From: Parachlamydiales bacterium | GTDB taxonomy: Bacteria > Chlamydiota > Chlamydiia > Chlamydiales > SM23-39 | DNA length: 64,000 nt | Assembly (NCBI GenBank): GCA_050302075.1 | Contig: JBNLAH010000003.1 | Span: forward strand, 4,484 to 68,483 | Direction of reading: 5' to 3' | Part shown: piece by piece, positions 1 through 64,000 of the stretch | Position numbering within the stretch: the first letter of the stretch is position 1 | Layout: the number at the start of each line of letters is the position of its first letter | The notes under the pieces: model-generated | The model's database searches: none | Told to the model about the DNA's origin: nothing | What the model saw: only the letters and a program-made list of their open reading frames with translations | Position numbers and translations under genes: made by a program

Positions 1-181
1 TGTATGAAAAGTAATCATAATATCTCGCCACTGTCTTGGAATGAATACATGATAAATCAGCTCAACACTTGATCTCAATTAGAAGTGAGTCAAAAAACAG
101 CACTATAATACTTTTTAATTTTGCTATAGTGTAAAGCAAAGTGTAAAATGAAACATTTGAAATCACCCCCCCTTTCAAGGA

Positions 182-1225
182 TTGAAAAATTTAAAAAATT
201 TTGTTCTTTTATTTTTAGTTAAGATTTCAAGGGTTTTTGTAAAAACAAACTCTTATCAAGAGCTCAACCCTAGATTTCTTATTTTATCGACAACAGGTCT
301 TGGCGATACTTTATGGGCAACCCCCGCCATTAAAACTTTAAAACTACATTTCAAAGACTCATATATAGCTGTTTTAACAACTAATTTTGGATCTGAAGTC
401 TTAGCAAACAACCCTCATATTGATGATCTTTTTACCATTGACAAGTTATTTTCATTTAAGACATTTCCGCTTTGGAGGAAATTAAAAAAGCAGAGAATAC
501 AAGTAATTTTTCATTTTCATACATCTCAAAGAATCATTCTCCCGTTTGCTTCAACAATTGGAGCTGAAAAAATAATCGGCAGTTTCGGGAAAACAAAAGG
601 ACTTGACCAGATTTTAACTGATCCTTTTAAGGAGCTAAAATTACATGAAATTGAAAAAAGGCTTCATCTATTAAGTGCTCTCGGAGTTTCTGCAAAGCTT
701 ACCTATCCAGAATGTTTTTTATCAAAAAAGCTGAATAATCCTCAAAAAAAAGAAAAGTGGATACTACTCCATCCAGGAGCAAAAGACGGCTATAAATGCT
801 GGCCTCTGGACTCATACCTTGATTTAGCAGAGCTTTATAAAAAAGAATATAACGCAAAAATCTTCTTTTCTATTGGTCCTAGCGATAAACCCCTTTTAAA
901 AATTATTGAAAGCTCTTGTAATGACACGATAGTAAAAAACCTTAAGTTGAAAGATTTTGCAAGGACCTTAAGCAAAATGGACTTAGTAGTTACAAATGAC
1001 ACAGGACCTATGCATTTATCTTGTGCATTAAATGTTCCTACGCTTGCAATTTTTTCATCCACCGACCCCAGAGAATGTGGCCCTAAAGGAACATTAGTCA
1101 AGGTAATTAAAGTTCAAAAAACATGCACTCCATGCCTTTTAAGAAAGTGCAAAGAGCCTTTTTGTTTTTATCAGGTAAGTCCAAAAGATGTTTATGAAAC
1201 ATCCAGAAATTTTCTAGAAAAATAA
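182..1225 (+). CDS. Glycosyltransferase family 9 (LPS heptosyltransferase-like)
   Basis: 347-aa ORF with a TTG start. GT9-type motifs: N-terminal STTGLGDTLW, LLHPGAKDGYKCWP, and C-terminal VTNDTGPMHLSCALNVPTLAIF. Confidence 0.75.
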   Translation: MKNLKNFVLLFLVKISRVFVKTNSYQELNPRFLILSTTGLGDTLWATPAIKTLKLHFKDSYIAVLTTNFGSEVLANNPHIDDLFTIDKLFSFKTFPLWRKLKKQRIQVIFHFHTSQRIILPFASTIGAEKIIGSFGKTKGLDQILTDPFKELKLHEIEKRLHLLSALGVSAKLTYPECFLSKKLNNPQKKEKWILLHPGAKDGYKCWPLDSYLDLAELYKKEYNAKIFFSIGPSDKPLLKIIESSCNDTIVKNLKLKDFARTLSKMDLVVTNDTGPMHLSCALNVPTLAIFSSTDPRECGPKGTLVKVIKVQKTCTPCLLRKCKEPFCFYQVSPKDVYETSRNFLEK

Positions 1226-1269
1226 TTGCCCACATTATATCTTCTAGTAAAAATTTTAAAAATCAAGTT

Positions 1270-2193
1270 ATGTCTGGCCATTTAAAAGGCAGAAATCTAA
1301 TTTCAATCACCGACCTGACTAAATCAGAAATCTTGCAGGTTTTAAAGTTATCAAAGATATTCAAAGAAAAATCGTTTCCTGAACTTTTAAAAAAATATAT
1401 TCTAGCAAATTGCTTTTTTGAACCTTCTACTCGAACTAGATTATCATTTGAAACTGCTATGTTGAGATGTGGTGGAAAAACTATTGGTTTCTCAGATACC
1501 AAAAGTACTTCGATTGAAAAAAAGGAATCGCTTTCAGACAGCATTAAAATAATTAGTAAATATGCTGACATTATTACAATTAGACATCCTTATGAAGGAT
1601 CTGCTTTGCAAGCTGCAGAATCATCTTCTGTGCCTGTCATAAATGCAGGAGATGGAGCAAACCAGCATCCAACACAAACTCTAATTGATCTTTTTTCTAT
1701 TCTAGAAAGTCAAGGTACTTTGGATGATTTGAATATTGCCATTATCGGAGACTTAAAATATGCCAGGACAGTCCACTCGCTTGTAATTGCACTTGCTTTG
1801 TTCAAAACTAGGTTATTTTTTGTATCTCCAGAAATGTTAACGCTGCCAGATGAAATAATCTCCATCATAAAAAAGCACGGCATAAAATTTTCATTTCATA
1901 AGACAATTGATGAAGTTTTGTCTAAATTAGATATTTTATACATGACAAGAATTCAAGAAGAGCGATTGAGCAACTATGAAATGAGTGAAGTTAAAAACAA
2001 TTGTATGCTTAAAATAGAGCACTTTCGCTCAGTAAAGAAAACACTTCGTGTTTTACATCCCCTTCCAAGAGTTGATGAAATCGAAATTACTATTGACCAT
2101 ACCCCTTATGCGTACTATTTTACTCAAGCAGAGAATGGAGTTTATATAAGACAAGCACTATTAGCATTAATTTTAGGTGAGTTTGACTTATGA
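1270..2193 (+). CDS. pyrB: Aspartate carbamoyltransferase catalytic subunit
   Basis: 307 aa. Carries the STRTRLSFE carbamoyl-phosphate binding motif, HPTQ, and HPLPRVDEI. ATG at 1270. Confidence 0.9.
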   Translation: MSGHLKGRNLISITDLTKSEILQVLKLSKIFKEKSFPELLKKYILANCFFEPSTRTRLSFETAMLRCGGKTIGFSDTKSTSIEKKESLSDSIKIISKYADIITIRHPYEGSALQAAESSSVPVINAGDGANQHPTQTLIDLFSILESQGTLDDLNIAIIGDLKYARTVHSLVIALALFKTRLFFVSPEMLTLPDEIISIIKKHGIKFSFHKTIDEVLSKLDILYMTRIQEERLSNYEMSEVKNNCMLKIEHFRSVKKTLRVLHPLPRVDEIEITIDHTPYAYYFTQAENGVYIRQALLALILGEFDL

Positions 2194-2648
2194 AAAAATT
2201 ACTGGTTTCAGCAATTGAAATGGGGACAGTAATAGACCATGTACCTTCAAGAGAAAGCCTAAAAATTATTAAGTTATTGAATATAGATCAAATTGAAAAC
2301 CGCATCACAATTGGGGTTAATCTTTTAAGCCAAAAACTAGGTAAAAAAGACCTAATTAAAATTGAAAATATTCAGCTAAGTCAAAAAGATGCTCAGCTGA
2401 TAGGTTTGTTTGCCCCATCAGCTAGCATTAATTTGATTGAAAATTACAAAGTAGTAAAAAAATATAAAAATAAACTCCCTGAAACTATTTATTCTATTTT
2501 AGTATGCCCAAACAGCCTCTGTATTACTAATTTTGAAAAGACAGCTACTTGTTTTTTAGTTGAGCAAACAGACTCTATAATCGAACTGCATTGCAAGTAC
2601 TGTCAAAAAAAGTTCCTGAAGGAAACTATTCAAGAGTTTAAAAATTGA
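2190..2648 (+). CDS. pyrI: Aspartate carbamoyltransferase regulatory subunit
   Basis: 152 aa with an ATGA overlap onto pyrB. N-terminal VSAIEMGTVIDHVP. C-terminal zinc domain CPNSLC...CKYC. Confidence 0.85.
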   Translation: MKKLLVSAIEMGTVIDHVPSRESLKIIKLLNIDQIENRITIGVNLLSQKLGKKDLIKIENIQLSQKDAQLIGLFAPSASINLIENYKVVKKYKNKLPETIYSILVCPNSLCITNFEKTATCFLVEQTDSIIELHCKYCQKKFLKETIQEFKN

Positions 2649-2720
2649 TAGAAACATTTCAGATGAGCTGTTAAATAATAGCCCAGACATTATAATTTAT
2701 AGCTCAGGATCTTCACAGCA

Positions 2721-3716
2721 ATGCTGATCCTGCAAAATAATCCAAGCTTGCATGGAATTTATATGTTAGAAAACAAAAGTCCTAAAATTTACATTATTAT
2801 TCTAAATTACAATGGTAAATCAGATACAATCAACTGCCTTTATTCATTATCTTCAGCAAAGCTTGAGAATACAACTACCCTAGTAATAGACAATGCTTCT
2901 ATTGATGGATCAGTAAATGAAATAAAGAAAACATTTCCTAAAGTTTCAATAATTGAAAATGAAACTAATCTCGGGTATGCCGAAGGTAATAATGTAGGAA
3001 TTAAGTTTGCCTATGATCAAGGGGCAGATTATATCCTTTTATTGAATAATGACATCAAAGTTGATCCCTATTTTTTAGAAGAGCTGCTTTGTTTGGCTTC
3101 AAAAAAGCCAAAAGGAGGAATCTTTGGATCAGCTATTTATCGTTACGATAACCCTGATAAGCTTGAGCACCTCGGAGGATTCTACAACCCCTCTACTTGT
3201 GAGTTTGTTTCAAATAAAAAAAACCTTAAATCACCTAAAAAAGTAGACTATGTTTGTGGTTGCACTATTCTAATCAAAAGAGATGTCATTGAAAAAGTTG
3301 GCTTCTTTGAACCTAAATTTTTTTTAATGTGGGAAGAAGCTGATTTGTGCACTAGGGCCATTAGGGAAGGCTTTGAGATTTGGGCTCAGCCTACTTCTAA
3401 AATATGGCATAAGATATCTGCTTCTTTTGAAGATGGGAAACCTCAATTGCATTATTTTTGGTGGCGAAACCGACTTTTATGGATGAAAAGAAATTTGGAT
3501 AAACAAGAGAAAAAACTAATATATAAAAAAGTAATCATCCCTGAAATAATTAAGTCTTATAGGCATTTTCTTTTAAAAGGTTTCCTTTTAGTATTTAGTT
3601 TTTCTTTCGAGAAAAGAAAAAAAAGAAAAGCAAAGTATCTTCGTTTAAAAGCCGGATGTAAAGGGATTCGAGATTACTTCATGAATAGGTTTGGAAATAC
3701 ATATAAAAAAGTTTAG
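2721..3716 (+). CDS. Glycosyltransferase family 2
   Basis: GT2 signature IIILNYNG, DNASIDGS, and LLLNNDI (DXD-like). The start may instead be the internal Met at 2763. Basic Lys-rich C-terminal tail. Confidence 0.8.
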   Translation: MLILQNNPSLHGIYMLENKSPKIYIIILNYNGKSDTINCLYSLSSAKLENTTTLVIDNASIDGSVNEIKKTFPKVSIIENETNLGYAEGNNVGIKFAYDQGADYILLLNNDIKVDPYFLEELLCLASKKPKGGIFGSAIYRYDNPDKLEHLGGFYNPSTCEFVSNKKNLKSPKKVDYVCGCTILIKRDVIEKVGFFEPKFFLMWEEADLCTRAIREGFEIWAQPTSKIWHKISASFEDGKPQLHYFWWRNRLLWMKRNLDKQEKKLIYKKVIIPEIIKSYRHFLLKGFLLVFSFSFEKRKKRKAKYLRLKAGCKGIRDYFMNRFGNTYKKV

Positions 3717-3769
3717 CAGGGAAAAAAATCTTCTAACTATGTATAAATAAATAGTAGGAGCAATTATTT

Positions 3770-4639
3770 ATGCGTTTAAAAAAAATATTAAAATTCTTTT
3801 ACCTTTCATTTGCACTTATTTTCCTAACAGGATGCGAAACAAACATGCCAATTGTTAATAATGTTGACGAACGTGAAGCAAATGAAATTATTGTATATTT
3901 AGCAAAAAATAATGTTGAAGCTCAAAAATCCCCTTCTTCAGCTGGAGAAATCGCGGGAGCTGGCGCTTCAAATATGTGGAACATCATAGTTAATGAAAGC
4001 GACTCAGTAAAAGCTATGGCTTTATTAAATGAAGTTGGCCTTCCAAGAAGACAAGGGACTAATTTGCTTGAGTTATTTGCTAAATCTGGACTGATGTCAT
4101 CTGACAGAGAAGAAACGATTAGGTACCATGCTGGCTTAGCTGAAGAATTGAAAAATACCATTCGTAAAATGGATGGTGTATTAGATGCTGATGTACAAAT
4201 TTCTTTCCCATTAGAGGAACCACTTCCAGGTGAAGCTCCCCCAAAAATCACAGCTGCAATTTATGTAAAACATCAAGGTGTACTGGACAATCCAAACAAT
4301 CATTTGGAAAGCAAAATTAAGCGTTTGGTTGCAGGCAGCATCCCTAAATTAGAATACGACAGCGTGTCTGTTATATCAGATAGATCAAGGTTTATGGCTT
4401 GGGCAGATGTTAAAGAAGAAGCGCAAGCGAGAGACATGGAAAAAGACTATGTAAAGCTATGGTCTGTTACAATGAGCAGACAGTCTGTAGGAGCATTTCG
4501 TACAATATTCTTTTTTATGCTGATCATTATTTTTATACTTGGAGCTGCTCTTATTTGGATTACTTATAGCTTTTATCCTCAGATTTTTCAAAAAATTTTA
4601 AAAATAAAAAATGTTATCCCAACTAAGAAAAATAAATAG
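3770..4639 (+). CDS. sctJ: Type III secretion inner-membrane ring lipoprotein SctJ (CdsJ/YscJ family)
   Basis: AGGAG ribosome-binding site upstream. Lipobox LTGC followed by VNNVDEREANEIIVYLAKNNVEA, typical of YscJ/FliF-type ring proteins. C-terminal TM helix. First gene of the sctJ-T block. Confidence 0.85.
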   Translation: MRLKKILKFFYLSFALIFLTGCETNMPIVNNVDEREANEIIVYLAKNNVEAQKSPSSAGEIAGAGASNMWNIIVNESDSVKAMALLNEVGLPRRQGTNLLELFAKSGLMSSDREETIRYHAGLAEELKNTIRKMDGVLDADVQISFPLEEPLPGEAPPKITAAIYVKHQGVLDNPNNHLESKIKRLVAGSIPKLEYDSVSVISDRSRFMAWADVKEEAQARDMEKDYVKLWSVTMSRQSVGAFRTIFFFMLIIIFILGAALIWITYSFYPQIFQKILKIKNVIPTKKNK

Positions 4640-5482
4640 ATGAGAAAATCGTCTTATATTGTATTAAAAAGTATTTTAAATACCTCTCAAAGTTTTGAGA
4701 GGCTTACTCCTTTTTTAGATGACATATATTTAAGTAAACTAGTTTCGCTAGATGCTCCTAAATCTTTTTCCTATAAGCATTTTTTCACAGAAAATATTTT
4801 CAACCATGTTCACTATTCATGGCTAATTCCTACTCTAAAAAACTTAAAAGAAGATTTAAGTTTTTGCATAGCTTCTTTGCCTGAAAAAATGCGCGTAAAG
4901 CTAAGTAGACAATTTAATATAGAACCCTATCCTAATGAAATTACAGACACTGCAAAAGAGTATATCCATTTAATTTTTTTAAACTCGCTTTTAGGAGAAG
5001 AAGATACGATCCTGCCGATTCAATACCTTGAGTACTCCCCTATAAACACCTTGGCATCTAAAACAAAAGAAAACCTAATTCAAGTTATCGATTATTTAGC
5101 TCTTTTTGACCTTTCTAAAGAGATTAGAAAGATCCTCAACACAAATACAATAAAGAAAATCTATTCTTTTCTAACCGACAAAGAAAAAAAGTTCTTAAAA
5201 AAAACTCAGTCTTTAAATGACCCTGTCTCCTTCAGTTCTTTATTAGAAAAGTGGGATGGAACTAAAGAAAGCTTCAGAAAAATCTTACATAAAAAAGGCT
5301 TATATAGATTTGGCCTTGCTTTATGTGGATCTCATCCAGACCTAATTTGGTATATTTGTCACCTTTTAGATGTTGGCAGAGGTGCTAGCTTAATGAAAAT
5401 GTGTGAAAAAAAGGTAAACCCTGTAATATCAGATACTATACAGTCACATATTTTAGAAATATTAGACATATTAAAGGCCTAA
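4640..5482 (+). CDS. Hypothetical protein in the T3SS cluster (positional equivalent of SctK / chlamydial CT560)
   Basis: 280 aa, abutting sctJ (stop 4639, start 4640) and followed by sctL. I recognise no motif; the call is based on position only. Confidence 0.45.
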   Translation: MRKSSYIVLKSILNTSQSFERLTPFLDDIYLSKLVSLDAPKSFSYKHFFTENIFNHVHYSWLIPTLKNLKEDLSFCIASLPEKMRVKLSRQFNIEPYPNEITDTAKEYIHLIFLNSLLGEEDTILPIQYLEYSPINTLASKTKENLIQVIDYLALFDLSKEIRKILNTNTIKKIYSFLTDKEKKFLKKTQSLNDPVSFSSLLEKWDGTKESFRKILHKKGLYRFGLALCGSHPDLIWYICHLLDVGRGASLMKMCEKKVNPVISDTIQSHILEILDILKA

Positions 5483-5485
5483 TTT

Positions 5486-6115
5486 ATGAAATTTTTTTCT
5501 CTTGTAAAAGATGGTGAGCTCCATACTGCTCCTGGAACTAAAGTTGTACCTAAGGAAGAACTAGAGTCATTGATTGATTCTGCGAAACTATTAGAGAAAG
5601 TCGACCACGAAATGAAAGAGTATCGCAAAGAAGTTTTAAAAGAATGTGAAAATCTAAAAAAAGAAGCACACGAAGAAGGTTTTCAGGAGGGATTAAAGAG
5701 ATTCAATGAAGCCACTTTAAAGTTAAACCAAGAAAGTAAAAAAATTCATGATGACATCCAAAAAAAAATAACTCCTTTGACAATGCAGGCAGCTAGAAAA
5801 ATTCTTGGGGAAGAGCTGAAATTAAATCCTAAGCGAATAGTTGAAATTGTATCTCAGGCGCTAAAGCCAATTACATCTCACAAATACGTTAAAATTTTTG
5901 TAAATAAAGCTGATCTAGAAATTTTGGATAAAGAAAAGGAGAACATAAAAAAGATATTAGAGCAAGTTGATACGTTTTCTTTGCAAGAAAGATCAGATAT
6001 CGAACCTGGTGGTTGTATTATAGAGACAGAAGCTGGTATTATTAATGCCCAGTTAGAGAATCAGTGGCGAGCTTTAGAAGCTGCGTTTGAATCATTTTTA
6101 AAACAGCAACAATAA
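5486..6115 (+). CDS. sctL: Type III secretion stator protein SctL (CdsL/YscL, FliH-like)
   Basis: 209 aa. Charged coiled-coil N-terminal half. C-terminal FliH/YscL-like segment ending GGCIIETEAGIINAQLENQWRALEAAF. Position between sctJ and sctR. Confidence 0.7.
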   Translation: MKFFSLVKDGELHTAPGTKVVPKEELESLIDSAKLLEKVDHEMKEYRKEVLKECENLKKEAHEEGFQEGLKRFNEATLKLNQESKKIHDDIQKKITPLTMQAARKILGEELKLNPKRIVEIVSQALKPITSHKYVKIFVNKADLEILDKEKENIKKILEQVDTFSLQERSDIEPGGCIIETEAGIINAQLENQWRALEAAFESFLKQQQ

Positions 6116-6903
6116 TGTCTTATCGAAAATTTTTTATTTTTTTATTTCTAATTCTAAGCTTTTCGGCGGTGGCACAGGAAGCCCCTACCACAGATCTTAT
6201 GGCACAACTACAAAGTCAGGCCAATCAAGTCGCATTTGAAGGTCCTTCGGTCATAACCAAAATGACCATACTAGCGGGCATAGCGATACTGCCTTTCTTA
6301 ATAATGCTTTTAACCTCTTATGTTAAAATTGTAATAGTGTTGGCGCTTTTAAGAAACGCTCTTGGAGTACAACAATCCCCTCCCAACCAAGTTATTAATG
6401 GAATCGCTTTAATGCTAACTGTCTATGTAATGTTTCCAACTGGATATGCAATGTACCAAGCATCTGAAAATGTGATAAAACAATCGCCTCCGGAAATTGT
6501 TTCAGCTCAAACTCCAGCTTACTTAATTAACGTAATTGACGCAGGGAAAGAACCTTTAAGGCAATTTTTAATTCGTAATTCTTTGCAAAAAAGCACAAGA
6601 TCATTTTACCAGATTGCTTATAGGCTGTTTCCAGAGCCCTTTAAAGAGTCTTTAAAGTCCTCTGATTTTATAATATTAGTTCCATCGTTTATTACTACTC
6701 AGCTAAAAGCTGCTTTTGAAATTGGTGTACTAATTTATTTGCCCTTCTTTGTGATTGACCTTGTAACTTCCAACATCTTACTTGCAATGGGAATGATGAT
6801 GTTATCTCCACTTACAATTGCCCTTCCAATTAAGCTACTGTTACTTGTGATAATTGATGGTTGGACATTATTGGTTCAAGGTCTCATTTTGACCTTTAAA
6901 TAG
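6115..6903 (+). CDS. sctR: Type III secretion export apparatus protein SctR
   Basis: 262 aa, polytopic. FliP/YscR-type motifs: LPFLIMLLTSYVKIVIVLALLRNALG, and FEIGVLIYLPFFVIDLV. Confidence 0.9.
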   Translation: MSYRKFFIFLFLILSFSAVAQEAPTTDLMAQLQSQANQVAFEGPSVITKMTILAGIAILPFLIMLLTSYVKIVIVLALLRNALGVQQSPPNQVINGIALMLTVYVMFPTGYAMYQASENVIKQSPPEIVSAQTPAYLINVIDAGKEPLRQFLIRNSLQKSTRSFYQIAYRLFPEPFKESLKSSDFIILVPSFITTQLKAAFEIGVLIYLPFFVIDLVTSNILLAMGMMMLSPLTIALPIKLLLLVIIDGWTLLVQGLILTFK

Positions 6904-6914
6904 GTATAAAGAAC

Positions 6915-7187
6915 ATGTTATTTTTAAACGAAATATACCAGTTAACTTATCAAGCACTTTTGCTTATCTTAATATTATCTGGTCCACCTATCTTGGTGAG
7001 CATGATATTTGGTTTAATGGTTGCTATTTTTCAAGCTGCGACTCAGATTCAAGAACAAACACTTTCTTTTACAGTGAAACTGTTTGCCGTTGTTTTCACA
7101 TTGATAGCTCTTGGAGGCTGGCTAGGGGCACAAATTATTAATTTTGCCAATACAATTTTTAACAACTTCCCTAATTGGAGACCATAA
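6915..7187 (+). CDS. sctS: Type III secretion export apparatus protein SctS
   Basis: 90-aa two-TM hairpin of FliQ/YscS type (VAIFQAATQIQEQTLSF). Confidence 0.9.
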   Translation: MLFLNEIYQLTYQALLLILILSGPPILVSMIFGLMVAIFQAATQIQEQTLSFTVKLFAVVFTLIALGGWLGAQIINFANTIFNNFPNWRP

Positions 7188-8042
7188 GTGAATGGAGCTA
7201 TGTCTTCAACTGATTCATATTTATCGCTTATACTAAATATCCCAAATATCTCTCCTATATCCGTTTTAGGATATTTTTTTCTGGCGATGTTTAGAATAGT
7301 TCCAATTATAGTCCTTGCACCTTTTTTAGGAGGTAAAAACCTCCCTAATCCTATTAAAATTATGTTTGCAATAAGCTTAACTACAATCATCTTACCTGAA
7401 ATAGTGCTTCAAGGTTCAAAAGAGCTTTTATTTGATATGCGGTTTGTGGGACTTGGCCTAAAGGAATTACTGATTGGAGCAATGCTGGGATTTCTTGTTG
7501 CTATTCCTTTTTACATCGCTCAGAATTCTGGTACATTAGTAGATCACATGCGTGGAGCATCTTCTTTGCAAGTATCCGATCCAACTACACAAGTACAAAC
7601 GAGTTCCATTGGTATTTTTTATAATTATATATTAATAGCAGTCTTTTTTGCCGTTGACGGCCCTTTTATTTTCTTTAATACATTAATTCAATCGTTTCAA
7701 TTAGTTCCTGTTACAGATTTAGTTAACCCTGCCTTTTTTTCTTTAAAAATACCACTTTGGCAGATGATTATTTCTTTGTTTAATCACATAATGTCTATGG
7801 CAATACAACTTGCAGCTCCTTGTATAGTCGGAATACTTATGGCAGAGATGTTTTTAGGTATTGCTAACCGCCTTGCGCCACAAGTGCAAATTGTTTTTTT
7901 AGGTATGCCACTTAAATCATGGCTAGGAATATTCTGTCTTTTGATTGCTTGGTATTTTATTATACAGCAGTTAGGAAAAGAGTCATTGAACTGGATCAAG
8001 ACCTTAGACCAAATGATAGCAAGAATACCTAAAGCTACTTAA
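7188..8042 (+). CDS. sctT: Type III secretion export apparatus protein SctT
   Basis: 284-aa polytopic membrane protein with a GTG start immediately after sctS. FliR/YscT-like. Last gene of the block. Confidence 0.85.
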   Translation: MNGAMSSTDSYLSLILNIPNISPISVLGYFFLAMFRIVPIIVLAPFLGGKNLPNPIKIMFAISLTTIILPEIVLQGSKELLFDMRFVGLGLKELLIGAMLGFLVAIPFYIAQNSGTLVDHMRGASSLQVSDPTTQVQTSSIGIFYNYILIAVFFAVDGPFIFFNTLIQSFQLVPVTDLVNPAFFSLKIPLWQMIISLFNHIMSMAIQLAAPCIVGILMAEMFLGIANRLAPQVQIVFLGMPLKSWLGIFCLLIAWYFIIQQLGKESLNWIKTLDQMIARIPKAT

Positions 8043-8138
8043 AGCTGCGTATGTTTATAACAATCAATTTAGCTCTAATGATATTAGAAAATAAAATCTA
8101 AAAATATTAAAATGAGAAAAATTTAATAAGTAAAACAT

Positions 8139-8774
8139 ATGAGCTCAATTCAAATCGCCAACTATTTTATTGCACTTTTAATGATCTGTAATCCCATTGG
8201 AGTACTACCAATTTTTTTAAAATTAACAGAAACTGATACTTACCAAGAAAGAAGAGCCACTTCAGTAAAAGCTGCAATAGCTGTTTTTTTCATCTTGCTT
8301 GGATCAGCATGGCTTGGGATCCCTCTTTTACATATTTTAGGAATTAGAATCGCTCCTTTTCAATTTACAGGAGGATTAGTGGTGTTACTCTTAGCTCTCT
8401 CAATGTTAAGAGCAGACGATACTAGGTATAAACAAACAACAGAAGAGAAAAAAGAATCCGTTCAAAAAGAATCTGTCGCAATTACTCCATTAGCTATTCC
8501 TTTGATTGCAGGCCCTGGGTCTATTAGTTCTATCATTACAACTAAATCAATATATCCAGGAATGGACAGTACTTTAATATTATCGCTAATTATTTTGGGA
8601 GTATCATTTTTAATGGGTTCATTCCTATTTTTTGCATCCAAAGTAGAAGATGTCTTAGGTAGGGTTGGAATAAATATATTCACAAGAATCGGAGCTTTAA
8701 TTGTCGCTTCAAATGCCCTTGGCACACTTGAGGGGGCGCTTAAAGAAATGTTTCCGTTTTTAACGGGTGGCTAA
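8139..8774 (+). CDS. MarC family (UPF0056) integral membrane protein
   Basis: 211 aa, six predicted TM segments, N-terminal NPIGVLPIFL motif typical of MarC/YhgN. Confidence 0.75.
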   Translation: MSSIQIANYFIALLMICNPIGVLPIFLKLTETDTYQERRATSVKAAIAVFFILLGSAWLGIPLLHILGIRIAPFQFTGGLVVLLLALSMLRADDTRYKQTTEEKKESVQKESVAITPLAIPLIAGPGSISSIITTKSIYPGMDSTLILSLIILGVSFLMGSFLFFASKVEDVLGRVGINIFTRIGALIVASNALGTLEGALKEMFPFLTGG

Positions 8775-9956
8775 TTTTTTTGTGACACTTAAAACTTTAT
8801 CAGCAAATATATCCATTTGTTCTAGCGTATTGTAAATACCAACAGAGGCTCTAGCGACCGAGGTTTCATTTAGTGTTTTTAAATAAGGCTGGGCACAAAG
8901 ATGTCCAGTTCTAATTGAAACCCCTTCAAAGTCTAGGAAAGTTGCTAGATCAAGAGGATGAATTGAATCAATTTTAAATGTCACAATTGATTTTCTAGTG
9001 TCTGATTCGCCGATAAGTTTTAAACCATCTATTCCAGACAAGTTTTTCAAGAGCCGAGCAATAAGCCTCTCTTCATGAGTTGATATGTTGTCTACTCCAA
9101 TCATTTGAAGAAGTTTTATAGATTCATGAAAAGCTATAACTTCTGCTATAGCAGGAGTTCCAGATTCAAACTTCATAGGAGCTGGCTGACATGTAAAACC
9201 CCCGAGATATACTGTCTGAATCATATCTCCTCCCCCATTGACCGGGTTCATTTGTTCCAGAAGGCTTTTTTTTGCATAAAGTACCCCTACGCCAAATGGA
9301 CCATACACTTTATGAGCTGAAAAGCAGTAAAAATCGGCATCGAGATCTGTCACGTCAACTTTCATGTGCCCAACAGCTTGAGCTCCATCAATCAAGACTT
9401 TTGCATTGTAGGCATGTGCTTTTTCTATGATATGTTTAACAGGGTGGCACGTTCCTGTTACATTTGATACATGAGCCAATGCAACAATCTTAACTCTAGG
9501 TGTTAATAATTTTTCAAATTCACTAATTACTAACTCCCCTTTTTCATCTGCTGGAATAAACTTTAAGGTAAGTTTTTTTTCCCTAGCCAACATCTGCCAA
9601 GGAACCAAATTTGAATGGTGTTCCATTGTTGTTAAAATAACTTCATCACCTTCCTCTAAGAAATTTCCGTAAGATTTCGCCACCAAGTTAATTGATTCAG
9701 TGGTATTTTTTGTAAAAACAATCTCTTCGTCTGAGCTGGCCTGAATAAATGCCTTTATTAGAGATCTTGTCTCAAAGTAGCTCTGAGAAGCTTCTTGAGA
9801 CAACTTATGCAAAGACCTATGTACTGTCGCACAAAAATTTTGATAAAAAGAAGCTAACTTATTCACCATGCAAGAAGGTTTTAAACTGGTTGCAGCCGTA
9901 TCTAAATAGATTCCATCTTTGGATTGTGGGAATTCTTTTTTAATTAGCTCTAACAT
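8760..9956 (-). CDS. sufS: Cysteine desulfurase (class V aminotransferase, SufS type)
   Basis: 398 aa. HHSNLVPWQ; PLP-lysine region SAHKVYGPFGVGVLY; RTGHLCAQP active-site Cys loop. Last gene of the suf operon. Confidence 0.85.
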   Translation of the reverse strand: MLELIKKEFPQSKDGIYLDTAATSLKPSCMVNKLASFYQNFCATVHRSLHKLSQEASQSYFETRSLIKAFIQASSDEEIVFTKNTTESINLVAKSYGNFLEEGDEVILTTMEHHSNLVPWQMLAREKKLTLKFIPADEKGELVISEFEKLLTPRVKIVALAHVSNVTGTCHPVKHIIEKAHAYNAKVLIDGAQAVGHMKVDVTDLDADFYCFSAHKVYGPFGVGVLYAKKSLLEQMNPVNGGGDMIQTVYLGGFTCQPAPMKFESGTPAIAEVIAFHESIKLLQMIGVDNISTHEERLIARLLKNLSGIDGLKLIGESDTRKSIVTFKIDSIHPLDLATFLDFEGVSIRTGHLCAQPYLKTLNETSVARASVGIYNTLEQMDIFADKVLSVTKKLATR

Positions 9957-11197
9957 ATAGTCTCTTTTAAAGAAGGAAAAATTAAGTCATTTAGAATTTC
10001 ATCACAAAATGCCTTGATCATCATTTGCTTTGCCTTTTCTTCTGTAATGCCTCGAGATCTTAAATAAAACATTTCTGTGTCAGAAAGCTTTCCAAACGTG
10101 GCCCCATGAGAAGCCTTAACATCATCTGCAAAAATCTCTAAGTTAGGTTTTGAGTACGCAGAAGCTCCATCATTTAATATTAAATTTTTATTCAATTGAT
10201 AAGCTTCTGTTTTTTGGGCGATGTCCTCGACGTATATCTTCCCTTCAAAACTTGATTTAGAGTTATCATCAAGTACACATTTAAATAACTGTGAAGATGT
10301 ACAATCAGGAGCTAAATGCTCAATTAAAACATTTGTATGTGCATTTTTTTCTTCTTTCAGATAATTAAGACCTTTTAGGCTTGCTTTTGAATTTTTTTCA
10401 GTTAACGATACTCTATAATCTCTTCTAATAGTTTTTGAGCCTTTTGAAAAATCTACACAATTAACTTCAGCTCTACTTTTCACAAGAAACCTGTAATCGG
10501 CCAAATACCAGTAATCATTTGCGACCTCAGATATCTCATTCAAAGTTAATTTAGCTCCTTTTTCAACTACATAGTCCATATAGGGCATACAAAGATGTCT
10601 TTGGGCTTGCAGTTGATTAGTTGTATGAATAATGGAAATTTCAGCATTCTTACCAATATATGCATGAACTCTAGGGAATGAAATCGACGGGCCATTATCA
10701 AAATTATCGGTCAAATTAATAATCTGCAAAGGTTTGGTAATTTTTATATCTTTTGGCAAGTAGATAAAAATCCCATTTTCATGGAAACTTGCATTTAGCA
10801 AGGCGAATGGATTTGTTTCATTTTTTAAATTGATTTGAAGCCTATTTTGCAAGAATATTGCGTAATCACTCATTGCCCCATTAAGTGAATTTATAGATAT
10901 TCGAGAATCCCATTTACTTAAAGCAGGATCAAACTTACCATTTACAAGCACTAAGTAAGAATCTTCTAAGCCATCAATTATATATTTTTCAATTTCTTGT
11001 TTTTGCAAGCTTTTACAAACTGCCATTTCAAAATCATGTGCATATAATTTTGCAAGTGGTATGTACCTAAAGGCCTCATTTTTACGGCTTGGTGATCCTA
11101 AGTTCCTAAATGAATCAAAAGCTTTTTTTCTAAATGACATTCGGAGATCATTTGGAATCAATTCCTCTTTTAGAAATTCAAATGCTATATCACTCAT
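9950..11197 (-). CDS. sufD: Fe-S cluster assembly protein SufD
   Basis: 415 aa. SufB/SufD beta-helix family (C-terminal ASHGATFGKLSDTEMFYLRSRGI). Position between sufC and sufS. Confidence 0.8.
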   Translation of the reverse strand: MSDIAFEFLKEELIPNDLRMSFRKKAFDSFRNLGSPSRKNEAFRYIPLAKLYAHDFEMAVCKSLQKQEIEKYIIDGLEDSYLVLVNGKFDPALSKWDSRISINSLNGAMSDYAIFLQNRLQINLKNETNPFALLNASFHENGIFIYLPKDIKITKPLQIINLTDNFDNGPSISFPRVHAYIGKNAEISIIHTTNQLQAQRHLCMPYMDYVVEKGAKLTLNEISEVANDYWYLADYRFLVKSRAEVNCVDFSKGSKTIRRDYRVSLTEKNSKASLKGLNYLKEEKNAHTNVLIEHLAPDCTSSQLFKCVLDDNSKSSFEGKIYVEDIAQKTEAYQLNKNLILNDGASAYSKPNLEIFADDVKASHGATFGKLSDTEMFYLRSRGITEEKAKQMMIKAFCDEILNDLIFPSLKETIC

Positions 11198-11943
11198 GCA
11201 TATGCCTCTTGAGATACCCAGTCATAGCCTTTCTCTTCTAGTTTTTTTGCTAGTTTATAGTCCCCAGACATAACAATCTTACCGTCCATCATAACATGCA
11301 CAAAATCAGGTACAATATATTCTAATAGCCTCTGATAATGTGTTATCAACAAAAGTCCATTATCATTTGAGCGAAAGTTATTTACTCCATTAGCTACAAT
11401 TTTCATAGCATCAATATCCAATCCTGAATCCGTTTCATCTAAAACTGCAAGAGTTGGATTCAACAAAGACATTTGTAAAATCTCAGATCTTTTTTTCTCT
11501 CCACCAGAAAATCCATCATTTACAGAACGATTAATGAAATCATCCGTAATTTGAAGTTGACTAGATTTGATTTTTAAAAGTTTCTCGAAATCCTCTTTTG
11601 AAATTTCTTTTTGATCATTTGCTTTTAAGTGACTTTGGTAAGCCTCATACAAAAATTGGTATGTTGATACTCCAGGTATTTCTACTGGATATTGGAAACT
11701 CATGAAAAGACCTAAATGAGATCTTTCCTCCGGCTCTAATTCTAAAATATTTTGTCCCTTAAAAAACACATTCCCGCTTACTTCATAAGATGGGTGACCA
11801 GCTAAAATTTTTGCCAAAGTAGATTTTCCAGCTCCATTAGGCCCCATAATCGCATGTACTTCTCCTTTTTGGATTGATAAAGCAAAATCCTTCAAAATAT
11901 GCTTTTCTTCAATATAGGCATTTAACTCAGTAATTTCTAACAT
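11194..11943 (-). CDS. sufC: Fe-S cluster assembly ATPase SufC
   Basis: Walker A GPNGAGKST, signature FSGGEKKR, Walker B LAVLDETDSGLD. I place the start at the ATG at 11943, which overlaps the sufB TGA (TGATG). The 30 extra codons in the ORF track overlap sufB and look spurious. Confidence 0.9.
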   Translation of the reverse strand: MLEITELNAYIEEKHILKDFALSIQKGEVHAIMGPNGAGKSTLAKILAGHPSYEVSGNVFFKGQNILELEPEERSHLGLFMSFQYPVEIPGVSTYQFLYEAYQSHLKANDQKEISKEDFEKLLKIKSSQLQITDDFINRSVNDGFSGGEKKRSEILQMSLLNPTLAVLDETDSGLDIDAMKIVANGVNNFRSNDNGLLLITHYQRLLEYIVPDFVHVMMDGKIVMSGDYKLAKKLEEKGYDWVSQEAYA

Positions 11944-13433
11944 CAGCCAACCGACCCCTCTAATTTTAGTGTTAATAGTTTTTGAGCCTCTGTTGCAAAC
12001 TCTAAAGGAAGCTCTTTTATAACTTCTTTGCAAAATCCATTCACAATCATATTGATAGCATCTTCGAGTGAAATCCCCCTGCTTTGCAGATAAAATAGCT
12101 GCTCTTCATTCATTTTCGAAGTAGATGCCTCATGCTCAACTTGAGCCGAGCTATTTTCTACTTCAATATATGGGAAAGTGTTAGCCGAGCAAGTATTTCC
12201 AACTAGCATAGAATCACATTGAGTAAAATTTCTTGAATTTTCAGCTTTCTTTGAAATTTTAACTAATCCTCTATAGCTATTATGAGAAGTATCTGCAGAA
12301 ATCCCCTTCGATATAATTGTTGACTTAGTATTCTTACCGATATGAATCATTTTAGTTCCTGTATCAGCTTGCATTTTTCCATTTGTAAGCGCAACGGAAT
12401 AAAACTCCCCTACAGAATTGTCCCCTTTTAATATACAGCTTGGATATTTCCAAGTTATTGCAGCTCCTGCCTCAACTTGTGTCCACGAAATTTTTGAACT
12501 CTCTCCTTTGCAAAGGCCTCTTTTAGTAACAAAATTATAAACTCCACCTAGGCCAGTCTCAGGATCTCCTGAATACCAATTTTGGACAGTTGAATATTTA
12601 ATTTCCGCTCGATCTTTAGCTATCAGTTCAACCACTGCTGCGTGGAGTTGGTTAGTGTCATATGCAGGAGCCGTACATCCTTCCAAGTAACTTACATAAG
12701 AGTCATCTTCTGCTATAATTAATGTTCTTTCAAATTGTCCTGTTTCTTTTTCATTGATCCTAAAATACGTAGAAAGCTCCACTGGACAACGAACTTTTTT
12801 TGGAACGTACACAAAAGAACCGTCAGAGAAAACAGCTGAATTAAGTGCTGTAAAAAAGTTATCACCTATAGGGACGACACTTCCTATGTACTGCTTTACT
12901 AAATCAGGATATTTTTGCAATGCTTCTGAAATTGAACATAGTACCACTCCAGCTTCCTCAAGTGTTTTTTGGAATGTAGTTCCAATTGAAACTGAGTCAA
13001 AAACGACATCAACTGCAACATTTGTAAGTCTTTTTTGCTCTTCTAGAGGAATGCCCAATTTGTTGAAAGTGCGCAAAAGTTCAGGATCAACCTGATCTAA
13101 ACTTTCTAACCTTGGCTTTGACTTTGGCTCTGAGTAGTAAGAAATGTCTTGATAGTTTATCAATGGATATTTGACATTTGGCCATGTAGGCTCTTTCATC
13201 TCCTTCCATTTTTTGTAGGCTTTTAGCCGAAAATCAAGCATGAAATCAGGCTCATTTTTCTTAGCTGAAATAGCTTTTATAACATCCTCATTGAGTCCTT
13301 TTTCAAATTTATCAGATTCAATTGGTGTTACAAATCCATATTTGTATTCTCGATGATTAAAAGAATTGTCTGTAGGCATTTCTTCCCTTGAATTTTGAGA
13401 TAATATTTTATCTATTTTATTCGCAGCTGTCAA
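11943..13433 (-). CDS. sufB: Fe-S cluster assembly scaffold SufB
   Basis: 496 aa. Highly characteristic SufB segments ([39 protein letters not shown]). The start codon is uncertain: TTG at 13433, or an internal Met. Confidence 0.9.
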
Positions 13434-13496
13434 ACATCGTAATTCATTTTTTTTTAGTGTTATTATAATTTAAAGTTAAAAATAGGACTGAAAATT

Positions 13497-13763
13497 ATGC
13501 AAATATCTCAAGCAAAGACACTAAAGTTAATTGAATCTATCACATGTATAATGCATGCTTTAAATGACCATGACCAAAAAAGGATGAATACTGAAATTAA
13601 AAAATTAAAAAAAGCTTCGTCAACTCTTCCCTTAAAGCTTAAAGACGATATACAAAATTTTATTGTACAAGCTGACATTCAAAAGGACTATGACATGGGT
13701 CATGGAGTTACCAAAAAATTAAAGCAACTAGCTGACAAATTAGTTTATGACTTAAAAAATTAA
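13497..13763 (+). CDS. Hypothetical small Lys-rich protein
   Basis: 88-aa ORF in a gap between the suf and rfb genes. No recognisable motif. Confidence 0.35.
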   Translation: MQISQAKTLKLIESITCIMHALNDHDQKRMNTEIKKLKKASSTLPLKLKDDIQNFIVQADIQKDYDMGHGVTKKLKQLADKLVYDLKN

Positions 13764-13831
13764 GCAAATAAACTTTTTTTTTATCTAAAAAACGCTAAAA
13801 TGTAAAAAAAAGATATCGGAGATATAATATA

Positions 13832-14089
13832 ATGGCCTTCTCAAAAAAAAATAAGACATATTTGGACAAGGAAGTTCCTGTAGGAGAAAAAGGTAAAAAA
13901 TATGTTGACGAACTAAAGAACATACGAGATGACTTGGAAAATTTAAAAAAGTTAACAGAACAGGTCAAATCATCTAAAGGCGTCTCATTAGAGACAATGG
14001 ATGAGCTCAATAAGTCAATTAAAAAACTAAGAGAAGACACTCAACAGCTTAATAAAGACTTTCCTGATTTAGGTTTTAAAATCGACTAA
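13832..14089 (+). CDS. Hypothetical small coiled-coil protein
   Basis: 85-aa charged helical ORF. Its 3' end overlaps the convergent rfbB by about 20 nt. Confidence 0.35.
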   Translation: MAFSKKNKTYLDKEVPVGEKGKKYVDELKNIRDDLENLKKLTEQVKSSKGVSLETMDELNKSIKKLREDTQQLNKDFPDLGFKID

Positions 14090-15079
14090 GCACTTTTTGT
14101 TTAGTATGAAGTTAATTGTCATTTCAAGGGCTTTATCTAGAGAATACTTTGTAGAAAATCCAAGGGCTTTTATTTTTGTACAATCTAAAAAATAACGAAA
14201 ATCATGCCCAGGACGATCTGCCACAAAACGAATAAGATCGATACATTCTACAACATTTTCATTTGTTATAGTGCAGTATTTCTCTATGATCTTTTGAACC
14301 ATTTCAAGATTGCTCATCTCAACACCTGAACCGATATTGTAAGACTCACCTTTTTTGCCATATTTTAAAATGATGAGAAGAGCCCTTGAGTGATCGTCGA
14401 CAAAAATCCATTCTCTAGAGTTTTCCCCTACTCCATAAATAGGCAAATGCTTCTTGTCTATTAAATTTTCTATTATTTTAGGGATTAGTTTTTCTTTGTG
14501 CTGTCTTGGCCCATAATTATTGCAACAATTGGAAATTGTAGCAGATATCTTATAAGTTTTAATATAAGCCCTGACTAAGTGATCAGAGCTAGCTTTGCTT
14601 GCCGCATACGGTGAGTTTGGTTTATAGGGGGACTCTTCTGTGAAGCTCCCTTCACTACCTAATTCACCAAATACCTCATCAGTTGATATATGATGAAAAT
14701 GGATATGTGGATTATTTTTTACAACTTCTAAAAGTGCCAGCGTCCCGATAACATTAGAAACCATAAAAGGCATAGAGTCTTTAATACTGTTGTCAACATG
14801 TGTCTCTGCCGCAAAGTGCACAATTAAATCAACTTTATGATCAATACATATTTTTTCTATTATTTCTTTACTCTGAATATCTTCTTTATAAAATATGTAT
14901 CTAGGATGATCAGAAACATCTTCAAGGTTTTCTAAACTAGCCGCATAATTTAAACTATCTACATTAACAATAGTGCCTTGAAAATCTTCTTTTGCCAGTA
15001 AATATAAAATAAAGTTAGAGCCAATAAACCCAGCTCCACCTGTCACCAGTACATTTGATTTGTTATTAATGAATGCCAT
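14069..15079 (-). CDS. rfbB: dTDP-glucose 4,6-dehydratase
   Basis: 336 aa. VTGGAGFIGSNF Rossmann motif, catalytic YAASKASSDH (YxxxK), and the HISTDEVFG motif typical of RmlB. Confidence 0.9.
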   Translation of the reverse strand: MAFINNKSNVLVTGGAGFIGSNFILYLLAKEDFQGTIVNVDSLNYAASLENLEDVSDHPRYIFYKEDIQSKEIIEKICIDHKVDLIVHFAAETHVDNSIKDSMPFMVSNVIGTLALLEVVKNNPHIHFHHISTDEVFGELGSEGSFTEESPYKPNSPYAASKASSDHLVRAYIKTYKISATISNCCNNYGPRQHKEKLIPKIIENLIDKKHLPIYGVGENSREWIFVDDHSRALLIILKYGKKGESYNIGSGVEMSNLEMVQKIIEKYCTITNENVVECIDLIRFVADRPGHDFRYFLDCTKIKALGFSTKYSLDKALEMTINFILNKKCLVDFKT

Positions 15080-15929
15080 ACTCTTCTGAGAAATACTCTC
15101 TAAGTCCTTCAGTAAAAGATCTAATTTTAGTTTTGTTTAGGTTAATAAATTTATCAGTATTCAAAACCGAATATTTTGGCCTTTCAGCTGCAGTTTCGAA
15201 TTGATCTGATAACACAGCTCTTATATTTTTGCATTTTAGTTCTTGTCCACTAGTTTTTAAGTTTTTAAAAATCTCAAGTGCAAAATCATGCCAGCTTATT
15301 ACTCCATCATTTGCAAAATGAAAGACCCCATTTTTATCTAAAAGATCAATAGTTGCCAATGATAAATCGGCACAAAAAGTAGCTTTCCCTATCTGATCTT
15401 TTATGACTGAAATTTCTTTTTTTTCTTTCATCAAAGCCACCATCTTTGATGGAAAATTAGCTTTCTTAAGGCCAAAAAGCCACGAAGTCCTAATGATTAA
15501 GCAATCGGACAAAGTACTTTTAGCAGCTTTTTCTGACATATATTTGGTATATCCATAGTAGTTAATTGGGTTGCACTCATCTATTTCTAAATAAGGGTCT
15601 TTTTTTCTACCGTCAAATACATAATCACTAGAGTAATGTACCAGCTTAGCTTTCTTTTTTTTTGCAATAGCCGCGAGATTCTCTACGCCTCTCACATTAA
15701 TTGCAAAAGCAAGCTCCTTTTCAGTTTCTGCCTTTTCAACATCTGTATAAGCAGCACAGTTAATGATATGCGTTATTCGAAGGTCATTAACAAAAGTTTC
15801 TATGTCAGAAATATTTAAAATGTCAACTTGGTCTTTAGATGTTGAAATGTATTTGATTTTTTTGCTTTCCAAACTGGCCGCGACGGCTCTTCCTAACATG
15901 CCATATTTTGATACAACCCAAACAAGCAT
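15066..15929 (-). CDS. rfbD: dTDP-4-dehydrorhamnose reductase
   Basis: 287 aa. RmlD-type: INCAAYTDVEKAE, HYSSDYVFDG, YGYTKYMSE. Overlaps rfbB by 14 nt. Confidence 0.85.
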   Translation of the reverse strand: MLVWVVSKYGMLGRAVAASLESKKIKYISTSKDQVDILNISDIETFVNDLRITHIINCAAYTDVEKAETEKELAFAINVRGVENLAAIAKKKKAKLVHYSSDYVFDGRKKDPYLEIDECNPINYYGYTKYMSEKAAKSTLSDCLIIRTSWLFGLKKANFPSKMVALMKEKKEISVIKDQIGKATFCADLSLATIDLLDKNGVFHFANDGVISWHDFALEIFKNLKTSGQELKCKNIRAVLSDQFETAAERPKYSVLNTDKFINLNKTKIRSFTEGLREYFSEEYGIH

Positions 15930-16475
15930 TTAAAACCACTTACTAAAATCAATTTCATCAAATGAACAATTATTTTGGTCTTTTTCAGATATAATTGGGT
16001 CCTTTACAGGCCATTGAATTCCTATCTTTGGGTCATTATATTTAAAACCAACTTCTTTATCAGAAAGATATACATTACTTACTTTATATGCCACATATGC
16101 ACTGTCACTTAAAACACAATAGCCATGCGCAAAACCATGAGGGATAAAAAATTGATGGCGATTTTTATCATTTAAAACTTCAGCATGATATTTCCCAAAA
16201 GTAGGAGAATTAGGTCTAATGTCTACAGCAACATCTAAAATCTCCCCTTGTACAACATAAATAAGTTTATCCTGTCCAGGCTCAGTCTGAAAGTGCATTC
16301 CACGAATTACCTTGCTATGGGAAAAAACTAGATTGTCCTGAAGAAAATCCACATCTATACCTAGTTCTTTATAAAATGATTTTCGGTAACTTTCCAAGAA
16401 AAAGCCTCTAGAATCCTCAAAAACTTTTGATTTTAAGAGCTTTAAGCCATCTAACGCAAATTCAATCGTATCCAT
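15930..16475 (-). CDS. rfbC: dTDP-4-dehydrorhamnose 3,5-epimerase
   Basis: RmlC cupin motifs: FEDSRGFFLESY, RGMHFQ, IPHGFAHGY. I place the start at the Met beginning MDTIEF (16475); the ORF track extends to 16508. Confidence 0.9.
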   Translation of the reverse strand: MDTIEFALDGLKLLKSKVFEDSRGFFLESYRKSFYKELGIDVDFLQDNLVFSHSKVIRGMHFQTEPGQDKLIYVVQGEILDVAVDIRPNSPTFGKYHAEVLNDKNRHQFFIPHGFAHGYCVLSDSAYVAYKVSNVYLSDKEVGFKYNDPKIGIQWPVKDPIISEKDQNNCSFDEIDFSKWF

Positions 16476-16792
16476 AATCCCTACTTTTAAAAAAACCATA
16501 TTAAACAAGCAAAAATATTAGACAAGATTATTTTAATATTGCTTTAAAATTTAACACCTCAAATAAAAATTTGATCACCACTAACTAATTGAAATATAAG
16601 GCTTTAATAAAAAACACTATGTAAATGCCAGGTCTACGCATTAAAAATTTTTTTTAAATTAAACTTAATTACTTGTTTTCAATATGTTAAAAATATTTTT
16701 TTATTAAAATTTATTTTATTGGTGTTTTTAATTATCAATACAGTTAAAATTATTAATTAATAATTTAATCTAAATTAAAAATATTTAAATTA

Positions 16793-17653
16793 ATGATAAT
16801 TTCATCAAAGTCATTTAAAAGCCCTCTTCCTTTTGATTATTATCAAATTGGATTTAGTAACCAGGTTGGTAAAACCTTGTTTCAAAAAATTTATACTGTA
16901 TCAATCGAGGTGTTTCAAAATATCTACTATATAATATTTAACTCAGTAGCTTTACTAGCAAACACCCTGAAGCTTTATAAATTCAAAAAAAGGGAAATAT
17001 ATAGGCCCACAAAAAAACAGTTCTTTAATTTTGCTTTTAACTATGCCCGCTATATGCTCTGGGCTATCAAAGTATATGGGCCAAATAAAGATTATTATAA
17101 GATACAAACCATTAGAACTACCCTAAATTATTTCCTTTCGGGAATGGGAGTTTTTTTTAATTTTAAAGAATATATCAACAATCCAACAATTATACAAAAG
17201 AAGCTTGTAAGAAATCTCTTCTTTAATAAGATACTAATAGTTTCTACATTAATTAAGCTGAGACAAACAGTTAGAATAGTAAGAAATTCTGTTAAGTCTT
17301 TAAAAGACTGTAGAAAAATTTATCACAAAAAACCAGAAGATGCTATGAAGTATTCTTTTGTACACATTTCTAATATTGCTTTTTCTACTCTTAGATTATG
17401 TAGAAGTGTTGTTTACGATTATAATGCACTTACAGGACGTAACATAAAGCTTTTCAGATTTGATAATAGCATTATAAATTTGGGAGGAATTAGTAATATA
17501 TTTAAACAGCTTGCACTTCCGTTTAAAAAGGAAGCCTCAAATACACAAAGGGATTTGCTAATTTTATCTTTGGTCACAGTATTTTCATGTTTGGCCCTAC
17601 TAAAACATGAGATTAAACAAAGAAAGCCTCAACAGCTTCCCCCAGAAGACTAA
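16793..17653 (+). CDS. Hypothetical membrane protein
   Basis: 286-aa ORF after a very AT-rich 285-bp gap. Several hydrophobic segments. No recognisable family. Confidence 0.35.
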   Translation: MIISSKSFKSPLPFDYYQIGFSNQVGKTLFQKIYTVSIEVFQNIYYIIFNSVALLANTLKLYKFKKREIYRPTKKQFFNFAFNYARYMLWAIKVYGPNKDYYKIQTIRTTLNYFLSGMGVFFNFKEYINNPTIIQKKLVRNLFFNKILIVSTLIKLRQTVRIVRNSVKSLKDCRKIYHKKPEDAMKYSFVHISNIAFSTLRLCRSVVYDYNALTGRNIKLFRFDNSIINLGGISNIFKQLALPFKKEASNTQRDLLILSLVTVFSCLALLKHEIKQRKPQQLPPED

Positions 17654-17678
17654 AAAATTTATCCACAAATAATGGTGC

Positions 17679-18422
17679 TTATCTCAAGTAAGCTACTGTC
17701 GCATTTCTACCAGTTTTTTTATCGCTCCTATAAGAAAAATAGTCATTTAAGTTACAAGCGTTGCAGATGTCTGAAAGTTCAATATTTTGCTCTAGAATCC
17801 CTAGAGATAATAAATCGCTTTTAGCCATAGCTGAAAAATCAAAATGGTTCTCTTTTACTTGAAACGAAAAATATTTTTCCGGTAGATGCTTTTCATAATC
17901 TTTGAACTCGAAATGGTCTGAACAAAGGCATGGAGATATGCACACAATTAAATCTTCTGCTTTGCAACTTTCCTCTCGCTTCAATCCCTCAACACATACT
18001 TGATAAATATTATTAACTAATCCTCTCCAACCTGCATGGACAAGGGCCAAAACTTTTTTGTTTGGGTCAAATATGACTGCAGCTTGACAGTCAGCATGAG
18101 TAATAGCTAGCGCTATATTTCTTTTAGTTGTGAATAAGATATCAGCGCTAATACCATTCTCATTCCCCTCAACTCTTTTCATCTCAGTTGAATGCGTTTG
18201 ATTCGCAAACACTATCTTAGGGACTTCCATAATATCTTTTATTAGTTCTCTATTTGACTTAACATTTTCAGAATGATCTCCCACATTATCTGCAGCATTC
18301 AAAGAAAAAAAAGGGCCCTTTGAAGTTCCCCCGTGTCTGGTAAAGACCTTTGCATCAACATCAGGATGCCCTAACAAAAGATCAAATTCTAACCATTCAA
18401 TTTTATGACTTTCAGCTTCCAT
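17679..18422 (-). CDS. pgeF: YfiH/PgeF family (DUF152, laccase-domain) protein
   Basis: 247 aa. Conserved THADCQAAVIFDP and VHAGWRG motifs of the YfiH/PgeF family. Confidence 0.8.
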   Translation of the reverse strand: MEAESHKIEWLEFDLLLGHPDVDAKVFTRHGGTSKGPFFSLNAADNVGDHSENVKSNRELIKDIMEVPKIVFANQTHSTEMKRVEGNENGISADILFTTKRNIALAITHADCQAAVIFDPNKKVLALVHAGWRGLVNNIYQVCVEGLKREESCKAEDLIVCISPCLCSDHFEFKDYEKHLPEKYFSFQVKENHFDFSAMAKSDLLSLGILEQNIELSDICNACNLNDYFSYRSDKKTGRNATVAYLR

Positions 18423-18545
18423 ATATTTTTTTCTTACGTTTTTTTATTCAAACTCTCATTTTTAAAAATTAATATCAATAACTAGCTTTTTAGCTATTGC
18501 ATCTATTGAGTACTTTTTTTAAGAAGTAATTTAAAGGGGATATTT

Positions 18546-19973
18546 ATGCAAAGCATCTTAGAAAACAAATGCTTAGGATCATTTATTGATAATAACTTTG
18601 TCTGCGACAAGAAGATAAAAGCCTTTTCCTGTAAATCTGTTGTCACAGATGAAGTATGGATGAAATTATGCCCGGTTACAGAAAATCAAATCCAAAGAGC
18701 TATCAAAAGCTCTTATAAATGCTTTAATGACCTGAAAAAATTAAGTCATTACCATCGAAGAGACCTCTTGAACAAGGTAGCTGATATTATCGATTTGAAT
18801 AAAGATATCATAGCAAGAGTTATTTCATCTGAGATGGGAAAAACATATAAAGAGTCTATTGATGAAATAAATTACGCTAATGAATATTTTAGGTGGTTTT
18901 CCTCAGAATCTATAAGCAGATCCGGGTATTGTTTACCATCCGAAAATCCCAATAAAAGAATTTCAGCAATTTATGAACCTATCGGAGTCTGTGGGATTAT
19001 CACTCCTTGGAACTTCCCGATTGCTATGGCCGCTAGAAAAATTGCACCGGCTATTGCTGCTGGGTGTACAGTTTTAGTCAAGCCGGCCAGTGAAACTCCT
19101 ATTACTATGTTGCTTGTAGCTGAAGCATTTAGAAAAGCTGGAATAGCACCAGGGGCTTTGCAAGTTTTAATTGGAGATGAAAAAGTAATTGGTGAATCTC
19201 TTTTAAACTCTAAATACATCAAAAAAATTAGCTTCACAGGCAGCTCTAAGACGGGAAAAATGTTATATCAAAGCCTTGCTAAAAACCTCAAAGTTGCAAC
19301 AATGGAACTCGGAGGAAATGCTCCTCTTATCATAACAAATGACGCAGAAATTGATACATCGGTCAATGAAACTATAAAAGCAAAGTTGAGAAACCTAGGA
19401 CAGTCATGCGTTGCGGCAAATCGAATTTTTGTTCAAAAAAATATCAAAATGTTGTTTCTAAAAAAACTAAAAGAAAAAGTCAAAAAACTACAAACTGGCA
19501 ACCCTTTTTCTAAAGATGTAGATTTAACTAACATCCTACACCCAAAATCACTTAAGAAAATGCAAAGACACATAGACGATGCTCTGAAAAAGGGTGCAAA
19601 AATCCAGCTCAAAGGAAAAACCTTAGCGCATCCCTATATTCTAGATAACTGCACGGAACGTATGGATCTTTTTTCAGAAGAAACCTTTGGCCCTCTATTT
19701 GCTATCTTCGAATTTGAAACAGACTTTGAGGCTGTTGAATATGCAAATAAAAGTGAATATGGCCTAGCTGCTTATGTATTTACAAGGGACTTAAAAAGGG
19801 CTTATCTTTTTGCAGAAAATTTACAATGCGGAATGGTTGGAATTAACGATGGAGAATTCAGCAGTCACCAACTCCCATTTGGTGGAATTAAAAACTCAGG
19901 ATTTGGAAGAGAAGGAGGTCCCTTTGGGATTTTTGAATACCTGACAGAAAAAGCTATTTCGACAAAGCTATAG
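18546..19973 (+). CDS. NAD(P)-dependent aldehyde dehydrogenase (succinate-semialdehyde dehydrogenase-like)
   Basis: 475 aa. ALDH motifs MELGGNAP, GQSCVAANRIFV (catalytic Cys), EETFGP, and FGGIKNSGFGREGG. Confidence 0.8.
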   Translation: MQSILENKCLGSFIDNNFVCDKKIKAFSCKSVVTDEVWMKLCPVTENQIQRAIKSSYKCFNDLKKLSHYHRRDLLNKVADIIDLNKDIIARVISSEMGKTYKESIDEINYANEYFRWFSSESISRSGYCLPSENPNKRISAIYEPIGVCGIITPWNFPIAMAARKIAPAIAAGCTVLVKPASETPITMLLVAEAFRKAGIAPGALQVLIGDEKVIGESLLNSKYIKKISFTGSSKTGKMLYQSLAKNLKVATMELGGNAPLIITNDAEIDTSVNETIKAKLRNLGQSCVAANRIFVQKNIKMLFLKKLKEKVKKLQTGNPFSKDVDLTNILHPKSLKKMQRHIDDALKKGAKIQLKGKTLAHPYILDNCTERMDLFSEETFGPLFAIFEFETDFEAVEYANKSEYGLAAYVFTRDLKRAYLFAENLQCGMVGINDGEFSSHQLPFGGIKNSGFGREGGPFGIFEYLTEKAISTKL

Positions 19974-21278
19974 CTTTTTTAAAACACAACTAAATCCTCC
20001 GTCATAGCCATTCTCATCCGGCAAAATTTTATTCAGCTTTCCATCTACTTGAAGAGAAAACCTTTGGCAAGCCTCTTCAATAATTTTTTCATTCTCATCT
20101 GCCAAGATACTGCAAGTTAGATACCAAATGCGCCCGTTTTCATCCATTAGATTGACAGCGTTTTTTAAGATTTCTTTTTGTAGACGACAAAGGCCATGTA
20201 AGTGGTCTTTAGTAAGCTTCCATCTAGCCTCTGCCCGCCTATTTAAAACACCGCTATTTGTGCAGGGGGCATCAACTATAACCAAATCAAAGCGTCTTTT
20301 TGGATTCAATTTTTCGGCAGGCTCACAAAAAAGACTTACGTCAAGCTGATATTTTTCTATATTTTCTTTTAGCATTTCTAGCCGAGTAGGCGAAACATCA
20401 TTCGCATAAAGCACTGCGCCTGGATATAAATCAAAGGCTGCAAGTAGCTTCCCACCGGGTGATGAGCAAAGATCAATAATAGATGTTGGGTTTTTTACCT
20501 TTAAAGATAGAAAATCAATGAGCTTAGACTGTGTTAAACTCTGAAAATAGTAGTCAGGATCATTTTTTAAAGTTTCAATTAGCTTCAGATTTTTTAGCCG
20601 ATACAACGAAAACTCTTTTTCATAGATAACATCAGCATCCTCTTTTTTGAGCTTAGTGTTGTTTACTTTATTTCTTTTTTTGACAAATATCTGAGGAGCT
20701 TTATTCATCGCTTTTAAAATATCCTCGGCTTGTTTTACATCAAACTGATGAGATAGCAACTCTACAAAATATCTTGGGTATGAATATCGAATATCAAGCT
20801 CTTTACTTTGCTTAAAAGCCTTAGGATCTAATTTCCTAAGCAGAGCATTAAAAAAAGCACCTGTTTTAAAAGATATCACCTTTTTTGCTAACGCAACGCT
20901 TTCATCAACTATTGCATAAAATGGTATTCTATCCATGAAGCACATTTGATAAAGTGAAATACGTAAAATTATTTTTTCCCTTAGCTTAAGTCTATTGATA
21001 TTCTCAATTTGTTTTGCATAGTAGTCGATTGAGAGCTTCCTTTTGACCACCCCATACGCAATTTCTTGGGCCAATTGATAATCTACATCTTTGGGAAACG
21101 ATGTTTTTTTCCATTCCTTCAAGGACTTGTCAATTTTTTTCCCAGTTTTTTCATAGTCTAAAAGCGCCGAAAAGCTCGCATGACGTGGATTAATAAATGC
21201 TTGCTTGGGCTTCGAGATCGGATATTCTCTGTTTTTGAAATTCATCTTTTTCATCAATTTTTGTAGGGTATCTTCCAT
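19968..21278 (-). CDS. rsmB: 16S rRNA (cytosine-C5) methyltransferase RsmB/Sun family
   Basis: 436 aa. N-terminal NusB-like region. SAM site DLCSSPGGK. Catalytic VDAPCTNSGV and YLTCS. The start is ambiguous (Met at 21278, 21254 or 21245), and all three overlap the 3' end of purF. Confidence 0.8.
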   Translation of the reverse strand: MEDTLQKLMKKMNFKNREYPISKPKQAFINPRHASFSALLDYEKTGKKIDKSLKEWKKTSFPKDVDYQLAQEIAYGVVKRKLSIDYYAKQIENINRLKLREKIILRISLYQMCFMDRIPFYAIVDESVALAKKVISFKTGAFFNALLRKLDPKAFKQSKELDIRYSYPRYFVELLSHQFDVKQAEDILKAMNKAPQIFVKKRNKVNNTKLKKEDADVIYEKEFSLYRLKNLKLIETLKNDPDYYFQSLTQSKLIDFLSLKVKNPTSIIDLCSSPGGKLLAAFDLYPGAVLYANDVSPTRLEMLKENIEKYQLDVSLFCEPAEKLNPKRRFDLVIVDAPCTNSGVLNRRAEARWKLTKDHLHGLCRLQKEILKNAVNLMDENGRIWYLTCSILADENEKIIEEACQRFSLQVDGKLNKILPDENGYDGGFSCVLKKL

Positions 21279-22611
21279 CTAGGCATGCAGTACATATTCC
21301 ATCTAAGTTTATTACTTTTTTTAAGTCAGAAATATCATTATATATTACTTCATCAGCCTCAATCTTTGCAGCAATATTAACATCTATTAAGTTTGCAGCA
21401 ATTAATTGCTTTGGCTCTGGGAAATCTATTCCGTAAAAACAAGGATGGGTAATTGGTGGATATGTAGATGCAAAGAAAATCTTTTTAGCCCCTGCTTTTC
21501 TCACTAAATTTACTACTTTTTTTGAAACTGTTCCTCTTACAATACTATCATCTACCAAAATAACACTTTTATTTTTAAAAACAGATTCTATGACAACCCA
21601 TTTTCGAGCTGCTAAACTCTCTCTCATAAACTGATTGGCAGCAATAAATGTCCTTCCAACGTCTGCTTGTTTAAGCAGTCCCATTTCAACTGGTATATTA
21701 AGTGCATATCCTAAAGCAAGTGCTGCAGGAGTCCCAGTATCAGGGACTGGAACCACGACATCTGCTGTAATTTTTTTCTTTAAAAAATGAGTAGCTAGAC
21801 ATTTACCTAAATTTGCCCTTGCTCGATAAATCTCATTTTTCTCAATTAAAGACACTGGACTTGCAAAATAATTAAATTCAAAGCTGCAAACAGTTTTTGA
21901 GCTATTCATTAATTTCTTTTTAGCTATGTTTTTATCTTTGTCAATGAAAATAAGTTCAGCAGGCCTCAGATCAAAAATCGTATCGCATTCATTTAAAGTA
22001 AGTGGATACGACTCCGATGAGAAACAAAATTTCCCTTTACTATTTTTTATTCCCATCAAAAGAGGCCTAAGGCCTTTTGGATCTCTAAAAGCTATCATTC
22101 CAATATCTTTGATCAATAAAACAATAGAATAAGAGCCTTGAACCTCTAAGAAAATTCTCTTTACAACTTTTGCAATCTCATCAAATGTTATTTTTTTACC
22201 CGATAAGTTATCAAAATAATGCAATAAAACTTCAGCATCACTTTTACTCTTAAATCTATGTCCCCTTAATTCAAACATCTGCTTCAAAGACAAATAGTTA
22301 ACAATATTTCCATTGTAAGCAATTGCAAACTCTTTTCTTTTTAGAGGCTGTACTTCTGACGCTTCCCCGATTCCTGATGTAGCGTATCTAACATGTGCTA
22401 TTCCCCATGTTTGCATGCTATTTGGCTTATAAAATCTTGAGAATACTTGTCTTACCAAACCCAAATCTTTATGAAGTACCTCATTTTTATGCTGCCTATC
22501 AAGAGTATATAATCCAGCCGCATCTTGACCTCTATGCTGCAAAAACCTGAGACTTTTAATTAAAGATTGAGTGACATCACAACTATCTACAATACCAAAA
22601 ATTCCACACAT
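21190..22611 (-). CDS. purF: Amidophosphoribosyltransferase
   Basis: 473 aa. N-terminal MCGIFGI (Ntn glutamine amidotransferase Cys1). PRTase loop VILVDDSIVRGT. C-terminal Cys residues consistent with a 4Fe-4S type. Confidence 0.9.
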   Translation of the reverse strand: MCGIFGIVDSCDVTQSLIKSLRFLQHRGQDAAGLYTLDRQHKNEVLHKDLGLVRQVFSRFYKPNSMQTWGIAHVRYATSGIGEASEVQPLKRKEFAIAYNGNIVNYLSLKQMFELRGHRFKSKSDAEVLLHYFDNLSGKKITFDEIAKVVKRIFLEVQGSYSIVLLIKDIGMIAFRDPKGLRPLLMGIKNSKGKFCFSSESYPLTLNECDTIFDLRPAELIFIDKDKNIAKKKLMNSSKTVCSFEFNYFASPVSLIEKNEIYRARANLGKCLATHFLKKKITADVVVPVPDTGTPAALALGYALNIPVEMGLLKQADVGRTFIAANQFMRESLAARKWVVIESVFKNKSVILVDDSIVRGTVSKKVVNLVRKAGAKKIFFASTYPPITHPCFYGIDFPEPKQLIAANLIDVNIAAKIEADEVIYNDISDLKKVINLDGICTACLDGRYPTKIDEKDEFQKQRISDLEAQASIY

Positions 22612-22620
22612 AAAGCTTAC

Positions 22621-23370
22621 TCACATTTCATATCCACTTGAAGATAAACTATTTCCATCAACATAAATTCTCCCATCAATGAGAACTACCTCTTTAGATT
22701 GTAAAAGATCAATAGCTCTAATAAGAGCTGGATGATCACTTACAAATTTTTGCCTTTCTTGATGTTTTTCAATCGAGTCGTCATTAATCGGATATTTTCC
22801 AAGATAAGTAACCCATGGGCCCGATACAAAGATTGGGCCTGTATCTACTCCTTCATCAATAAAAATAATTGATGATCTAGTTCTTTTCATTTGATCTTGC
22901 AAGGCCAGCTTTATTGCATTTGATCCCACATAAGCTCTTTTTTGGTTTACTGTATATGTTAGATCAGCTGGGTGTACATTGATAATTTTCCCCTGATAAG
23001 CTTTCAAGATTGATCCTTTAATAAGACGCATGTACCCAGCTAAGACTATATAATCTATCTGAAAAGCTTTTAGCTTTTCTAATAGTCTTTTTTCATAAAT
23101 CTCATGATAGTTATTCGGATATTTTTCTTTGATTGATTGATATGAGATGTAGATAAGTGGGATGCCTTCAGCTTGCGCAATCTTTTGGCAATTGCATTTT
23201 CTATCAGTTACAATTACTTTAATATGAATGTTTGGCTTTTCTTTTTGAGCGCAAAGTAGTGCTGTTAAATTTGAGCCGCTTTTAGATCCAAAAACAGCTA
23301 GGTTAAGTATTTTCTTTTTGTTGCCGCCTATTTTGCTAGGATGGGCAGAGTTTAAATGTTTTATTTGCAA
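22621..23370 (-). CDS. purN: Phosphoribosylglycinamide formyltransferase-like (formyl transferase family)
   Basis: 249 aa with a TTG start of uncertain position. N-terminal LAVFGSKSGSNLTALL, VLAGYMRLI, INVHPADL (variant of the HPSLLP motif), and DEGVDTGPI. Located between purD and purF. Confidence 0.65.
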   Translation of the reverse strand: MQIKHLNSAHPSKIGGNKKKILNLAVFGSKSGSNLTALLCAQKEKPNIHIKVIVTDRKCNCQKIAQAEGIPLIYISYQSIKEKYPNNYHEIYEKRLLEKLKAFQIDYIVLAGYMRLIKGSILKAYQGKIINVHPADLTYTVNQKRAYVGSNAIKLALQDQMKRTRSSIIFIDEGVDTGPIFVSGPWVTYLGKYPINDDSIEKHQERQKFVSDHPALIRAIDLLQSKEVVLIDGRIYVDGNSLSSSGYEM

Positions 23371-24616
23371 TATCTTTCCGATAGTGCGCTCCCTTAAACT
23401 TAATTTTTCTTACTTGCTTATAGGCTTTTTGTCTTGCAGCTTCTAAACTGCTATCAAAGGCACACACAGACAATACCCTCCCTCCAGCTGTCATATATGG
23501 ACTTCCATAACTTCTTTTAGTCCCAGCATGAAAAATATATGTACCCTCTATTTGATCATTCAAACCACTTATCTCAAAGCCGGTCTGGTATGTATTTGGA
23601 TATCCTCTAGAGGCCATTACCACACAACAGGCACTTCTATCATCCCAATGAATCTCTTCATCAAATCTGTTATTGATACATTTTTTCATAACTGAATATA
23701 AGTCACTTTTCAAAAGAGGTAGAACAGCTTGTGTTTCGGGATCACCAAACCGGCAGTTGAACTCTAGAACATTAATAGAATCACCTGAAATCATTAATCC
23801 AGCGTATAAAACACCAACATATTCAATATTATTTTTGATTAAGCCTTGCATAGTTCTGTCGAATACTTTTTCTTGGATCATTTGCAATGTATGTCTATCA
23901 AGAAAGGGAACAGGAGCATATGCTCCCATACCACCAGTGTTAGGTCCCTTTGCAGCTTCATAGAGTCTTTTATAGTCTTGAGCCGGGAGCATCATGTAAG
24001 CTTTCTTTCCATCGCAAAAGGCCATCACAGATACTTCCTCACCAACCAACCTTTCTTCGATTACAATTTTATTTCCAGCGCTAGAAAAGTATTTATCTTT
24101 CATAATCAGGTCAATTGCAAGATTTGCCTCGCTAATCGTGTCACAAACCATTACTCCTTTTCCAGCTGTCAACCCATCTGGTTTAATAACAACACCAAGG
24201 CCTTCTTTAAAGATTTTTAAAAGCTGCTTTTTTGCATCTTTTAAACTGCTAGAAACTATAAATTTGGAAGTTGGGATATTTTCATTCTGCATGAAATTTT
24301 TAGACCAGGCTTTGCTCGACTCAATTATTGCAGCTTTTTTTACCGGCCCGAAAAACTTTAAGTTATTTTTTTTAAAAATATCTGCTATTCCATTAGTTAA
24401 AAACTTTTCACTCGCAGCTACTGTCAAATCAACTGAGAATCTAATTGCAACGTTGCAAACTTGTTCAAAGTCATTTTCATCGACATCTTGTATCGTTTCT
24501 GCAATTTCCTGGATCCCACTGTTGCCTGGCAGACAATATACGGCATGGTCTTGCCTATAAAATGTGTGTGCTAAGGCATGTTCTCTAGCTCCGCTTCCTA
24601 ATATTAGTATTTTCAT
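23336..24616 (-). CDS. purD: Phosphoribosylamine-glycine ligase
   Basis: 426 aa. MKILILGSGAREHALA. ATP-grasp core (VIKPDGLTAGKGV, EFNCRFGDPE). C-terminal GGRVL. Confidence 0.9.
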   Translation of the reverse strand: MKILILGSGAREHALAHTFYRQDHAVYCLPGNSGIQEIAETIQDVDENDFEQVCNVAIRFSVDLTVAASEKFLTNGIADIFKKNNLKFFGPVKKAAIIESSKAWSKNFMQNENIPTSKFIVSSSLKDAKKQLLKIFKEGLGVVIKPDGLTAGKGVMVCDTISEANLAIDLIMKDKYFSSAGNKIVIEERLVGEEVSVMAFCDGKKAYMMLPAQDYKRLYEAAKGPNTGGMGAYAPVPFLDRHTLQMIQEKVFDRTMQGLIKNNIEYVGVLYAGLMISGDSINVLEFNCRFGDPETQAVLPLLKSDLYSVMKKCINNRFDEEIHWDDRSACCVVMASRGYPNTYQTGFEISGLNDQIEGTYIFHAGTKRSYGSPYMTAGGRVLSVCAFDSSLEAARQKAYKQVRKIKFKGAHYRKDIANKTFKLCPS

Positions 24617-24617
24617 C

Positions 24618-25835
24618 TTACCTCAGATTTTTCAGTTTTCTAATAGCTGACATTGCAGCACTTTTAGGATCCATTAACTGAGTAAATATGGCAGGCCAAT
24701 TGCAAAAACCCTCTATAGTTTTTAAAGAACTAAAGTTTTCTGAATGAAAAATGTAGACCACAGGTTCAATTGAATAATTATATTTGGAAATTGCGTCTTT
24801 TAGTGCTTGCCCATCAAATTTAATTTTTATAATTTTATGGGGAATCTGGTAATCATTTAAAGTCCTGCTAATAATTTCATCAGATAAATTCTCATCAATA
24901 CATACTAAAGCAAAATATCCACATATTAGCTTAGCATCGACCAACCTTTGTAAAATCCTCTTTCTTGGACTTACTGTCTCTTGTCTTAGTTTTTCTTTTG
25001 TAATTGACTGAAAGACTTTAAGATATTTTTCCCGCGCCATCTCTTTAATATCTTCAGGCAAAGTAAAGCTTTTTTGTCCTACTTTGAAACCACTTTTAAT
25101 CAAATACTGCCTGATAAACTCTTTACTTTGATGTTCGTATTTTTTTTCATCATAATCTTCTTTAAACCAAAATCTAGACGAATCTGGAGTATGAAGTTCA
25201 TCAATCAATACTAACTTATCACTTTCATCTAGCCCAAATTCATATTTAGTATCTACTAAGATCATATTGCACTTGTCTAAAACTTCTTGCCCCCTTTTAA
25301 ATAAAGCTAGTGAAGTTTTCTCGATTTTTTGAAAAATTTCTTCACTGACAATTTTTCTACTAAGGATTTCTGCTTTGGAAATATCTTCATCATGACCATC
25401 CTCAGTTTTAGTTGTCGGGGTAATTATCGGATATTCAAGCTCTTGGTTTTCTCTCAAATCCTTGGGAAGCCTTAGACCGCACTTTTCTTTTTTGCCTTCC
25501 TTGTAGTCTTTCCAAAGTGATCCTGAAACATACTTTCTAACAATTATTTCAATTGGAATTGCTCTACATTTTTTTACTACCATTACATTAGGGTCAGGAG
25601 AAAAAATCAGGTGATTTTCAATAATGTCTTTAGTTCTTTCAAACCAAAAAAGTGAGAGTTGGGTTAAGGTTTTTCCTTTATCTAAAATTGGATCACTTGA
25701 AACTACATCAAACGCAGAAACTCGATCACTTGCAATCAATATCAGCTTGTTTTGAAAAGTGTAGATATCTCTAACTTTTCCCTTTTTTCTATCACCAAGT
25801 TCAGGTATGAACGATGCTATAATTCCTTCACTCAC
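24618..25835 (-). CDS. purC: SAICAR synthetase (long type) with a C-terminal extra domain of about 115 aa (degenerate PurE-like?)
   Basis: 405 aa. N-terminal roughly 285 aa carry GKVRDIY, IASDRVSAFD and LVDTKYEFG. The C-terminal tail has a PurE-like alternation pattern but lacks the SAHR and AGGAAHLPG motifs (see findings). Confidence 0.85.
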   Translation of the reverse strand: MSEGIIASFIPELGDRKKGKVRDIYTFQNKLILIASDRVSAFDVVSSDPILDKGKTLTQLSLFWFERTKDIIENHLIFSPDPNVMVVKKCRAIPIEIIVRKYVSGSLWKDYKEGKKEKCGLRLPKDLRENQELEYPIITPTTKTEDGHDEDISKAEILSRKIVSEEIFQKIEKTSLALFKRGQEVLDKCNMILVDTKYEFGLDESDKLVLIDELHTPDSSRFWFKEDYDEKKYEHQSKEFIRQYLIKSGFKVGQKSFTLPEDIKEMAREKYLKVFQSITKEKLRQETVSPRKRILQRLVDAKLICGYFALVCIDENLSDEIISRTLNDYQIPHKIIKIKFDGQALKDAISKYNYSIEPVVYIFHSENFSSLKTIEGFCNWPAIFTQLMDPKSAAMSAIRKLKNLR

Positions 25836-25898
25836 TATAGTCTCTGTAAAATAATATTTTTAAAATATTAACCAAAACGTTTTTTAAATCCAGTTAAC

Positions 25899-27503
25899 TT
25901 AATGAGAAAAAAGCCTTTGGCCTGTAAAAATCATTCCAATTTGGCATTCATCTGCCTTTTCAATTACTTCAAAATCTTTTTTTGCCCCTCCCGGCTGCAC
26001 TATCCACTTGATATTAGCCCTATTTGCCGATTCGACACTATCGACAAATGGGAAAAAGCCATCACTTGCTAATACACATTCCCTCATATCTTTACACATT
26101 TTAGCGGCTTTTGGAATAGCTAGAAGCTCCATACTATCAATGCGATTAGGTTGCCCTGAGCCTATCCCAATCGTTTGATAACAACTATCGTTAACTTTTC
26201 TTCCTATAACAATTGCATTGGATTTAACATACTTTGTAGCAATTAAGCTGAATGCTACAAGTTCTTTTAGCTCGTTAGGAAAAACGACTTTTGTTACTAA
26301 TCCCTTCCTAAAGCCTTCCCCTCCAGCAAAAAGATCATCAATATCTTGCATACTAATTTCACTTAAAGGTGTTTGTGAAATCACTCCTCCGCTTATTTTT
26401 TTAAATAACGTTGTTTGTTTTTCAAAGTCAGAGACAATCAACCTAAGCATAGGTTTATGCTCTTTCGCCCATTTTACAAAGGAGTTTGAAAAGTCTTTGG
26501 CAATTATTACCTCAATAAATTTATTTTTTACGACTTCACATAGGTCTTCTTTAACACTTTCATTTATTGCAATCACACTACCAAATGCAGATTTGCTATC
26601 AGCCTCCCAAGCAAGCTCAAAGGCTTCTTTCACTGTTTTTGCAGTAGCAAGCCCACATAAAGATCCATGTTTAACGACTGATACGGATATTTGATCTAGC
26701 ATTTCTTTCAAGTCTATAACAGCATTCGATGCAATTGTTGCATCTTCATAATTGTTATATGACAGCTCTTTGCCTGATATCACTTCTGAATGAGCTATTC
26801 CTTTCTCATCTTTTAACTGGAAAAGCCATCCTTTCTGATCTGGATTTTCCCCATAGCGAAGCTTTTTTTGATTGTAAAAGGTAAAATAGGAAACCAGGTC
26901 TTCTCCTTGCTTAGAAGAAAACTCACTTGCTATCATAGTTTCATACTCAGCTGTTAGCTTAAAAGCTTTTGCAGCCAACATGGATCTAGTCTTTAAGGAA
27001 AGACTCCCTTTAAGGGCTTTTACTTCCTCTAACACTTTAAAATAATCAGAGACAGAAGTAAGCACAGCTACATTTTTATAGTTTTTTGCTGCAGCCCTGA
27101 TTAAGGTAGGCCCCCCGATATCAATAAATTCGATTAGTTCTTCTAAAGGTAGATTTAGATTTTTTGCACTTTTAAAATCATATAAATTACATATCACCAT
27201 ATCAAATGGCTTGATGTCTAATTTGCTTGCCTCCTTTAAATCCTTTGCTTTATCAAGCAAAATACCACCCGCAATTTTAGGGTGAAGTGTTTTGACCCTA
27301 CCTGAAAAGCACTCCTCAAATCCAGTGTAATCTGCTACTGAAGTCGGGTTAAGATTATTTTCCTTTAGGTACTTCAGAGTAGATCCAGAAGCTATTACCT
27401 TTAATGTTGGTTGAGCCGACATTAGCCCTTTAATAAATTTAGCAAGATTATTTTTATCTGTAACACTTGTCAAAATGTTGTAGATTGGGAGGTCTTCCAT
27501 CAA
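25899..27503 (-). CDS. purH: Bifunctional AICAR transformylase / IMP cyclohydrolase
   Basis: 534 aa. N-terminal MGS-like domain (LTSVTDKNNL, RVKTLHPKI, IDIGGPTLIRAAAKN). C-terminal AICARFT domain (ELSYNNYEDA, KHGSLCG, IQPGG). Confidence 0.9.
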   Translation of the reverse strand: MMEDLPIYNILTSVTDKNNLAKFIKGLMSAQPTLKVIASGSTLKYLKENNLNPTSVADYTGFEECFSGRVKTLHPKIAGGILLDKAKDLKEASKLDIKPFDMVICNLYDFKSAKNLNLPLEELIEFIDIGGPTLIRAAAKNYKNVAVLTSVSDYFKVLEEVKALKGSLSLKTRSMLAAKAFKLTAEYETMIASEFSSKQGEDLVSYFTFYNQKKLRYGENPDQKGWLFQLKDEKGIAHSEVISGKELSYNNYEDATIASNAVIDLKEMLDQISVSVVKHGSLCGLATAKTVKEAFELAWEADSKSAFGSVIAINESVKEDLCEVVKNKFIEVIIAKDFSNSFVKWAKEHKPMLRLIVSDFEKQTTLFKKISGGVISQTPLSEISMQDIDDLFAGGEGFRKGLVTKVVFPNELKELVAFSLIATKYVKSNAIVIGRKVNDSCYQTIGIGSGQPNRIDSMELLAIPKAAKMCKDMRECVLASDGFFPFVDSVESANRANIKWIVQPGGAKKDFEVIEKADECQIGMIFTGQRLFSH

Positions 27504-28272
27504 ATTTCTCCTTTAGATAATTTAGTGCATTCTTAAAAATTATTAGCCCTGGGCCATTAGCTGGAACTGGAACATTTTTTCGAATGCAATCTTCTTTTAT
27601 TTCAGTCCAGTTTGGGAGGTTCTCAAAAAATAAAGCAGCTTCAGGATGTGGCATAAGACCAAAAACTAGACCGCTGTCATCACAAACTCCTGCAATATCA
27701 AATAAAGAACCATTTGGATTTTCCTCGCTGTATTTTAAGGCTATCTTTTGATTTGCAAACATAGCTTCAATTGTTTTCTCGCTCTTTGCAAAAAAACATC
27801 CCTCACCATGTCTAATAGGAAGATATAGATTGTCTATTCCTTTTAAGAAGATGCATTTGCTGGAGCAAACTTTAAGCTTCACCCATTTGTTAATAAAATA
27901 ATTTGGGATGTTTGCTTTTAAGGTTGTGAGACCTTCTGTTGAGAAAAAACCAAGTTGAGATAGCACTTGAAACCCATTACAGATACCTAAAATGCACTTT
28001 CCTTCATCAACAAATTCTAAAAGTTTTTCTTTTAAGGAAGACTTGTACTTTAGCTTATTTGCAAAAGCTTTTCCAGCTCCAAGCTCATCACCAAATGAGA
28101 ATCCTCCAGGGAAGACAATAATATGAAATTCTTTCAAATCAATTTTCTCATCTATCAGTTCATTTAAATGAGCATACTTATAATCGACGTCTAGCAAGTT
28201 AAATGCATATGCAGTTTCTCTTTCGCAGTTAATGCCAAATCCAAAAATAATCAACGCTTTAATCGATGTCAT
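27454..28272 (-). CDS. purQ: FGAM synthase glutamine amidotransferase subunit
   Basis: 272 aa. Class I GATase: FPGGFSFGDELG, catalytic GICNGFQVL, MPHPE. The 3' end overlaps the purH start by about 50 nt. Confidence 0.85.
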   Translation of the reverse strand: MTSIKALIIFGFGINCERETAYAFNLLDVDYKYAHLNELIDEKIDLKEFHIIVFPGGFSFGDELGAGKAFANKLKYKSSLKEKLLEFVDEGKCILGICNGFQVLSQLGFFSTEGLTTLKANIPNYFINKWVKLKVCSSKCIFLKGIDNLYLPIRHGEGCFFAKSEKTIEAMFANQKIALKYSEENPNGSLFDIAGVCDDSGLVFGLMPHPEAALFFENLPNWTEIKEDCIRKNVPVPANGPGLIIFKNALNYLKEKFDGRPPNLQHFDKCYR

Positions 28273-31153
28273 TTAAAGTACCCTGCCACACTGATTTTAG
28301 TTTCTCTGTATCTTCTTGAATTATTTTTTCTCCTTGTTTGTCTTTGATGATAAATGTTCTATCTAAAGTAACCTTCCCAACCTTAAATATAGGCTGTTGT
28401 TGCATGACCTTTTCAAAAAGTTCTATATTCTCCTGACTTATGCTAAGCACAAATCTAGAACTCGATTCAGAAAATAAAAGTTCAAGTTCATTTAAGCTTG
28501 AATGAAAATCATCTAGAGAAACTTCAACTCCGAATGAGCTTGAAAAACATGCTTCAGCAAGTGCTACTATAAAGCCTCCATCAGAAATATCGTGACAAGA
28601 TGCGACATAGCCTTTCTGTATACATTCAGATAGCTTTTTATAATATATTCCAGCAACTCCAGCATCAACACTGGGAACTTTGCCTTGAGTTATCTTATTT
28701 GAAGATGCCCACTCGCTCATCATAAGCTCGTCTTTTGTGCTACCCAAAACGTATACAGCATCATCTACTTTCTTAAACTCCATTGAAATAGCCTTTCTGT
28801 AATCAGAAACCTTTCCAATAGCTGAAATTAGCAAGGTGTATGGAATTGATATTTTTTTATCTTTAAATTTATAGTCATTTTTCATGCTGTCTTTGCCAGA
28901 AATAATTGGTAGTTTATATGAGCTACAGATATCAAAAAGTGCTTGATTTGCTTTGATGAGTGCTCCTAGTTTCCTTTTTCCATCAGGAGTTTTATCAATA
29001 TCATAAATTGGATCTGGCCAGCAGAAATTATCTAGTATTGCAATACGCTCAAAATCTGCGCCAACACACAAACAGTTTCTTACTGCTTCATCAACGGCAT
29101 TTAAAGCCATTTCATAAGGAAAATCACTAAATTTAGGGCATATCCCATGTGATATTGCAATAGCTGCCTTAGAGCTAGATCTGGTTTCTAACGGCACTAA
29201 AACAGCAGCATCCGAGGGACCTGATAGGTGGGTAAAAGGTTTGATGATAGTCTGGGCCTGCACTTCATGGTCGAATCTTCTAACAATTTTTTCCTTACTA
29301 CAAACATTTAAAGAAGAAAGTACTTTTGTTAGTTCTTTCAAATAGTTTATCTCTTTTTTATAGCTAATTGGCTCGACCTTTTGATCCTCCCAAATAGCTT
29401 CCAATTCAAGCTTAGGATGCCCAAAATGTAGAAATTTAAGATTAAGTAAGGCCACTGTCTTCGCTTCATACAAAACATGAAAATAACCACTGTTTGTAAA
29501 CTTGCCAACGACAGAAATTTCTAGTTCATGAAAGTCTGCAAGCTCTTGAAGACTTTTTAAGTCTTTAGCTGCTACAGCAAGCGTCATCCTTTCTTGTGAC
29601 TCGCTGATTAAGATTTCATAGGCCTTAATGTTTTTTGCCTTCAACTTTGCTTTATCTAAGTGTATTTCACATCCATTAGACAACAAAGCCATCTCACCGA
29701 TCGAAGATGAAAAGCCTCCAGCGCCATTATCTGTAATTGCACGGTATAGCCCAAAGTCTCTGGCATTTATAATAAAATCAGATAACTTTTTTTGGGTAAA
29801 AGGATCTCCTATTTGAACAGCTCCAATTGGGCTTTTCTCATGAAACTCTTCAGATGAAAATGTAGCTCCGTGAATACCATCTTTTCCTGTCCTACCACCT
29901 GCTATGATGATTAAATCATTAGCCTCAACCATCTTCTTTTCAGTTGGCTGATTATTGATTCTCTTAGGTATGATTCCAATACTCCCACAGTATACAAGCG
30001 GCTTTCCTAAGTAATTCTCATTAAATACAATTGATCCATTAACTGTTGGGATTCCAGATTTATTTCCACCGTGCTCAATTCCCTTTACTACTCCTTCAAA
30101 TACGCGCTTAGGATGTAAAATTTTTTCAGGCAAAGGTTTTTGATAATCAGGAGGAGCAAAACAAAAAACATCGGTATTTGCAATAACACGAGCGCCTATC
30201 CCTACTCCCAAAATATCTCTATTAACTCCCAGTATCCCTGTCAGAGCGCCACCATAAGGATCTAATGCCGATGGACTGTTATGAGTTTCCACCTTAAAGG
30301 CAACATTATATTTCTCATTGAACTCAATAATACCAGCATTGTCGCTAAATACACTTACTAACCAATCAATACTTTTAGAAAGCTGAGTGGTCACGCTTTT
30401 AATATATGTTGAAAATAACGAATCAATAATCTTGGCTTCACCATTTTCAATAAAAGTTATTGAAGCGTTGAATATCTTATGTTTACAGTGCTCACTCCAG
30501 GTCTGGGCGATAGCCTCCAGTTCAACGTCAGTTGGAAAAGCTTTAAGACCTAGTACCTTGCGCTTTTCTTGAACATCTTCAGATTCATAATATTTTCTGA
30601 TTGTTTGCATTTCATTTAAGTTAAGAACTAAATGTCTTTTTGCGCTTAACTCCTCAAGCTCAGCATCGCTTATATCAAGTGAGATATAGTTAAAAATATC
30701 TGTATCTTTTTTAGAGATCTCAAAAATCTCTATTACTTCATTTGCTATAAATTCCTTAACTATTTTCTCAACTAGTTTGAAACTGAGCTGTCCTTTAATA
30801 AGATAAATAGTAGAAGTGCTTAAAAATTCTTTTTCAGAAAACCTTTCGTTTAGGAAATCTTCAATTGCAATTTTAGCAGTGTTAGCTAAATTGTCATTTA
30901 CCCCAGGTAGGTATTTTACGCTGACTTTCCAGTCATAGTCTTGCTCGTCCAAAGTATTTAAGCTTTCATTGAATTGATCTGACAAGACTTCTTCTTTGAT
31001 TATTTTTTTTTGCTTTTCTGTCAGCTCTTTATAGATGTGAAATCCATCAAATATAGAAATATCATGTAAAAGATGAGTACAGTATTTATTAATATTCTTA
31101 ATAACTACAGATGAATAAGCCCTATCCTTTGACACGTAAATGTTTTGCATCAA
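28259..31153 (-). CDS. purL: FGAM synthase subunit PurL with N-terminal PurS-like extension
   Basis: 964 aa. WSEHCKHKIF, VETHNSPSALDPYGGA, and the duplicated AIR-synthase-related fold. About 200 aa lie N-terminal to the SEHCKHK motif (see findings). Confidence 0.9.
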   Translation of the reverse strand: MMQNIYVSKDRAYSSVVIKNINKYCTHLLHDISIFDGFHIYKELTEKQKKIIKEEVLSDQFNESLNTLDEQDYDWKVSVKYLPGVNDNLANTAKIAIEDFLNERFSEKEFLSTSTIYLIKGQLSFKLVEKIVKEFIANEVIEIFEISKKDTDIFNYISLDISDAELEELSAKRHLVLNLNEMQTIRKYYESEDVQEKRKVLGLKAFPTDVELEAIAQTWSEHCKHKIFNASITFIENGEAKIIDSLFSTYIKSVTTQLSKSIDWLVSVFSDNAGIIEFNEKYNVAFKVETHNSPSALDPYGGALTGILGVNRDILGVGIGARVIANTDVFCFAPPDYQKPLPEKILHPKRVFEGVVKGIEHGGNKSGIPTVNGSIVFNENYLGKPLVYCGSIGIIPKRINNQPTEKKMVEANDLIIIAGGRTGKDGIHGATFSSEEFHEKSPIGAVQIGDPFTQKKLSDFIINARDFGLYRAITDNGAGGFSSSIGEMALLSNGCEIHLDKAKLKAKNIKAYEILISESQERMTLAVAAKDLKSLQELADFHELEISVVGKFTNSGYFHVLYEAKTVALLNLKFLHFGHPKLELEAIWEDQKVEPISYKKEINYLKELTKVLSSLNVCSKEKIVRRFDHEVQAQTIIKPFTHLSGPSDAAVLVPLETRSSSKAAIAISHGICPKFSDFPYEMALNAVDEAVRNCLCVGADFERIAILDNFCWPDPIYDIDKTPDGKRKLGALIKANQALFDICSSYKLPIISGKDSMKNDYKFKDKKISIPYTLLISAIGKVSDYRKAISMEFKKVDDAVYVLGSTKDELMMSEWASSNKITQGKVPSVDAGVAGIYYKKLSECIQKGYVASCHDISDGGFIVALAEACFSSSFGVEVSLDDFHSSLNELELLFSESSSRFVLSISQENIELFEKVMQQQPIFKVGKVTLDRTFIIKDKQGEKIIQEDTEKLKSVWQGTLNDID

Positions 31154-31158
31154 TATCC

Positions 31159-32103
31159 CTATTTCGAAAAAACATTTCCTATTTTTATGTATTTAAGACA
31201 GCTATCAAATTGCATAGTCTCAAAAACACTTTCCGATACAATAAATGTGTAACCAATACCCATGTTAAATGTCTGATACATCACAGTATCACTAACTCCA
31301 CCCTTAACTTGGATCCACCTAAATATCTTCGGAATGTCCCAGCTATAATTTAGATCTACAAAAAAACCATCTGGCAAGGTTCTTTGAATATTATCAACCA
31401 AACCGCCTCCAGTAATATGAGCCATTGATTTAACACTGTACTTAGTTAAAGTTCTCTCTACATCGCTTACATAAATTCTAGTAGGATGTAATAGACATTG
31501 CCCTAAACTATCACCACCTAAAGGCTCATCTAATGACCTTTGGTTGTCGTAAATAATCTTTCTAATTAAAGAAAATCCATTGCTGTGAACTCCATTTGAT
31601 GTAAGCCCTACAACTACATCTTTACTTTCAATATTTTTCCCATTTATAACTGAATCATTTTGGACAATTCCAACACTAAAACCTGCTAAGTCATACTCTT
31701 TTTCCTTATAAAGTCCAGGCATTTCAGCTGTCTCTCCTCCTAAAAGAGTACACTTTGCCATTTCACACCCTTTTTCAATCCCTTTAAGAACTTCTTTAGC
31801 AACATCTATGTCAAGCTTGCCACAAGCAAAATAATCTAAAAAAAATAAAGGGGTAGCCCCCGTTGTGATAATATCATTGACACACATTGCAACTAGATCA
31901 ATTCCTACCGTTGAATGCTCGTTTAACTCAAATGCAAGTTTCAACTTTGTACCAACTCCATCGGTTGCAGCTACCAAAGATTGATTCTTATTAATAGGAT
32001 ATAGGCCAGAAAAGCCTCCTATATGGGGAAATTTTTTTTGTAAGAAGGAAACAAATTCATTTCCTAAATTAACGTCTACACCCGCCTCTTTATATGATGG
32101 CAT
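31159..32103 (-). CDS. purM: Phosphoribosylformylglycinamidine cyclo-ligase (AIR synthetase)
   Basis: 314 aa. SYKEAGVDV, ATDGVGTKL, NDIITTGATPLFFLDY, GGETAEMPG. First gene of the pur operon. Confidence 0.9.
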   Translation of the reverse strand: MPSYKEAGVDVNLGNEFVSFLQKKFPHIGGFSGLYPINKNQSLVAATDGVGTKLKLAFELNEHSTVGIDLVAMCVNDIITTGATPLFFLDYFACGKLDIDVAKEVLKGIEKGCEMAKCTLLGGETAEMPGLYKEKEYDLAGFSVGIVQNDSVINGKNIESKDVVVGLTSNGVHSNGFSLIRKIIYDNQRSLDEPLGGDSLGQCLLHPTRIYVSDVERTLTKYSVKSMAHITGGGLVDNIQRTLPDGFFVDLNYSWDIPKIFRWIQVKGGVSDTVMYQTFNMGIGYTFIVSESVFETMQFDSCLKYIKIGNVFSK

Positions 32104-32131
32104 TCATAACCGCTTTAAATAAAAATAAGCA

Positions 32132-32160
32132 TTTTTAAATTGCAGAAATTTTTACGGCAA
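32132..32160 (-). promoter_or_regulatory. Candidate sigma70/66-type promoter for the pur operon
   Basis: On the minus strand: TTGCCG, then 17 nt, then TAAAAA, ending about 29 nt upstream of the purM ATG. It lies downstream of the terminator of the preceding gene. Pattern match only. Confidence 0.3.
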
Positions 32161-32218
32161 GTATTTTTTAAAAAAATAAATTTACAATTTTCAGGAAAAG
32201 GCTTTAATAAAGATTTAT

Positions 32219-32247
32219 GAAAAAGAGCGCAGTAAAACCTGCGCTCT
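32219..32247 (-). terminator. Rho-independent terminator after the Cys-rich lipoprotein gene
   Basis: Minus strand AGAGCGCAG-GTTTTA-CTGCGCTCT followed by TTTTT, 13 nt after the stop at 32260. Confidence 0.7.
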
Positions 32248-32259
32248 TAATTAAAAGAA

Positions 32260-32814
32260 TTATTTTTCGTTAAATCTTCTTGGATCTCGACGGTTTTGTT
32301 CACTTAACTCTGTATCTCTTCCAAAAAGTTCGTTTCTAGTATACTGTCTGCCGTTTGGTCCACAAGAACTGCAACAGCTATCACATGGATCGCAGCAATC
32401 AGGTTCACAGCAATCTCCACAACCGCAATCTCCACAACCGCAATCCCCACAGCCGCAATCATCACATCCACAATCATCACATGGGTCACAGCAGTCAGTA
32501 CATTCTTTTTTCTTTGGCTGCATTGGAGCATAGATTCCTGTTGGCTGATTTGTCTCCTCACACCTTGGGTTGCACCATTCACAGTCAGATTTTGGGCAAC
32601 AGTCTTTTGGGCAACATTCGTCATCATTGTACCTTTTTCTCATAGGCATCTTAGTATCACTATCTTTCATCATTGGCTGAGACTCTCTCATTTGAGATCC
32701 TCTCATTGATTGTCTTTGACTGCTTTTGCCATCTTTGGTTGGCTGGCATGCCATAGTTAAAAAGCTCATCGCAAAAACTGCGCAGAAGAGCTTTATAAAT
32801 AACTTTTTCTTCAT
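32260..32814 (-). CDS. Extremely cysteine-rich putative lipoprotein with (CGCGD)n repeats
   Basis: 184 aa. Signal peptide ending LTMAC (lipobox-like). A Met/Arg/Gln-rich spacer. Then about 27 Cys in about 90 residues (my manual count), including DCGCDDCGCGDCGCGDCGCGDCCEPDCC. Has its own terminator. Confidence 0.6.
   Translation of the reverse strand: MKKKLFIKLFCAVFAMSFLTMACQPTKDGKSSQRQSMRGSQMRESQPMMKDSDTKMPMRKRYNDDECCPKDCCPKSDCEWCNPRCEETNQPTGIYAPMQPKKKECTDCCDPCDDCGCDDCGCGDCGCGDCGCGDCCEPDCCDPCDSCCSSCGPNGRQYTRNELFGRDTELSEQNRRDPRRFNEK
32410..32484 (-). repeat. 15-bp in-frame tandem repeat (about 5 units, the first two identical)
   Basis: Plus-strand units: gcaatctccacaacc x2, then gcaatccccacagcc, gcaatcatcacatcc, acaatcatcacatgg. 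They encode the CGCGD/CGCDD repeat. Confidence 0.85.
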
Positions 32815-32985
32815 GATTTCTCCTCGTTAGTAAAAACTTTCATTTATCACTTATTTTTGCAAATTATCTCTAAAATATTTTTTTGTCTAGTAGGTTATAT
32901 AAAAAAATTTAAAACTATTCCTCGTTGAGAACTTATTTTAAAAATGTTACTATTTGTGGAATTAATAATTATTAAACGGTTAATT

Positions 32986-33831
32986 ATGATAAATAAATTG
33001 TTTAAATCTTTGATTTTAATTTTATTAACGCTAGCTCCTTTATTATCAATCTCAAGTAAAGAAGCCGACAAAAAGTACTCAAATACAGCACTTTTTACTA
33101 CAGAAAAAAGCTTTTCAAACTTCGGGTATTGGGAACATATAGATCTTACTAAGCTTAAAGCATCTGATAGAATTGAGAGTCAAAAAAATTTATACCGTTA
33201 TGCTCTAGACCACCTAGAATTATATGATGACGACAAAGTTTTAGAGGTAGGCTCTGGCAGAGGACAAGCAGCTCAAATAATTCATGATGAATATACAGCT
33301 GACAAATATGTTGGCCTAGACGCCTCTAAAAATAATACAGAAGCTGCAAAAAAACTAAATAGCCAACTACTGGAAAGCGAAAAGACTTACAAATATATAG
33401 TAGGAAAGGCTGAGAATTTACCCTTTGATAACACCTCATTCTCTAGAATACTCTCAGTTGAGGCTCCTAAAAATTTTTACCCTTTTGAGAGATTTATAAA
33501 TGAGTCTGAAAGAGTTTTAAGACAAAATGGTAAAATCGTAATCGCATCAATCTTTGCTCAAAATGGTGATAGTATTAACTCGTTAAAGGATCTTAAGAGT
33601 TCCATTACTTCAATAGATAAAGCTCATAAAGCTTTAAAAGCAAAAGGATTTGTAGATATCCACATTGAACCAATTGGTCAGTATGTATTTGATGGATTTG
33701 ATAAATGGTCTAAAAGTTCTAATGAATATAAAAATCACCCTATGCAAATCTGGAAAAAAGCATATGATGAAGGATTGATCAATTACTATGTTATTTCAGC
33801 ATACAAGCCAGTCGAGCTGATTCGAATGTAA
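32986..33831 (+). CDS. Class I SAM-dependent methyltransferase with N-terminal signal/anchor sequence
   Basis: SAM motif I VLEVGSGRGQ, and a motif resembling post-I/II (YVGLDAS, NLPFDNTSFSRILS). I place the start at the Met at 32986 (MINKLFKSLILILLTLAPLL); the ORF track starts at 32944. Confidence 0.7.
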   Translation: MINKLFKSLILILLTLAPLLSISSKEADKKYSNTALFTTEKSFSNFGYWEHIDLTKLKASDRIESQKNLYRYALDHLELYDDDKVLEVGSGRGQAAQIIHDEYTADKYVGLDASKNNTEAAKKLNSQLLESEKTYKYIVGKAENLPFDNTSFSRILSVEAPKNFYPFERFINESERVLRQNGKIVIASIFAQNGDSINSLKDLKSSITSIDKAHKALKAKGFVDIHIEPIGQYVFDGFDKWSKSSNEYKNHPMQIWKKAYDEGLINYYVISAYKPVELIRM

Positions 33832-33889
33832 CTGCTTTTTAAGCTATCTTTCAGCTATTATAGTTGAATACCAGATCAAACAAAAATAT

Positions 33890-35215
33890 ATGAAAGCAAG
33901 TGCAATACTATTAATGGCTGGAAGCGGTAGTAGATTTAAGAAATCTTATCCCAAGCAATTTTATAAACTGCTTGGTACTCCAGTCTACATCCATACTTTA
34001 AAACAATTCATAAAATCAGCCATTTTTCAAGAAATTATTCTATGCTGTCATTCTGATTACATTGATGAAGTAAAAAAAGAAACAGAGCAATATCAAAATG
34101 TAAAAGTAGTATCTGGAGGGAAAACTAGACAGCAGTCGAGTTTTAATGCAATAAATGCCTGCAGTGATGACTGTGAAATAGTCTTAATACACGATGCAGT
34201 AAGACCATTTGTTAGCACAAAAATAATAAGAGATAACCTTACCCTAGCACAAAAATACAAAGCTGTTAACACCTGCATTGAAAGTACTGATACTTTAGTA
34301 AAAACCAGTGATAAAATAAAAATTGATAGCTTCCCTGACCGTAAGAGCCTTATGCGAGGACAAACCCCACAAACGTTCGAATATTCTTTAATAAAAAAGG
34401 CTCACTTAAATGCAATTAAAAAGAACATAACAAATGCAACTGATGATTGTCAGTTAGTCTTTATGCTCCCTCACCCTGTTTACATCTGTAAAGGTGAAGA
34501 GAAAAATATAAAAATCACAACCCCTTTTGATATTAATATCGCAAAACAGATCCTTCAAGAAGCAGAAATATCTTTAGAGCCTTCAGATAAATCATTTGAA
34601 GGAAAAAAATATATCTTGATTGGGGCTAGTGGAGGTATTGGGAAACACATACATAATCTTATTGAACAAAACGAAGGGTTTGTTATTCCTGTATCTTTAA
34701 AGAACTCAAAATACAAGATGGATCTAACAAAGAAAGAAAGCATTAAAAGTGTTTTAGAAATGATCCATAGCAAATACGGCCCTGTAGATGGGTTAATTAA
34801 CTCTGCAGGTCTTTTACATAAGTCGCCGCTTTCTGTTTTAACAGATTCAGAAATTGACAATCTAATTAATATTAACCTTACAGGTGTCATATATTGTTGT
34901 AAGTTTACAAAAATAAAGCGACATGGACACATCATTAACGTTTCATCTTCTTCTTACGTAAAAGGAAGAAAGAATCATAGCATTTATTCAAGCTCAAAAG
35001 CTGCACTAGTTAATTTCACTCAAGCATTAGCGGAAGAAAGAGAAGATTTATATATCAATTCTGTAGTTCCCCAAAGAACCAATACCAATATGAGAAGATC
35101 CCATTTCTATGATGAAGATCCTAATGAACTATTATCGCCTGATACCGTAGCTTTGGAAATTATCAATATATTAAAAAATGAACAAAGCGCAAAAGTATTC
35201 GAGCTATTCATATAA
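33890..35215 (+). CDS. Bifunctional IspD/TarI-like cytidylyltransferase + short-chain dehydrogenase (CDP-ribitol synthase-like, Bcs1/TarIJ architecture)
   Basis: 441 aa. N-terminal domain: ILLMAGSGSRF, GGKTRQQS, IHDAVRPF, RGQTPQTF. C-terminal domain: ILIGASGGIGK (TGxxxGxG-like) and YSSSKAAL (YxxxK). Confidence 0.7.
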   Translation: MKASAILLMAGSGSRFKKSYPKQFYKLLGTPVYIHTLKQFIKSAIFQEIILCCHSDYIDEVKKETEQYQNVKVVSGGKTRQQSSFNAINACSDDCEIVLIHDAVRPFVSTKIIRDNLTLAQKYKAVNTCIESTDTLVKTSDKIKIDSFPDRKSLMRGQTPQTFEYSLIKKAHLNAIKKNITNATDDCQLVFMLPHPVYICKGEEKNIKITTPFDINIAKQILQEAEISLEPSDKSFEGKKYILIGASGGIGKHIHNLIEQNEGFVIPVSLKNSKYKMDLTKKESIKSVLEMIHSKYGPVDGLINSAGLLHKSPLSVLTDSEIDNLININLTGVIYCCKFTKIKRHGHIINVSSSSYVKGRKNHSIYSSSKAALVNFTQALAEEREDLYINSVVPQRTNTNMRRSHFYDEDPNELLSPDTVALEIINILKNEQSAKVFELFI

Positions 35216-35524
35216 TTTTTTGAAACTTCACCTTCTGCTATTTTTTTAATGTGCCATAGATTTTCTTTGGGTAATCCTAACGAAATAAGCCTTTTCGATT
35301 TTTTCCAAATCTAATTGACATAACTCATCTAAACTAAAGTGTGCCATCTCAGCTTCTCTCAAGATTTCCCTTTCTTTTAAGCCTTGATCATTCTTGGCGT
35401 GTATATAAGTTTCTATACGAGAATTGTCTATATATAGATCAACAAGTGTTATTATGCTTTTTTTTTTAACTCTTCTGAAATTATTAAATTGCTACTTGAG
35501 ATTTCAGCTAACAATTTATTGATA

Positions 35525-37690
35525 TCAACTTACAAGCTTTTTTTGCTTTTGATGGTTGTTAAAAGGTTTATAATAGCCTTGGTATTGACTAAAAAAGCCC
35601 CTTAGTAAAGAAGGAGCTAAGTCCATTAATACCATAAAGTCTTTTAACTTTTGCTCAAATAATGGCAACCTTTCATAATCTAATTTTTTATACTCGCATA
35701 AAAAATAGATAGCAGCTGACAATGCTATCATATCAAAGTAACTTTGTTTACTCGGCTCTATGTTAAGCCTACTCTCATAAATTTGCATACAACACCCTAA
35801 AAACTCATTTAACTCATAGCCTTCTATTTTCGATGCATCTGTTAATTTTTTGTTTTTAGTTTTTACATAAACAAAAAAAGCACCGAGTAAACACTTGTTA
35901 GTTATTTGAAAAAGTGCACTCTTATCACTTTGTAGCATCGCAATTATTTGTAATTTTGATTCAACATAAATACTAAGCGAATTTAAATTAACATGATTTG
36001 GATGAAACAAATAAATCATAATTTCATATGCAAAAGATGAATTTAAGAATTTAGATTCAGCATCTAAAAGCGTTTCATTTTGAGCTAGTTTCTTTGAAAT
36101 CTCATCTTTAATTGCCTTAGCCCTTTTTAAAAGATTTTCATCGATTAACATCAGGGCCGTCTTAAAATCAAAGATACTGGCTATAAGTTCCACTTCTTTT
36201 GAATTAGAAACCATTTGACCTTGCGCTGAACTAGAGGTTATAGCTGATGCAGAAGGCACATCTACATTCTGAATTTCTAAGGTGTTGCTATCAACTTCAA
36301 TGGATTTTGATATGGAAGATATTTCTATAGAACTTGCGAGTGAGTCTAACCTTTTGATAGCTTCAATGGTATCTTCATCTAACTCAACTTCCTGAGATAT
36401 TATTTTAATATTCGACAAAACATCTTTAAAATAATTAGTTTCAACTCTTTGTAGATAAATTCCCTCTAATTGCTCTTTTGTCATATTATCTAACTCATCT
36501 GCAGTTATATCTTTTAATCTTTCACCTTCTTTGCAGCGAGCTTGATTAAGCCTAAAAGCTAGAAAAACCTCTAAACACGAGAACTTAATATAAATTTTTA
36601 AAAACTTTGGTAGGAATTTTTTATAATAAGCATAGTCTACGCAATCCTTTTTTTTATTTTTAAAATAAAAACATATAAGAGCCAAAGAGCTGTTAGATTT
36701 TATAAATAACGCAGGATCTGGTGTTAGAATGGGAAGTGGCTTTGAACCGCTCTCTTTACTATATTTGAAATAAAAAGCTCTTACTAAAGTCCATTCTGAT
36801 AGTATGCTTTTAAAAAGATGTATCAAATTTCTTTGATGAGGTAATTTTTTAAATTCTTTAATTGTAGCTTCTAGCTGCTTTAATGAAACATCAGGCAAAT
36901 AAAGATCATATAATTTTCTATCCAATTCATACATCTCATTGATATTTAAAAGGTTATATTTGCATAAAAAGTAAATAGATGCTGCAACCGCTTGTACTTG
37001 AATATAATCAATTTCATCTTCTTGCATGCTAAATCTTTGGTTATAGATTATTTGAGATGCCCAAATTAATTTATGGATATCTATCGTGTCTAAGATAAAA
37101 CAACCATCAACATCTTCAAAAATTTGAATTGCAATTAAATAAGCTCCAAATAAAACCTTTGGAGGGGGCCATTTCGGATCTTTTTCAACAGCAAAGTCTC
37201 GGCTTTCTTTTGACCTCAACATTTTCTTTATTTTTGTTAGGTCTTTAAACAGCCTATTATGGTTCATAACCGATTTAATCTGCCCGCGAGAATAATAGAG
37301 CATCATTGCATCATAAAAAGATAACGAGATCATGAATTTTTGTTGCTCTTCTGTATAGTTACCCTGACTTTTCATTTTAATGCTATTAAGCATTATGAAA
37401 GATTTTTGAGCTAAAATACGATCTTCAGAAAACAGCGCAACTTTAATATCTAATAATTTTGAGCAACTTTTTAACTGCCTACTAGTACCAGTTAAAGATG
37501 TAATATCTATAACCTCTCTAGATTCCAAAATTGTTTGAAAATCTTTTTTATTATTTCTAAAGTCTAATAAGTTAGAAAAAACATCTTCAAAAATTTTACT
37601 TGCTTTAGTTGGAAGAGTTGGAATAGCCACCTTTGGAAAATCTTCCAATTTAATGTCTTCACTATTTTCAACCCTCTGAATACAATTCAT
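35525..37690 (-). CDS. Large hypothetical protein with internal two-module duplication
   Basis: 721 aa, no signal peptide. The N- and C-terminal halves share blocks (AVAASIYFLCKYNLLN versus ALSAAIYFLCEYKKLD), separated by a Ser-rich linker. Confidence 0.5.
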   Translation of the reverse strand: MNCIQRVENSEDIKLEDFPKVAIPTLPTKASKIFEDVFSNLLDFRNNKKDFQTILESREVIDITSLTGTSRQLKSCSKLLDIKVALFSEDRILAQKSFIMLNSIKMKSQGNYTEEQQKFMISLSFYDAMMLYYSRGQIKSVMNHNRLFKDLTKIKKMLRSKESRDFAVEKDPKWPPPKVLFGAYLIAIQIFEDVDGCFILDTIDIHKLIWASQIIYNQRFSMQEDEIDYIQVQAVAASIYFLCKYNLLNINEMYELDRKLYDLYLPDVSLKQLEATIKEFKKLPHQRNLIHLFKSILSEWTLVRAFYFKYSKESGSKPLPILTPDPALFIKSNSSLALICFYFKNKKKDCVDYAYYKKFLPKFLKIYIKFSCLEVFLAFRLNQARCKEGERLKDITADELDNMTKEQLEGIYLQRVETNYFKDVLSNIKIISQEVELDEDTIEAIKRLDSLASSIEISSISKSIEVDSNTLEIQNVDVPSASAITSSSAQGQMVSNSKEVELIASIFDFKTALMLIDENLLKRAKAIKDEISKKLAQNETLLDAESKFLNSSFAYEIMIYLFHPNHVNLNSLSIYVESKLQIIAMLQSDKSALFQITNKCLLGAFFVYVKTKNKKLTDASKIEGYELNEFLGCCMQIYESRLNIEPSKQSYFDMIALSAAIYFLCEYKKLDYERLPLFEQKLKDFMVLMDLAPSLLRGFFSQYQGYYKPFNNHQKQKKLVS

Positions 37691-37769
37691 TTTTTCTTAA
37701 ATTTTTTTATTAAGATGAATTTCTATAGCAATTAGCAGAAAAAAATCAAGCCGTAAATTCAGCATAACT

Positions 37770-37791
37770 AAAAGGGAGCAAGTATGCTCCC
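37770..37791 (-). terminator. Rho-independent terminator after OMP paralog A
   Basis: Minus strand GGGAGCA-TACT-TGCTCCC followed by TTTT, about 12 nt after the stop at 37804. Confidence 0.6.
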
Positions 37792-37803
37792 TAATTTAGA
37801 ACA

Positions 37804-38875
37804 TTAGAAATCGAATCTAGCACCAACATTTAAACCGTGAGACAAGACTGATCTTCTCCAGTTAAATAAATCTGTTGGGACTGTTGCATCTGTTGAAACA
37901 TTGTACTCTTCTAAGTAAGAGACAAAGTTTGGCCAGTAGTGCAATTCATATCCAAGCTTTAGTCCAAAATAGTAACAGCATTTACAAAAATGCTTTCCCC
38001 AAGTAAGACCTAAGCCTGCTTGAGCATTCATTTGGAAATCTGTGTCTTTATAGTTTTGAGTAAGTGTTGATGTACTTGCAAAGTTAGTTGCAGTATCAAA
38101 CAACGTTGACTCATCTCTGATTCTATAGTTTTTTTGCCCGATCAATGCTGAGAATGAAGAGTTTCCATATAAGCCGAATCCCCAACATAAATCAACATTC
38201 ATGTCCATACCAGTGTGTAGACCAACACCTAAATTAAAATGATGGTTTACATCAACATGGTGTGTTTGTGGGAAACCTACAACAGAGTTCTCTGCTACAT
38301 AGTCAACTCTTAAATCTGTTTTTACCCAAGCAAACCTAACACCTACAAATGGGCTAAAAGAATATCTTGAGCATGTGTATACTGTATTAAAATCAAAGTC
38401 CAACATTCTCATTTTGAAGCGGTTTTTTGCACTAGCAGAAAGACTTAAAAGTCCTGTTGTGTCCCCTTCAAATGGATCGTTTAAAAGCCAGTAAGCAGAT
38501 ATTGAATTGCTGATATTAGAACTTGATGTCACGTTCCCAACTGAAAATGAATCTGTTCCATCAGTGCTATACTGGGTGTACTTTGCTGTTCCAAAAGAGC
38601 AGTTAGAAAAGTAAACTCCCAAAGCTACTCTAAATCCTGAATCAGCAGACAAAGGCACATTATGGATATTTGAGCTATATGTATTTATAGCATTTCCTGT
38701 CCCTATAGAAAATGGCGGAACTCTGTACCTTTCACTTGCATATGGTGTTAAGCTATATGTTTTAAGGTATAAATACTCACCTTCCACAAATGCCCAGCCA
38801 CATTTCACAGGTAGTGGAAGACCAAAACAACATCTTTTGTAATTTTCATCACAGCCACACCTTGGCTCATAACAT
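37804..38875 (-). repeat. Direct repeat copy 1 (about 1.04-1.07 kb, near-identical to 40559..41630)
   Basis: By-eye alignment at a constant offset of 2755 bp. I found three mismatches between 37804 and about 38840, then progressive divergence to about 38875. Confidence 0.85.
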
Positions 38876-39036
38876 AAACTGCTACTTTTACTAGCTTGCC
38901 AGTCTTGCATATCAACTTTATCGTTGTTTTTTGACCTTGCTGATATGTCAAATTCAAAATCATTATCTTCTGCAAAACCGAAAGTCGCAAAAAACAATCC
39001 AATAGCTAGAGGAACTTTAAAAAACTGTTTCATCAC
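37804..39036 (-). CDS. Cys-containing beta-barrel outer membrane protein, MOMP-like family (paralog A)
   Basis: 410 aa. Signal peptide (...FGFA/EDN). CxC and CC motifs (EPRCGCDENYKRCCFGLPLPVKCGW). Alternating beta-strand pattern. C-terminal GARFDF with terminal Phe. Start is GTG at 39036 or ATG at 39033. Confidence 0.7.
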   Translation of the reverse strand: MMKQFFKVPLAIGLFFATFGFAEDNDFEFDISARSKNNDKVDMQDWQASKSSSLCYEPRCGCDENYKRCCFGLPLPVKCGWAFVEGEYLYLKTYSLTPYASERYRVPPFSIGTGNAINTYSSNIHNVPLSADSGFRVALGVYFSNCSFGTAKYTQYSTDGTDSFSVGNVTSSSNISNSISAYWLLNDPFEGDTTGLLSLSASAKNRFKMRMLDFDFNTVYTCSRYSFSPFVGVRFAWVKTDLRVDYVAENSVVGFPQTHHVDVNHHFNLGVGLHTGMDMNVDLCWGFGLYGNSSFSALIGQKNYRIRDESTLFDTATNFASTSTLTQNYKDTDFQMNAQAGLGLTWGKHFCKCCYYFGLKLGYELHYWPNFVSYLEEYNVSTDATVPTDLFNWRRSVLSHGLNVGARFDF

Positions 39037-39130
39037 CTTTTGTAACCTTATTTCTTAAATTTTACGCTTGGTTTAAGTTACTTAATATAAAGTAAAAATT
39101 TCAATAAATTATTTCCTTTAAACAAACTCC

Positions 39131-40396
39131 TTAAAAATCAAAACGAATTCCTGCATTCAGGCCATGTGAAAATACAGTTCTTTTCCAAACGAAAGTATCT
39201 CTTGGAATCGAATTAGCACCTACTGCATTAGAATTTAAATAAGTTAAAAAATTTGGCCAAAATATTGCTTCATAGCCGACCTTGATACCGGCATAATAAG
39301 CACATTTACAAAAATGAGCTCCCCAGTGGAATCCACATCCAAAAGAACCCGAAAATTGAACATCTGTTTGTTTATAATTTTCTGTTACTCTTGAACGAAC
39401 CGGGCCTGAATCATTTAGTAAAAGGATATCGCGTATTCGAAAGTTTCTTTGTCCAACTATAGCAGAAAATGATGACGAAGTATAAAAATTCAAATTCCAG
39501 CATAGATCTAAATTCATATCAATTCCAGTATGAAACCCAGCTCCTAAGTTAAAATGCTGGCTGACATCAATATGGTGGCCTTGTTCAAAGTCTAAAGTTG
39601 GATCAATATATTTATAATCTACGAATAAATCTGTTTTAACCCATGCTACTCTAGCCCCAACAAATGGATTAATTGAAAGATTAGAGCAAGTGATTGCTCT
39701 GTAGAAATCAAAGTCTATTACCTTCATCCTGAATCTATTGGCAGCATTACTGTTTACTTGGGTGACATTATTTAAATCAGTTGGGCCACCTCTTGTCGCA
39801 AGCAGCCAAAAAATAGTTAGACCAGATCTATTGGGAGCCGCCGCTGAATCTATATTGTCTACAGAAACACTGGCCTTTCCATCTGTTTCAAATTGGGTAT
39901 ATTTGGCTGTAAAGTAAGAGCAGGAAGAAAAATATATTCCCAAGCATGCTCTATAACCTGAATTAGCATCTAAAGGGACAAATAAATCCTCTGAGTCATA
40001 TTCAGTTGCACTTCCAATCGTTGGAGGAGGAACCTGCCTCCTAACTCCTAAAAATGGAGTTAAGCTATATGTTTTAAGGTATAGATATTCACCTTCGAGA
40101 AAGACCATACCACACCTTGCCGGTAAAGGCAGTGGGTAACAACACCTTGTATAAGGCTCACAGCAGCTTTTTGTCATACATAGAGAAGATTCTTTTTGCT
40201 TAGTTTGTTTTAATTTTTTTTCACTTCTTTCACTGCTTTCCTTTTTTTTAACATCTTCAATTGAAAAAAAACCTTTGTCTGACAAGTCTGCATTCTCAGT
40301 CAGTGTTTTATCCGGAGCTTTATTTTCTACTTTGATATCGACTTCTTCTGCAAAAATTGCACTAAAAAAGAAAAATGCTGTAAATAGTGTTCTCAT
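39131..40396 (-). CDS. Cys-containing beta-barrel outer membrane protein, MOMP-like family (divergent paralog B)
   Basis: 421 aa. Signal peptide, Lys/Glu/Ser-rich N-terminal region, CCEPYTRCCYPLPLPARCGM, shared EGEYLYLKTYSLTP block, C-terminal GIRFDF. Confidence 0.7.
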   Translation of the reverse strand: MRTLFTAFFFFSAIFAEEVDIKVENKAPDKTLTENADLSDKGFFSIEDVKKKESSERSEKKLKQTKQKESSLCMTKSCCEPYTRCCYPLPLPARCGMVFLEGEYLYLKTYSLTPFLGVRRQVPPPTIGSATEYDSEDLFVPLDANSGYRACLGIYFSSCSYFTAKYTQFETDGKASVSVDNIDSAAAPNRSGLTIFWLLATRGGPTDLNNVTQVNSNAANRFRMKVIDFDFYRAITCSNLSINPFVGARVAWVKTDLFVDYKYIDPTLDFEQGHHIDVSQHFNLGAGFHTGIDMNLDLCWNLNFYTSSSFSAIVGQRNFRIRDILLLNDSGPVRSRVTENYKQTDVQFSGSFGCGFHWGAHFCKCAYYAGIKVGYEAIFWPNFLTYLNSNAVGANSIPRDTFVWKRTVFSHGLNAGIRFDF

Positions 40397-40513
40397 AGCT
40401 ACCTTTAGTATTTAAAAAAGACAAATACTAAAAGTAAGTTAGGGGTCAATTTATTTCAAAGAAGATCTTATAATTTTTATTTTAAACTTATGAGAAAATT
40501 TATTAGACAAAGA

Positions 40514-40542
40514 CAAAAAGGGACCCTAAGAAAAAGGGTCCC
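40514..40542 (-). terminator. Rho-independent terminator after OMP paralog C
   Basis: Minus strand GGGACCCT-TTTTCTT-AGGGTCCC followed by TTTTT, about 16 nt after the stop at 40559. Confidence 0.7.
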
Positions 40543-40558
40543 TATGCTTAAAGTTACG

Positions 40559-41630
40559 TTAGAAATCGAATCTAGCACCAACATTTAAACCGTGAGACAA
40601 GACTGATCTTCTCCAGTTAAATAAATCTGCTGGGACTGTTGCATCTGTTGAAACATTGTACTCTTCTAAGTAAGAGACAAAGTTTGGCCAGTAGTGCAAT
40701 TCATATCCAAGCTTTAGTCCAAAATAGTAACAGCATTTACAAAAATGCTTTCCCCAAGTAAGACCTAAGCCTGCTTGAGCATTCATTTGGAAATCTGTGT
40801 CTTTATAGTTTTGAGTAAGTGTTGATGTACTTGCAAAGTTAGTTGCAGTATCAAACAACGTTGACTCATCTCTGATTCTATAGTATTTTTGCCCGATCAA
40901 TGCTGAGAATGAAGAGTTTCCATATAAGCCGAATCCCCAACATAAATCAACATTCATGTCCATACCAGTGTGTAGACCAACACCTAAATTAAAATGATGG
41001 TTTACATCAACATGGTGTGTTTGTGGGAAACCTACAACAGAGTTCTCTGCTACATAGTCAACTCTTAAATCTGTTTTTACCCAAGCAAACCTAACACCTA
41101 CAAATGGGCTAAAAGAATATCTTGAGCATGTGTATACTGTATTAAAATCAAAGTCCAACATTCTCATTTTGAAGCGGTTTTTTGCACTAGCAGAAAGACT
41201 TAAAAGTCCTGTTGTGTCCCCTTCAAATGGATCGTTTAAAAGCCAGTAAGCAGATATTGAATTGCTGATATTAGAACTTGATGTCACATTCCCAACTGAA
41301 AATGAATCTGTTCCATCAGTGCTATACTGGGTGTACTTTGCTGTTCCAAAAGAGCAGTTAGAAAAGTAAACTCCCAAAGCTACTCTAAATCCTGAATCAG
41401 CAGACAAAGGCACATTATGGATATTTGAGCTATATGTATTTATAGCATTTCCTGTCCCTATAGAAAATGGCGGAACTCTGTACCTTTCACTTGCATATGG
41501 TGTTAAGCTATATGTTTTAAGGTATAAATACTCACCTTCCACAAATGCCCAGCCACATTTCACAGGTAGTGGAAGACCAAAACAACATCTTTTGTAGTCT
41601 TCATCACAGCCACATCTTGGCTCAAAACAT
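40559..41630 (-). repeat. Direct repeat copy 2 (near-identical to 37804..38875)
   Basis: Same alignment. The repeat starts exactly at the stop codon (ttagaaatcgaatct...). The flanks downstream of the stop differ. Confidence 0.85.
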
Positions 41631-41818
41631 AATGAATCATCTTCTTGATTCATCGTTTGTCTATTACCGTTCATCATGTCACGATTATTCATATTACGTG
41701 ACTTTTTGTTTGATCTTGCGACCACGGCCCCACTTTCATAATCATTACTTTGAGCAAAAGTTAAACTCATGAAAAGAAATGAGGCTAAAAAAGGTAATTT
41801 ATATAGAATACCCCTCAT
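40559..41818 (-). CDS. Cys-containing beta-barrel outer membrane protein, MOMP-like family (paralog C, near-identical barrel to A)
   Basis: I place the start at the ATG at 41818, preceded by AGGAGG at 5-nt spacing (MRGILYKLPFLASFLFMSLTFAQ). The ORF track extends to 41869. The C-terminal roughly 345 aa are almost identical to paralog A. The N-terminal region is Asn/Met-rich and unrelated. Confidence 0.7.
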   Translation of the reverse strand: MRGILYKLPFLASFLFMSLTFAQSNDYESGAVVARSNKKSRNMNNRDMMNGNRQTMNQEDDSLCFEPRCGCDEDYKRCCFGLPLPVKCGWAFVEGEYLYLKTYSLTPYASERYRVPPFSIGTGNAINTYSSNIHNVPLSADSGFRVALGVYFSNCSFGTAKYTQYSTDGTDSFSVGNVTSSSNISNSISAYWLLNDPFEGDTTGLLSLSASAKNRFKMRMLDFDFNTVYTCSRYSFSPFVGVRFAWVKTDLRVDYVAENSVVGFPQTHHVDVNHHFNLGVGLHTGMDMNVDLCWGFGLYGNSSFSALIGQKYYRIRDESTLFDTATNFASTSTLTQNYKDTDFQMNAQAGLGLTWGKHFCKCCYYFGLKLGYELHYWPNFVSYLEEYNVSTDATVPADLFNWRRSVLSHGLNVGARFDF

Positions 41819-41938
41819 AAAAATCCTCCTCGTTTTCTTTCCGTTTATCATAAAAAGTAATTTTATCAAGAAAAAAAATAAAAATAATTTGATATTTTTG
41901 AAAAAAATAAAATTAAAACTACAAAAAGATAATCTAAT

Positions 41939-43336
41939 TTAGGACTTTTTTCTTTTAGATGAAGCTTTTGTTTTGTACTCTTTTAGAGTCTTTTTTACCT
42001 CTTTAGCATGATCTAGCATGGGAAGTGGATATGAGCACTTATCATGATGTTTTCCCAAATACCACTGGTGTATTTCTTTATAATCCAAATTAACAAGTTC
42101 TAAAACCCACTTTTTAATATATAAACATTTAGGATCTATTTTTAGTGCCTGAGTCCAAGGATTAAATACTCTGAAGTAAGGCTGCGCATCACATCCTGTA
42201 CTGGCAGCCCACTGCCAATTACCATTATTAACAGCAGGGTCGTAGTCTATAAGAGTTCTTGCAAAGTATTTTTCACCCCATCTCCAATCAATATGTAGGT
42301 CCTTAACAAGAAAACTAGCTACAATCATACGAGTTCTATTATGCATAAACCCAGTCTGGTTCATTTCTCGCATACCGGCATCTACAATTGGAAATCCCGT
42401 ATTGCCTTCGCACCACTTTTTAAATTTTGCCTTATTATTTTCCCACTTAATGTTATTAAATTTATGGTTAAAAGCACCTTTAAATACATGAGGGTAATAA
42501 AAAGCAACATTTGTAAAAAAGTCTCTCCAATATAAAGATCTTAAAAGCTCTGAGCTACTTCCTAACTGTCTTAATATAGCATGATACACCTCTCTTATTG
42601 AGCATGTTGTAAATTTTAAATGAGCTGAAAGATGAGTGGTTTTGTCAGGGTATGGAAAATCTCGATCTATGCTATATTTTGAAAACTTCTTTAGGTTTTT
42701 TAAAATTTTCAATGCTTCAGACCTTCCTCCTTTAGCTTGTTCGAAGCGCTTTGGTAAAACTTTTTTATTTAAGCTATTGTCTTTAGCAAAAGGAATAGTT
42801 TTCGAATAATAGTTATTATAACGATTATTTATAGGAGGTAAAACATCAAGCTTAGATGCATTTCGATAAAAAGGAGTAAAGATAGAGTAAGGTTTTTTAT
42901 CTTTTTTTAAAGTTTTTTCAACTGGAACCAATAGGGCATCGTCCGTAGAGTGAAGGTCGACCTTATACTTTGTACATGCGGCCTTGATTTTCTTATCTCT
43001 TTCGATGCTATACGGTGTATAGTCCCTATTAATAAAGACTGCTTCTATTTTCAGTTTTTCTATGCATTCAGACACTACTTTCTCAGGAGCTCCCCAAAAC
43101 AAATAAAGCTTGCCTTTTTTAGCATTTAATTCCTTTTCCAAATCTTCCAATGACTCAATCATAAATTGTAGGCAACGGTCACTTCGATATTGATTATGTT
43201 TAATTTGCTCTGGAGTGAAGATAAATGAGCAAATGACTTCTTTAGAATTATTGAGAGCTAAGATTAACCCTCTATTATCTTGAATCCTCAGATCTCTTCT
43301 AAAGATGAACAACGATCTTTGATATTTTTTTTCCAC
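41939..43336 (-). CDS. phrB: Deoxyribodipyrimidine photolyase (class I CPD photolyase/cryptochrome family)
   Basis: 465 aa with a GTG start. FRRDLRIQDN; TGFPIVDAGMREM..TGFMHNRTRMIVASFL; NNGNWQWAASTG; FRVFNP. Confidence 0.9.
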   Translation of the reverse strand: MEKKYQRSLFIFRRDLRIQDNRGLILALNNSKEVICSFIFTPEQIKHNQYRSDRCLQFMIESLEDLEKELNAKKGKLYLFWGAPEKVVSECIEKLKIEAVFINRDYTPYSIERDKKIKAACTKYKVDLHSTDDALLVPVEKTLKKDKKPYSIFTPFYRNASKLDVLPPINNRYNNYYSKTIPFAKDNSLNKKVLPKRFEQAKGGRSEALKILKNLKKFSKYSIDRDFPYPDKTTHLSAHLKFTTCSIREVYHAILRQLGSSSELLRSLYWRDFFTNVAFYYPHVFKGAFNHKFNNIKWENNKAKFKKWCEGNTGFPIVDAGMREMNQTGFMHNRTRMIVASFLVKDLHIDWRWGEKYFARTLIDYDPAVNNGNWQWAASTGCDAQPYFRVFNPWTQALKIDPKCLYIKKWVLELVNLDYKEIHQWYLGKHHDKCSYPLPMLDHAKEVKKTLKEYKTKASSKRKKS

Positions 43337-43346
43337 AAGCTTGCCT

Positions 43347-43802
43347 TTAAATAGTATTCCACCTTTTTAAAGTTTTGAGCATGCTCTTTGCATGAGAGCC
43401 TTCCCAGTAAATTTTTTTGCATTTTTTACAAACTTTAAAATTATTGAGATCCTCTTTTACATGCGGAGGGATTTCCTCTAGTATCTCATCTTTATTAATT
43501 TTATTAAGGATATAATTACATTTTAAACATCTTGAAAAAGGATGTAAAACCCAGTTAATTTTAAGCTTTTTATTAAGTTCTTTAACATTTTTTTCAAGCT
43601 CATTTGCGCTTAAAAAAATCACATTCTTATTCATTTCAGAAAAAAAGCTGTCGCATGTAAGTAAGATTCTATTTTCTTTTACAGCTATATTTAACATTTG
43701 AACATCATCAACATGTTCGGCAATAAACAAGGTATCATAGCCAGCAGCCCTTAGCCATTTCCCTAGTTTAATTAACATTCTGTCGCATAAGAACTTAATC
43801 AT
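43347..43802 (-). CDS. Mut7-C RNase domain (DUF82) protein
   Basis: 151 aa. N-terminal FLCDRMLIKLGKWLRAAGYDT (PIN-like Mut7-C). C-terminal zinc ribbon CLKCN...CKKCKKIYWEGSH. Confidence 0.75.
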   Translation of the reverse strand: MIKFLCDRMLIKLGKWLRAAGYDTLFIAEHVDDVQMLNIAVKENRILLTCDSFFSEMNKNVIFLSANELEKNVKELNKKLKINWVLHPFSRCLKCNYILNKINKDEILEEIPPHVKEDLNNFKVCKKCKKIYWEGSHAKSMLKTLKRWNTI

Positions 43803-43837
43803 TCAAAAATTCTTTTCAATGTCATAAAGCTAAGTGA

Positions 43838-44677
43838 CTAGTTCATAACTATCTTTTGAAGATTCCATCTTTCATCTTTATCAGATGGAGAAAATAAACA
43901 AATCTCACCAAAATCAATCTTTGCCTTTTCTCCAGTTAACAAAAAAGAGAGGCATTCAAAAACCATACTATGAGACACAATTATTTTGATACTTCCCTTA
44001 AACGACTTTTCTTTTAAAAGCTTATTAAAAGATTCATAAATCCTTCTTTTGAAAATTTCGTTTGTTTCAGCATCAGCCGGCAAAGTGCCCTCACTTTGAT
44101 TTTCTTCTAATAACCTAAAGTCCCCAAAATAACGTTCATGTATATTAGGAAAAACCTGTTCAGTTTTTTCTAGTGCCTTAGCAATAGTTTCAGCTGTTTG
44201 CCTAGTTCTTCTAAGTTCGCTAGAAATCACTGCAACATCTTGTTTTACATATAAATCCTTTAATAATAAAGCTGCTTTTTCTGCCTGGATTTCTCCTTCT
44301 TTATTTAAAGGTAAATCCAAGGGACCTTGTTTTATAAGATCTTTATTCCAATCTGTTTTGCCATGCCTCACAAATAAAAACTCCTCTCTTGGAAATATGG
44401 CTCTTATCTTTTCAACCTCTTCTACAACTTTAAAAGGCATCTTTAATACCGGTTCTATTACTCGTCTCTGACCATCGTAAGTAATTTGGAAATTCCCAAA
44501 AGATAAGTGCTTTTTAATCACCTCACTTATCGCTATATCTATATCTTCACGATCATCAGGAATATATACTAAGTATTCACCTTCAGAGTAACTTGATAAA
44601 AAAGATCTAAACTCACCAGAAAATTTCACTATAAAGCTTTTTGGACTTCTATTGCCTATTGATTGGAGTGCACTCAT
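43838..44677 (-). CDS. Histidine phosphatase superfamily (phosphoglycerate mutase-like) protein with N-terminal extension
   Basis: 279 aa. FVRHGKTDWN (catalytic RHG), SSELRRTRQTAE, VSHSMV. The first roughly 95 aa are unassigned. Confidence 0.7.
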   Translation of the reverse strand: MSALQSIGNRSPKSFIVKFSGEFRSFLSSYSEGEYLVYIPDDREDIDIAISEVIKKHLSFGNFQITYDGQRRVIEPVLKMPFKVVEEVEKIRAIFPREEFLFVRHGKTDWNKDLIKQGPLDLPLNKEGEIQAEKAALLLKDLYVKQDVAVISSELRRTRQTAETIAKALEKTEQVFPNIHERYFGDFRLLEENQSEGTLPADAETNEIFKRRIYESFNKLLKEKSFKGSIKIIVSHSMVFECLSFLLTGEKAKIDFGEICLFSPSDKDERWNLQKIVMN

Positions 44678-44770
44678 AAAAACCTCCTCATATATTTGTG
44701 AAAAAAATTTAATTGATTTTATTTATGTGAAAAAACTAATTTTTTCAAAATTAAAAACAAAGGGCATTTT

Positions 44771-45049
44771 ATGAACTTTTATTCTTTTCCCACAGAAAGA
44801 AATCTTTTTGGCTGCCTGAGAAATCACTTTTCTATAGAAGAAAACTCTTCTGTAAATAAAGATACCATTCGTTTTGCAGCTTTTTTATTTGCAAACAAAC
44901 AAAATGTTGAGCCTAAAAGAATCAGCGCTGGTGTTAGATCTGTGCTTATCAAATCTGGATTAGGTGCTGCACAAAAGAAAAGATTAGAAAATATACAGAT
45001 AATTTTAGTCGAAGCTATCAAAGATTGTGCCAAACAACAAAAAAAATAG
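44771..45049 (+). CDS. Small hypothetical protein, paralog 1 of a two-member family
   Basis: 92 aa. Shares N-terminal YSFPTERNLFGC and C-terminal EAIKDCAKQ with the ORF at 46066..46365. Confidence 0.45.
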   Translation: MNFYSFPTERNLFGCLRNHFSIEENSSVNKDTIRFAAFLFANKQNVEPKRISAGVRSVLIKSGLGAAQKKRLENIQIILVEAIKDCAKQQKK

Positions 45050-45141
45050 TCCAAATTACTTTTGTAAGCTCTCTTTCATTATATGACTAAAATTATCGCT
45101 CTATTAAGCTTGATAAAGCCAAACATTTGACATTGTCAATA

Positions 45142-54400: not shown

Positions 54401-54764
54401 GGCTGCAGTCATACACGGAAACAAAGGAACTGCAAGAGCCTCAAGAATCAAGGCATTAAAAAACGATTTAGAGTTGAGTGAACTTTATAAGCAGATTTCT
54501 AAAAAAATGGTGGGAAAGACCTCTACAGCAGAAATTTTCTATGTTCCGCATATTGCAGCATCTGAAAAAATAAAATTATCCAAGCACGTGTGCTTTGCTG
54601 CTATTAGCTTTAAAGAATCAGTTTTAAACTCAAAATTCAAAAACCCCGACCTGGTTGTTATCGTGTATCTTCCATTTGGAAAATCTGGGAAAGAAGCCGC
54701 CCCACTCGCAGCTCAAGTTATTGCTAAGTGGGATGAAATACGTTCAAGATCCGGAAGATATTGA
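51465..54764 (+). CDS. pbp2: Penicillin-binding protein 2 (class B transpeptidase), long chlamydial-type form
   Basis: 1099 aa. N-terminal TM anchor. Pedestal motifs ([41 protein letters not shown]). SxxK = SIFK with Ser at codon 746. SSN, and KTS(T) in place of KTG. Confidence 0.85.
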
Positions 54765-55724
54765 ATCTTGTTCTAATGACAAAATTTGGTCAAAATATTT
54801 AATTGTAGCTAAGAGGCCATCATCAATTGAAGTTGTAGGGCTCCACTTCAAAAGTTCCTTAGCTCTTTTGATATTTGGTTTTCTTTTTCGAGGATCATCT
54901 GATGGAAGCGGTAATGTAATGATCGGTGATTTAGAGTTTGTAAGCAAAAGGATTTTCTCAGCTAAATCAATAATCCTGAACTCATCAGGATTACCTAAAT
55001 TGATTGGACCTATTGCTGAGTAGTCAGATTTCATCATAGCACAAATTCCCCCTATTAGATCGCTCACATAACAAAAAGATCTAGTCTGTTCGCCTGAACC
55101 GTAAATTGTAATAGGTTGGTTTTTTAAAGCTTGGACTATAAAGTTAGAAACTACCCTTCCATCATTGGGCTGCATTCTAGGCCCATATGTGTTAAAAATT
55201 CTAACTACCTTAATAGGAATCTGAAACTCTCTCCAATAATCAAAAAATAGGGTCTCAGCGCATCTTTTACCCTCGTCATAACAAGATCGAAGCCCTGTTG
55301 GATTAACATTCCCCCAATAGCTTTCCTCTTGAGGATGTAACTTAGGATCTCCATAAACCTCACTAGTTGAAGCTTGTAGCACCTTGGCCTTGTTTGACAC
55401 TGCCAAATCCAGCATATTTATAGAGCCTAAAACACTTGTCTTAGTTGTTTGAATTGGATCCATTTGGTAATGGACCGGAGATGCCGGACAAGCAAAATTA
55501 TAGACTTCATCAACATCTAACTGCAAGGGTCTACAAATATCGTGTTCAATTACATTAAAGTTAGAGTAGCAAATTAAATGATCAATATTTTCTTTTTTAC
55601 CAGTGAAGAAATTATCTACACAAGTTACAAAATGATCTTCTTTGATTAATCTTTCACATAAATGAGAGCCTAAAAACCCAGCTCCACCGGTAACTAATAT
55701 TTTTTTTTGTTCTTTTTTTCTCAT
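54744..55724 (-). CDS. uxs: UDP-glucuronate decarboxylase (UDP-xylose synthase)
   Basis: 326 aa. [37 protein letters not shown] (YxxxK). Strongly UXS-like. TAATG overlap with the upstream wzc-like gene. Confidence 0.85.
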
Positions 55725-58564
55725 TACTTTACTTTTAGAAATCCAACCATGCTTTCTTTTTGAAAAAAAGCAGATAACTTTTGTACTGTTTCATCTATAA
55801 AAGACACTACCAATTTGTCAGAAAATTGCAAATAAGCAGTAGCCTCAGCACTAGTTGGACTTGTCTTTCCATATGCTATAACAATGTCATATTTTTCTTT
55901 TATTTCTTTTATAAATTGATGAAAAGATAAAGATCTCAATATTTCTGTTCCGTATCTAGAAGTTATTCCCGCTGGCAAAAAGTCAAAATTATGAAACCTT
56001 TGAATGGGGATTTCTTTAAGATTTTTATCTAAATATTGTGCCATTCCTATGCCCTTATTTGAATGGATTGATTGAAAGTTAAGTTCAAGCAATAATACTT
56101 TCTTCCCAATCTTACCAACTAAATCGCTTAAACAATAAGCATAGTTCGGCCCATTGTTTCCTATTAAACTTAATACTTTACATGATTTTTCCAATAAAGG
56201 CTCGGAAAATTGAATAATATTTCTTAACACTTCTAAGTCATTATCATTAATGTATTCGACTTCAGGACCATCGCAGGCATAAGAGATCTCTCCTAGGGTT
56301 ATTTCTTTAATGGCACTCAGATTGTCTAATGTAGCTATAAAACCTTTAGATAAGGCTCTTATAAAAAAGTATAAAAAAGCTAGAAAAAGGCCGATTAAAA
56401 AAGTCACAACAAATATAAAAAACCCTTTTTTGCTGTTAGGGCCTTTTGGGAACTCCGCCAATTCAATAGGTTTGGATGCAATTTGTTTTAAGTGGTATTC
56501 AATTGTTTTAGATTCTATTAAACTTGTTAAAGACTGGATCATCTTTAGTGCAGCTCCAGAGCGCAGATCTAGTAACTTTTCTTTTTTCCATTTCTCGGGG
56601 AGTAACAACATGTTGTTTCTAATTGATTGCATTTGATTTTGTAACAAGTTTTTTTCTTTTAAAATATTTTCTTTTCTAAAAAACAAATAATCTTTTGCTT
56701 GCTGATCTAAAATTGAGATCTGTTGATTGGTCCTATCAAGAGCTGCCATCTGAAGCGCATAAAACTTGTCTTTATATAAATTTTCTAACGACCTCTCAGC
56801 TTGGAGAGTTTGGCTAATATGTGTTTTCAAAAATTTACGAATTAAAAAAAGATCTTTTTCTAATCTCCCCTTGTCTTTCTCACTTAAAATATCATTATCA
56901 TTTAAACGAAATTGAATATCATTTGCCTGATTTATAAGCCCTTTACTTACAGAGTCTGAAAGGAAAGGAGATATAGAGCTTATTTCAAATTGATCCTTGT
57001 CAATTTCTTTCAAAATAATTTCCAATTGTCTTACTTGAGCTTGGATTTGATCTATTTTATGATTATATTTTATATAAAGCTCATTTGCAGTATCAGCGTC
57101 CAACCCTTCAAACATCTTGTCTTGAGATTGAGCAAATATTGGCCTAGATTTTAATATTTTTTCTTGAGTTGTCAGAGCTCTTTTAAATTGAGACAGGTGA
57201 TAATTCAAATCTTCTTTTATTGTATTTTCATCTTTTTCTGTCTTTAAACCTTCAATTTGTGAAGATGTCTTTAATATTTCTTTTTTGTTTAATTGTTCCA
57301 GTGCATTTTCGATCTCACTTTTTTCTTTTCTTAAACTTGAAATATCTTTCAAAAGTTTATCCATATTTTGGGAATACGTCCCTTGCAGCGGATCTTCATT
57401 CTTTTTTTCCTGTGAAAAAAGCGACATGCTTAAGGCATCTTTTTTCTGGTTCAAAGTACTTTTCTGAATACTCATAGCAGCAAGTTTTTTCCCAACAAGC
57501 TCATCATTAAATATAAAATCGCTGTCTGATTTTTTTAACAAATCAATATGCGCAAGCTCTAAGTCAAGGTCGAATAGCCTTTTCAAACATTCTGCGTGGG
57601 GGTTTGCAAAGCTTGAAATTTCTTGTTCTAAAGCAATAAATCCATTCTTAATTAAATTGTCTGATAGATACTCTGCATGGCTATCGAGAGTATTTTCAAG
57701 GTTTTGCCCTACTTGCTTTTTTCTTTGCTCTAAATATTTAAATTGTTCTTTAGCAAAGGTGTCACTCTCTTTCTCTAAATATTTAACATAAGAGTGCATA
57801 AGCCCATTTAAAGTATTTTGAGCTAGATATGGATCAATATCTTTGTAGGTTATATCCAAAACATTATCGCTATAACGCGACACTTGGATTTTTAAATTGC
57901 GTTTAACTTTTGCAACACAGCCCTCAACTGATGTAAAATTTAAAATATAAGCTTTGTTTTTTTTTAAATTTTTTGGAGTCGCTTGTATTATAAAAGAAAT
58001 TTCATCTAGAAAGATTTTTTCATTTAACCTTCCTTTTGCTTTCACTTTTTTCTTCATATCAAAAATTTCAAATGAGTCGTTTGACTTAAAAAAAACAAGA
58101 TATTTTCTTGAAGCTGTAGATGGACAATTTACTTCTTTAAATCTAAAGTTGCTACTTTCCTTATCAGTTATTTTAAATTCTCTTTTTAGATTTTGAAAGT
58201 ACCTTGATAAGATTGCAAAAAAACGACTTTTATTTTTCAAATAGCAACTAGCTTGCAATCCAAATTTTTTCACAACAGGCTCAATTACAAGCCGAGACTG
58301 AATCATCTCCTTAGCTTTATTCTTATCATTTTCAACTGATCCTGACGAAAAAAAATCTTTAAAATTCAACGATTCTTTTTTTTCGGGCATTTCTGAAAAT
58401 TTAGCAGAAGATTGGTAGACATCAGGTTTAATCATTACATAAAAAAAACAAATACTTGCAAAAATTAAAGCAAAACCAAAAATTTGTTTTTTTAAAGTAG
58501 TAAAAATATTTGATATATCGCTTAAGCAAAAAAATACTTCATCACCTGACATGTTATTTCTCAT
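55724..58564 (-). CDS. Polysaccharide co-polymerase (Wzc/GumC-like) with degenerate C-terminal BY-kinase-like domain
   Basis: I place the start at the ATG at 58564, an ATGA overlap with the wza stop. N-terminal TM and Wzz-like segment. Very long coiled-coil periplasmic region. A second TM ([21 protein letters not shown]). The C-terminal P-loop-like domain lacks the Walker A Lys ([10 protein letters not shown]). Confidence 0.65.
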
Positions 58565-59613
58565 GGAATAAACAACCCCCAACTACGACATCCTTTGCCA
58601 ATAACATCTATACCGGTAAAACAAGGTAGAAGCTGTGAGATAAAACGATTCCATTCGGTAATTGGCTTTGCAGCAACATAAACAACATCTCCCGGCATCA
58701 ATAGCAGCGATTCATTTGGCAAATGAATAACATGCTTCCAACTAAGTGTGTATATCTTCGGGCATGCTATTGCTCCTCTAATGATTTGGATATATGATTT
58801 GTCCCCTGTAAACGGAATTCCTCTGGCGGACGCCAAAGCTTCTCTTAATGATATATATCCATTAGGCAAATTGACAACAGTTTCACAGCCTACTTCCCCT
58901 AGAACCATTAGATTGGCAGATGAGGGATCCGCTATATAAATTTTGTCACCACCACGCATAACAACATTTTGGGTCATATCGCCCTCCTTTAAAAGCTTAT
59001 GGAAATCAACTGATATTAATTGATTGTCTCGAATCATATAACTTTTAAAAAGGTTTGCATTTGGAGGGACCTTTGCAATTGAAAGAACATCAAACAATCT
59101 AATTTTTCCATCTACCGGCACACTGGAAATTGCCACAAGCCCGGCCAATTCAACTTTTCTTAATATTCTGTTTTTATATGCTACAAAAGCTTCTATATCA
59201 CTAATTTGGTTCAAATAAAGGTTCTGAATTTTTTCTTTAGCTTCCTGGAGTGTTAAGCCACTAACACAAACGGGTGGAAGGTCTGGCAAATATATCCTCC
59301 CGTCAGTTACCCTATAACCAATCGTATTACCAATTTTAGAAACAGCTTCTGTAATGTCTGATCTTTTGGGATGATAGATCTCAATTTTTAGAACATCATC
59401 TTCATGAATTGTATCTTTATACTCTTCTAAAAAATCTAAAGGGAGCTGTTCAAAACATTTGCCTTCCATTTCCAAAATAGAAAATTTTCCAGCCTTTATT
59501 TTGTAAGAATCTACGACGAATTGGTCTGCTCCACAAACATCTTTGCCCATATAAGGAGTTGAGCAAGAACTAAGCAAGCTTAAAAAAATTATAAACAAAA
59601 GAGAACATCTCAT
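58561..59613 (-). CDS. wza: Polysaccharide export outer membrane lipoprotein (Wza family)
   Basis: 350 aa. Lipobox LLSSCS. Poly_export-like DDVLKIEIY...VTDGRIYLPDLPPVCVSGLTLQEAKEKI. Two SLBB-like repeats (VELAGLV..., LMVLGEVG...). LMPGDVVYV. Confidence 0.8.
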   Translation of the reverse strand: MRCSLLFIIFLSLLSSCSTPYMGKDVCGADQFVVDSYKIKAGKFSILEMEGKCFEQLPLDFLEEYKDTIHEDDVLKIEIYHPKRSDITEAVSKIGNTIGYRVTDGRIYLPDLPPVCVSGLTLQEAKEKIQNLYLNQISDIEAFVAYKNRILRKVELAGLVAISSVPVDGKIRLFDVLSIAKVPPNANLFKSYMIRDNQLISVDFHKLLKEGDMTQNVVMRGGDKIYIADPSSANLMVLGEVGCETVVNLPNGYISLREALASARGIPFTGDKSYIQIIRGAIACPKIYTLSWKHVIHLPNESLLLMPGDVVYVAAKPITEWNRFISQLLPCFTGIDVIGKGCRSWGLFIP

Positions 59614-59941
59614 GCTAATTCACAGGGCTAAAATTTCTATTTCGCAGCTGTTTACTTATGTTTGGTCCCTTTTTTACCTTTAAGTAGCCATAAAGAAGAA
59701 TAAAAGATTTGCTCAAAATAGCGTAAAAAAAAGCTTGCATAATTGAAGCCTGAATTTAAATGTTTTTTTTACATTAATGAAAATACACTACCACTTGGTT
59801 ATGAGCCAGTCAATATGTTTAAAGCAGGATCTGTTATGATTTTAGTTAAATTTGTTGAATTCGATGATAAAAATCATGTATACATGATTGCAATCTATGA
59901 GAGCTTTGCACTTTAAAAACATAGCTCTTTGGTAAAAATTT

Positions 59942-60934
59942 ATGAAATTAAGACCTACCCAATCATTAATGAAAAGAGTTTTAATAACAGGTGCTTCCGG
60001 TTTTATAGGATATCATTTAGCCTTTTTTTTAAAAAAAAGAAATGATTTTGTTATTGGGATAGATAATTTTAATGATTATTACGACCAAAGTTTGAAAACT
60101 TACAGATCTAATCTATTAAAGGAAATTGGCGTTGATGTTTTTAATATTAACATCTTAGAAACAGATAAAATAATTAAAATAATCAATGAAAACTCAATTA
60201 CACATATTGTCCACTTGGCAGCTCAAGCTGGGGTTAGAAAATCATTTACCCACCCTGAGGACTATATAACCAACAATATCAATGGATTTTATAACATACT
60301 AGAAATTTGCAGAAAAACACCTAATATAACTTTGCTGTACGCATCTTCTTCTTCTGTCTATGGAGTAAACCGCAAATCGCCTTTTTCTGAAGACGACCAT
60401 ACTGACCACCCTGCAAATTTATATGGGGCAACCAAGAAGTCAAATGAAGCTATGGCCTTTGCATACCACAATCTATACGGAATAAAAATGACAGGCCTAC
60501 GCTATTTTACAGTTTATGGACCAGCTGGAAGACCTGACATGGCCTATTTTTCTTTCGCAAAGTCAATTATGAATAACCAGCCTATTTCTGTCTTTAACCA
60601 TGGAAAAATGCAAAGAGATTTTACATACATCGATGATATTGTAGAGGGCACCGCTTCAGCGCTTGACTTAGAGTCTGACTTCGAAATTTTCAATTTAGGT
60701 AATAACAGGCCTATCGGTATTATGAACTTAATTGAGGAACTAGAAAAAGGGCTATCTAAAAATGCAATAATCAATATGCTACCTATGCAGCCTGGAGAAC
60801 TAATTGAAACTTGCGCTGATATATCAAAGAGTCGCAAACTCTTAAACTATCAACCCAAAGTAAGTTTTGAGACAGGTATTTCAAAATTTATCGATTGGTT
60901 TTTTTCTTATCAGAAATGTCTTCTATCTTCTTAA
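59942..60934 (+). CDS. NAD-dependent epimerase, UDP-glucuronate 4-epimerase-like
   Basis: 330 aa. ITGASGFIGYHL, ASSSSVYG, YGATKKSNE (YxxxK), and the RYFTVYGPAGRPDMAYF motif typical of UDP-GlcA 4-epimerases (Cap1J/GAE type). Confidence 0.75.
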   Translation: MKLRPTQSLMKRVLITGASGFIGYHLAFFLKKRNDFVIGIDNFNDYYDQSLKTYRSNLLKEIGVDVFNINILETDKIIKIINENSITHIVHLAAQAGVRKSFTHPEDYITNNINGFYNILEICRKTPNITLLYASSSSVYGVNRKSPFSEDDHTDHPANLYGATKKSNEAMAFAYHNLYGIKMTGLRYFTVYGPAGRPDMAYFSFAKSIMNNQPISVFNHGKMQRDFTYIDDIVEGTASALDLESDFEIFNLGNNRPIGIMNLIEELEKGLSKNAIINMLPMQPGELIETCADISKSRKLLNYQPKVSFETGISKFIDWFFSYQKCLLSS

Positions 60935-62396
60935 ACGCCTTTGATAAATTTTCAATTACATCTGATGCTACTAAAGCATATGTAGAAGTTTCCTTTTCTG
61001 CTATTTGAGCCGAAAGTCCATGCAAGAAAGCAGCTTGCGCCGCTGCTTGGAATTGTTCTACTCCCTGAGCTATTTGAGCTGCTATAATACCTGTTAGAAC
61101 ATCACCGGTGCCTGCTGTAGCTAAAGCTGGTGTCCCACTAGAAATAATAAATGGCGTTTTTTCATAATGGACTACTATGGTAGGAGCACCTTTTAATACA
61201 ACAATCACTCGTTTTTTCTTTGAATATGCAATTGTCTTTTCAATTAAAGCGATATCGTCTAACTCTTTTTCATTTAAAATTTTGAGCATCTCCCCTCGAT
61301 GAGGAGTTAAAATTGTATCTTGCGGAAGCTCTATTTCAGGACTTTTTGCCAAGAAAAATAGAGCATCTGCATCCAAAACAACTGGAATATCAAGTTTATC
61401 TAGCACTTTCAAAAAAATTGATTTTGATTCATCAGACCTTCCCATCCCAGGTCCCATAAAAACTGCTTTAGCCCTTTCAACTTCTTTGAAAAACTCTGGC
61501 AGACTATCCTCAGATAGCCATTGATGGATAACCTCTAAGGGCTTTGATTCAGTCTCGGTTTCATCTCCTATAGAATATAAACGAACTATCCCCGCCCCTG
61601 CTTTTAAAGCTGCAAAAGAGCTTAAAATTGCCGCTCCAAACATCCCATAAGACCCAGCTAATCCAACCACATAACCAACATCATACTTGTGCCTTTTTGC
61701 ACGCACAATAGGAAGTTTGACATCTGTTTTCTGAAAATAGTTGGCAAAAGGATCTATCTGATCTATAAATTCTTTAGGAAGACCAAAATCTGCATGAACA
61801 AGTTTTCCAGTGAAATTAGGACCATCATTTAAAAAAAATCCTGCCTTTAACAACCCGAGATAAATTGTTGTATCAGCTTTGACGGCGTCTGGCATTACAG
61901 CCCCATCAGATCCATTTAAGCCCGATGGCACATCTATTGAAAAAACTTCTGAATTTGATGAATTGATTTTTTTTATAATACTAAGATAAGGATCTTTTAG
62001 ACTACCTTTAAACCCAGTCCCAAGTAAACCATCAACTAATATTGCATCATTTGGGAGCAATAAATCATTAACATTGCTTATAAAATAAGTATTCCCACCA
62101 CTTGCTTTGAACTCTTTAAAATACTTCTGATTTAGCTTTGAGCTGTCTTCTATTTTTGAAAAATAATATGCTTCTACATAGAAATTTTCTTTTAAAAGAA
62201 TGGCTCCTGCAACATAAGCATCTCCACCATTATTTCCTTTGCCACAAAGGAGCAAAATCTTCCGACCTTTGGCAGATTTTTTAATTGTTTTTGCGATATT
62301 TGAACCGGCCAATACCATAAAAGCATCATCAGAACATCCCTCTTCAAATGCTTTTTTTTCTATTTCAGACATTTGTTTGGATGTTACAACTAACAT
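60888..62396 (-). CDS. nnr: Bifunctional NAD(P)H-hydrate repair enzyme (YjeF: epimerase + ADP-dependent dehydratase)
   Basis: 502 aa. N-terminal YjeF_N (LLLCGKGNNGGDAYVAG, VDGLLGTG). C-terminal carbohydrate-kinase-like domain (VLDADAL, ILTPH, ATAGTGDVLTGII). Confidence 0.85.
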   Translation of the reverse strand: MLVVTSKQMSEIEKKAFEEGCSDDAFMVLAGSNIAKTIKKSAKGRKILLLCGKGNNGGDAYVAGAILLKENFYVEAYYFSKIEDSSKLNQKYFKEFKASGGNTYFISNVNDLLLPNDAILVDGLLGTGFKGSLKDPYLSIIKKINSSNSEVFSIDVPSGLNGSDGAVMPDAVKADTTIYLGLLKAGFFLNDGPNFTGKLVHADFGLPKEFIDQIDPFANYFQKTDVKLPIVRAKRHKYDVGYVVGLAGSYGMFGAAILSSFAALKAGAGIVRLYSIGDETETESKPLEVIHQWLSEDSLPEFFKEVERAKAVFMGPGMGRSDESKSIFLKVLDKLDIPVVLDADALFFLAKSPEIELPQDTILTPHRGEMLKILNEKELDDIALIEKTIAYSKKKRVIVVLKGAPTIVVHYEKTPFIISSGTPALATAGTGDVLTGIIAAQIAQGVEQFQAAAQAAFLHGLSAQIAEKETSTYALVASDVIENLSKAFKKIEDISDKKKTNR

Positions 62397-62400
62397 TTAG

Positions 62401-63396
62401 CTACAGGTGTTCTTCTTTAATTGCTCTTGCTAATAAGCTTTTTACAGCATCTTTAGGATTTAAATCTTTATAAATTATTGAGTAGATCGCCTCAGATATT
62501 GGAACCGCTATATTATGGGCTTCTCCAAGTTCATAGGCAGATACACAAGTGTATGCACCTTCAACAGCCATACCTACTTTGTTAAATGCATCTTTTGGAG
62601 ATAATCCCTCTGCTAAAAACCTTCCAAAGCGGTAATTTCTAGATAAAGTAGAAAGACAGGTGACACAAAGATCTCCCATTCCTGAAAGGCCATTCAAAGT
62701 AATCTCATTGCATCCTTTTATAACACTAAGCTTTCTAATTTCATGTAGACCTCTTGTCATAAGCGCAGCTTTTGTATTATCTCCAAAACCAAGCCCATCA
62801 GAAATTCCACATGCAATGGCAATGATGTTTTTCATGGCACCACCAAAACATACTCCCATTAAATCTGAGTTAGGATAAATTCTAAATGTGGGTGTTGTAA
62901 ATAAATCTTGAATCATCATCATTACATGAAATGAATAAGCTGAGCAGACTACAGATGTTGGAAGGTTTGCAATTACTTCTTCAGCATGCGAAGGACCACT
63001 TAAACATCCAATTAAATCCTTATCAAGCTTCTCTTTTATGATTTCAGGAAAAAGTAACCCAGTCTTTTGTTCGATTCCTTTTGATGTTAAAATAAAAGGA
63101 ACAGGCTTTTCCCAAAGATTTAAAACCTGAGAAAAAACTTCCCTAATGCCTTTCGAAGTAACACTTTCAACAACAACATCACATTCTTTCAAAGCTATTT
63201 TTAGATCTGAAGTAAACTTAAGATTTTCAGGAGCTTTAAATTCTCCCAGCTTTGGATGTTTTTTTTCTTTTTCTAAAATACTTATTAGATCTTTTGATCT
63301 GGCCCAAAGAGTGACGTCATGTCCATTATTTGCAAGCAATGACGCTAAGCAAAATCCCCAAGTACCTGCCCCTAAATACGCTATTTTCATTTTCAT
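62401..63396 (-). CDS. gpsA: Glycerol-3-phosphate dehydrogenase [NAD(P)+]
   Basis: 331 aa. IAYLGAGTWG; KGIE; GPSHAEEV; GALKNIIAIA; DLCVTCLS..SRN(Y)RFG; VEG. Confidence 0.9.
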   Translation of the reverse strand: MKMKIAYLGAGTWGFCLASLLANNGHDVTLWARSKDLISILEKEKKHPKLGEFKAPENLKFTSDLKIALKECDVVVESVTSKGIREVFSQVLNLWEKPVPFILTSKGIEQKTGLLFPEIIKEKLDKDLIGCLSGPSHAEEVIANLPTSVVCSAYSFHVMMMIQDLFTTPTFRIYPNSDLMGVCFGGAMKNIIAIACGISDGLGFGDNTKAALMTRGLHEIRKLSVIKGCNEITLNGLSGMGDLCVTCLSTLSRNYRFGRFLAEGLSPKDAFNKVGMAVEGAYTCVSAYELGEAHNIAVPISEAIYSIIYKDLNPKDAVKSLLARAIKEEHL

Positions 63397-63510
63397 TCTA
63401 GTTAGATAATTTACAAATTATAAGCACTATAGCCATTTAGGACAATGGACTGCTTTGCTTTTGCGAGCGAAAAAACATCCTGTAAAAAATATTTAACACA
63501 AGAATAAGGT

Positions 63511-63945
63511 CTATTTTATTTCTTTTAAAATAAATGATTCTTGAATCAAAAAAAATGCTAACCTTTTTTCTTTCACATAAGAAATTAAAACACCGATTAG
63601 TTGATGGCACGAAAAACACTTTAATGGATGATTACCTTCGTAACTGAAAAAGCCTTCTCGGGCTTTGTCTAAAGCAAAAGTTCTGTCAAGGTAACATCTT
63701 TTAAGCGGACCTGGGCCATCTTTTTGATAGTACATTAAAAAATGCTTACAAAGACCACAAGAGACCTTAAGTAAAGATGGCTCTCCTCTAGCTTCTGTAT
63801 AAGAATCGTATTTAAATTTGATTAAATCTTTCCAACTACCCATTTGTTTATTTTGTCCTATCCTAACATTGTTAAAAAAGCTTCTTATAAATTTGATCCA
63901 CTGAAAGTGAATCAACATTTTTAAATTCTCCAATAATCGGCTCAT
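63511..63945 (-). CDS. Hypothetical protein with CxxC...CxxC pairs (zinc-ribbon-like)
   Basis: 144-aa ORF. The real start may be the internal Met (MGSWKDLIKF). CGLCKH ... CFSCHQ. No family recognised. Confidence 0.3.
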   Translation of the reverse strand: MSRLLENLKMLIHFQWIKFIRSFFNNVRIGQNKQMGSWKDLIKFKYDSYTEARGEPSLLKVSCGLCKHFLMYYQKDGPGPLKRCYLDRTFALDKAREGFFSYEGNHPLKCFSCHQLIGVLISYVKEKRLAFFLIQESFILKEIK

Positions 63946-64000
63946 GGATAAGACGTGGATTAGGAGAACTTACGCTTTGCTTTATTATCCCCTGTCTCGG

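Follow-up and report, generated by a model that had tools for sequence, protein, structure and literature searches.

Chlamydiae are textbook nucleotide parasites. The pur operon of the Bacillus subtilis type has the gene order purEKBCSQLFMNHD. In animals, PAICS (PDB 2H31, 4JA0) is a bifunctional SAICAR synthetase/class II AIR carboxylase, and class II PurE, which is octameric and has a five-stranded flavodoxin-like fold, works without PurK. Here, we present an analysis of a purine operon in a 64-kb stretch of chlamydial DNA (the window). Based on sequence comparisons, we consider it probable that the operon belongs to a deep-branching uncultured chlamydia, was inherited vertically and supports de novo IMP synthesis, that the PurE domain of its PurC protein is a dead relic, and that the missing steps would come from unlinked genes. 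Our literature searches returned no description of this operon, of bacterial PurC-PurE fusions or of the genome assembly.

A first-pass annotation of the window described eight tightly coupled pur genes, and this description stands. On the minus strand, between positions 21190 and 32103, eight full-length ORFs that match named families in NCBIfam and Pfam and keep their catalytic motifs follow each other head to tail in the order purM, purL, purQ, purH, purC, purD, purN and purF. As previously noted, neighboring genes are either separated (by 5, 63, 1 and 9 nt) or overlap (by 14, 50 and 35 nt). The motifs quoted at that time are also in place, i.e., MCGIFGI at residue 1 of PurF, where it contains the Cys nucleophile, SEHCKHK at residue 220 of PurL, and the nucleophile motif GICNGFQ at residue 96 of PurQ, which also keeps the MPHPE motif. 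The first gene, purM (31159-32103), encodes the AIR synthetase of step 5 (TIGR00878, E 8e-113, 377 bits with a cut-off of 236) and is 55-60% identical to purM of the chlamydial loci L003, L004 and L002. purQ (27454-28272) encodes the glutaminase subunit of FGAM synthase (GATase_5 PF13507, E 1e-61; TIGR01737, E 4e-50), purH (25899-27503) the AICAR formyltransferase/IMP cyclohydrolase of steps 9-10 (NF002049, 491 bits with a cut-off of 402; MGS and AICARFT_IMPCHas domains), and purD (23336-24616) the GAR synthetase of step 2 (TIGR00877, 472 bits with a cut-off of 288; dN/dS 0.07). purN (22621-23370) encodes a divergent chlamydial subtype of the GAR formyltransferase of step 3, which matches TIGR00639 with an E of 2e-28 and 99 bits, i.e., below the cut-off of 150, and also matches PF00551; its residues N131, H133 and D176 align with N106, H108 and D144 of the E. 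coli enzyme and are invariant in 7/7 sequences. The last pur gene, purF (21190-22611), encodes the amidophosphoribosyltransferase of step 1 (TIGR01134, 350.1 bits with a cut-off of 350).

The FGAM synthase subunit of step 4, PurL (28259-31153; 964 aa; TIGR01736, 545 bits with a cut-off of 526), contains an FGAR-AT_linker domain (residues 166-226), AIRS and AIRS_C twice, and an N-terminal extension of ~165 aa (30659-31153) that the first-pass annotation missed. This extension gives no Pfam match of its own; the corresponding region of the L003, L004 and L002 orthologues, of which L003 PurL is 57% identical overall to that of the window, matches PurS (PF02700) twice each, with E values of 2e-8 to 4e-10 and above the gathering score. 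By orthology, the window PurL probably carries PurS fused to its N-terminus. A carboxylase hidden as an extra domain in one of the other Pur proteins was also considered; none was found, the PurL extension being PurS-like. Based on family HMMs and catalytic residues, the enzymes for steps 1-5 are all present, with PurS recognized directly only in the orthologues. PurF, PurD, PurN, PurL with its PurS-like N-terminus, PurQ and PurM would together take PRPP to AIR, the PurC domain would turn CAIR into SAICAR, and PurH would turn AICAR into IMP.

Upstream of purM, a 10-bp GC-rich hairpin followed by a T-run at 32220-32248 on the minus strand (AAGAGCGCAG-GTTTTA-CTGCGCTCTT and then TTT, as read from the sequence) agrees with the terminator assigned earlier to the preceding gene. 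This intrinsic terminator-like element is predicted to end the upstream gene for a Cys-rich lipoprotein and to mark the 5' boundary of the operon; the element is absent from the list made by a consensus scan. The promoter proposed upstream of purM did not hold up, as promoter-like sites occur at chance level (43 versus 46 expected). Using Rfam, neither a purine riboswitch upstream of the operon nor any other riboswitch or Rfam element upstream of or within the operon was found. The 184-aa product of the upstream ORF (32260-32814) is PurE-sized and was tested as PurE but rejected; it has a signal peptide, is Cys-rich and lipoprotein-like with CGDCG repeats, and matches no family. At the other end, a 436-aa ORF on the minus strand (19968-21278), which is about the size of PurB and was tested as purB, is rsmB for the 16S rRNA m5C967 methyltransferase (NF011494, E 3e-68). 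This gene, which had been overlooked, overlaps the 3' end of purF and is also adjacent to purF in L003; it is probably co-transcribed with the pur genes and may be a ninth cistron. Beyond the window lie carA-carB on one side and secA, psd, nth, mnmE, ruvA and ruvC on the other; no pur genes were detected in the ~10 kb beyond the window start and the ~16 kb beyond its end.

The first-pass annotation also stated that the operon lacks purE and purK and that, lacking purB as well, the pathway has two holes. By tblastn, we found none of the three genes in the window or in the DNA beyond its two ends, and none in 324 kb of related chlamydial loci, so that neither a functional AIR carboxylase nor purB is visible. 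However, purE is not simply absent. The purC ORF (24618-25835, minus strand) encodes 405 aa, and its C-terminal ~109 aa, which were previously missed, are derived from PurE. The N-terminal part, from residue 1 to ~296 (24948-25835), is the SAICAR synthetase of step 7 (PF01259, E 2e-71; NF010568, 265 bits with a cut-off of 251; residues 9-298 match PurC models), has 45 positions that are invariant across 55 homologues, and shows a dN/dS of 0.10 relative to an 85%-identical relative. Its AlphaFold model has a pLDDT of 93, and the solved structures that it matches are those of PurC (E 3e-26). The remainder, from residue ~297 to 405 and including the stop codon (24618-24947), can be aligned colinearly to the class II PurE domain found in 37 canonical fusions; in an hhalign comparison, the clade's domain matches the canonical domain with a probability of 98.9% (E 1e-17). 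In the window domain, GSExD has become DENLS, SAHK has become IKF-- and AGRSNALSG has become SENFSSLKT, and a further ~25 residues are gone from the CPPFKD..LQMPS segment; in isolation, it matches no Pfam family, including PF00731, and no PDB sequence. Because all the catalytic motifs are lost, the window PurC is a descendant of a PAICS-like enzyme rather than a functional member. [quoted passage not shown]

The relic is under purifying selection (dN/dS 0.22, significantly <1; p = 4e-6), and the full-length AlphaFold model, which matches PurE (4zk2) only at E 0.05, confidently predicts for it a compact alpha/beta fold, with four strands rather than five. The selection and the compact fold could suggest that the truncated domain retains AIR carboxylase activity through a remodeled active site. 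We regard this as highly improbable because the active-site elements, namely the catalytic His of SAHK, the phosphate loop GSxxD and the loop AGRSN, have disappeared together with ~25 residues and because the whole domain is deleted in other lineages. Moreover, the domain-only model (pLDDT 69.5) matches just generic CheY-like, flavodoxin-like or Rossmann 2x2 folds at E 4e-3 or worse. Rather, we suggest that the domain persists in the window lineage as a small four-stranded alpha/beta module whose most likely role would be structural, i.e., in PurC oligomerization or as a stabilizing appendage.

The comparison with related loci places this decay in a wider context. The order purM-L-Q-H-C-D-(N)-F is present in at least eight other chlamydial loci at protein identities of 45-57%; it is conserved in L002, L003, L004, L005, L093-096, L098 and L099. 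Most relatives have a PurC that continues in the same chain into a class II PurE domain (PF01259 plus PF00731; 433-443 aa). This PurE domain is closer to those of PAICS (4ja0, 2h31) and to the class II PurE of Treponema (3rg8) than to class I PurE; because the fused domain is class II, PurK is unnecessary. In this operon family, AIR carboxylation would be carried out, as in animal PAICS, by the class II PurE domain at the PurC C-terminus; this would account for an operon with neither purK nor a separate purE. Several relatives have a degenerate form, either by point loss of the PurE motifs (P0047, P0013, P0044 and P0043) or by deletion of the whole domain (P0052 and P0048), and these forms are placed beside canonical ones with bootstrap values of 82-100%. 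In chlamydiae, the PurE domain has decayed or been deleted on at least five independent occasions, each time in an operon that is otherwise intact. In the lineages with a degenerate PurE domain, the evolution of the PurC domain is not accelerated, and a search within 10 kb of each related locus found no replacement gene.

With a catalytically dead AIR carboxylase domain, the pathway could simply be broken, the loss of PurE being the first lesion of an operon on its way to pseudogenization in a bacterium that takes up host nucleotides through Ntt transporters. Chlamydiae generally import nucleotides, and Ntt1 and Ntt2 are part of the chlamydial core genome (PMC8242063). However, none of the eight ORFs is disrupted, dN/dS ranges from 0.07 to 0.10 at a dS of ~0.6-0.8, and no rate acceleration is evident. 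Moreover, the degenerate state is common to the window and L003 (~53% identity), which keeps 8/8 genes intact. All this makes ongoing pseudogenization improbable.

If, as we think probable, the operon works, AIR carboxylation must come from elsewhere since the catalytic PurE domain has decayed, and the same applies to the PurB step. To our knowledge, no alternative to PurE is known for the AIR carboxylase step. We propose that AIR would be converted to CAIR by an unlinked standalone PurE, with or without PurK, and SAICAR to AICAR by an unlinked PurB encoded elsewhere in the genome. Because our searches covered the window, its extensions and the related loci, this supply in trans is purely what we infer. 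In the case of purB, the gene is absent from every related chlamydial operon locus examined; its absence here is therefore the norm and not evidence of a genomic hole. purB has a second role in AMP synthesis and frequently lies apart from pur operons (PMC3261824). In the case of purE, no standalone PurE attributable to Chlamydiota was among the 120 best matches to a profile of the chlamydial PurE domain; the named ones among these 120 are all from candidate-phyla-radiation bacteria, whose standalone proteins of 149-151 aa dominate the matches and are ~60-65% identical to the canonical chlamydial domain. We also notice, against supply in trans, that each of the at least five independent lineages with decay or deletion requires a back-up, and that none was seen in the loci searched.

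Alternatively, CAIR could be made without PurE, by an unrecognized non-homologous enzyme, by host PAICS/ADSL, which might also perform the PurB step, or non-enzymatically at high CO2. CAIR from another source would render the fused PurE domain dispensable and free to decay repeatedly, and the recurrent and well-separated losses, which range from point loss of motifs to complete deletion, the undiminished constraint on the PurC domain thereafter, and the lack of a replacement gene nearby all fit with this idea. However, no candidate enzyme was found, model organisms become purine auxotrophs when purE is mutated, and we know of no documented transport that would carry phosphorylated intermediates across the inclusion and bacterial membranes. 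Because only a small part of each genome is covered, an ordinary standalone purE is the simpler explanation, and we consider a PurE-free source of CAIR possible but unlikely. The broader version, in which several independent chlamydial lineages, including that of the window, synthesize purines with no PurE by means of an unrecognized AIR carboxylase or of host-shared CAIR and possibly SAICAR-lyase steps, the PurE domain being a pseudoenzyme or deleted, seems to us doubtful.

The chlamydial nature of the genome, as described in the first-pass annotation, is supported by a cluster with the gene order sctJ, an unassigned ORF, sctL, sctR, sctS and sctT, which we take to be the order in Chlamydia, by a 1099-aa PBP2 for which 7/8 of the named top matches are chlamydial and 1/8 is labeled Verrucomicrobiota, and by PurC relatives named Chlamydiota, Waddliaceae or Rhabdochlamydiaceae. 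The nearest named relative is Chlamydiae bacterium CG10_big_fil_rev_8_21_14_0_10_35_9. In a profile search of genome contigs with the PurC alignment, the matches listed were mostly from Bacteroidota and included one chlamydial locus. In having this operon, the genome remains unlike the classical Chlamydiaceae, in line with the earlier description; however, the suggestion that the operon is unusual for its lineage, which was to fall if close relatives all had it, is not supported, since the same operon is found in the nearest relatives.

The first-pass annotation further raised the possibility of horizontal acquisition. Dharamshi et al. 2023 (PMC9816063) inferred that the last common ancestor of the chlamydiae had lost purC, purD and purH, so that a later gain must have taken place in some part of the phylum, and the nearest standalone PurE relatives are those of the candidate-phyla-radiation bacteria described above. 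However, the comparison of the 21-32 kb region with its flanks, which had been suggested as a check, gave equal compositions (GC/GC3 of 0.346/0.260 for the operon and 0.347/0.259 for the flanking genes), the chlamydia-specific gene order is common to deep divergences, and the purF-rsmB junction is common to the window and L003, for which the Pur proteins are 47-57% and the housekeeping protein RsmB 50% identical. Similarity of PurC also ranks the nearest relatives as PBP2 does. These observations argue that any transfer was ancient, and a recent transfer into the window genome is very hard to reconcile with them.

A conserved and selected de novo IMP operon, near carAB-pyrBI for pyrimidines, suggests that some environmental chlamydiae keep substantial nucleotide autonomy. 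Their AIR carboxylase lies in a PAICS-like fusion in which the catalytic domain was inactivated or deleted on at least five separate occasions while the other genes remained normally constrained; such chlamydial genomes either commonly contain a redundant standalone purE or obtain CAIR from something new. Because canonical fusions hide purE in "purC" and degenerate ones resemble plain purC, tools that assess pathway completeness would be expected to mis-score these genomes.

Compared with animal PAICS, the window PurC has its domains in the same order, with PurC at the N-terminus and a PurE-type domain at the C-terminus. The class II motifs SAHK and AGRSN are present in the canonical chlamydial relatives, whose best match is the PurE domain of PAICS, and the full-length window model aligns to PAICS over 432-445 columns. 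By contrast, the window C-terminal domain is without all the catalytic motifs and is ~25 residues shorter, the predicted domain orientation differs (rmsd ~21 Å), and the PurC domain is nearer to the yeast and mycobacterial type (32% identity) than to PAICS (16-17%). The relic descends from the class II PurE family (EC 4.1.1.21), which includes the Treponema denticola protein (3RG8) and the "AIR carboxylase family protein" of candidate-phyla-radiation bacteria, but it fails every motif test and is not recognized by PF00731. Like the Bacillus subtilis-type operon, the window operon is a single tightly coupled unit that covers most steps from PRPP to IMP, with PurL and PurQ split; however, it has the chlamydia-specific order M-L-Q-H-C-D-N-F, PurS is probably fused to PurL, purK and purB are lacking, and PurE is a fused class II domain that is degenerate here. 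Finally, as in the large PurL of Salmonella and E. coli (lgPurL; PDB 1T3T), with which it aligns over lgPurL residues 204-954, the window PurL has a PurS-like N-terminus, an FGAR-AT linker and an FGAM synthetase domain in one chain, whereas its glutaminase is the separate protein PurQ. With the glutaminase separate and the PurS-like part fused, the architecture of the window PurL lies between those of the small and large PurL systems.

The notable feature of the pur operon is a relic carboxylase domain in PurC, rather than the absence of purE and purK. The first-pass annotation had described the lack of both genes as a hole in the pathway. For purE, this is not a simple absence: a PurE-derived domain is present in PurC, with its catalytic motifs gone. 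The purC ORF encodes 405 aa, and the match to SAICAR synthetase stops near residue 298. The remainder (24618-24947; residues ~297-405) is colinear with the canonical PurE domain of homologous proteins (hhalign probability 98.9%, E 1e-17), has lost ~25 residues by deletion, and reads DENLS, IKF--, and SENFSSLKT where the motifs used to be. Searched alone, it has no match in Pfam or the PDB. In the AlphaFold model of full-length PurC (pLDDT 93), the C-terminus forms a four-stranded alpha/beta module, and PAICS aligns to both domains, with a different domain orientation; a model of the relic domain only (pLDDT 69.5) shows no resemblance beyond generic folds of the flavodoxin-like or CheY-like kind. 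In a comparison with an 85%-identical relative (locus L087), the PurC domain, the relic, and PurD have dN/dS values of 0.10, 0.22, and 0.07, respectively, and the contrast between nonsynonymous and synonymous changes in the relic is significant (p = 4e-6). Based on these sequence comparisons, the carboxylase domain appears to be a selected, noncatalytic relic of a PAICS-like fusion.

Homologues of this PurC in Chlamydiota are mostly 433-443 aa long and combine PF01259 with PF00731. The C-terminal motifs GSExD, SAHK, AGRSNALSG, and CPPFKD...LQMPS are present in 37 of the 55 aligned homologues. The canonical PurE domain matches the PAICS of Bombyx mori (silkworm) and human (4ja0, 2h31) and the class II PurE of Treponema (3rg8) with E values of 1e-23 to 1e-31, while the matches to class I PurE reach only about 1e-7 to 1e-9. 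We conclude that the canonical chlamydial proteins are PAICS-like fusions of PurC and class II PurE. Because class II PurE carboxylates AIR directly with CO2 (PMC3261824), PurK is unnecessary. Similar fusions occur beyond Chlamydiota in Peribacteria/Peregrinibacteria (L064, 10001-14029; L034, 8168-9999) and Opitutales (L008, 1862-3145); the former two loci belong to the candidate phyla radiation, their PurE domains share 53-59% identity with that of chlamydiae, and a purB of E. coli type adjoins the fused gene in both. In a 2.29-Mb chlamydial contig with a canonical fusion (L002), the operon is without purN, the purM call covers just 241 aa (3765-4490), and guaB is broken into a 163-aa and a 355-aa ORF (2131-3686); the short purM and broken guaB reflect either frameshifts or assembly errors.

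The C-terminal domain is degenerate in the remaining 18 of the 55 fused homologues. In the mildest cases (P0047, P0013, P0044, and P0043), the domain is full length and the catalytic residues alone are replaced; others have partial deletions, and in P0052 (271 aa) and P0048 (301 aa) the domain is wholly missing. A bootstrapped neighbor-joining tree of the PurC domain places degenerate forms beside canonical ones (P0047 with P0046, 100%; P0007 with P0008, 82%; P0013 and P0044 within the P0032/39/42 group, 96-99%; P0043, 83%), and the clade that includes the PurC studied here (P0001, P0002, P0003, and P0121) has 96% support. These placements imply at least five independent events of decay or deletion, and the relic is one case of a pattern that recurs in the phylum. 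At every locus examined, the remaining pur genes are intact. Moreover, the PurC domain is not more diverged in degenerate lineages than in their canonical sisters, arguing that SAICAR synthetase is under normal constraint after PurE loss, which in turn would imply a continuing supply of CAIR. We notice that one lineage with a degenerate PurE domain encodes a beta-class carbonic anhydrase (PF00484; L005, 20405-21043; L006, 16208-16846) ~4 kb downstream of its purC-D-N-F-guaA cluster; it may bear on how CO2/bicarbonate is provided for AIR carboxylation, or be a coincidence.

As for the missing steps, we suggest that purE and purB genes unlinked to the operon would supply them, which we regard with some confidence as the most likely resolution. 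Among the best 120 matches in a search with a profile of the chlamydial PurE domain, there are standalone class II PurE proteins of 149-151 aa with about 60-65% identity. Those named by organism are all from candidate-phyla-radiation bacteria and are, among the matches listed, those closest to the chlamydial domain. None of the 120 is attributable to Chlamydiota; most are without an organism name, and the list misses fused chlamydial proteins that lie behind the profile itself (e.g., P0008), and so is not a complete ranking. A scan of a genome collection with the PurC alignment returned mostly Bacteroidota among the matches listed. The interesting alternative, which we consider rather unlikely, is that CAIR is supplied independently of PurE. 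For purB, the annotated absence from the operon is correct, and it is no evidence of a hole in the genome. No purB was found in the window, ~10 kb beyond its start, ~16 kb beyond its end, or 324 kb of chlamydial loci. Because every instance of the operon lacks purB, which is also needed for AMP synthesis (PMC3261824), not finding it here reveals nothing about the genome as a whole. PurS is not missing: ~165 N-terminal aa of PurL stand ahead of the FGAR-AT linker, and since this region has two Pfam PurS matches in each of three chlamydial orthologues, PurS is fused to PurL.

NCBIfam and Pfam identified the eight consecutive minus-strand ORFs (21190-32103) as purM, purL, purQ, purH, purC, purD, purN, and purF, as first annotated. 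The junctions are tight (gaps of +5, +63, +1, and +9 nt; overlaps of 14, 50, and 35 nt), and all catalytic motifs quoted earlier were found. PurN scores below the NCBIfam cut-off; aligned with its E. coli counterpart and with five orthologues from chlamydiae, it keeps the catalytic Asn-His-Asp triad. Upstream of purM, a strong hairpin with a T-run behind it (32220-32248) supports the proposed terminator of the preceding gene. Promoter-like matches occur at chance frequency only. No riboswitch was found at the operon. The next ORF downstream, which overlaps the end of purF, was considered as purB and is rsmB. The gene with the clean terminator (32260-32814, minus strand) encodes an extremely Cys-rich protein of 184 aa with a signal peptide, a lipobox-like LTMAC, and tandem CGDCG/CDDCG repeats; it has no family match and is like a small chlamydial cysteine-rich envelope lipoprotein.

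The window is chlamydial DNA. It contains sctJ-L-R-S-T secretion genes, a suf operon, a 1099-aa PBP2, and three Legionella_OMP-type porin paralogues, and an identical PurC is encoded on JBNLDT010000008.1 (GCA_050304555.1) as well as on a 271-kb contig from a different assembly. The closest PBP2 relatives are 82%, 66%, and 50% identical, the last from Chlamydiae bacterium CG10_big_fil_rev_8_21_14_0_10_35_9, and all others ≤44%; by PBP2, the organism belongs to a deep, uncultured lineage. The three tandem paralogues (37804-41869, minus strand; 410, 421, and 436 aa; PF05150, the family of the major outer-membrane protein of Legionella) probably serve as this lineage's porins. The window also encodes a full-length DNA photolyase (41939-43336, minus strand; PF00875 and PF03441), which, in a bacterium of the obligate intracellular type, is a hint that an environmental stage or the host is exposed to light. 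With pyrB and pyrI (1270-2648, plus strand), and carA and carB just upstream of the window start (L090, 549-4849), the initial steps of the de novo pyrimidine pathway are encoded too, including the regulatory chain PyrI; a family-9 glycosyltransferase gene lies between carB and pyrB. A 441-aa fusion of an IspD-type cytidylyltransferase and a short-chain dehydrogenase (33890-35215, plus strand) has the same architecture as bifunctional CDP-ribitol synthases (TarI/TarJ or Bcs1-like), and its proximity to rmlBCD rhamnose genes (14069-16508) and Wza/Wzz polysaccharide-export genes (55724-59613) suggests a surface polysaccharide.

The first-pass annotation regarded the operon as unusual for the lineage or horizontally acquired. 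A recent import is not borne out by composition, as GC and GC3 are 0.346 and 0.260 in the pur genes versus 0.347 and 0.259 in 16 other window genes. Nor, by the criterion that the annotation itself set, is the operon unusual, since the order purM-purL-purQ-purH-purC-purD-(purN)-purF recurs in chlamydial loci (L002, L003/L007, L004, L093-095, L098, and L099), often flanked by guaB and guaA, while L005/006 and L096 have the purC-D-N-F-guaA half; the difference from Chlamydiaceae still stands. Compared with L003, identity is 47-57% for the Pur proteins and, similarly, 50% for the adjoining housekeeping protein RsmB, and the ranking of relatives by PurC (85%, followed by the CG10/Bin_153 pair at 53%) is the one that PBP2 gives. 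Dharamshi et al. [quoted passage not shown] Altogether, the operon is real, functional-looking, conserved, and long resident in the chlamydial genome rather than imported. Clusters around the same PurC type in Chloroflexota and Thermaceae have a gene order unlike the chlamydial one.

Follow-up and report, generated by a model that had tools for sequence, protein, structure and literature searches.

Within the window (the whole stretch of 64,000 nucleotides that was analysed), an open reading frame on the reverse strand at 32260..32814, with an ATG start and a TAA stop, was found from the ORF list and its translation to encode the 184-aa precursor of a hyper-cysteine lipoprotein. Of its 29 Cys, one (C11) belongs to the signal peptide, one (C23) to the lipobox and 27 to residues 67-151. 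Cys accounts for 15.8% of the protein, compared with 1.6% in the 52 remaining ORFs of the window (binomial P ~6e-20). The predicted mature lipoprotein of 162 aa (~18.2 kDa, pI 4.7, computed from the sequence) is 17% Cys over its whole length, nearly one residue in six, and His is absent from the protein. Long regions of the mature chain are free of Cys, and Tyr, Trp and Phe are present there. A preliminary description of this DNA had reported a 184-aa hyper-Cys ORF with about 27 Cys following a spacer, all of which was borne out by the translation and the Cys count, and the Cys-rich string that it cited, DCGCDDCGCGDCGCGDCGCGDCCEPDCCDPCDSCCSSC, matched the translated ORF exactly. Its descriptive claims about the lipoprotein gene were all confirmed.

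The N-terminus carries a predicted signal peptide (residues 1-22) with the lipobox L-T-M-A-C (residues 19-23), together encoded at 32746..32814 on the reverse strand; up to the predicted cleavage point the sequence reads MKKKLFIKLFCAVFAMSFLTMA, followed by C (residues 1-23). Assignment was made with a lipoprotein rule of the PROSITE PS51257 type, which requires K/R within the first 7 residues, an uncharged h-region and the pattern [LIVMFWSTAG]2-[LIVMFYSTAGCQ]-[AGS]-C with the Cys at positions 15-35. Applied as a regular expression, the rule was matched by all five orthologues (the window protein, P0002, P0003, P0004 and L050), in each of which position 23 is the Cys and the first 7 residues include 3 K/R, in agreement with the lipobox-like LTMAC signal first described. 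At the -3 position of the lipobox, T/A/I departs from the classical L-[AS]-[GA]-C, and signal peptidase I, cutting after …MA, could process the precursor instead. C23, the predicted lipidated residue 1 of the mature chain, is followed by an invariant QPTKD, and MACQPTKD is identical in five of five orthologues in the alignments. The L050 orthologue additionally gave a weak, sub-threshold Pfam match to the colicin lysis lipoprotein signal, the Pfam scan of four orthologues being otherwise empty. On these features the protein is very probably exported and lipid-anchored, and as the residue at +2 is Gln and not Asp, the outer membrane would be the likeliest site of anchoring. The anchor is followed by a Cys-free, basic spacer of 39 aa (residues 24-62; 32629..32745, reverse strand) with 10 K+R and 6 Met, which corresponds to the Met/Arg/Gln/Ser-rich spacer of about 40 aa noted earlier and is also rich in Lys. 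The spacer is predicted to be disordered (AlphaFold2 pLDDT <50), contains a 15-bp x2 tandem duplication at 32678..32707 encoding SMRGS/QMRES (TRF on the gene) and has Met residues that vary among the aligned orthologues.

Beyond the spacer, four segments were distinguished, all encoded on the reverse strand. Cys module A (residues 63-86, CCPKDCCPKSDCEWCNPRC; 32557..32628) contains 7 Cys that are invariant across all orthologues in the alignments, and a conserved, Cys-free linker (residues 87-104, PTGIYAPMQPKKKE; 32503..32556) joins it to Cys module B (residues 105-151; 32362..32502), which was delimited by composition, alignment and Cys counts. The 47 residues of module B comprise 20 Cys (43%) and 13 Asp/Glu, without a single hydrophobic, aromatic or basic residue. 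CC, CxC and CxxC motifs occur in the Cys modules, and five CCxPx/CCPxx pentamers were counted in the lipoprotein. The protein ends in a charged conserved tail (residues 152-184; 32263..32361), whose invariant alignment columns read GRxYTRxExFGRD…NR.D.RR. Alignment residue for residue holds for module A, the linker and the tail, whereas module B differs in each lineage: its length and arrangement change from one orthologue to the next, and its Cys content ranges from 18 to 37 (per-orthologue counts minus the 7 invariant module-A Cys). AlphaFold2, run on an alignment of four sequences, produced no fold (mean pLDDT 42.9, pTM 0.13), and the only helices predicted beyond the signal peptide were those of the tail (160-183), at low confidence (pLDDT ~54). 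As a hydrophobic core is absent, the Cys modules cannot fold around one.

Part of module B is encoded by a 15-bp tandem array of ~4.9 units at 32410..32482 (reverse strand; nt 333-405 of the gene strand, TRF), the product of which, listed codon by codon, is DCGCD-DCGCG-DCGCG-DCGCG-DC. TRF run on the window DNA counted 4.4 copies of the 15-bp unit over 32410..32475, at 88% matches. An identical pair of units, GCAATCTCCACAACC x2, lies within the array at 32410..32439, and the initial count of about five tandem 15-bp units, two of them identical, was thus reproduced. The repeat structure of module B proved to differ between the orthologues, as did the number of non-lipid Cys in the mature chain: 15 bp x4.9 (89%) with 27 Cys in the window protein, 36 bp x2.5 (96%) with 25 Cys in P0002, weak short periods only with 26 Cys in P0003, and 51 bp x2.8 (94%) with 44 Cys in P0004. 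In L050, to which TRF was not applied, the (DCGCG)3 run is absent and 26 such Cys are present. All unit sizes are multiples of 3 bp, and the orthologous proteins range in length from 182 to 226 aa. As the tandem units differ by lineage and the (DCGCG)3 run is missing even from L050, the closest orthologue, the comparison supports a module B that would have been repeatedly rebuilt by in-frame duplication and deletion with retention of its C/D/G/P/S composition. The proposal that the array could expand or contract in frame therefore held between species (units of 15, 36 or 51 bp, 182-226 aa), but no variation was seen within a strain. Across the two or three contigs sampled per species, and at >=90% identity in the protein collection, no length variant was found, each 90%-identity cluster consisting of one sequence. 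The four P0003 contigs were 100% identical over the gene and 1.5 kb, probably representing the same population or data, and were uninformative on repeat variation.

Signals for independent expression were recognised on both sides of the gene. A nearly invariant upstream block (32815..32897, reverse strand) emerged from a five-locus DNA alignment and the upstream sequences, about 85 nt 5' of the ATG being nearly unchanged in five of five loci despite saturated synonymous sites. We infer that this block holds the promoter, a putative sigma-66-type element on the reverse strand consisting of TAGACA (32889..32884), 17 nt and TAATTT (32866..32861), which agrees with 8 of 12 consensus positions and falls below the scan threshold. 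The same block supplies a 5'UTR of ~45 nt and the Shine-Dalgarno sequence GAGGAG (32825..32820, reverse strand). Downstream, RNA folding revealed an intrinsic-terminator-like hairpin (32218..32248, reverse strand), of which the part at 32223..32248 forms a 10-bp GC-rich stem (AAGAGCGCAG/CUGCGCUCUU) with a 6-nt loop and has a U run behind it (dG -18.6, z -3.5). A GC-rich hairpin with a T run stands directly 3' of the stop codon in all five orthologues, the sequences differing and the structure being kept. A simple consensus scan for promoters and terminators called none on the gene strand, the terminator T run being short, and both calls rest on RNA folding and cross-species conservation. The possession of its own conserved promoter block and terminator indicates that the gene is monocistronic, as the preliminary description had stated, and that its expression signals are strongly constrained.

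Orthologues were recovered from environmental metagenomes. A protein search returned four proteins: P0001 of NCBI assembly GCA_050304555.1, which is identical to the window product, and three orthologues of 59-64% identity, while a metagenome DNA scan identified the closest orthologue, L050:1100-1648, of 182 aa and 74% identity. Between the window gene and L050, dN/dS was 0.11 at a dS of 0.85. At all orthologue loci the gene is divergent from a CMAS-like methyltransferase gene, which is followed by an IspD-SDR fusion gene; the short L050 contig holds only the methyltransferase and purM genes, and the longer orthologue contigs also carry a large ORF of no known family, two or three PF05150 porin genes and a photolyase gene. 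Given five syntenic orthologues, the low dN/dS, the near-invariant upstream block and the conserved terminator, the ORF is, as judged from comparative sequence data, a real gene under purifying selection.

The chlamydial setting assumed in the preliminary description was also found in the surroundings of the gene. The type III secretion gene sctJ (PF01514) lies inside the window, and the best matches of the neighbouring IspD-SDR protein among species-representative genomes were in a Candidatus Anoxychlamydiales MAG (50% identity over the full length) and a Chlamydiales MAG, the latter sharing with the window the gene order IspD / frr-tsf-rpsB / PBP. Identities of 55-73% for tsf and rpsB place the host in a distant lineage within Chlamydiota, and by these matches the host is an uncultured chlamydia. 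When the syntenic position was inspected in related chlamydial MAGs, located in a GTDB genome scan through the IspD-SDR protein, no Cys-rich ORF was found there. In the genomes compared, members of the family occur in a single small clade of uncultured chlamydiae and nowhere else.

Sequence searches outside the family were uniformly negative. The window protein matched no Pfam or NCBIfam family at E <= 10, a word-indexed search of 5.8 billion proteins returned only 4 proteins, all from its own family, and a family profile HMM run against 1.84 billion representative proteins recovered only its own cluster. No relative was found in the GTDB species-representative genomes scanned with the family alignment, and a PDB sequence search gave chance-level matches only, the best being a ZZ zinc finger at E 0.06. 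The impression of an unfamiliar sequence style was thus substantiated in both protein and profile searches, and within the collections searched the family is an orphan. Comparison with OmcA and with metallothionein families, which the preliminary description had proposed, detected homology to neither. The OmcA model PF03503 (gathering score 25 bits) matched neither the window protein nor the four other orthologues, although it scored 128.9 bits with a C. trachomatis OmcA sequence as a control. In hhalign, the family and OmcA aligned over residues 1-17 alone, that is, over the signal peptide, with 11.9% probability. None of the five orthologues matched a metallothionein family of Pfam or NCBIfam at E <= 10. 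The view that the protein follows an OmcA-like logic in a sequence of its own, namely a lipobox combined with Cys richness, is in accord with these results. Three further candidates were considered and rejected. A RiPP precursor was ruled out by the lipoprotein signal and the lack of a maturase neighbour, a thioredoxin-like CxxC enzyme by the lack of a predicted fold and of a family match, and the Srp/CrpA 15-kDa protein because Srp/CrpA is a hydrophobic membrane protein.

The genes adjacent to the lipoprotein gene are purM and the divergent methyltransferase gene, and omcB is not adjacent. A cluster of three paralogous genes for PF05150-type outer-membrane porins (Pfam) was located at 37804..41869 on the reverse strand, which agrees with the distance of about 5 kb to a family of Cys-containing outer-membrane proteins given earlier. 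Each porin paralogue contains 12-13 Cys; 10 Cys columns are common to all three, as are the clusters CGC / CC / CKC(C). Porin genes are syntenic with the lipoprotein gene in three of the four other lineages, those with an available flank; the orthologous locus L002 lies at a contig end. The three porins are accordingly listed here as candidate disulfide partners of the lipoprotein.

In infectious-stage chlamydiae, stiffness is provided by a disulfide-linked protein shell and not by a thick peptidoglycan wall. It is tentatively proposed, with a confidence that stops a little short of an even chance, that the lipoprotein functions in the manner of OmcA without being its homologue, as a node at which disulfides cross-link the outer-membrane complex. 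The precursor would be exported by Sec, cleaved, lipidated at C23 and tethered to the membrane, with the basic, disordered spacer of ~40 residues holding module A with its 7 Cys and the expandable module B in the periplasm, where both could serve as multivalent thiol/disulfide nodes. During the oxidised extracellular stage, intermolecular disulfides would join the lipoproteins to one another and to the Cys clusters that the nearby porins carry; an OmcB-like layer may also be a disulfide partner. Such a network would stiffen the outer-membrane complex, and its reduction after host entry would loosen it. In a wider sense, the lipoprotein would act in the way of the ultra-high-sulfur keratin-associated cross-linkers. 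Function would be set by the density of Cys and not by exact geometry, and it is because density would be what matters that in-frame duplication and deletion could keep rebuilding the core.

The variation of module B bears directly upon the chemistry. As the number and order of its Cys vary, and the Cys of the mature chain add up to odd or even numbers without pattern (27, 26, 25, 26 and 44 in the window protein, L050, P0002, P0003 and P0004, respectively), a fixed set of intramolecular disulfides is unlikely. Two chemistries are then left, intermolecular disulfide cross-linking and metal-thiolate clustering, and the former is favoured. It draws support from the disulfide-linked envelope of the phylum, in which OmcA is a small Cys-rich outer-membrane lipoprotein (PMC2811131), and from the Cys-cluster porins nearby, porin Cys clusters in Waddlia and the Chlamydiaceae having been described as essential for cross-linking between Omc proteins and porins (PMC2878342). 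The Omc repertoire is moreover variable, OmcA and OmcB both being absent from Simkania and Rhabdochlamydia, so the set of envelope Cys proteins changes with lineage (PMC6490308). The composition of module B, 20 Cys among 47 residues with nothing hydrophobic and no autonomous fold predicted, also speaks for cross-linking. Finally, the CCxPx pentamers and repeats are like those of high-sulfur keratin-associated cross-linkers, which have CCXPX repeats and vary in repeat number in frame (PMC4929423). Against cross-linking stand the lack of OmcA homology and of an adjacent omcB gene, and the presence of 13 acidic residues among the 47 of the core, unlike the one OmcA compared, a composition that would suit cation binding. 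The linkage to the porins is also loose, as three unrelated genes stand between the lipoprotein gene and the porin cluster and the former has its own promoter.

Metal-thiolate clustering would make the protein an exported, lipid-anchored relative in function of the metallothioneins, its reduced Cys/Asp core enclosing Zn(II), Cu(I), Cd(II) or Fe within clusters of thiolates (and carboxylates). Its role would be that of a periplasmic metal buffer or store, or of protection from thiophilic metals in sediment habitats; both this chemistry and this role are considered unlikely. The CC, CxC and CxxC motifs and a module B that is 43% Cys without an aromatic or hydrophobic residue would fit such a protein, as would its high Asp content. 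Metallothioneins fold upon metal binding (PMC7558416), and the failure to predict an autonomous fold is what would be expected if folding needs metal. The spacer does contain Met-rich stretches, but its Met residues are not conserved, and there is no His. Precedent for an exported Cys-based copper store exists in Csp1. That protein is, however, a folded four-helix bundle using the Tat route, and the bacterial metallothioneins SmtA and MymT are cytosolic metal binders (PMC7558416), whereas the protein described here is a predicted Sec/lipoprotein substrate. None of the five orthologues matched a metallothionein family, and no relative was found in the PDB. Cluster-forming metallothionein families usually conserve their Cys positions, and those of module B are unconserved. 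Furthermore, the Cys/Asp core would become extremely negative once thiolates formed, and no metal transporter or regulator was present among the neighbours whose families were looked up. A bolder form of the same idea would make the protein the first bacterial metallothionein to be both exported and lipid-anchored, a periplasmic Cys/Asp 'metal sponge' whose capacity would be tuned in each lineage by in-frame repeat expansion (18 to 37 Cys). This form is regarded as quite unlikely.

It was also considered whether the protein may be non-structural, a tethered periplasmic, sacrificial thiol/redox buffer or sulfane sulfur carrier that would absorb oxidants, electrophiles or polysulfide. An exported, tethered and very Cys-rich protein that tolerates changes in Cys number could act in this way, and the recovery of the orthologues from environmental metagenomes is compatible with such a role. 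No redox enzyme is encoded beside the gene, however, and the strict invariance of module A and the tail suggests specific interactions rather than bulk chemistry. We know of no precedent for a tethered buffer of this kind, and its probability is accordingly rated as low. That the ORF is a non-functional product of chance across a low-complexity, GC-rich repeat, as its lack of annotation or domain and the overlapping ORFs of 96-107 aa in its other frames could imply, is already refuted by conservation and retains a negligible probability, since the frame, signal peptide, module A and tail persist in five orthologues at a dN/dS of 0.11, the repeat units are all multiples of 3 bp, and conservation extends to the Shine-Dalgarno sequence, the promoter block and the terminator.

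To our knowledge, almost everything known of the components of the chlamydial disulfide-linked shell comes from the Chlamydiaceae and a small number of symbionts of amoebae. If the cross-linking reading is true, the role of a small Cys-rich lipoprotein would have been invented or replaced independently in this clade, and expansion of the repeat would allow its Cys load to be tuned; if the metal-binding reading is true, an exported metallothionein would be unprecedented. Under either reading the protein could serve as a clade-specific marker and an antigen candidate, and protein engineering could draw on its compact, natural Cys/Asp repeat, within the practical limit that the host organisms are uncultured.

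Among known systems, the closest likeness is to OmcA / CrpA, the 9-kDa protein of the Chlamydiaceae (PF03503 Chlam_OMP3). Both are small, exported proteins of chlamydial hosts with a lipobox, a very high Cys content, CC and CxxC-type motifs and an opening pattern of CC…CC…C…C…C, and both are presumed to act together with porins that bear Cys, within a disulfide-linked envelope. The lipoprotein described here is, in contrast, twice as large (162 against ~70 mature residues) and without detectable homology to OmcA. It also differs in the 40-residue basic spacer between the anchor and the first Cys module, in its Asp-rich repeat core and conserved charged tail, and in being encoded by an apparently monocistronic gene that is not beside omcB. 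With the metallothioneins (SmtA/BmtA, MymT and the eukaryotic MT families) it shares Cys density, the CxC/CC/CxxC motifs, an aromatic-free core and the lack of a predicted ligand-free fold. It departs from them in being a predicted exported lipoprotein of ~18 kDa, strongly acidic and without a family match, with Cys positions that are unconserved between orthologues, the bacterial metallothioneins described in PMC7558416 being cytosolic. A third resemblance is to the high- and ultra-high-sulfur keratin-associated proteins (KAPs) KAP2/4/5 of mammalian hair, which likewise have a repeat core of >30% Cys, CCxPx-type pentamers, repeats of the Cys/Gly/Ser type and a repeat number that differs in frame from one paralogue or allele to another, and whose function is to cross-link a protein matrix through intermolecular disulfides (PMC4929423). 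KAPs are, however, eukaryotic, cytoplasmic, weakly basic and non-lipidated, and the resemblance is one of analogy, without homology. The 'extended omc family' and the Cys-rich OmpA/porins of Waddlia and Protochlamydia are likewise lineage-specific elaborations of the envelope Cys proteins (PMC2878342); those are beta-barrels or OmcA/B-like, whereas the present protein is without relatives outside its own cluster among 1.84 billion representatives. With its function inferred, the protein is most readily viewed as a variant of the small Cys-rich lipoprotein of chlamydial envelopes that is not homologous to it and combines a fixed Cys module with an expandable Cys/Asp module.

Approximately 85 nt immediately 5' of the hyper-cysteine lipoprotein gene (32260..32814, minus strand) were found to be near-invariant across five lineages, represented by the window and by the orthologous loci L050, L002, L003 and L004, despite saturation of synonymous sites. 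Because conservation of this degree was retained against such a background, the block (32815..32897, minus strand) is suggested to be a promoter, operator or leader under tight constraint, and it may possibly act as a late-gene control site. Comparison with the upstream regions of the four other loci placed within it TAGACA and TAATTT separated by 17 nt, a 5'UTR some 45 nt long, and the motif GAGGAG. The divergently transcribed neighbour was in all five loci a gene for a CMAS-like SAM methyltransferase (32944..33831, plus strand, in the window), the product of which carries a hydrophobic leader or anchor at its N-terminus (…LILILLTLAPLLSISSKE…). Within the cysteine-rich gene itself, another tandem duplication, 15 bp x2 with 86% matches, was detected in the basic spacer at 32678..32707 on the minus strand (gene nt 108-137), encoding …SMRGS/QMRES…; in-frame 15-bp duplication in this gene is therefore not limited to the Cys core.

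Three tandem paralogous porin genes (37804..41869, minus strand) matched PF05150 (Legionella_OMP), and no other family, that of the chlamydial MOMP included, was present for them in the returned Pfam table. Each porin contains 12-13 Cys, with 10 Cys columns common to all three and arranged as CGC, CC and CKCC clusters. Between this cluster and the IspD-SDR gene lies a 721-aa ORF (35525..37690, minus strand) that matched no Pfam family and lacks an evident signal peptide; in L003 and L004, the syntenic position is occupied by an ORF of 854-885 aa. The 721-aa product could be an effector or an envelope-associated protein. The porin cluster is also adjoined by a DNA photolyase gene (41939..43336, minus strand), which is kept beside it in several loci of the clade and would be unexpected if these chlamydiae were strictly dark-sediment anaerobes.

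The chlamydial assignment was supported by a type III secretion gene cluster (2721..8042, plus strand), in which sctJ (3770..4639, plus strand) was confirmed by PF01514 and itself codes for a lipoprotein, the lipobox of which (LTGC) is canonical. Directly downstream of the cysteine-rich gene, a long series of genes for de novo purine biosynthesis (19968..32103, minus strand) showed Pfam domains corresponding to purF, purN, purD, purC, purH, purQ, purL and purM. This cluster was absent from the equivalent position in L002 and L003, and the pathway is not known from the Chlamydiaceae.

A fusion of an IspD cytidylyltransferase to a short-chain dehydrogenase (33890..35215, plus strand) was kept within the clade, its nearest full-length relative belonging to an Anoxychlamydiales metagenome-assembled genome (50%). 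Taken together with the dTDP-sugar (rhamnose-type) pathway genes (14069..16508), the fusion hints that this chlamydia may carry an unusual surface glycopolymer. The architecture of the fusion presumably resembles that of TarI/TarJ-type or Bcs1-type CDP-ribitol synthases.

Follow-up and report, generated by a model that had tools for sequence, protein, structure and literature searches.

A C-type barrel in gene A of a tandem MOMP-like trio points to recurrent gene conversion in an uncultured member of the Chlamydiota

An uncultured chlamydia carries three neighbouring PF05150 genes (A, B and C), which raise the question of how the outer two came to share an almost identical barrel around a diverged middle gene. 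The window, the whole stretch of 64,000 nucleotides that was analysed, represents lineage W and was compared with loci of the sister lineage X and of lineages L2 and L4, all compared sequences being metagenome-assembled. ORF analysis placed the genes in tandem in the order C-B-A (Table 1), which bore out the gene coordinates of a preliminary description made from the DNA and specified the strand as minus. The end that it had given for gene A, 39036, corresponds to an alternative GTG start (410 aa), but the ATG at 39033, matching the call of the public assembly, is most likely the start. Gene C starts at the ATG at 41818, just after GAGGAGGA; a TTG at 41869 was rejected as its start, since it is merely the mechanical limit of the ORF. 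All three genes were full-length, each with its own start, a Shine-Dalgarno-like sequence and a conserved upstream block.

Table 1. Features of the A/B/C locus, in positions of the window
Feature	Position	Strand	Description
Hairpin after A	37773..37792	minus	Intrinsic-terminator-like; also follows A in X and L2
Gene A	37804..39033	minus	409 aa; ORF; PF05150, 64.2 bits; chimeric beta-barrel outer-membrane protein
Probable converted tract in A (recipient copy)	37804..38841		Differs from C at 3 of 1038 bp; barrel dS 0.0055
5' transition zone in A	38842..38877	minus	A codons 53-64, inside Cys cluster; counterpart in C at 41597-41632
A-specific 5' part	38878..39033	minus	Signal peptide and Asp/Ser/Lys-rich linker; orthologous to L2_A and X_A
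Gene B	39131..40396	minus	421 aa; ORF; PF05150, 41.4 bits; diverged paralog outside the large repeat
25-nt perfect block in B (LYLKTYSLT)	40059..40083	minus	Same as 38747-38771 (A) and 41502-41526 (C)
Hairpin after C	40519..40543	minus	Intrinsic-terminator-like; kept in X, L2 and L4
Gene C	40559..41818	minus	419 aa; ORF; PF05150, 62.1 bits; probable donor of the converted tract
Probable donor copy in C	40559..41596		Offset-2755 comparison; BLAST
C-specific 5' part	41633..41818	minus	Signal peptide and Asn/Met-rich linker; nucleotides unusually conserved between lineages
Gene C upstream region	41819..41890	minus	Conserved; GAGGAGGA Shine-Dalgarno and invariant AT-rich promoter-like block (alignment)

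The three proteins exceeded the gathering cutoff of the PF05150 profile HMM (25.4 bits), and all homologs carried this domain. PF05150 is the Legionella MOMP/Lpg1974 family, also the 'MOMP-like' family of environmental chlamydiae, which is expanded in Simkania (PMC7145651), with 36 copies in Simkania negevensis (PMC7145651; PMC6490308). The earlier label 'MOMP-like' therefore holds as the term is applied to Simkania and Rhabdochlamydia (PMC7145651) but not for the Chlamydiaceae MOMP family, since none of the three proteins matched the PF01308 (Chlam_OMP) profile, even with the limit set at E<=1. By membership of PF05150, A, B and C are predicted pore-forming outer-membrane proteins. Barrel prediction, which the preliminary description had proposed, yielded a beta-barrel in the AF2 model of gene C (pLDDT 72 overall), with residues ~90-419 all-beta and a barrel pLDDT of mostly 83-95. 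The top Foldseek match in the PDB was 9nh1, the Legionella MOMP porin (E 1.7e-11, target-normalised TM 0.74), which was also found with hmmsearch (E 9e-5). By inspection, the proteins had a hydrophobic N-terminus (helix 7-20 in the model) that closes with FA, the next residue being E or Q, and an invariant C-terminal GxRFDF, an aromatic beta-signal as for outer-membrane proteins; the previously noted RFDF ended all three translated ORFs. Each protein contained 12-13 cysteines, including the described N-terminal cluster, which has six. The cluster lies in a disordered N-terminal extension of ~60-70 residues, and a periplasmic role in disulfide crosslinking is plausible.

Gene A was found to be a chimera of an A-type signal peptide and linker fused to a C-type barrel. 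In an ungapped comparison at the offset of 2755, A and C formed a direct repeat with three mismatches (37875, 38130 and 38533) in 1038 bp (37804-38841), the same number as had been counted by eye. As reported before, the repeat begins exactly at the stop codon, and base 37803 just past it already differs. Over 1077 bp there were eight mismatches (BLAST identity 99.26%), and directly outside, beginning at 38878 on one side and at 37803 on the other, identity dropped to a background of ~25-40%. The decay noted around the Cys cluster was resolved into four differences in the transition zone (38842, 38844, 38860 and 38870), all of them A-type alleles common to X_A and/or L2_A; this zone adjoins a 28-nt perfect A/C match known from the unconverted L2 locus. 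Within the tract, the difference at 37875 (ACA) is also an A-type allele, common to X_A. One clean tract would leave it unexplained, so that patchy repair, two tracts or a parallel mutation is needed.

The older state of gene A was preserved in lineage L2. Its locus (L002) has the same synteny as W (photolyase-C-B-A-large ORF-IspD), and the order and spacing of the three genes are alike in W, X and L2. The first ~80 codons of L2_A were 78-94% identical to W_A at the nucleotide level, the barrel only ~50%. With a dS of ~2 between the barrels of L2_A and L2_C, L2_A keeps a native and very different barrel; that of W_A was 80-90% identical to L2_C, just as W_C is. In X, gene A likewise has a C-type barrel. 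Gene C is orthologous and colinear in W, X, L2 and L4, with the same barrel type throughout, and gene A is missing altogether from L4. The transfer was thus non-reciprocal, with an unconverted A at the orthologous position in L2 and an unchanged donor C across the four lineages. Proportional divergence everywhere, named earlier as a pattern that would weaken the gene-conversion reading, was not seen among the orthologous loci: the L2 barrel of A differs strongly, while in W and in X gene A is nearly identical to C. The earlier suggestion of gene conversion homogenising the barrel is thus supported.

In neighbour-joining (NJ) trees, the tract clustered by genome and the flanks by ortholog, with conflicting clades supported by 97-100% bootstrap. 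The N-terminal parts gave a clade of W_A, X_A and L2_A (100%), whereas the barrels paired W_A with W_C (97%) and X_A with X_C (98.5%), both pairs nested in the C clade, and placed L2_A outside B and C. In a barrel protein tree, L2_A grouped with outer-membrane proteins from two more distant loci, L5 and L6 (split support 100%). The barrel dS was 0.0055 for W_A/W_C and 0.0054 for X_A/X_C, compared with 0.41-0.43 between W and X orthologs and 1.33 for W_C/L2_C. Homogenisation therefore took place separately in W and X, after the lineages had split. As the identity of A and C extends to synonymous sites, selection on the protein sequence was ruled out as its source. The X_A/X_C identity of 100% may be somewhat overestimated because assemblers merge near-identical repeats; the A and C sequences of X came mostly from separate contigs and samples.

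The breakpoints also differed between lineages. The 5' breakpoint lies at A codon 64/65 in W and ~35 codons further 3', at GEYLY, in X; the 3' breakpoint lies at the stop codon in W and 25-30 codons short of it in X, where two alleles (L007 and L008) have unlike 3' endpoints. Conversion is thus recurrent, the A barrel of X having been replaced likewise at different breakpoints and A and C being far closer within than between lineages. Either the first conversion preceded the W/X split and re-homogenisation followed, or it occurred twice independently. The two longest exact A/C matches in L2 bracket the barrel; one of 28 nt lies at A codon 67, the other, of 25 nt, at codon 399. These two islands, the only ones in the unconverted locus, coincide with both ends of the W tract, and lie within the Cys cluster (DYRRCCFGL) and the C-terminal SHGLNVGAR motif, respectively.

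Very probably, then, the gene A barrel (1.04-1.08 kb) was overwritten from C by recurrent gene conversion, in a tract framed by these anchors. Non-reciprocal homologous recombination, possibly RecA-dependent, would have copied the barrel from gene C, 2.75 kb upstream of A. The two perfect islands in the Cys cluster and in SHGLNVGAR limit the tract, so that the promoter region, the signal peptide and linker, the 3' flank and the terminator of gene A are still its own; retention of the A hairpin in X and L2 makes the 3' flank orthologous. The older A-type barrel would have been lost in W and X, and two genes that differ in N-terminal module and upstream region, both presumably expressed, would make one pore type. 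The replacement may carry a selective benefit.

The near identity and direct orientation of the two copies could also reflect a recent tandem or segmental duplication, as the preliminary description had suggested, in which the A barrel would be a fresh copy of C and no pre-existing gene was converted. This is extremely improbable: the repeat is confined to the barrel, the old diverged gene B and the A N-terminus sit between the copies, and the unconverted L2 gene has orthologous counterparts of the A N-terminus, upstream region, 3' flank and terminator. Unequal crossing-over would predict one or five genes rather than three, W, X and L2 agree in gene order and spacing, and the L2 locus already contradicts a duplication. 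We consider it highly unlikely that an assembler joined the A N-terminus and 3' flank to the C barrel or merged two different barrels. The source is a metagenome-assembled genome, short reads resolve a 1-kb repeat of 99.3% identity poorly, and breaks or loops within the repeat were seen in X-lineage contigs, so that the assembly hazard pointed out earlier is real. However, the native A barrel (~50%) has no long k-mers in common with C except the 25-28 nt at both ends, the W copies differ at eight positions, and the A-type alleles of the transition zone are common to other lineages. Moreover, several independent samples yielded k=141 contigs with the junction of A N-terminus and C-type barrel, the chimeric A gene recurs on contigs of several independent metagenomes, and identical W proteins A, B and C were each found on two NCBI contigs.

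Programmed variation, in which A, B and C would often undergo conversion or deletion and so switch surface or pore properties within populations, as in msp2, tprK or bab, would account for recurrent conversion with variable endpoints, the differing 3' ends of two X alleles and the lack of gene A in L4. It would also fit two contigs (L009 and L010) with the hybrid C-5'/A-3' structure predicted for direct-repeat deletion. Against it, no silent or truncated donor cassettes of the msp2, tprK or pilE/pilS type and no pseudogenes were found at the locus, which has three intact genes with their own upstream signals. Surface diversity was reduced, with two identical barrels in place of two different ones, and the events are rare by dS (0.005 within a genome, 0.4 between lineages). 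Among X-lineage contigs, a small number of other 3' endpoints and some possible deletion hybrids were seen; these come from different samples and may include assembly chimeras, and assembler short-circuits may account for the structures of L009 and L010. Such switching therefore appears very unlikely. A rather unlikely extension of the conversion reading is that the islands are a built-in cassette frame for repeated barrel swaps, reflecting selected remodelling of the outer membrane and not neutral concerted evolution. If so, tandem genes of environmental chlamydiae would repeatedly exchange complete porin barrels, each gene keeping its promoter and its N-terminal Cys-rich, presumably periplasmic tether. 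An ancient, widely conserved barrel type would have been eliminated in W and X, and single-gene deletion hybrids such as L009 and L010 might have arisen in some populations.

Gene conversion is a well-known route in the evolution of bacterial surface-protein genes, and this locus, with related genomes compared, is a new example. The outer-membrane protein paralogs of the msp2 and omp-1 arrays of Anaplasma and Ehrlichia exchange segments by gene conversion. So do the beta-barrel paralogs tprC/tprD and tprK of Treponema pallidum (PMC6016234). In these systems, mostly small loop-encoding segments are moved, often from silent donors, and diversity is made, whereas here the whole barrel was replaced and diversity was lost. 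In Helicobacter pylori, non-reciprocal intragenomic recombination among babA, babB and babC likewise produces chimeras that join the 5' part and regulation of one gene to the body of another (PMC4552749). The bab loci, however, are dispersed and not in tandem, their chimeras alter phase-variable expression via CT repeats, which the A/B/C locus lacks, and the events occur within strains and infections, compared with only between lineages and metagenomes here. Within the Chlamydiota, the MOMP-like genes of Simkania and Rhabdochlamydia are likewise multi-copy, partly tandem paralogs (PMC7145651; PMC6490308). The Simkania proteins are reported to contain <1.1% Cys (PMC6490308), unlike A, B and C with ~2.9-3.1% and the six-Cys cluster in the N-terminal extension. 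The MOMP of Chlamydiaceae (OmpA, PF01308), a cysteine-rich and abundant beta-barrel porin, belongs to a different Pfam family and may be a functional analog only. The best match of the predicted barrel, Legionella pneumophila MOMP (9nh1), shares ~14% identity in the structural alignment, and a porin role is predicted here from sequence.

The N-terminal modules had been described as unrelated and diversifying; they are not unrelated, and their diversification is not supported. Between paralogs they are alignable, anciently diverged segments (dN ~0.55, dS ~0.9-1.3), and between orthologs dN was low (A, 0.06-0.15; C, 0.01-0.05). To judge from these sequences, they are old, paralog-specific and kept among orthologs; barrel topology suggests a periplasmic location. 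The A-specific 5' part was 78-94% identical at the nucleotide level to L2_A and X_A, compared with ~50% to C. The C-specific 5' part was the most conserved stretch of the locus (dS 0.14-0.24, compared with 0.4-1.3 in the barrel). Gene B, whose orthologs form their own clade (100% support), is much diverged and retains an identical short block, as stated earlier: its barrel has ~52% protein identity to that of C (dS ~1.9), yet EGEYLYLKTYSLTP is common to B, A and C. The 25-nt block inside it occurs in three copies in the window, compared with zero expected in shuffles, and possibly serves as a homology anchor or else records a micro-conversion.

The tandem genes A, B and C (order C-B-A; see table) encode cysteine-rich proteins (12–13 Cys each, about 3%) with a six-Cys cluster directly ahead of the first strand. 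All three scored well over the cutoff for Pfam PF05150 (Legionella_OMP). None matched PF01308, the Chlamydiaceae MOMP family, even at E<=1, and an NCBIfam search of the three gave no family match. Only 16 homologs were found in a collection of 5.8 billion proteins, all of them with PF05150; the named ones were from Chlamydiae/Chlamydiota MAGs and annotated as 'Lpg1974 family pore-forming outer membrane protein'. A profile search of genome contigs with the family alignment retrieved only the distant Chlamydiota MAG loci L006 and L005, here numbered L012 and L013. The ChlamDB paper lists 219 PF05150 copies in the PVC superphylum, with 36 in Simkania negevensis (PMC7145651), making it the family that work on Simkania and Rhabdochlamydia treats as 'MOMP-like' (PMC6490308, PMC9723776).

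In an AlphaFold2 model of protein C (14-sequence alignment, mean pLDDT 72), residues 1–79, which hold the signal peptide, the low-complexity linker and the start of the Cys cluster, were disordered. Residues ~90–419 formed an all-beta barrel (pLDDT mostly 83–95). Among solved structures, the Legionella major outer membrane protein 9nh1 ('porin I of the Dot/Icm machine') matched the model best (E 1.7e-11, target-normalised TM 0.74), and it was also the sole PDB match by sequence profile. Outer-membrane barrels usually have a topology that would place the N-terminal extension of these proteins in the periplasm, and its Cys cluster may plausibly crosslink into a chlamydial outer-membrane complex.

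Features of the OMP locus and its surroundings, with positions in the window
Feature	Position	Strand	Remark
Gene A	37804-39033	minus	alternative GTG start at 39036
Gene B	39131-40396	minus	ORF
Gene C	40559-41818	minus	ORF listing runs on to TTG at 41869
Terminator-like hairpin after C	40543..40519	minus	
Terminator-like hairpin after A	37792..37773	minus	
Gene downstream of A	35525-37690	minus	721 aa
Three tRNA genes	48725-48880 and 51255-51325	minus	

In an ungapped comparison at an offset of 2755, A and C differed at three positions (37875, 38130 and 38533) within 1038 bp (37804–38841), one difference being synonymous and two non-synonymous (N302/Y, T387/A). Four more mismatches (38842, 38844, 38860 and 38870) lay in a transition zone. 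Identity was at background from 38878 upward and below the stop codon, with 37803 already mismatched; BLAST gave 99.26% over 1077 bp. The preliminary description of a direct repeat with three mismatches and edges at the stop codon and the Cys region was accurate. A 25-nt perfect match (LYLKTYSLT) was common to A (38747–38771), B (40059–40083) and C (41502–41526), despite about 55–60% nucleotide identity of B elsewhere, and may reflect micro-conversion or codon-level constraint.

Over 21 kb, the window matched NCBI contig JBNLDT010000008.1 (GCA_050304555.1) exactly. Four further lineages had a syntenic locus between frr/photolyase and ispD. The order in L2 (contigs L002 and L003) was photolyase-C-B-A, followed by a large ORF and IspD. 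L4 (L004, 7301–8815) had C-B alone, with no remnant of gene A by blastn or tblastn, and the more distant L5 and L6 had two and five paralogs, respectively. Lineage X came to light through clustering of A and C at 90% and is represented by short contigs (L007–L011, L014–L018) from several ENA and JGI metagenomes. In the B and C gene trees, X was the sister of the window's lineage (W), with L2 and L4 outside. A metagenome-contig search with A-type N-termini recovered only already-known loci (L019–L021) and no further lineage scorable for a converted or native barrel. The photolyase and Mut7-C genes, upstream of gene C in the window, were missing from lineage X. Small pieces from either end of this stretch persisted in X (L009 1151–1513 and L011 105–385, corresponding to window ~41880–43770), and the absence is therefore a deletion of ~1.75 kb in X.

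Gene A of lineage W was a mosaic. In codon alignments, W_A and L2_A shared 78–94% nucleotide identity across the signal peptide and linker but only about 40–70% in the barrel. The W_A barrel was 80–90% identical to that of L2_C, the same figure as for W_C and L2_C, and the barrels of L2_A and L2_C were about 50% identical. Neighbor-joining of the N-terminal region grouped W_A, X_A and L2_A with 100% bootstrap support. In the barrel tree, W_A paired with W_C (97%) and X_A with X_C (98.5%), both pairs falling within the C clade and L2_A lying outside B and C. Since the L2_A barrel grouped with the distant L5 and L6 OMPs in the protein tree (split support 100%), the A-type barrel appears to be the older type, which W and X have lost.

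Barrel dS (Nei–Gojobori) was 0.0055 between W_A and W_C and 0.0054 between X_A and X_C. It was 0.41–0.43 between W and X orthologs, 1.33 between W_C and L2_C and about 2 between L2_A and L2_C. The A/C identity thus includes silent sites, and the W/X split is roughly 75 times as old. Judged by these distances, A and C must have been homogenised in each lineage after that split.

The breakpoints differed between the lineages. On the 5' side, A-type sequence in W lasted up to nt 192 of A (codon 64, window 38842), and the four differing bases of the transition zone were A-type alleles common to X_A and/or L2_A. A-type sequence in X reached about 35 codons further, to GEYLY. The W tract extended to the stop codon at its 3' end; in X, A differed from C at 11 positions within its last ~80 nt, and the X alleles L007 and L008 had different end points of C-type sequence. 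W, X and L2 had orthologous 3' flanks of A, terminator hairpin included, which were unrelated to the C flank. The last codons of X_A (L007 2760–2858, L008 1367–1465) read HGLNAGIRFDF, as in B, and those of C and L2_A HGLNVGARFDF. The X_A 3'-end codons matched B only in part, and this end could have arisen either by convergence or as a patch copied from B into A.

In L2, where the locus is unconverted, perfect A/C identity extended over 28 nt at the Cys cluster (A codon 67) and over 25 nt at SHGLNVGAR (codon 399); no other perfect match was longer than 15 nt. These islands flank the barrel on both sides and coincide with the tract ends in W. A length of 25–28 nt is about the minimum for efficient strand exchange in homologous recombination. 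We infer that the two islands would seed and limit the conversion of A by C.

At 37875, W_A carried the X_A allele (ACA, Thr), and C had GCA in both W and X; by a rough estimate, the probability of chance coincidence is about 0.01–0.02. The common allele points to patchy repair, or to multiple tracts, in W_A. Micro-conversion from B at 38130 (AAC in A, as in B) was unsupported, since the flanking bases differ. A short separate A/C conversion was also considered for the L2 Cys-cluster region, where A and C were 84–92% identical versus about 80% between orthologs; two lineage-specific sites shared by A and C were its only support.

Gene conversion between A and C, one of two origins proposed in the preliminary description, was borne out by the trees, dS values and breakpoints of the orthologous loci. 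The other, recent duplication, was not. No simple duplication of C can put a barrel-only copy behind an orthologous A N-terminus and at the same time leave in place B, the spacing and the A 3' flank, all of which were retained. The proposed diversification of the N-terminal modules did not hold either, as these were old between paralogs (dS 0.9–1.3, dN about 0.55) and conserved among orthologs (dN 0.06–0.15 for A, 0.01–0.05 for C). A programmed variation system is not indicated: silent cassettes were not found, and the conversion event lowers diversity.

The repeat as a hazard for assembly, anticipated in the preliminary description, was directly visible in X contigs with identical ends at a period of 2759, namely L015 (1–127/2760–2886, 127 nt) and L016 (1–60/2760–2819, 60 nt), which shows the assembly graph looping through the A/C repeat. 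Hybrid contigs L009 (1513–3506) and L010 (41–1322) combined the N-terminus and barrel of C with an A-type 3' end and the flank downstream of A; they could be the exact expected product of direct-repeat deletion or, equally, a wrong path through the de Bruijn graph. The A/C repeat itself is unlikely to be an assembly artefact. A native A barrel would have no long k-mers in common with C. The copies in W can be told apart at 8 sites, and where they differ in the transition zone, A has A-type alleles. Additionally, the chimeric junction was seen repeatedly in k=141 contigs from independent samples, and identical A, B and C proteins were present on two NCBI contigs.

On sequence comparison, this is whole-barrel gene conversion between tandem paralogs, anchored on two conserved motifs and recurrent in sister lineages, with the older barrel type erased. 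No feature dividing environmental chlamydiae from pathogens is more variable or less understood than the make-up of the outer membrane, and PF05150 'MOMP-like' proteins are the largest OMP family of environmental chlamydiae; the locus offers a clean, dated example of how this family evolves. Ortholog calls and phylogenies of PF05150 OMPs are misleading unless N-terminus and barrel are handled separately, and the 1-kb repeats break up or short-circuit short-read assemblies of these chlamydial genomes. Chimeric OMP paralogs made by gene conversion, as in A, are well known from the bab genes of H. pylori (PMC4552749) and tprC/D of T. pallidum (PMC6016234), and the A/C locus is therefore a new example of a known process. 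Among titles and abstracts on gene conversion between chlamydial OMP paralogs, nothing was found on the PF05150 family. The locus is a well-documented example in a poorly studied family rather than a new kind of system, and it is instructive in one detail: the replaced part is a whole barrel delimited by anchors, and such replacement recurs in sister lineages.

No terminator-like hairpin was found after B. A conserved upstream block was present separately for each of the three genes. A sigma-70 consensus scan gave fewer promoter-like sites than shuffled sequences, none convincingly placed, and the transcription units therefore rest solely on the two hairpins and the conserved upstream blocks. 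An Rfam search of the window yielded three tRNAs as the only matches and nothing in the OMP locus. The product of the gene downstream of A was 721, 727, 854 or 885 aa long across lineages. It had no significant Pfam match, just a weak hit under the cutoff, and blastn of the gene against its L4 counterpart gave no match. By these comparisons, the protein next to the OMP array is fast-evolving, with a function not assignable from Pfam.

The 5' end of gene C (window 41633–41890, minus strand) was compared with L002 1400–1815, L004 5690–6100 and L011 195–604. It showed 93–100% nucleotide identity across the four lineages and a dS of 0.14–0.24, versus 0.4–1.3 for the C barrel and about 80% identity in flanking genes. 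The conserved stretch takes in the signal peptide and the Asn/Met-rich linker together with the GAGGAGGA SD and an AT-rich block upstream. Its conservation could reflect either nucleotide-level constraint (mRNA structure or regulation) or inter-lineage exchange.

Follow-up and report, generated by a model that had tools for sequence, protein, structure and literature searches.

The wza and wzc-like genes of the 64-kb window (the whole stretch of DNA analysed) encode, with a probability of about two in three, the components that span the envelope in a Wzx/Wzy-type machine for polysaccharide assembly and export, with a kinase-dead scaffold and a probable Xyl/GalA cargo, and the organisms that carry them probably make a surface sugar polymer that is not in the textbook Chlamydia envelope. 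Three genes are chained on the minus strand: wza (58561..59613), for an OPX lipoprotein of 350 aa; wzc-like (55724..58582), for a PCP-2a co-polymerase with a kinase-dead C-terminal domain; and uxs (54744..55724), for a UDP-glucuronate decarboxylase (UDP-xylose synthase) of 326 aa. An extended-SDR nucleotide-sugar 4-epimerase gene (59942..60934, plus strand, ORF of 330 aa) is divergent. A preliminary description of this DNA had proposed this chain, and all four ORFs, at the coordinates it gave, and both overlapping junctions were confirmed in the sequence: the wza stop overlaps the wzc-like ATG at 58564 in ccATGAga, and the wzc-like stop overlaps the uxs ATG at 55724 in gTAATGa. The wzc-like ORF is 952 aa long from TTG 58582 and 946 aa from ATG 58564, the latter being the likely true start; that of the epimerase is probably M10, at ATG 59969. 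Both promoters are presumed to lie in the intergenic region between wza and the epimerase gene (59614..59941), where a consensus promoter scan found 33 matches against 25.7 expected from shuffled sequence, not above background. Type III secretion genes and a 1099-aa PBP2 are also present in the window, as is a GT9 gene at 182-1225.

The wza product matches Poly_export (35.5 bits), SLBB_2 (45.5 bits) and Wza_C (29.3 bits), all above the Pfam gathering cut-offs, as well as NCBIfam PRK15078 (E 8e-28). Its signal peptide carries an LSSC lipobox, and with a Poly_export/PES domain, SLBB domains and, at the C-terminus, an amphipathic Wza_C helix, the protein bears out the earlier assignment as a lipoprotein with Poly_export and SLBB motifs. 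Homologs form 1949 clusters at E<=1e-20, with identities of 65-91% in the best 120; of 108 full-length homologs, 96 keep the lipobox, and conservation is 91% over residues 301-325. The protein would, by analogy with its E. coli counterpart, form an octameric outer-membrane channel with a C-terminal α-helical barrel. A complete Wza with the barrel helix is typical of systems that export capsule or EPS, whereas Lpt carries LPS to the surface, and both this completeness and the translational coupling of wza to the PCP gene speak against an unlikely alternative, in which the product is an LPS-linked glycan (O-antigen, K-LPS-like chain or outer-core decoration) rather than free capsule or EPS. The Wzc-like protein would then be a chain-length or assembly co-polymerase, the Wzy_C neighbor seen in some relatives a WaaL-type ligase, and the epimerase and UXS would feed core sugars. 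The two readings overlap in part, since K-LPS is also a product of group 1/4 capsule systems.

What kind of protein is the Wzc-like co-polymerase? At 25.7 bits, its Wzz match (PF02706) lies just above the cut-off of 25.5; Pfam gave no match to GNVR (PF13807). Residues 31-301 match NCBIfam Wzc PRK11519 (E 4e-10), and a β-rich segment of the AF2 model (111-248) falls inside this region. The family profile matches genuine Wzz+GNVR+AAA_31 autokinases at E 8e-33 to 6e-14, and hhalign aligns the protein with them end to end, residues 7-952 against 1-708 (P 100%, E 3.8e-57). The AF2 model (pLDDT 82.5) matches E. coli Wzc 7nhr in Foldseek at E 3.3e-26, and the top 28 matches are all full-length Wzc, with isolated BY-kinase domains ranking next. 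The PCP-family membership proposed for the 946-aa protein thus stands, and on profiles and predicted fold it is a true PCP-2a homolog. It would sit in the inner membrane with a jellyroll-like β-rich base and two transmembrane helices, placed by a hydropathy scan at residues 33-51 (58430..58486, minus strand; helix 31-51 in AF2) and 723-741 (56360..56416, minus strand). The second is preceded by a 14-residue PCP proline-rich motif with the pattern D/E-x-A-x2-P-x2-P...KK, which the genuine PCP-2a P0158 shares. The periplasmic span, at a median of 682 aa in the family compared with about 384-475 aa in genuine PCP-2a proteins, is enlarged by insertions at 327-364, 394-434 and 455-646, together 271 residues beyond canonical PCP-2a in the global hhalign alignment. 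The largest of these (56645..57220, minus strand) is specific to the family and all-helical in AF2, and the long all-helical periplasmic domain would dock onto Wza.

The cytoplasmic C-terminal domain (residues 747-952; 55727..56344, minus strand) is assigned as a BY-kinase-fold pseudokinase from PDB profile matches, led by BceF, CapA1B1 and Wzc, from Foldseek, with target-normalised TM-scores of 0.6-0.7 to 3la6, 6z0p, 3cio, 4jlv and 6u1q, and from conservation. The BY-kinase layout noted earlier, a P-loop NTPase fold, is therefore kept, but the domain starts at about residue 747 (56344), not at 56180. All three strings proposed as replacements of the Walker motifs are present and align with Walker A, A' and B of BceF, CapB and Wzc and of eight genuine autokinases. 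At Walker A (a 10-residue remnant, 806-815; 56138..56167, minus strand), a five-residue deletion in the MAFFT alignment with these eight removes GK[S/T], leaving the family consensus G-G-K-G-P-[DN]-Y-[SA]; at Walker A' (VLLLELNFQ, 829-837, with LLLELNF at 830-836; 56072..56098, minus strand), the arginine of DxDxR is gone; and at Walker B (a 12-residue remnant, 898-909, of which the 11-residue string described earlier is 899-909; 55856..55891, minus strand), Y-D is kept and D-x-P-P is replaced. The tyrosine cluster is likewise absent, with a single tyrosine in the last 40 residues. A shifted but intact Walker A was considered and rejected: the only GK[ST] in the protein, GKT 905-907, lies at the Walker B position; orthologs of 88% and 79% identity have GKA there and the one of 55% has GAV, which means that GKT is not a functional P-loop. 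With GK[S/T], the A' arginine, D-x-P-P and the tyrosine tail all lost, the sequence supports the claim of a catalytically dead kinase, a domain unable to bind or hydrolyse ATP or to be tyrosine-phosphorylated.

Could the domain instead be a non-canonical nucleotide-binding or phosphotransfer enzyme that uses the G-x-G-P-[DN]-Y-[SA] loop together with R787 and E880? The replacement motif is conserved (G811 in 47 of 52 family sequences; out of 153, the aligned position is Pro in 109, while 133 have the D/N and 146 the Y/F), and several invariant charged residues remain, but the phosphate-binding loop is five residues shorter and has neither Lys nor Ser/Thr, the Mg-coordinating Asp-x-Pro-Pro, the DxDxR arginine and the acceptor tyrosines are all missing, and PslE, a structural analog, lacks kinase activity (PMC13434223), which makes residual enzymatic function very improbable. 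By analogy, the pseudokinase domain would form a nucleotide-independent oligomerisation or scaffold ring that holds the PCP octamer together, probably along with a polymerase inside the lumen that the octamer forms in the membrane.

With only one sequence to go by, loss of every kinase motif could resemble decay, and the wzc-like gene might be read as the decaying remnant of a capsule locus gained by horizontal transfer. This reading is already refuted: at least 611 divergent clusters (50% identity, E<=1e-30) have an intact ORF, conservation within the protein is highest in the C-terminal domain (32% mean pairwise identity compared with 25-29% elsewhere), synteny is kept down to 25% identity, and the GC content of the locus (0.31-0.35) is that of the rest of the window. 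Among the 153 representatives inspected, Walker A (Gx4GK[ST]) occurs in none, a Tyr-rich tail in none, and the P-loop deletion in all; L755, G764, R787, G872 and E880 of the pseudokinase domain are invariant. Given the family-wide P-loop loss, the conserved domain and the kept gene order, the ATP-binding loop was lost long ago; the preliminary wording that the domain "has lost its key features" is right about the missing motifs but needs qualifying where it suggests decay in this lineage, since the loss is common to 153/153.

Conservation of the locus in relatives was borne out in 12 genome loci, each retrieved through its similarity to the Wzc-like protein and each labelled Chlamydiota. Those labels, together with the type III secretion genes and the PBP2 of the window, support a chlamydial identity for the organism. 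As far as the contigs extend, the genes follow one another as epimerase, wza, wzc-like, (uxs), PBP2, rpsB, the epimerase gene sits divergently beside wza in every locus with its upstream side available, and wza adjoins wzc-like in 14/14 related loci; this adjacency and the translational coupling through ATGA and TAATG indicate that the genes work together. Identities in the 12 loci are 59-86% for Wza, 25-37% for the Wzc-like protein, 72-81% for ribosomal protein S2 and 35-50% for PBP2. Wza conservation is far above that usual for capsule exporters and counts against a capsule/EPS reading; the position of the locus amid housekeeping genes, not in a glycosyltransferase island, is also atypical of capsule/EPS loci. 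Wza conservation near that of S2 and above that of PBP2, the PBP2 neighbor, invariant in every locus extending far enough, the lack of an adjacent glycosyltransferase island in the window's lineage and the 271 additional periplasmic residues would all suit a Wza/Wzc-like complex re-purposed as a trans-envelope tether or other-polymer conduit tied to the PBP2/cell-wall machinery. We regard this as improbable, because the polysaccharide-export domains (PES, SLBB, Wza_C, Wzz base and jellyroll-like β region) are all intact, two nucleotide-sugar enzymes are tightly linked, one of them by translational coupling, and a Wzy_C or GT92 gene occupies the same spot in other lineages; we know of no precedent for a non-glycan OPX/PCP-2 function.

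A Wzy_C gene (PF04932) lies directly downstream of wzc-like in L008 (E 2e-16) and L011 (E 2e-18), and L005 and L010 have a GT92 gene in that place; together they favor an Und-PP-glycan pathway for the export machine. Pfam describes PF04932 as 'O-Antigen ligase', which suits an LPS-linked glycan; some polymerases belong to the family as well. The LPS-linked alternative also gains from a GT9 (heptosyltransferase-family) gene and a conserved 298-aa hypothetical gene in the part of the extended synteny block that lies upstream of gpsA in L014, L002, L005 and L013, from the second GT9 in the window, and from the core-genomic, vertically inherited character of the locus, as for LPS core genes. The search proposed earlier for wzx, wzy, ugd and an initiating phosphoglycosyltransferase, extended to wzb, found none within the 64-kb window, whose only polytopic membrane ORFs are T3SS SctR and SctT.

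As proposed, a UDP-xylose synthase and a UDP-hexuronate 4-epimerase-like gene are linked to the export genes. UXS matches human UXS1 (2b69/4gll) at E 1.5e-116 and 392 bits in phmmer, with the next class at 136 bits, and the divergent gene product appears most like UDP-glucuronate 4-epimerases (5u4q 3.3e-92; 6zl6/6zla 1.2e-56; MoeE5 6kv9 2e-34; true RmlB 1g1a only 2.5e-21). The two would turn UDP-GlcA into UDP-Xyl and UDP-GalA, so that an acidic glycan with Xyl and GalA is the probable cargo in the window's lineage; the Simkaniaceae-type loci L008, L011 and L013 lack uxs, and xylose is thus not a universal component. Of the high-molecular-weight Xyl/GalA surface polysaccharide first envisaged, the OPX and PCP-2a pair is supported, whereas the polymer and its content are deduced from gene linkage only; a literature search found no polysaccharide demonstrated for any of these organisms.

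A phosphorylation-independent mode for a pseudokinase Wzc, as first suggested, is reasonable, but the question that such a protein raises has come up before. PslE, a fused PCP-2 whose structure has been solved by cryo-EM, is kinase-dead and shows no kinase activity; its kinase-like domain lacks the catalytic Lys and the Y-cluster, and it forms a stable octamer with PslD, with the polymerase PslJ in the transmembrane lumen (PMC13434223); the scaffold mode shown there is the one we infer for the chlamydial protein. EcpK and HfsB, both stand-alone BY pseudokinases, are proposed to act as scaffolds in the same way, and there is an earlier listing of fused variants (PMC12004946). Wza was tabulated for Parachlamydiaceae and non-Chlamydiaceae chlamydiae by Heinz et al. 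in 2009 (PMC2811131). Kinase-dead PCP-2 systems (PslE, EcpK/EpsV, HfsB/HfsA) and a parachlamydial Wza are thus already known, and what is distinctive in the chlamydial Wzc-like protein is its conservation on the scale of a phylum and its 271 extra periplasmic residues.

The four open reading frames lie exactly where the preliminary description had placed them. When the coordinates were re-derived, the minus strand was found to carry a uxs-like gene (54744-55724, 326 aa), the Wzc-like gene (55724-58582, 952 aa counted from a TTG) and wza (58561-59613, 350 aa), with a divergent, epimerase-like SDR gene on the plus strand (59942-60934, 330 aa). The chaining of the three minus-strand genes by overlaps is borne out by their junctions, ...ttattccATGAgaaat... 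and ...aaagTAATGagaaaa...: read on that strand, the wza stop overlaps an ATG at 58564, and the stop of the Wzc-like gene overlaps the uxs ATG. Translation of the Wzc-like gene probably begins at the ATG of 58564: its product is then 946 aa long, as in the NCBI gene call, and two close orthologs, P0002 and P0003, start at the same point. The GC content of the locus (0.31-0.35) is the same as in the rest of the window, and promoter and terminator scans gave counts that were not above shuffled backgrounds.

What identifies the 946-residue protein as a member of the PCP family? In Pfam, the Wzz domain (PF02706) is marginal, at 25.7 bits against a cut-off of 25.5, while the NCBIfam Wzc model PRK11519 matches residues 31-301 (E 4e-10). 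By single-sequence methods the C-terminus reaches only E ~2e-3 against tyrosine-kinase models, and a PDB search with the whole protein returned noise, such as PsaO and Vipp1. The preliminary description had suggested profile searches for Wzz, GNVR, Poly_export and SLBB, among others; Wzz, Poly_export and SLBB were detected by Pfam, whereas GNVR (PF13807) gave no Pfam match at E≤0.1 in the Wzc-like protein, although that region nonetheless aligns in hhalign. A word-indexed database search with one Wzc-like sequence found only 4 close homologs, and with a 52-sequence profile mainly non-chlamydial kinases; it was an exhaustive HMM search that revealed the family, with 1335 cluster representatives (50% identity) at E≤1e-3 and 611 at E≤1e-30. 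Among the best 150 matches, almost all have lengths of 800-1040 aa and align end to end. A search with the 52-member family profile brings up genuine tyrosine autokinases of Wzz+GNVR+AAA_31 architecture (E 8e-33 to 6e-14), and global profile-profile alignment of the family with ten genuine autokinases (hhalign) has a probability of 100%, E 3.8e-57 and 649 aligned columns, covering residues 7-952 of the Wzc-like protein and 1-708 of the autokinases. Together with the Wzz and PRK11519 matches, this alignment upholds the PCP-family membership that had been proposed.

The AlphaFold2 model built from the family alignment has a mean pLDDT of 82.5, with values mostly of 83-93 in the C-terminal domain. 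When it was compared with the PDB by Foldseek, the best 28 matches were full-length E. coli Wzc chains (lowest E 3.3e-26, to 7nhr), with isolated kinase domains from Wzc, BceF, Etk, CapAB and VpsO next in rank. Two transmembrane helices (33-51 and 723-741 by hydropathy, 31-51 and 720-746 in the model) flank a large periplasmic domain, and directly before the second lies a Pro-rich PCP motif, the counterpart of which in the genuine autokinase P0158 is VDTAIEPVKPIKPKK. The model comprises a beta-rich base (~111-248), a long all-helical region (251-698) and an alpha/beta C-terminal domain. Because the base falls within the region matched by PRK11519, it may correspond to jellyroll motif 2 of Wzc, described in a 2026 paper as a CPS-binding module (PMC12881504). 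Relative to canonical PCP-2a proteins, hhalign places 271 extra residues in the chlamydial proteins, all of them in the periplasmic helical domain (insertions at residues 327-364, 394-434 and 455-646 of the Wzc-like protein). The family median of the inter-TM span is 682 aa (range 576-786), against ~384-475 aa in genuine kinases with a clean two-TM prediction, and the cytoplasmic domain is shorter, at ~218 versus ~273-297 residues.

How does the cytoplasmic domain compare with that of a working BY-kinase? The BY-kinase-type P-loop NTPase fold is present in the model (Foldseek matches to 3la6, 6z0p, 3cio, 4jlv, 2ved and 6u1q, E 1e-7 to 3e-6; target-normalised TM 0.6-0.7 for isolated BY-kinase domains). 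When the C-terminal domain alone was used as a profile, BceF, CapA1B1 and Wzc headed the PDB matches (E 0.018-0.069), in an alignment that places GPNYA over GK[S/T], ELNFQ over DxDxR and IAYGKxSP over DxPP. The preliminary description had called the kinase domain dead, and a MAFFT alignment of the chlamydial proteins with eight real autokinases agrees at every one of the Walker A, A' and B motifs and the tyrosine cluster. Walker A, GxxxxGK[S/T], is replaced by GNNGPN-----YA, a 5-residue deletion in which the Lys and the Ser/Thr are gone: the kinases read G-x5-GK[S/T]-[TF], and the chlamydial proteins G-x-x-G-P-[ND] directly followed by Y-[SA]. In place of Walker A' (hhhhDxDxR) stands LLLELNFQS, lacking the Arg, a column that is mostly A/S/R/G/K across the family, without consensus. 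The D-x-P-P of Walker B (hhhhDxPP) is absent. The last 40 residues of the Wzc-like protein contain 1 Tyr; in 124 of 153 family members the last 25 residues have 0-1 Tyr, and in none more than 3. The chlamydial proteins stop directly after the last beta-strand, whereas real kinases run on into a YGYGY-type tail.

An intact Walker A shifted to another position was among the findings on which the preliminary description would have dropped its claim. The sole GK[ST] in this protein is GKT at residues 905-907, which lies at the Walker B position and is lineage-specific, being GKA in the 88% and 79% identical orthologs and GAV in the 55% ortholog. Neither Gx4GK[ST] in the last 300 residues nor a Tyr-rich tail was found in any of the 153 family members (0/153 for each), and a relaxed Walker A pattern gave only three scattered, non-homologous matches in the family. 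On these motifs the kinase is predicted to be dead.

The loss of every catalytic motif might, from a single sequence, be read as recent pseudogenisation, but this is ruled out by the size and divergence of the family and by the C-terminal domain being its most conserved region. Among 52 diverse members, mean pairwise identity is 32% in that domain, compared with 25% in the N-terminus and periplasmic base and 29% in the helical domain; L755, G764, R787, G872 and E880 are invariant, and the former P-loop carries a conserved consensus of its own, G-G-K-G-P-[DN]-Y-[SA]. In the MAFFT alignment, R787 falls in the same column as the Arg conserved in the LRT motif with which real kinase domains begin. 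We take the latter to be the second Arg in the oligomerisation motif ExxRxxR, and the match would be compatible with a retained ring interface. The domain is a BY pseudokinase, with the BY-kinase fold but no catalytic residues or Tyr tail, yet conserved, and its kinase-dead state appears to be old and selected rather than a product of decay.

The putative partner, Wza, has the features of an outer-membrane polysaccharide export (OPX) protein. Three Pfam domains exceed their thresholds: Poly_export/PES (PF02563, 35.5 bits, cut-off 28), SLBB_2 (PF22461, 45.5 bits in two stretches, above the gathering threshold) and Wza_C (PF18412, 29.3 bits, cut-off 25.8), the C-terminal amphipathic helix of the outer-membrane barrel. 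The NCBIfam model PRK15078 matches with E 8e-28. The family comprises 1949 clusters at E≤1e-20, the best 120 of which are all 65-91% identical, and the best-conserved stretch among full-length homologs (91%) is segment 301-325, the start of the C-terminal helix. A lipoprotein signal with the lipobox LSSC occupies residues 14-17, and a lipobox is found in 96 of 108 full-length homologs. At the 5' end of the gene (window 59551-59613; 9015-10004 of L014, a fetched locus that extends beyond the window's right end), the public gene call is 329 aa long and begins MGKD..., 3' of the lipobox. The deposited Wza annotation is N-terminally truncated, because the homologs support the 350-aa ORF with its signal peptide and LSSC lipobox. 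The last 15 codons (58564-58608) encode a tail of ~15 residues after the Wza_C helix, with a Cys and a W-G that are conserved in chlamydial Wza. On the analogy of E. coli Wza, the tail would lie exposed on the cell surface, where a disulfide might tie it into the outer-membrane complex of chlamydiae.

Is the locus peculiar to this genome? When one-genome-per-species reference contigs were scanned with 10 Wzc-like sequences, all 12 of the 12 loci found were labelled Chlamydiota, as Simkaniaceae, Ca. Neptunochlamydia, and several unclassified Chlamydiae, Chlamydiales and Chlamydiia MAGs. The order (gpsA), yjeF, divergent epimerase, wza, wzc-like, (uxs), PBP2 (a 1099-aa product in the window), rpsB is kept in these loci wherever the contig reaches, which answers the question of conservation in relatives that the preliminary description had raised, and it is also kept on the contig of the 55% ortholog and in the source assembly GCA_050304555.1. 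Identity to the window's proteins across the 12 loci L002-L013 is 72-81% for RpsB, 59-80% for Wza, 56-79% for GpsA, 64-73% for UXS, 55-64% for the epimerase, 35-50% for PBP2 and 25-37% for the Wzc-like protein; the corresponding values at a closer locus (L001) are 86% for Wza and 55% for the Wzc-like protein. The locus appears to be under strong purifying selection, Wza being 59-86% identical across 12 related genome loci. A capsule island acquired horizontally would be another way to account for such genes, but is rejected here, the GC content being uniform and the synteny deep.

A Wza 70% identical to the window's is encoded on a 484-kb MAG contig labelled Verrucomicrobia (GCA_018239895.1, JAFEGL010000003.1), a label that taken literally would give this Wza an origin in that phylum. 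The contig has the same chlamydial block (epimerase, wza, a 936-aa PCP, uxs, PBP2, rpsB, tsf and pyrH), and the label is probably wrong. Upstream of gpsA, just beyond the window's right end (L014 2761-4693; window 63511-63945), are a further GT9 gene and a conserved hypothetical protein of 298 aa that has no Pfam match; both are syntenic in three of the loci (L002, L005 and L013), so that the conserved block extends towards LPS-core-type genes.

What might the machine carry? The slot between the Wzc-like gene and PBP2 differs by lineage. It is occupied by uxs in most loci, and uxs is absent from L008, L011 and L013. In the Simkaniaceae and Neptunochlamydia loci, a Wzy_C/O-antigen-ligase family gene (PF04932) takes its place (L008 5093-6580, minus strand, E 2e-16; L011 9379-10842, minus strand, E 2e-18), L013 retains just a 22-residue remnant of such a gene (10765-10830), and L005 and L010 have a GT92 glycosyltransferase gene in the slot. 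These PF04932 and GT92 insertions are the best evidence in hand that the Wza/Wzc-like machine handles an Und-PP-linked glycan. As for the sugars, the uxs product matches human UDP-glucuronate decarboxylase UXS1 with 392 bits (E 1.5e-116), the next enzyme class reaching 136 bits. The epimerase-like protein has as its best match 5u4q (312 bits), deposited as a 'dTDP-glucose 4,6-dehydratase', then the 6zl6/6zla group (195 bits), which we take to be the Bacillus cereus UDP-GlcA 4-epimerase, and MoeE5 (122 bits), presumably also a UDP-GlcA 4-epimerase; true RmlB/dTDP-glucose dehydratases score only ~80 bits (RmlB 79). Assignment of the divergent SDR as a UDP-GlcA 4-epimerase is only probable, because 5u4q was deposited under a dehydratase name. 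The linkage of uxs and the epimerase suggests xylose and galacturonic acid in the cargo of this lineage. A motif and hydropathy scan of the 64-kb window detected no ugd, wzb, second BY-kinase, Wzy_C or polytopic flippase/polymerase, and neither the CxGNxCRS motif of a Wzb-type phosphatase nor any other BY-kinase Walker A; its only matches were SufC, SctR and SctT.

Other genes of the window may bear on glycan synthesis or on the envelope. At 33890-35215 (plus strand) a 441-aa fusion combines an IspD-type cytidylyltransferase (E 7e-50) with a short-chain dehydrogenase (E 1e-30), which we take to be the CDP-ribitol synthase architecture (TarI/TarJ, Bcs1 type); its presence hints at a glycopolymer containing ribitol phosphate, something that would not be expected of a chlamydia. 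The dTDP-rhamnose genes at 14069-16508 (minus strand) comprise rfbD- and rfbC-like genes confirmed by Pfam and an rfbB assigned from its translation, with no rfbA adjacent to them. A GT9 (heptosyltransferase-family) gene is found at 182-1225 (plus strand) and a GT2 glycosyltransferase gene at 2721-3716 (plus strand), directly upstream of the T3SS sctJ cluster. Any of the dTDP-rhamnose enzymes, GT2, GT9 and the CDP-ribitol-synthase-like fusion might contribute to the cargo glycan. Three tandem Cys-rich, porin-like outer-membrane paralogs (Legionella_OMP, PF05150) are encoded at 37804-39036, 39131-40396 and 40559-41869, all on the minus strand; the first and third are 88% identical, nearly so completely over their last ~360 residues, with differences only at the N-terminus, which points to recent duplication or gene conversion. 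A 184-aa protein (32260-32814, minus strand) with a signal/lipobox-like N-terminus, an extremely Cys-rich C-terminal half (DCGCDDCGCGDCGCGDCGCGDCCEPDCCDPCDSCCSSCG) and no Pfam match may belong to the cysteine-rich envelope proteins, as an analogue of OmcA. Finally, a contiguous de novo purine cluster, purF, purN, purD, purC, purH, purQ, purL and purM (21190-32103, minus strand; purF, D, C, H and L confirmed by Pfam, purN, purQ and purM assigned from translations), belongs to a pathway that is, to our knowledge, absent from the Chlamydiaceae.

The prevailing picture of the chlamydial envelope rests on the Chlamydiaceae, with their rough Kdo-lipid A LPS, disulfide-linked protein shell and lack of a capsule. 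In the much larger environmental part of the phylum, the genes for a trans-envelope glycan exporter appear to be intact. We tentatively propose, with a probability of roughly 0.4, that the common ancestor of the non-Chlamydiaceae Chlamydiota already possessed a dedicated, phosphorylation-independent Wza/Wzc-pseudokinase machine with an extra-long periplasmic reach, that it has been retained at a single housekeeping locus next to PBP2, its Wza nearly as conserved as a ribosomal protein, and that all of these bacteria make a conserved, probably uronic-acid-containing surface polysaccharide. If so, the chlamydial envelope would have a core component so far unrecognised, such as an elementary-body coat or host-attachment glycan, lost towards the Chlamydiaceae. 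The locus is a concrete starting point for knock-down, cryo-ET and glycan staining in models of the Simkania, Waddlia or Parachlamydia type. Named members of the Wzc-like family are mostly 'hypothetical protein' in databases and in one case 'tyrosine-protein kinase Etk/Wzc'; both labels are inaccurate. Heinz et al. (2009; PMC2811131) listed the Wza cluster as pCOMP 024, a predicted outer-membrane lipoprotein, apparently present, from their Table 2, in Parachlamydiaceae and other bacteria and not in Chlamydiaceae. There Wza is a table entry only, and the PCP partner, dead kinase, synteny and sugar-nucleotide genes are not discussed; our literature search found no paper on the PCP partner, pseudokinase or surface polysaccharide of environmental chlamydiae. 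Kinase-dead PCP-2 proteins have been an established kind since 2025-2026, and the interest here lies not in the pseudokinase itself, but in its phylum-scale core-genome conservation in obligate intracellular bacteria and what this implies for the envelope. For work on polysaccharide export, the fused, kinase-dead PCP-2a proteins found here, in at least 611 clusters, amount to a very large natural family, and its defined P-loop deletion and conserved replacement motif provide comparative material on the BY-kinase fold without phosphorylation.

Wza and the Wzc-like protein would form a trans-envelope complex of the OPX/PCP-2a kind for assembly and export, independent of tyrosine phosphorylation, in which the cytoplasmic domain of the Wzc-like protein would serve as a nucleotide-free scaffold. 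The obvious comparison is the E. coli Wza-Wzc system of group 1 capsule and colanic acid (7nhr, 3la6, 9r62-9r6b; PMC8285477, PMC12881504). E. coli Wzc matches the chlamydial protein in architecture and fold from end to end (Foldseek E 3e-26), the two Wza proteins share their domain set, including the lipobox and the Wza_C helix, and the adjacency of wza and wzc is common to both loci. However, E. coli Wzc is an active autokinase, with Walker A, A' and B motifs and a Tyr cluster, cycled by Wzb; those motifs are absent from the chlamydial protein and wzb from the window, and the chlamydial periplasmic domain is ~200-270 residues longer. A split-protein version of such a scaffold is offered by EcpK/EpsV of Myxococcus xanthus and HfsB/HfsA of the Caulobacter holdfast, in which a BY-kinase fold lacks Walker motifs and a Tyr tail, and EcpK and HfsB are proposed to be phosphorylation-independent scaffolds for a PCP-2 (PMC12004946). 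Unlike the chlamydial domain, which is fused to its PCP-2a, EcpK and HfsB stand alone. The fused proteobacterial variants SMc01795, VV1_2305, Mlr8439 and BCETI_6000729, in so far as Cuthbertson et al. are relayed in PMC12004946, share the single-polypeptide layout; the chlamydial family forms a large clade of its own, among the best matches of which these variants do not figure.

The closest experimentally grounded model for the chlamydial pair is PslD-PslE, an OPX protein with a kinase-dead fused PCP-2, from the Psl exopolysaccharide system of Pseudomonas aeruginosa (PMC13434223). [quoted passage not shown] Motif loss took different forms, affecting the catalytic Lys in PslE (PMC13434223) and, in the chlamydial protein, taking away GK[S/T] through a deletion of five residues. 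[quoted passage not shown] PslE is encoded in the 15-gene psl biosynthesis operon, unlike the chlamydial pair, which lies among housekeeping genes. PslD-PslE is a trans-envelope conduit that does not depend on phosphorylation-driven assembly and disassembly, and it is this mode that we propose for the chlamydial pair.
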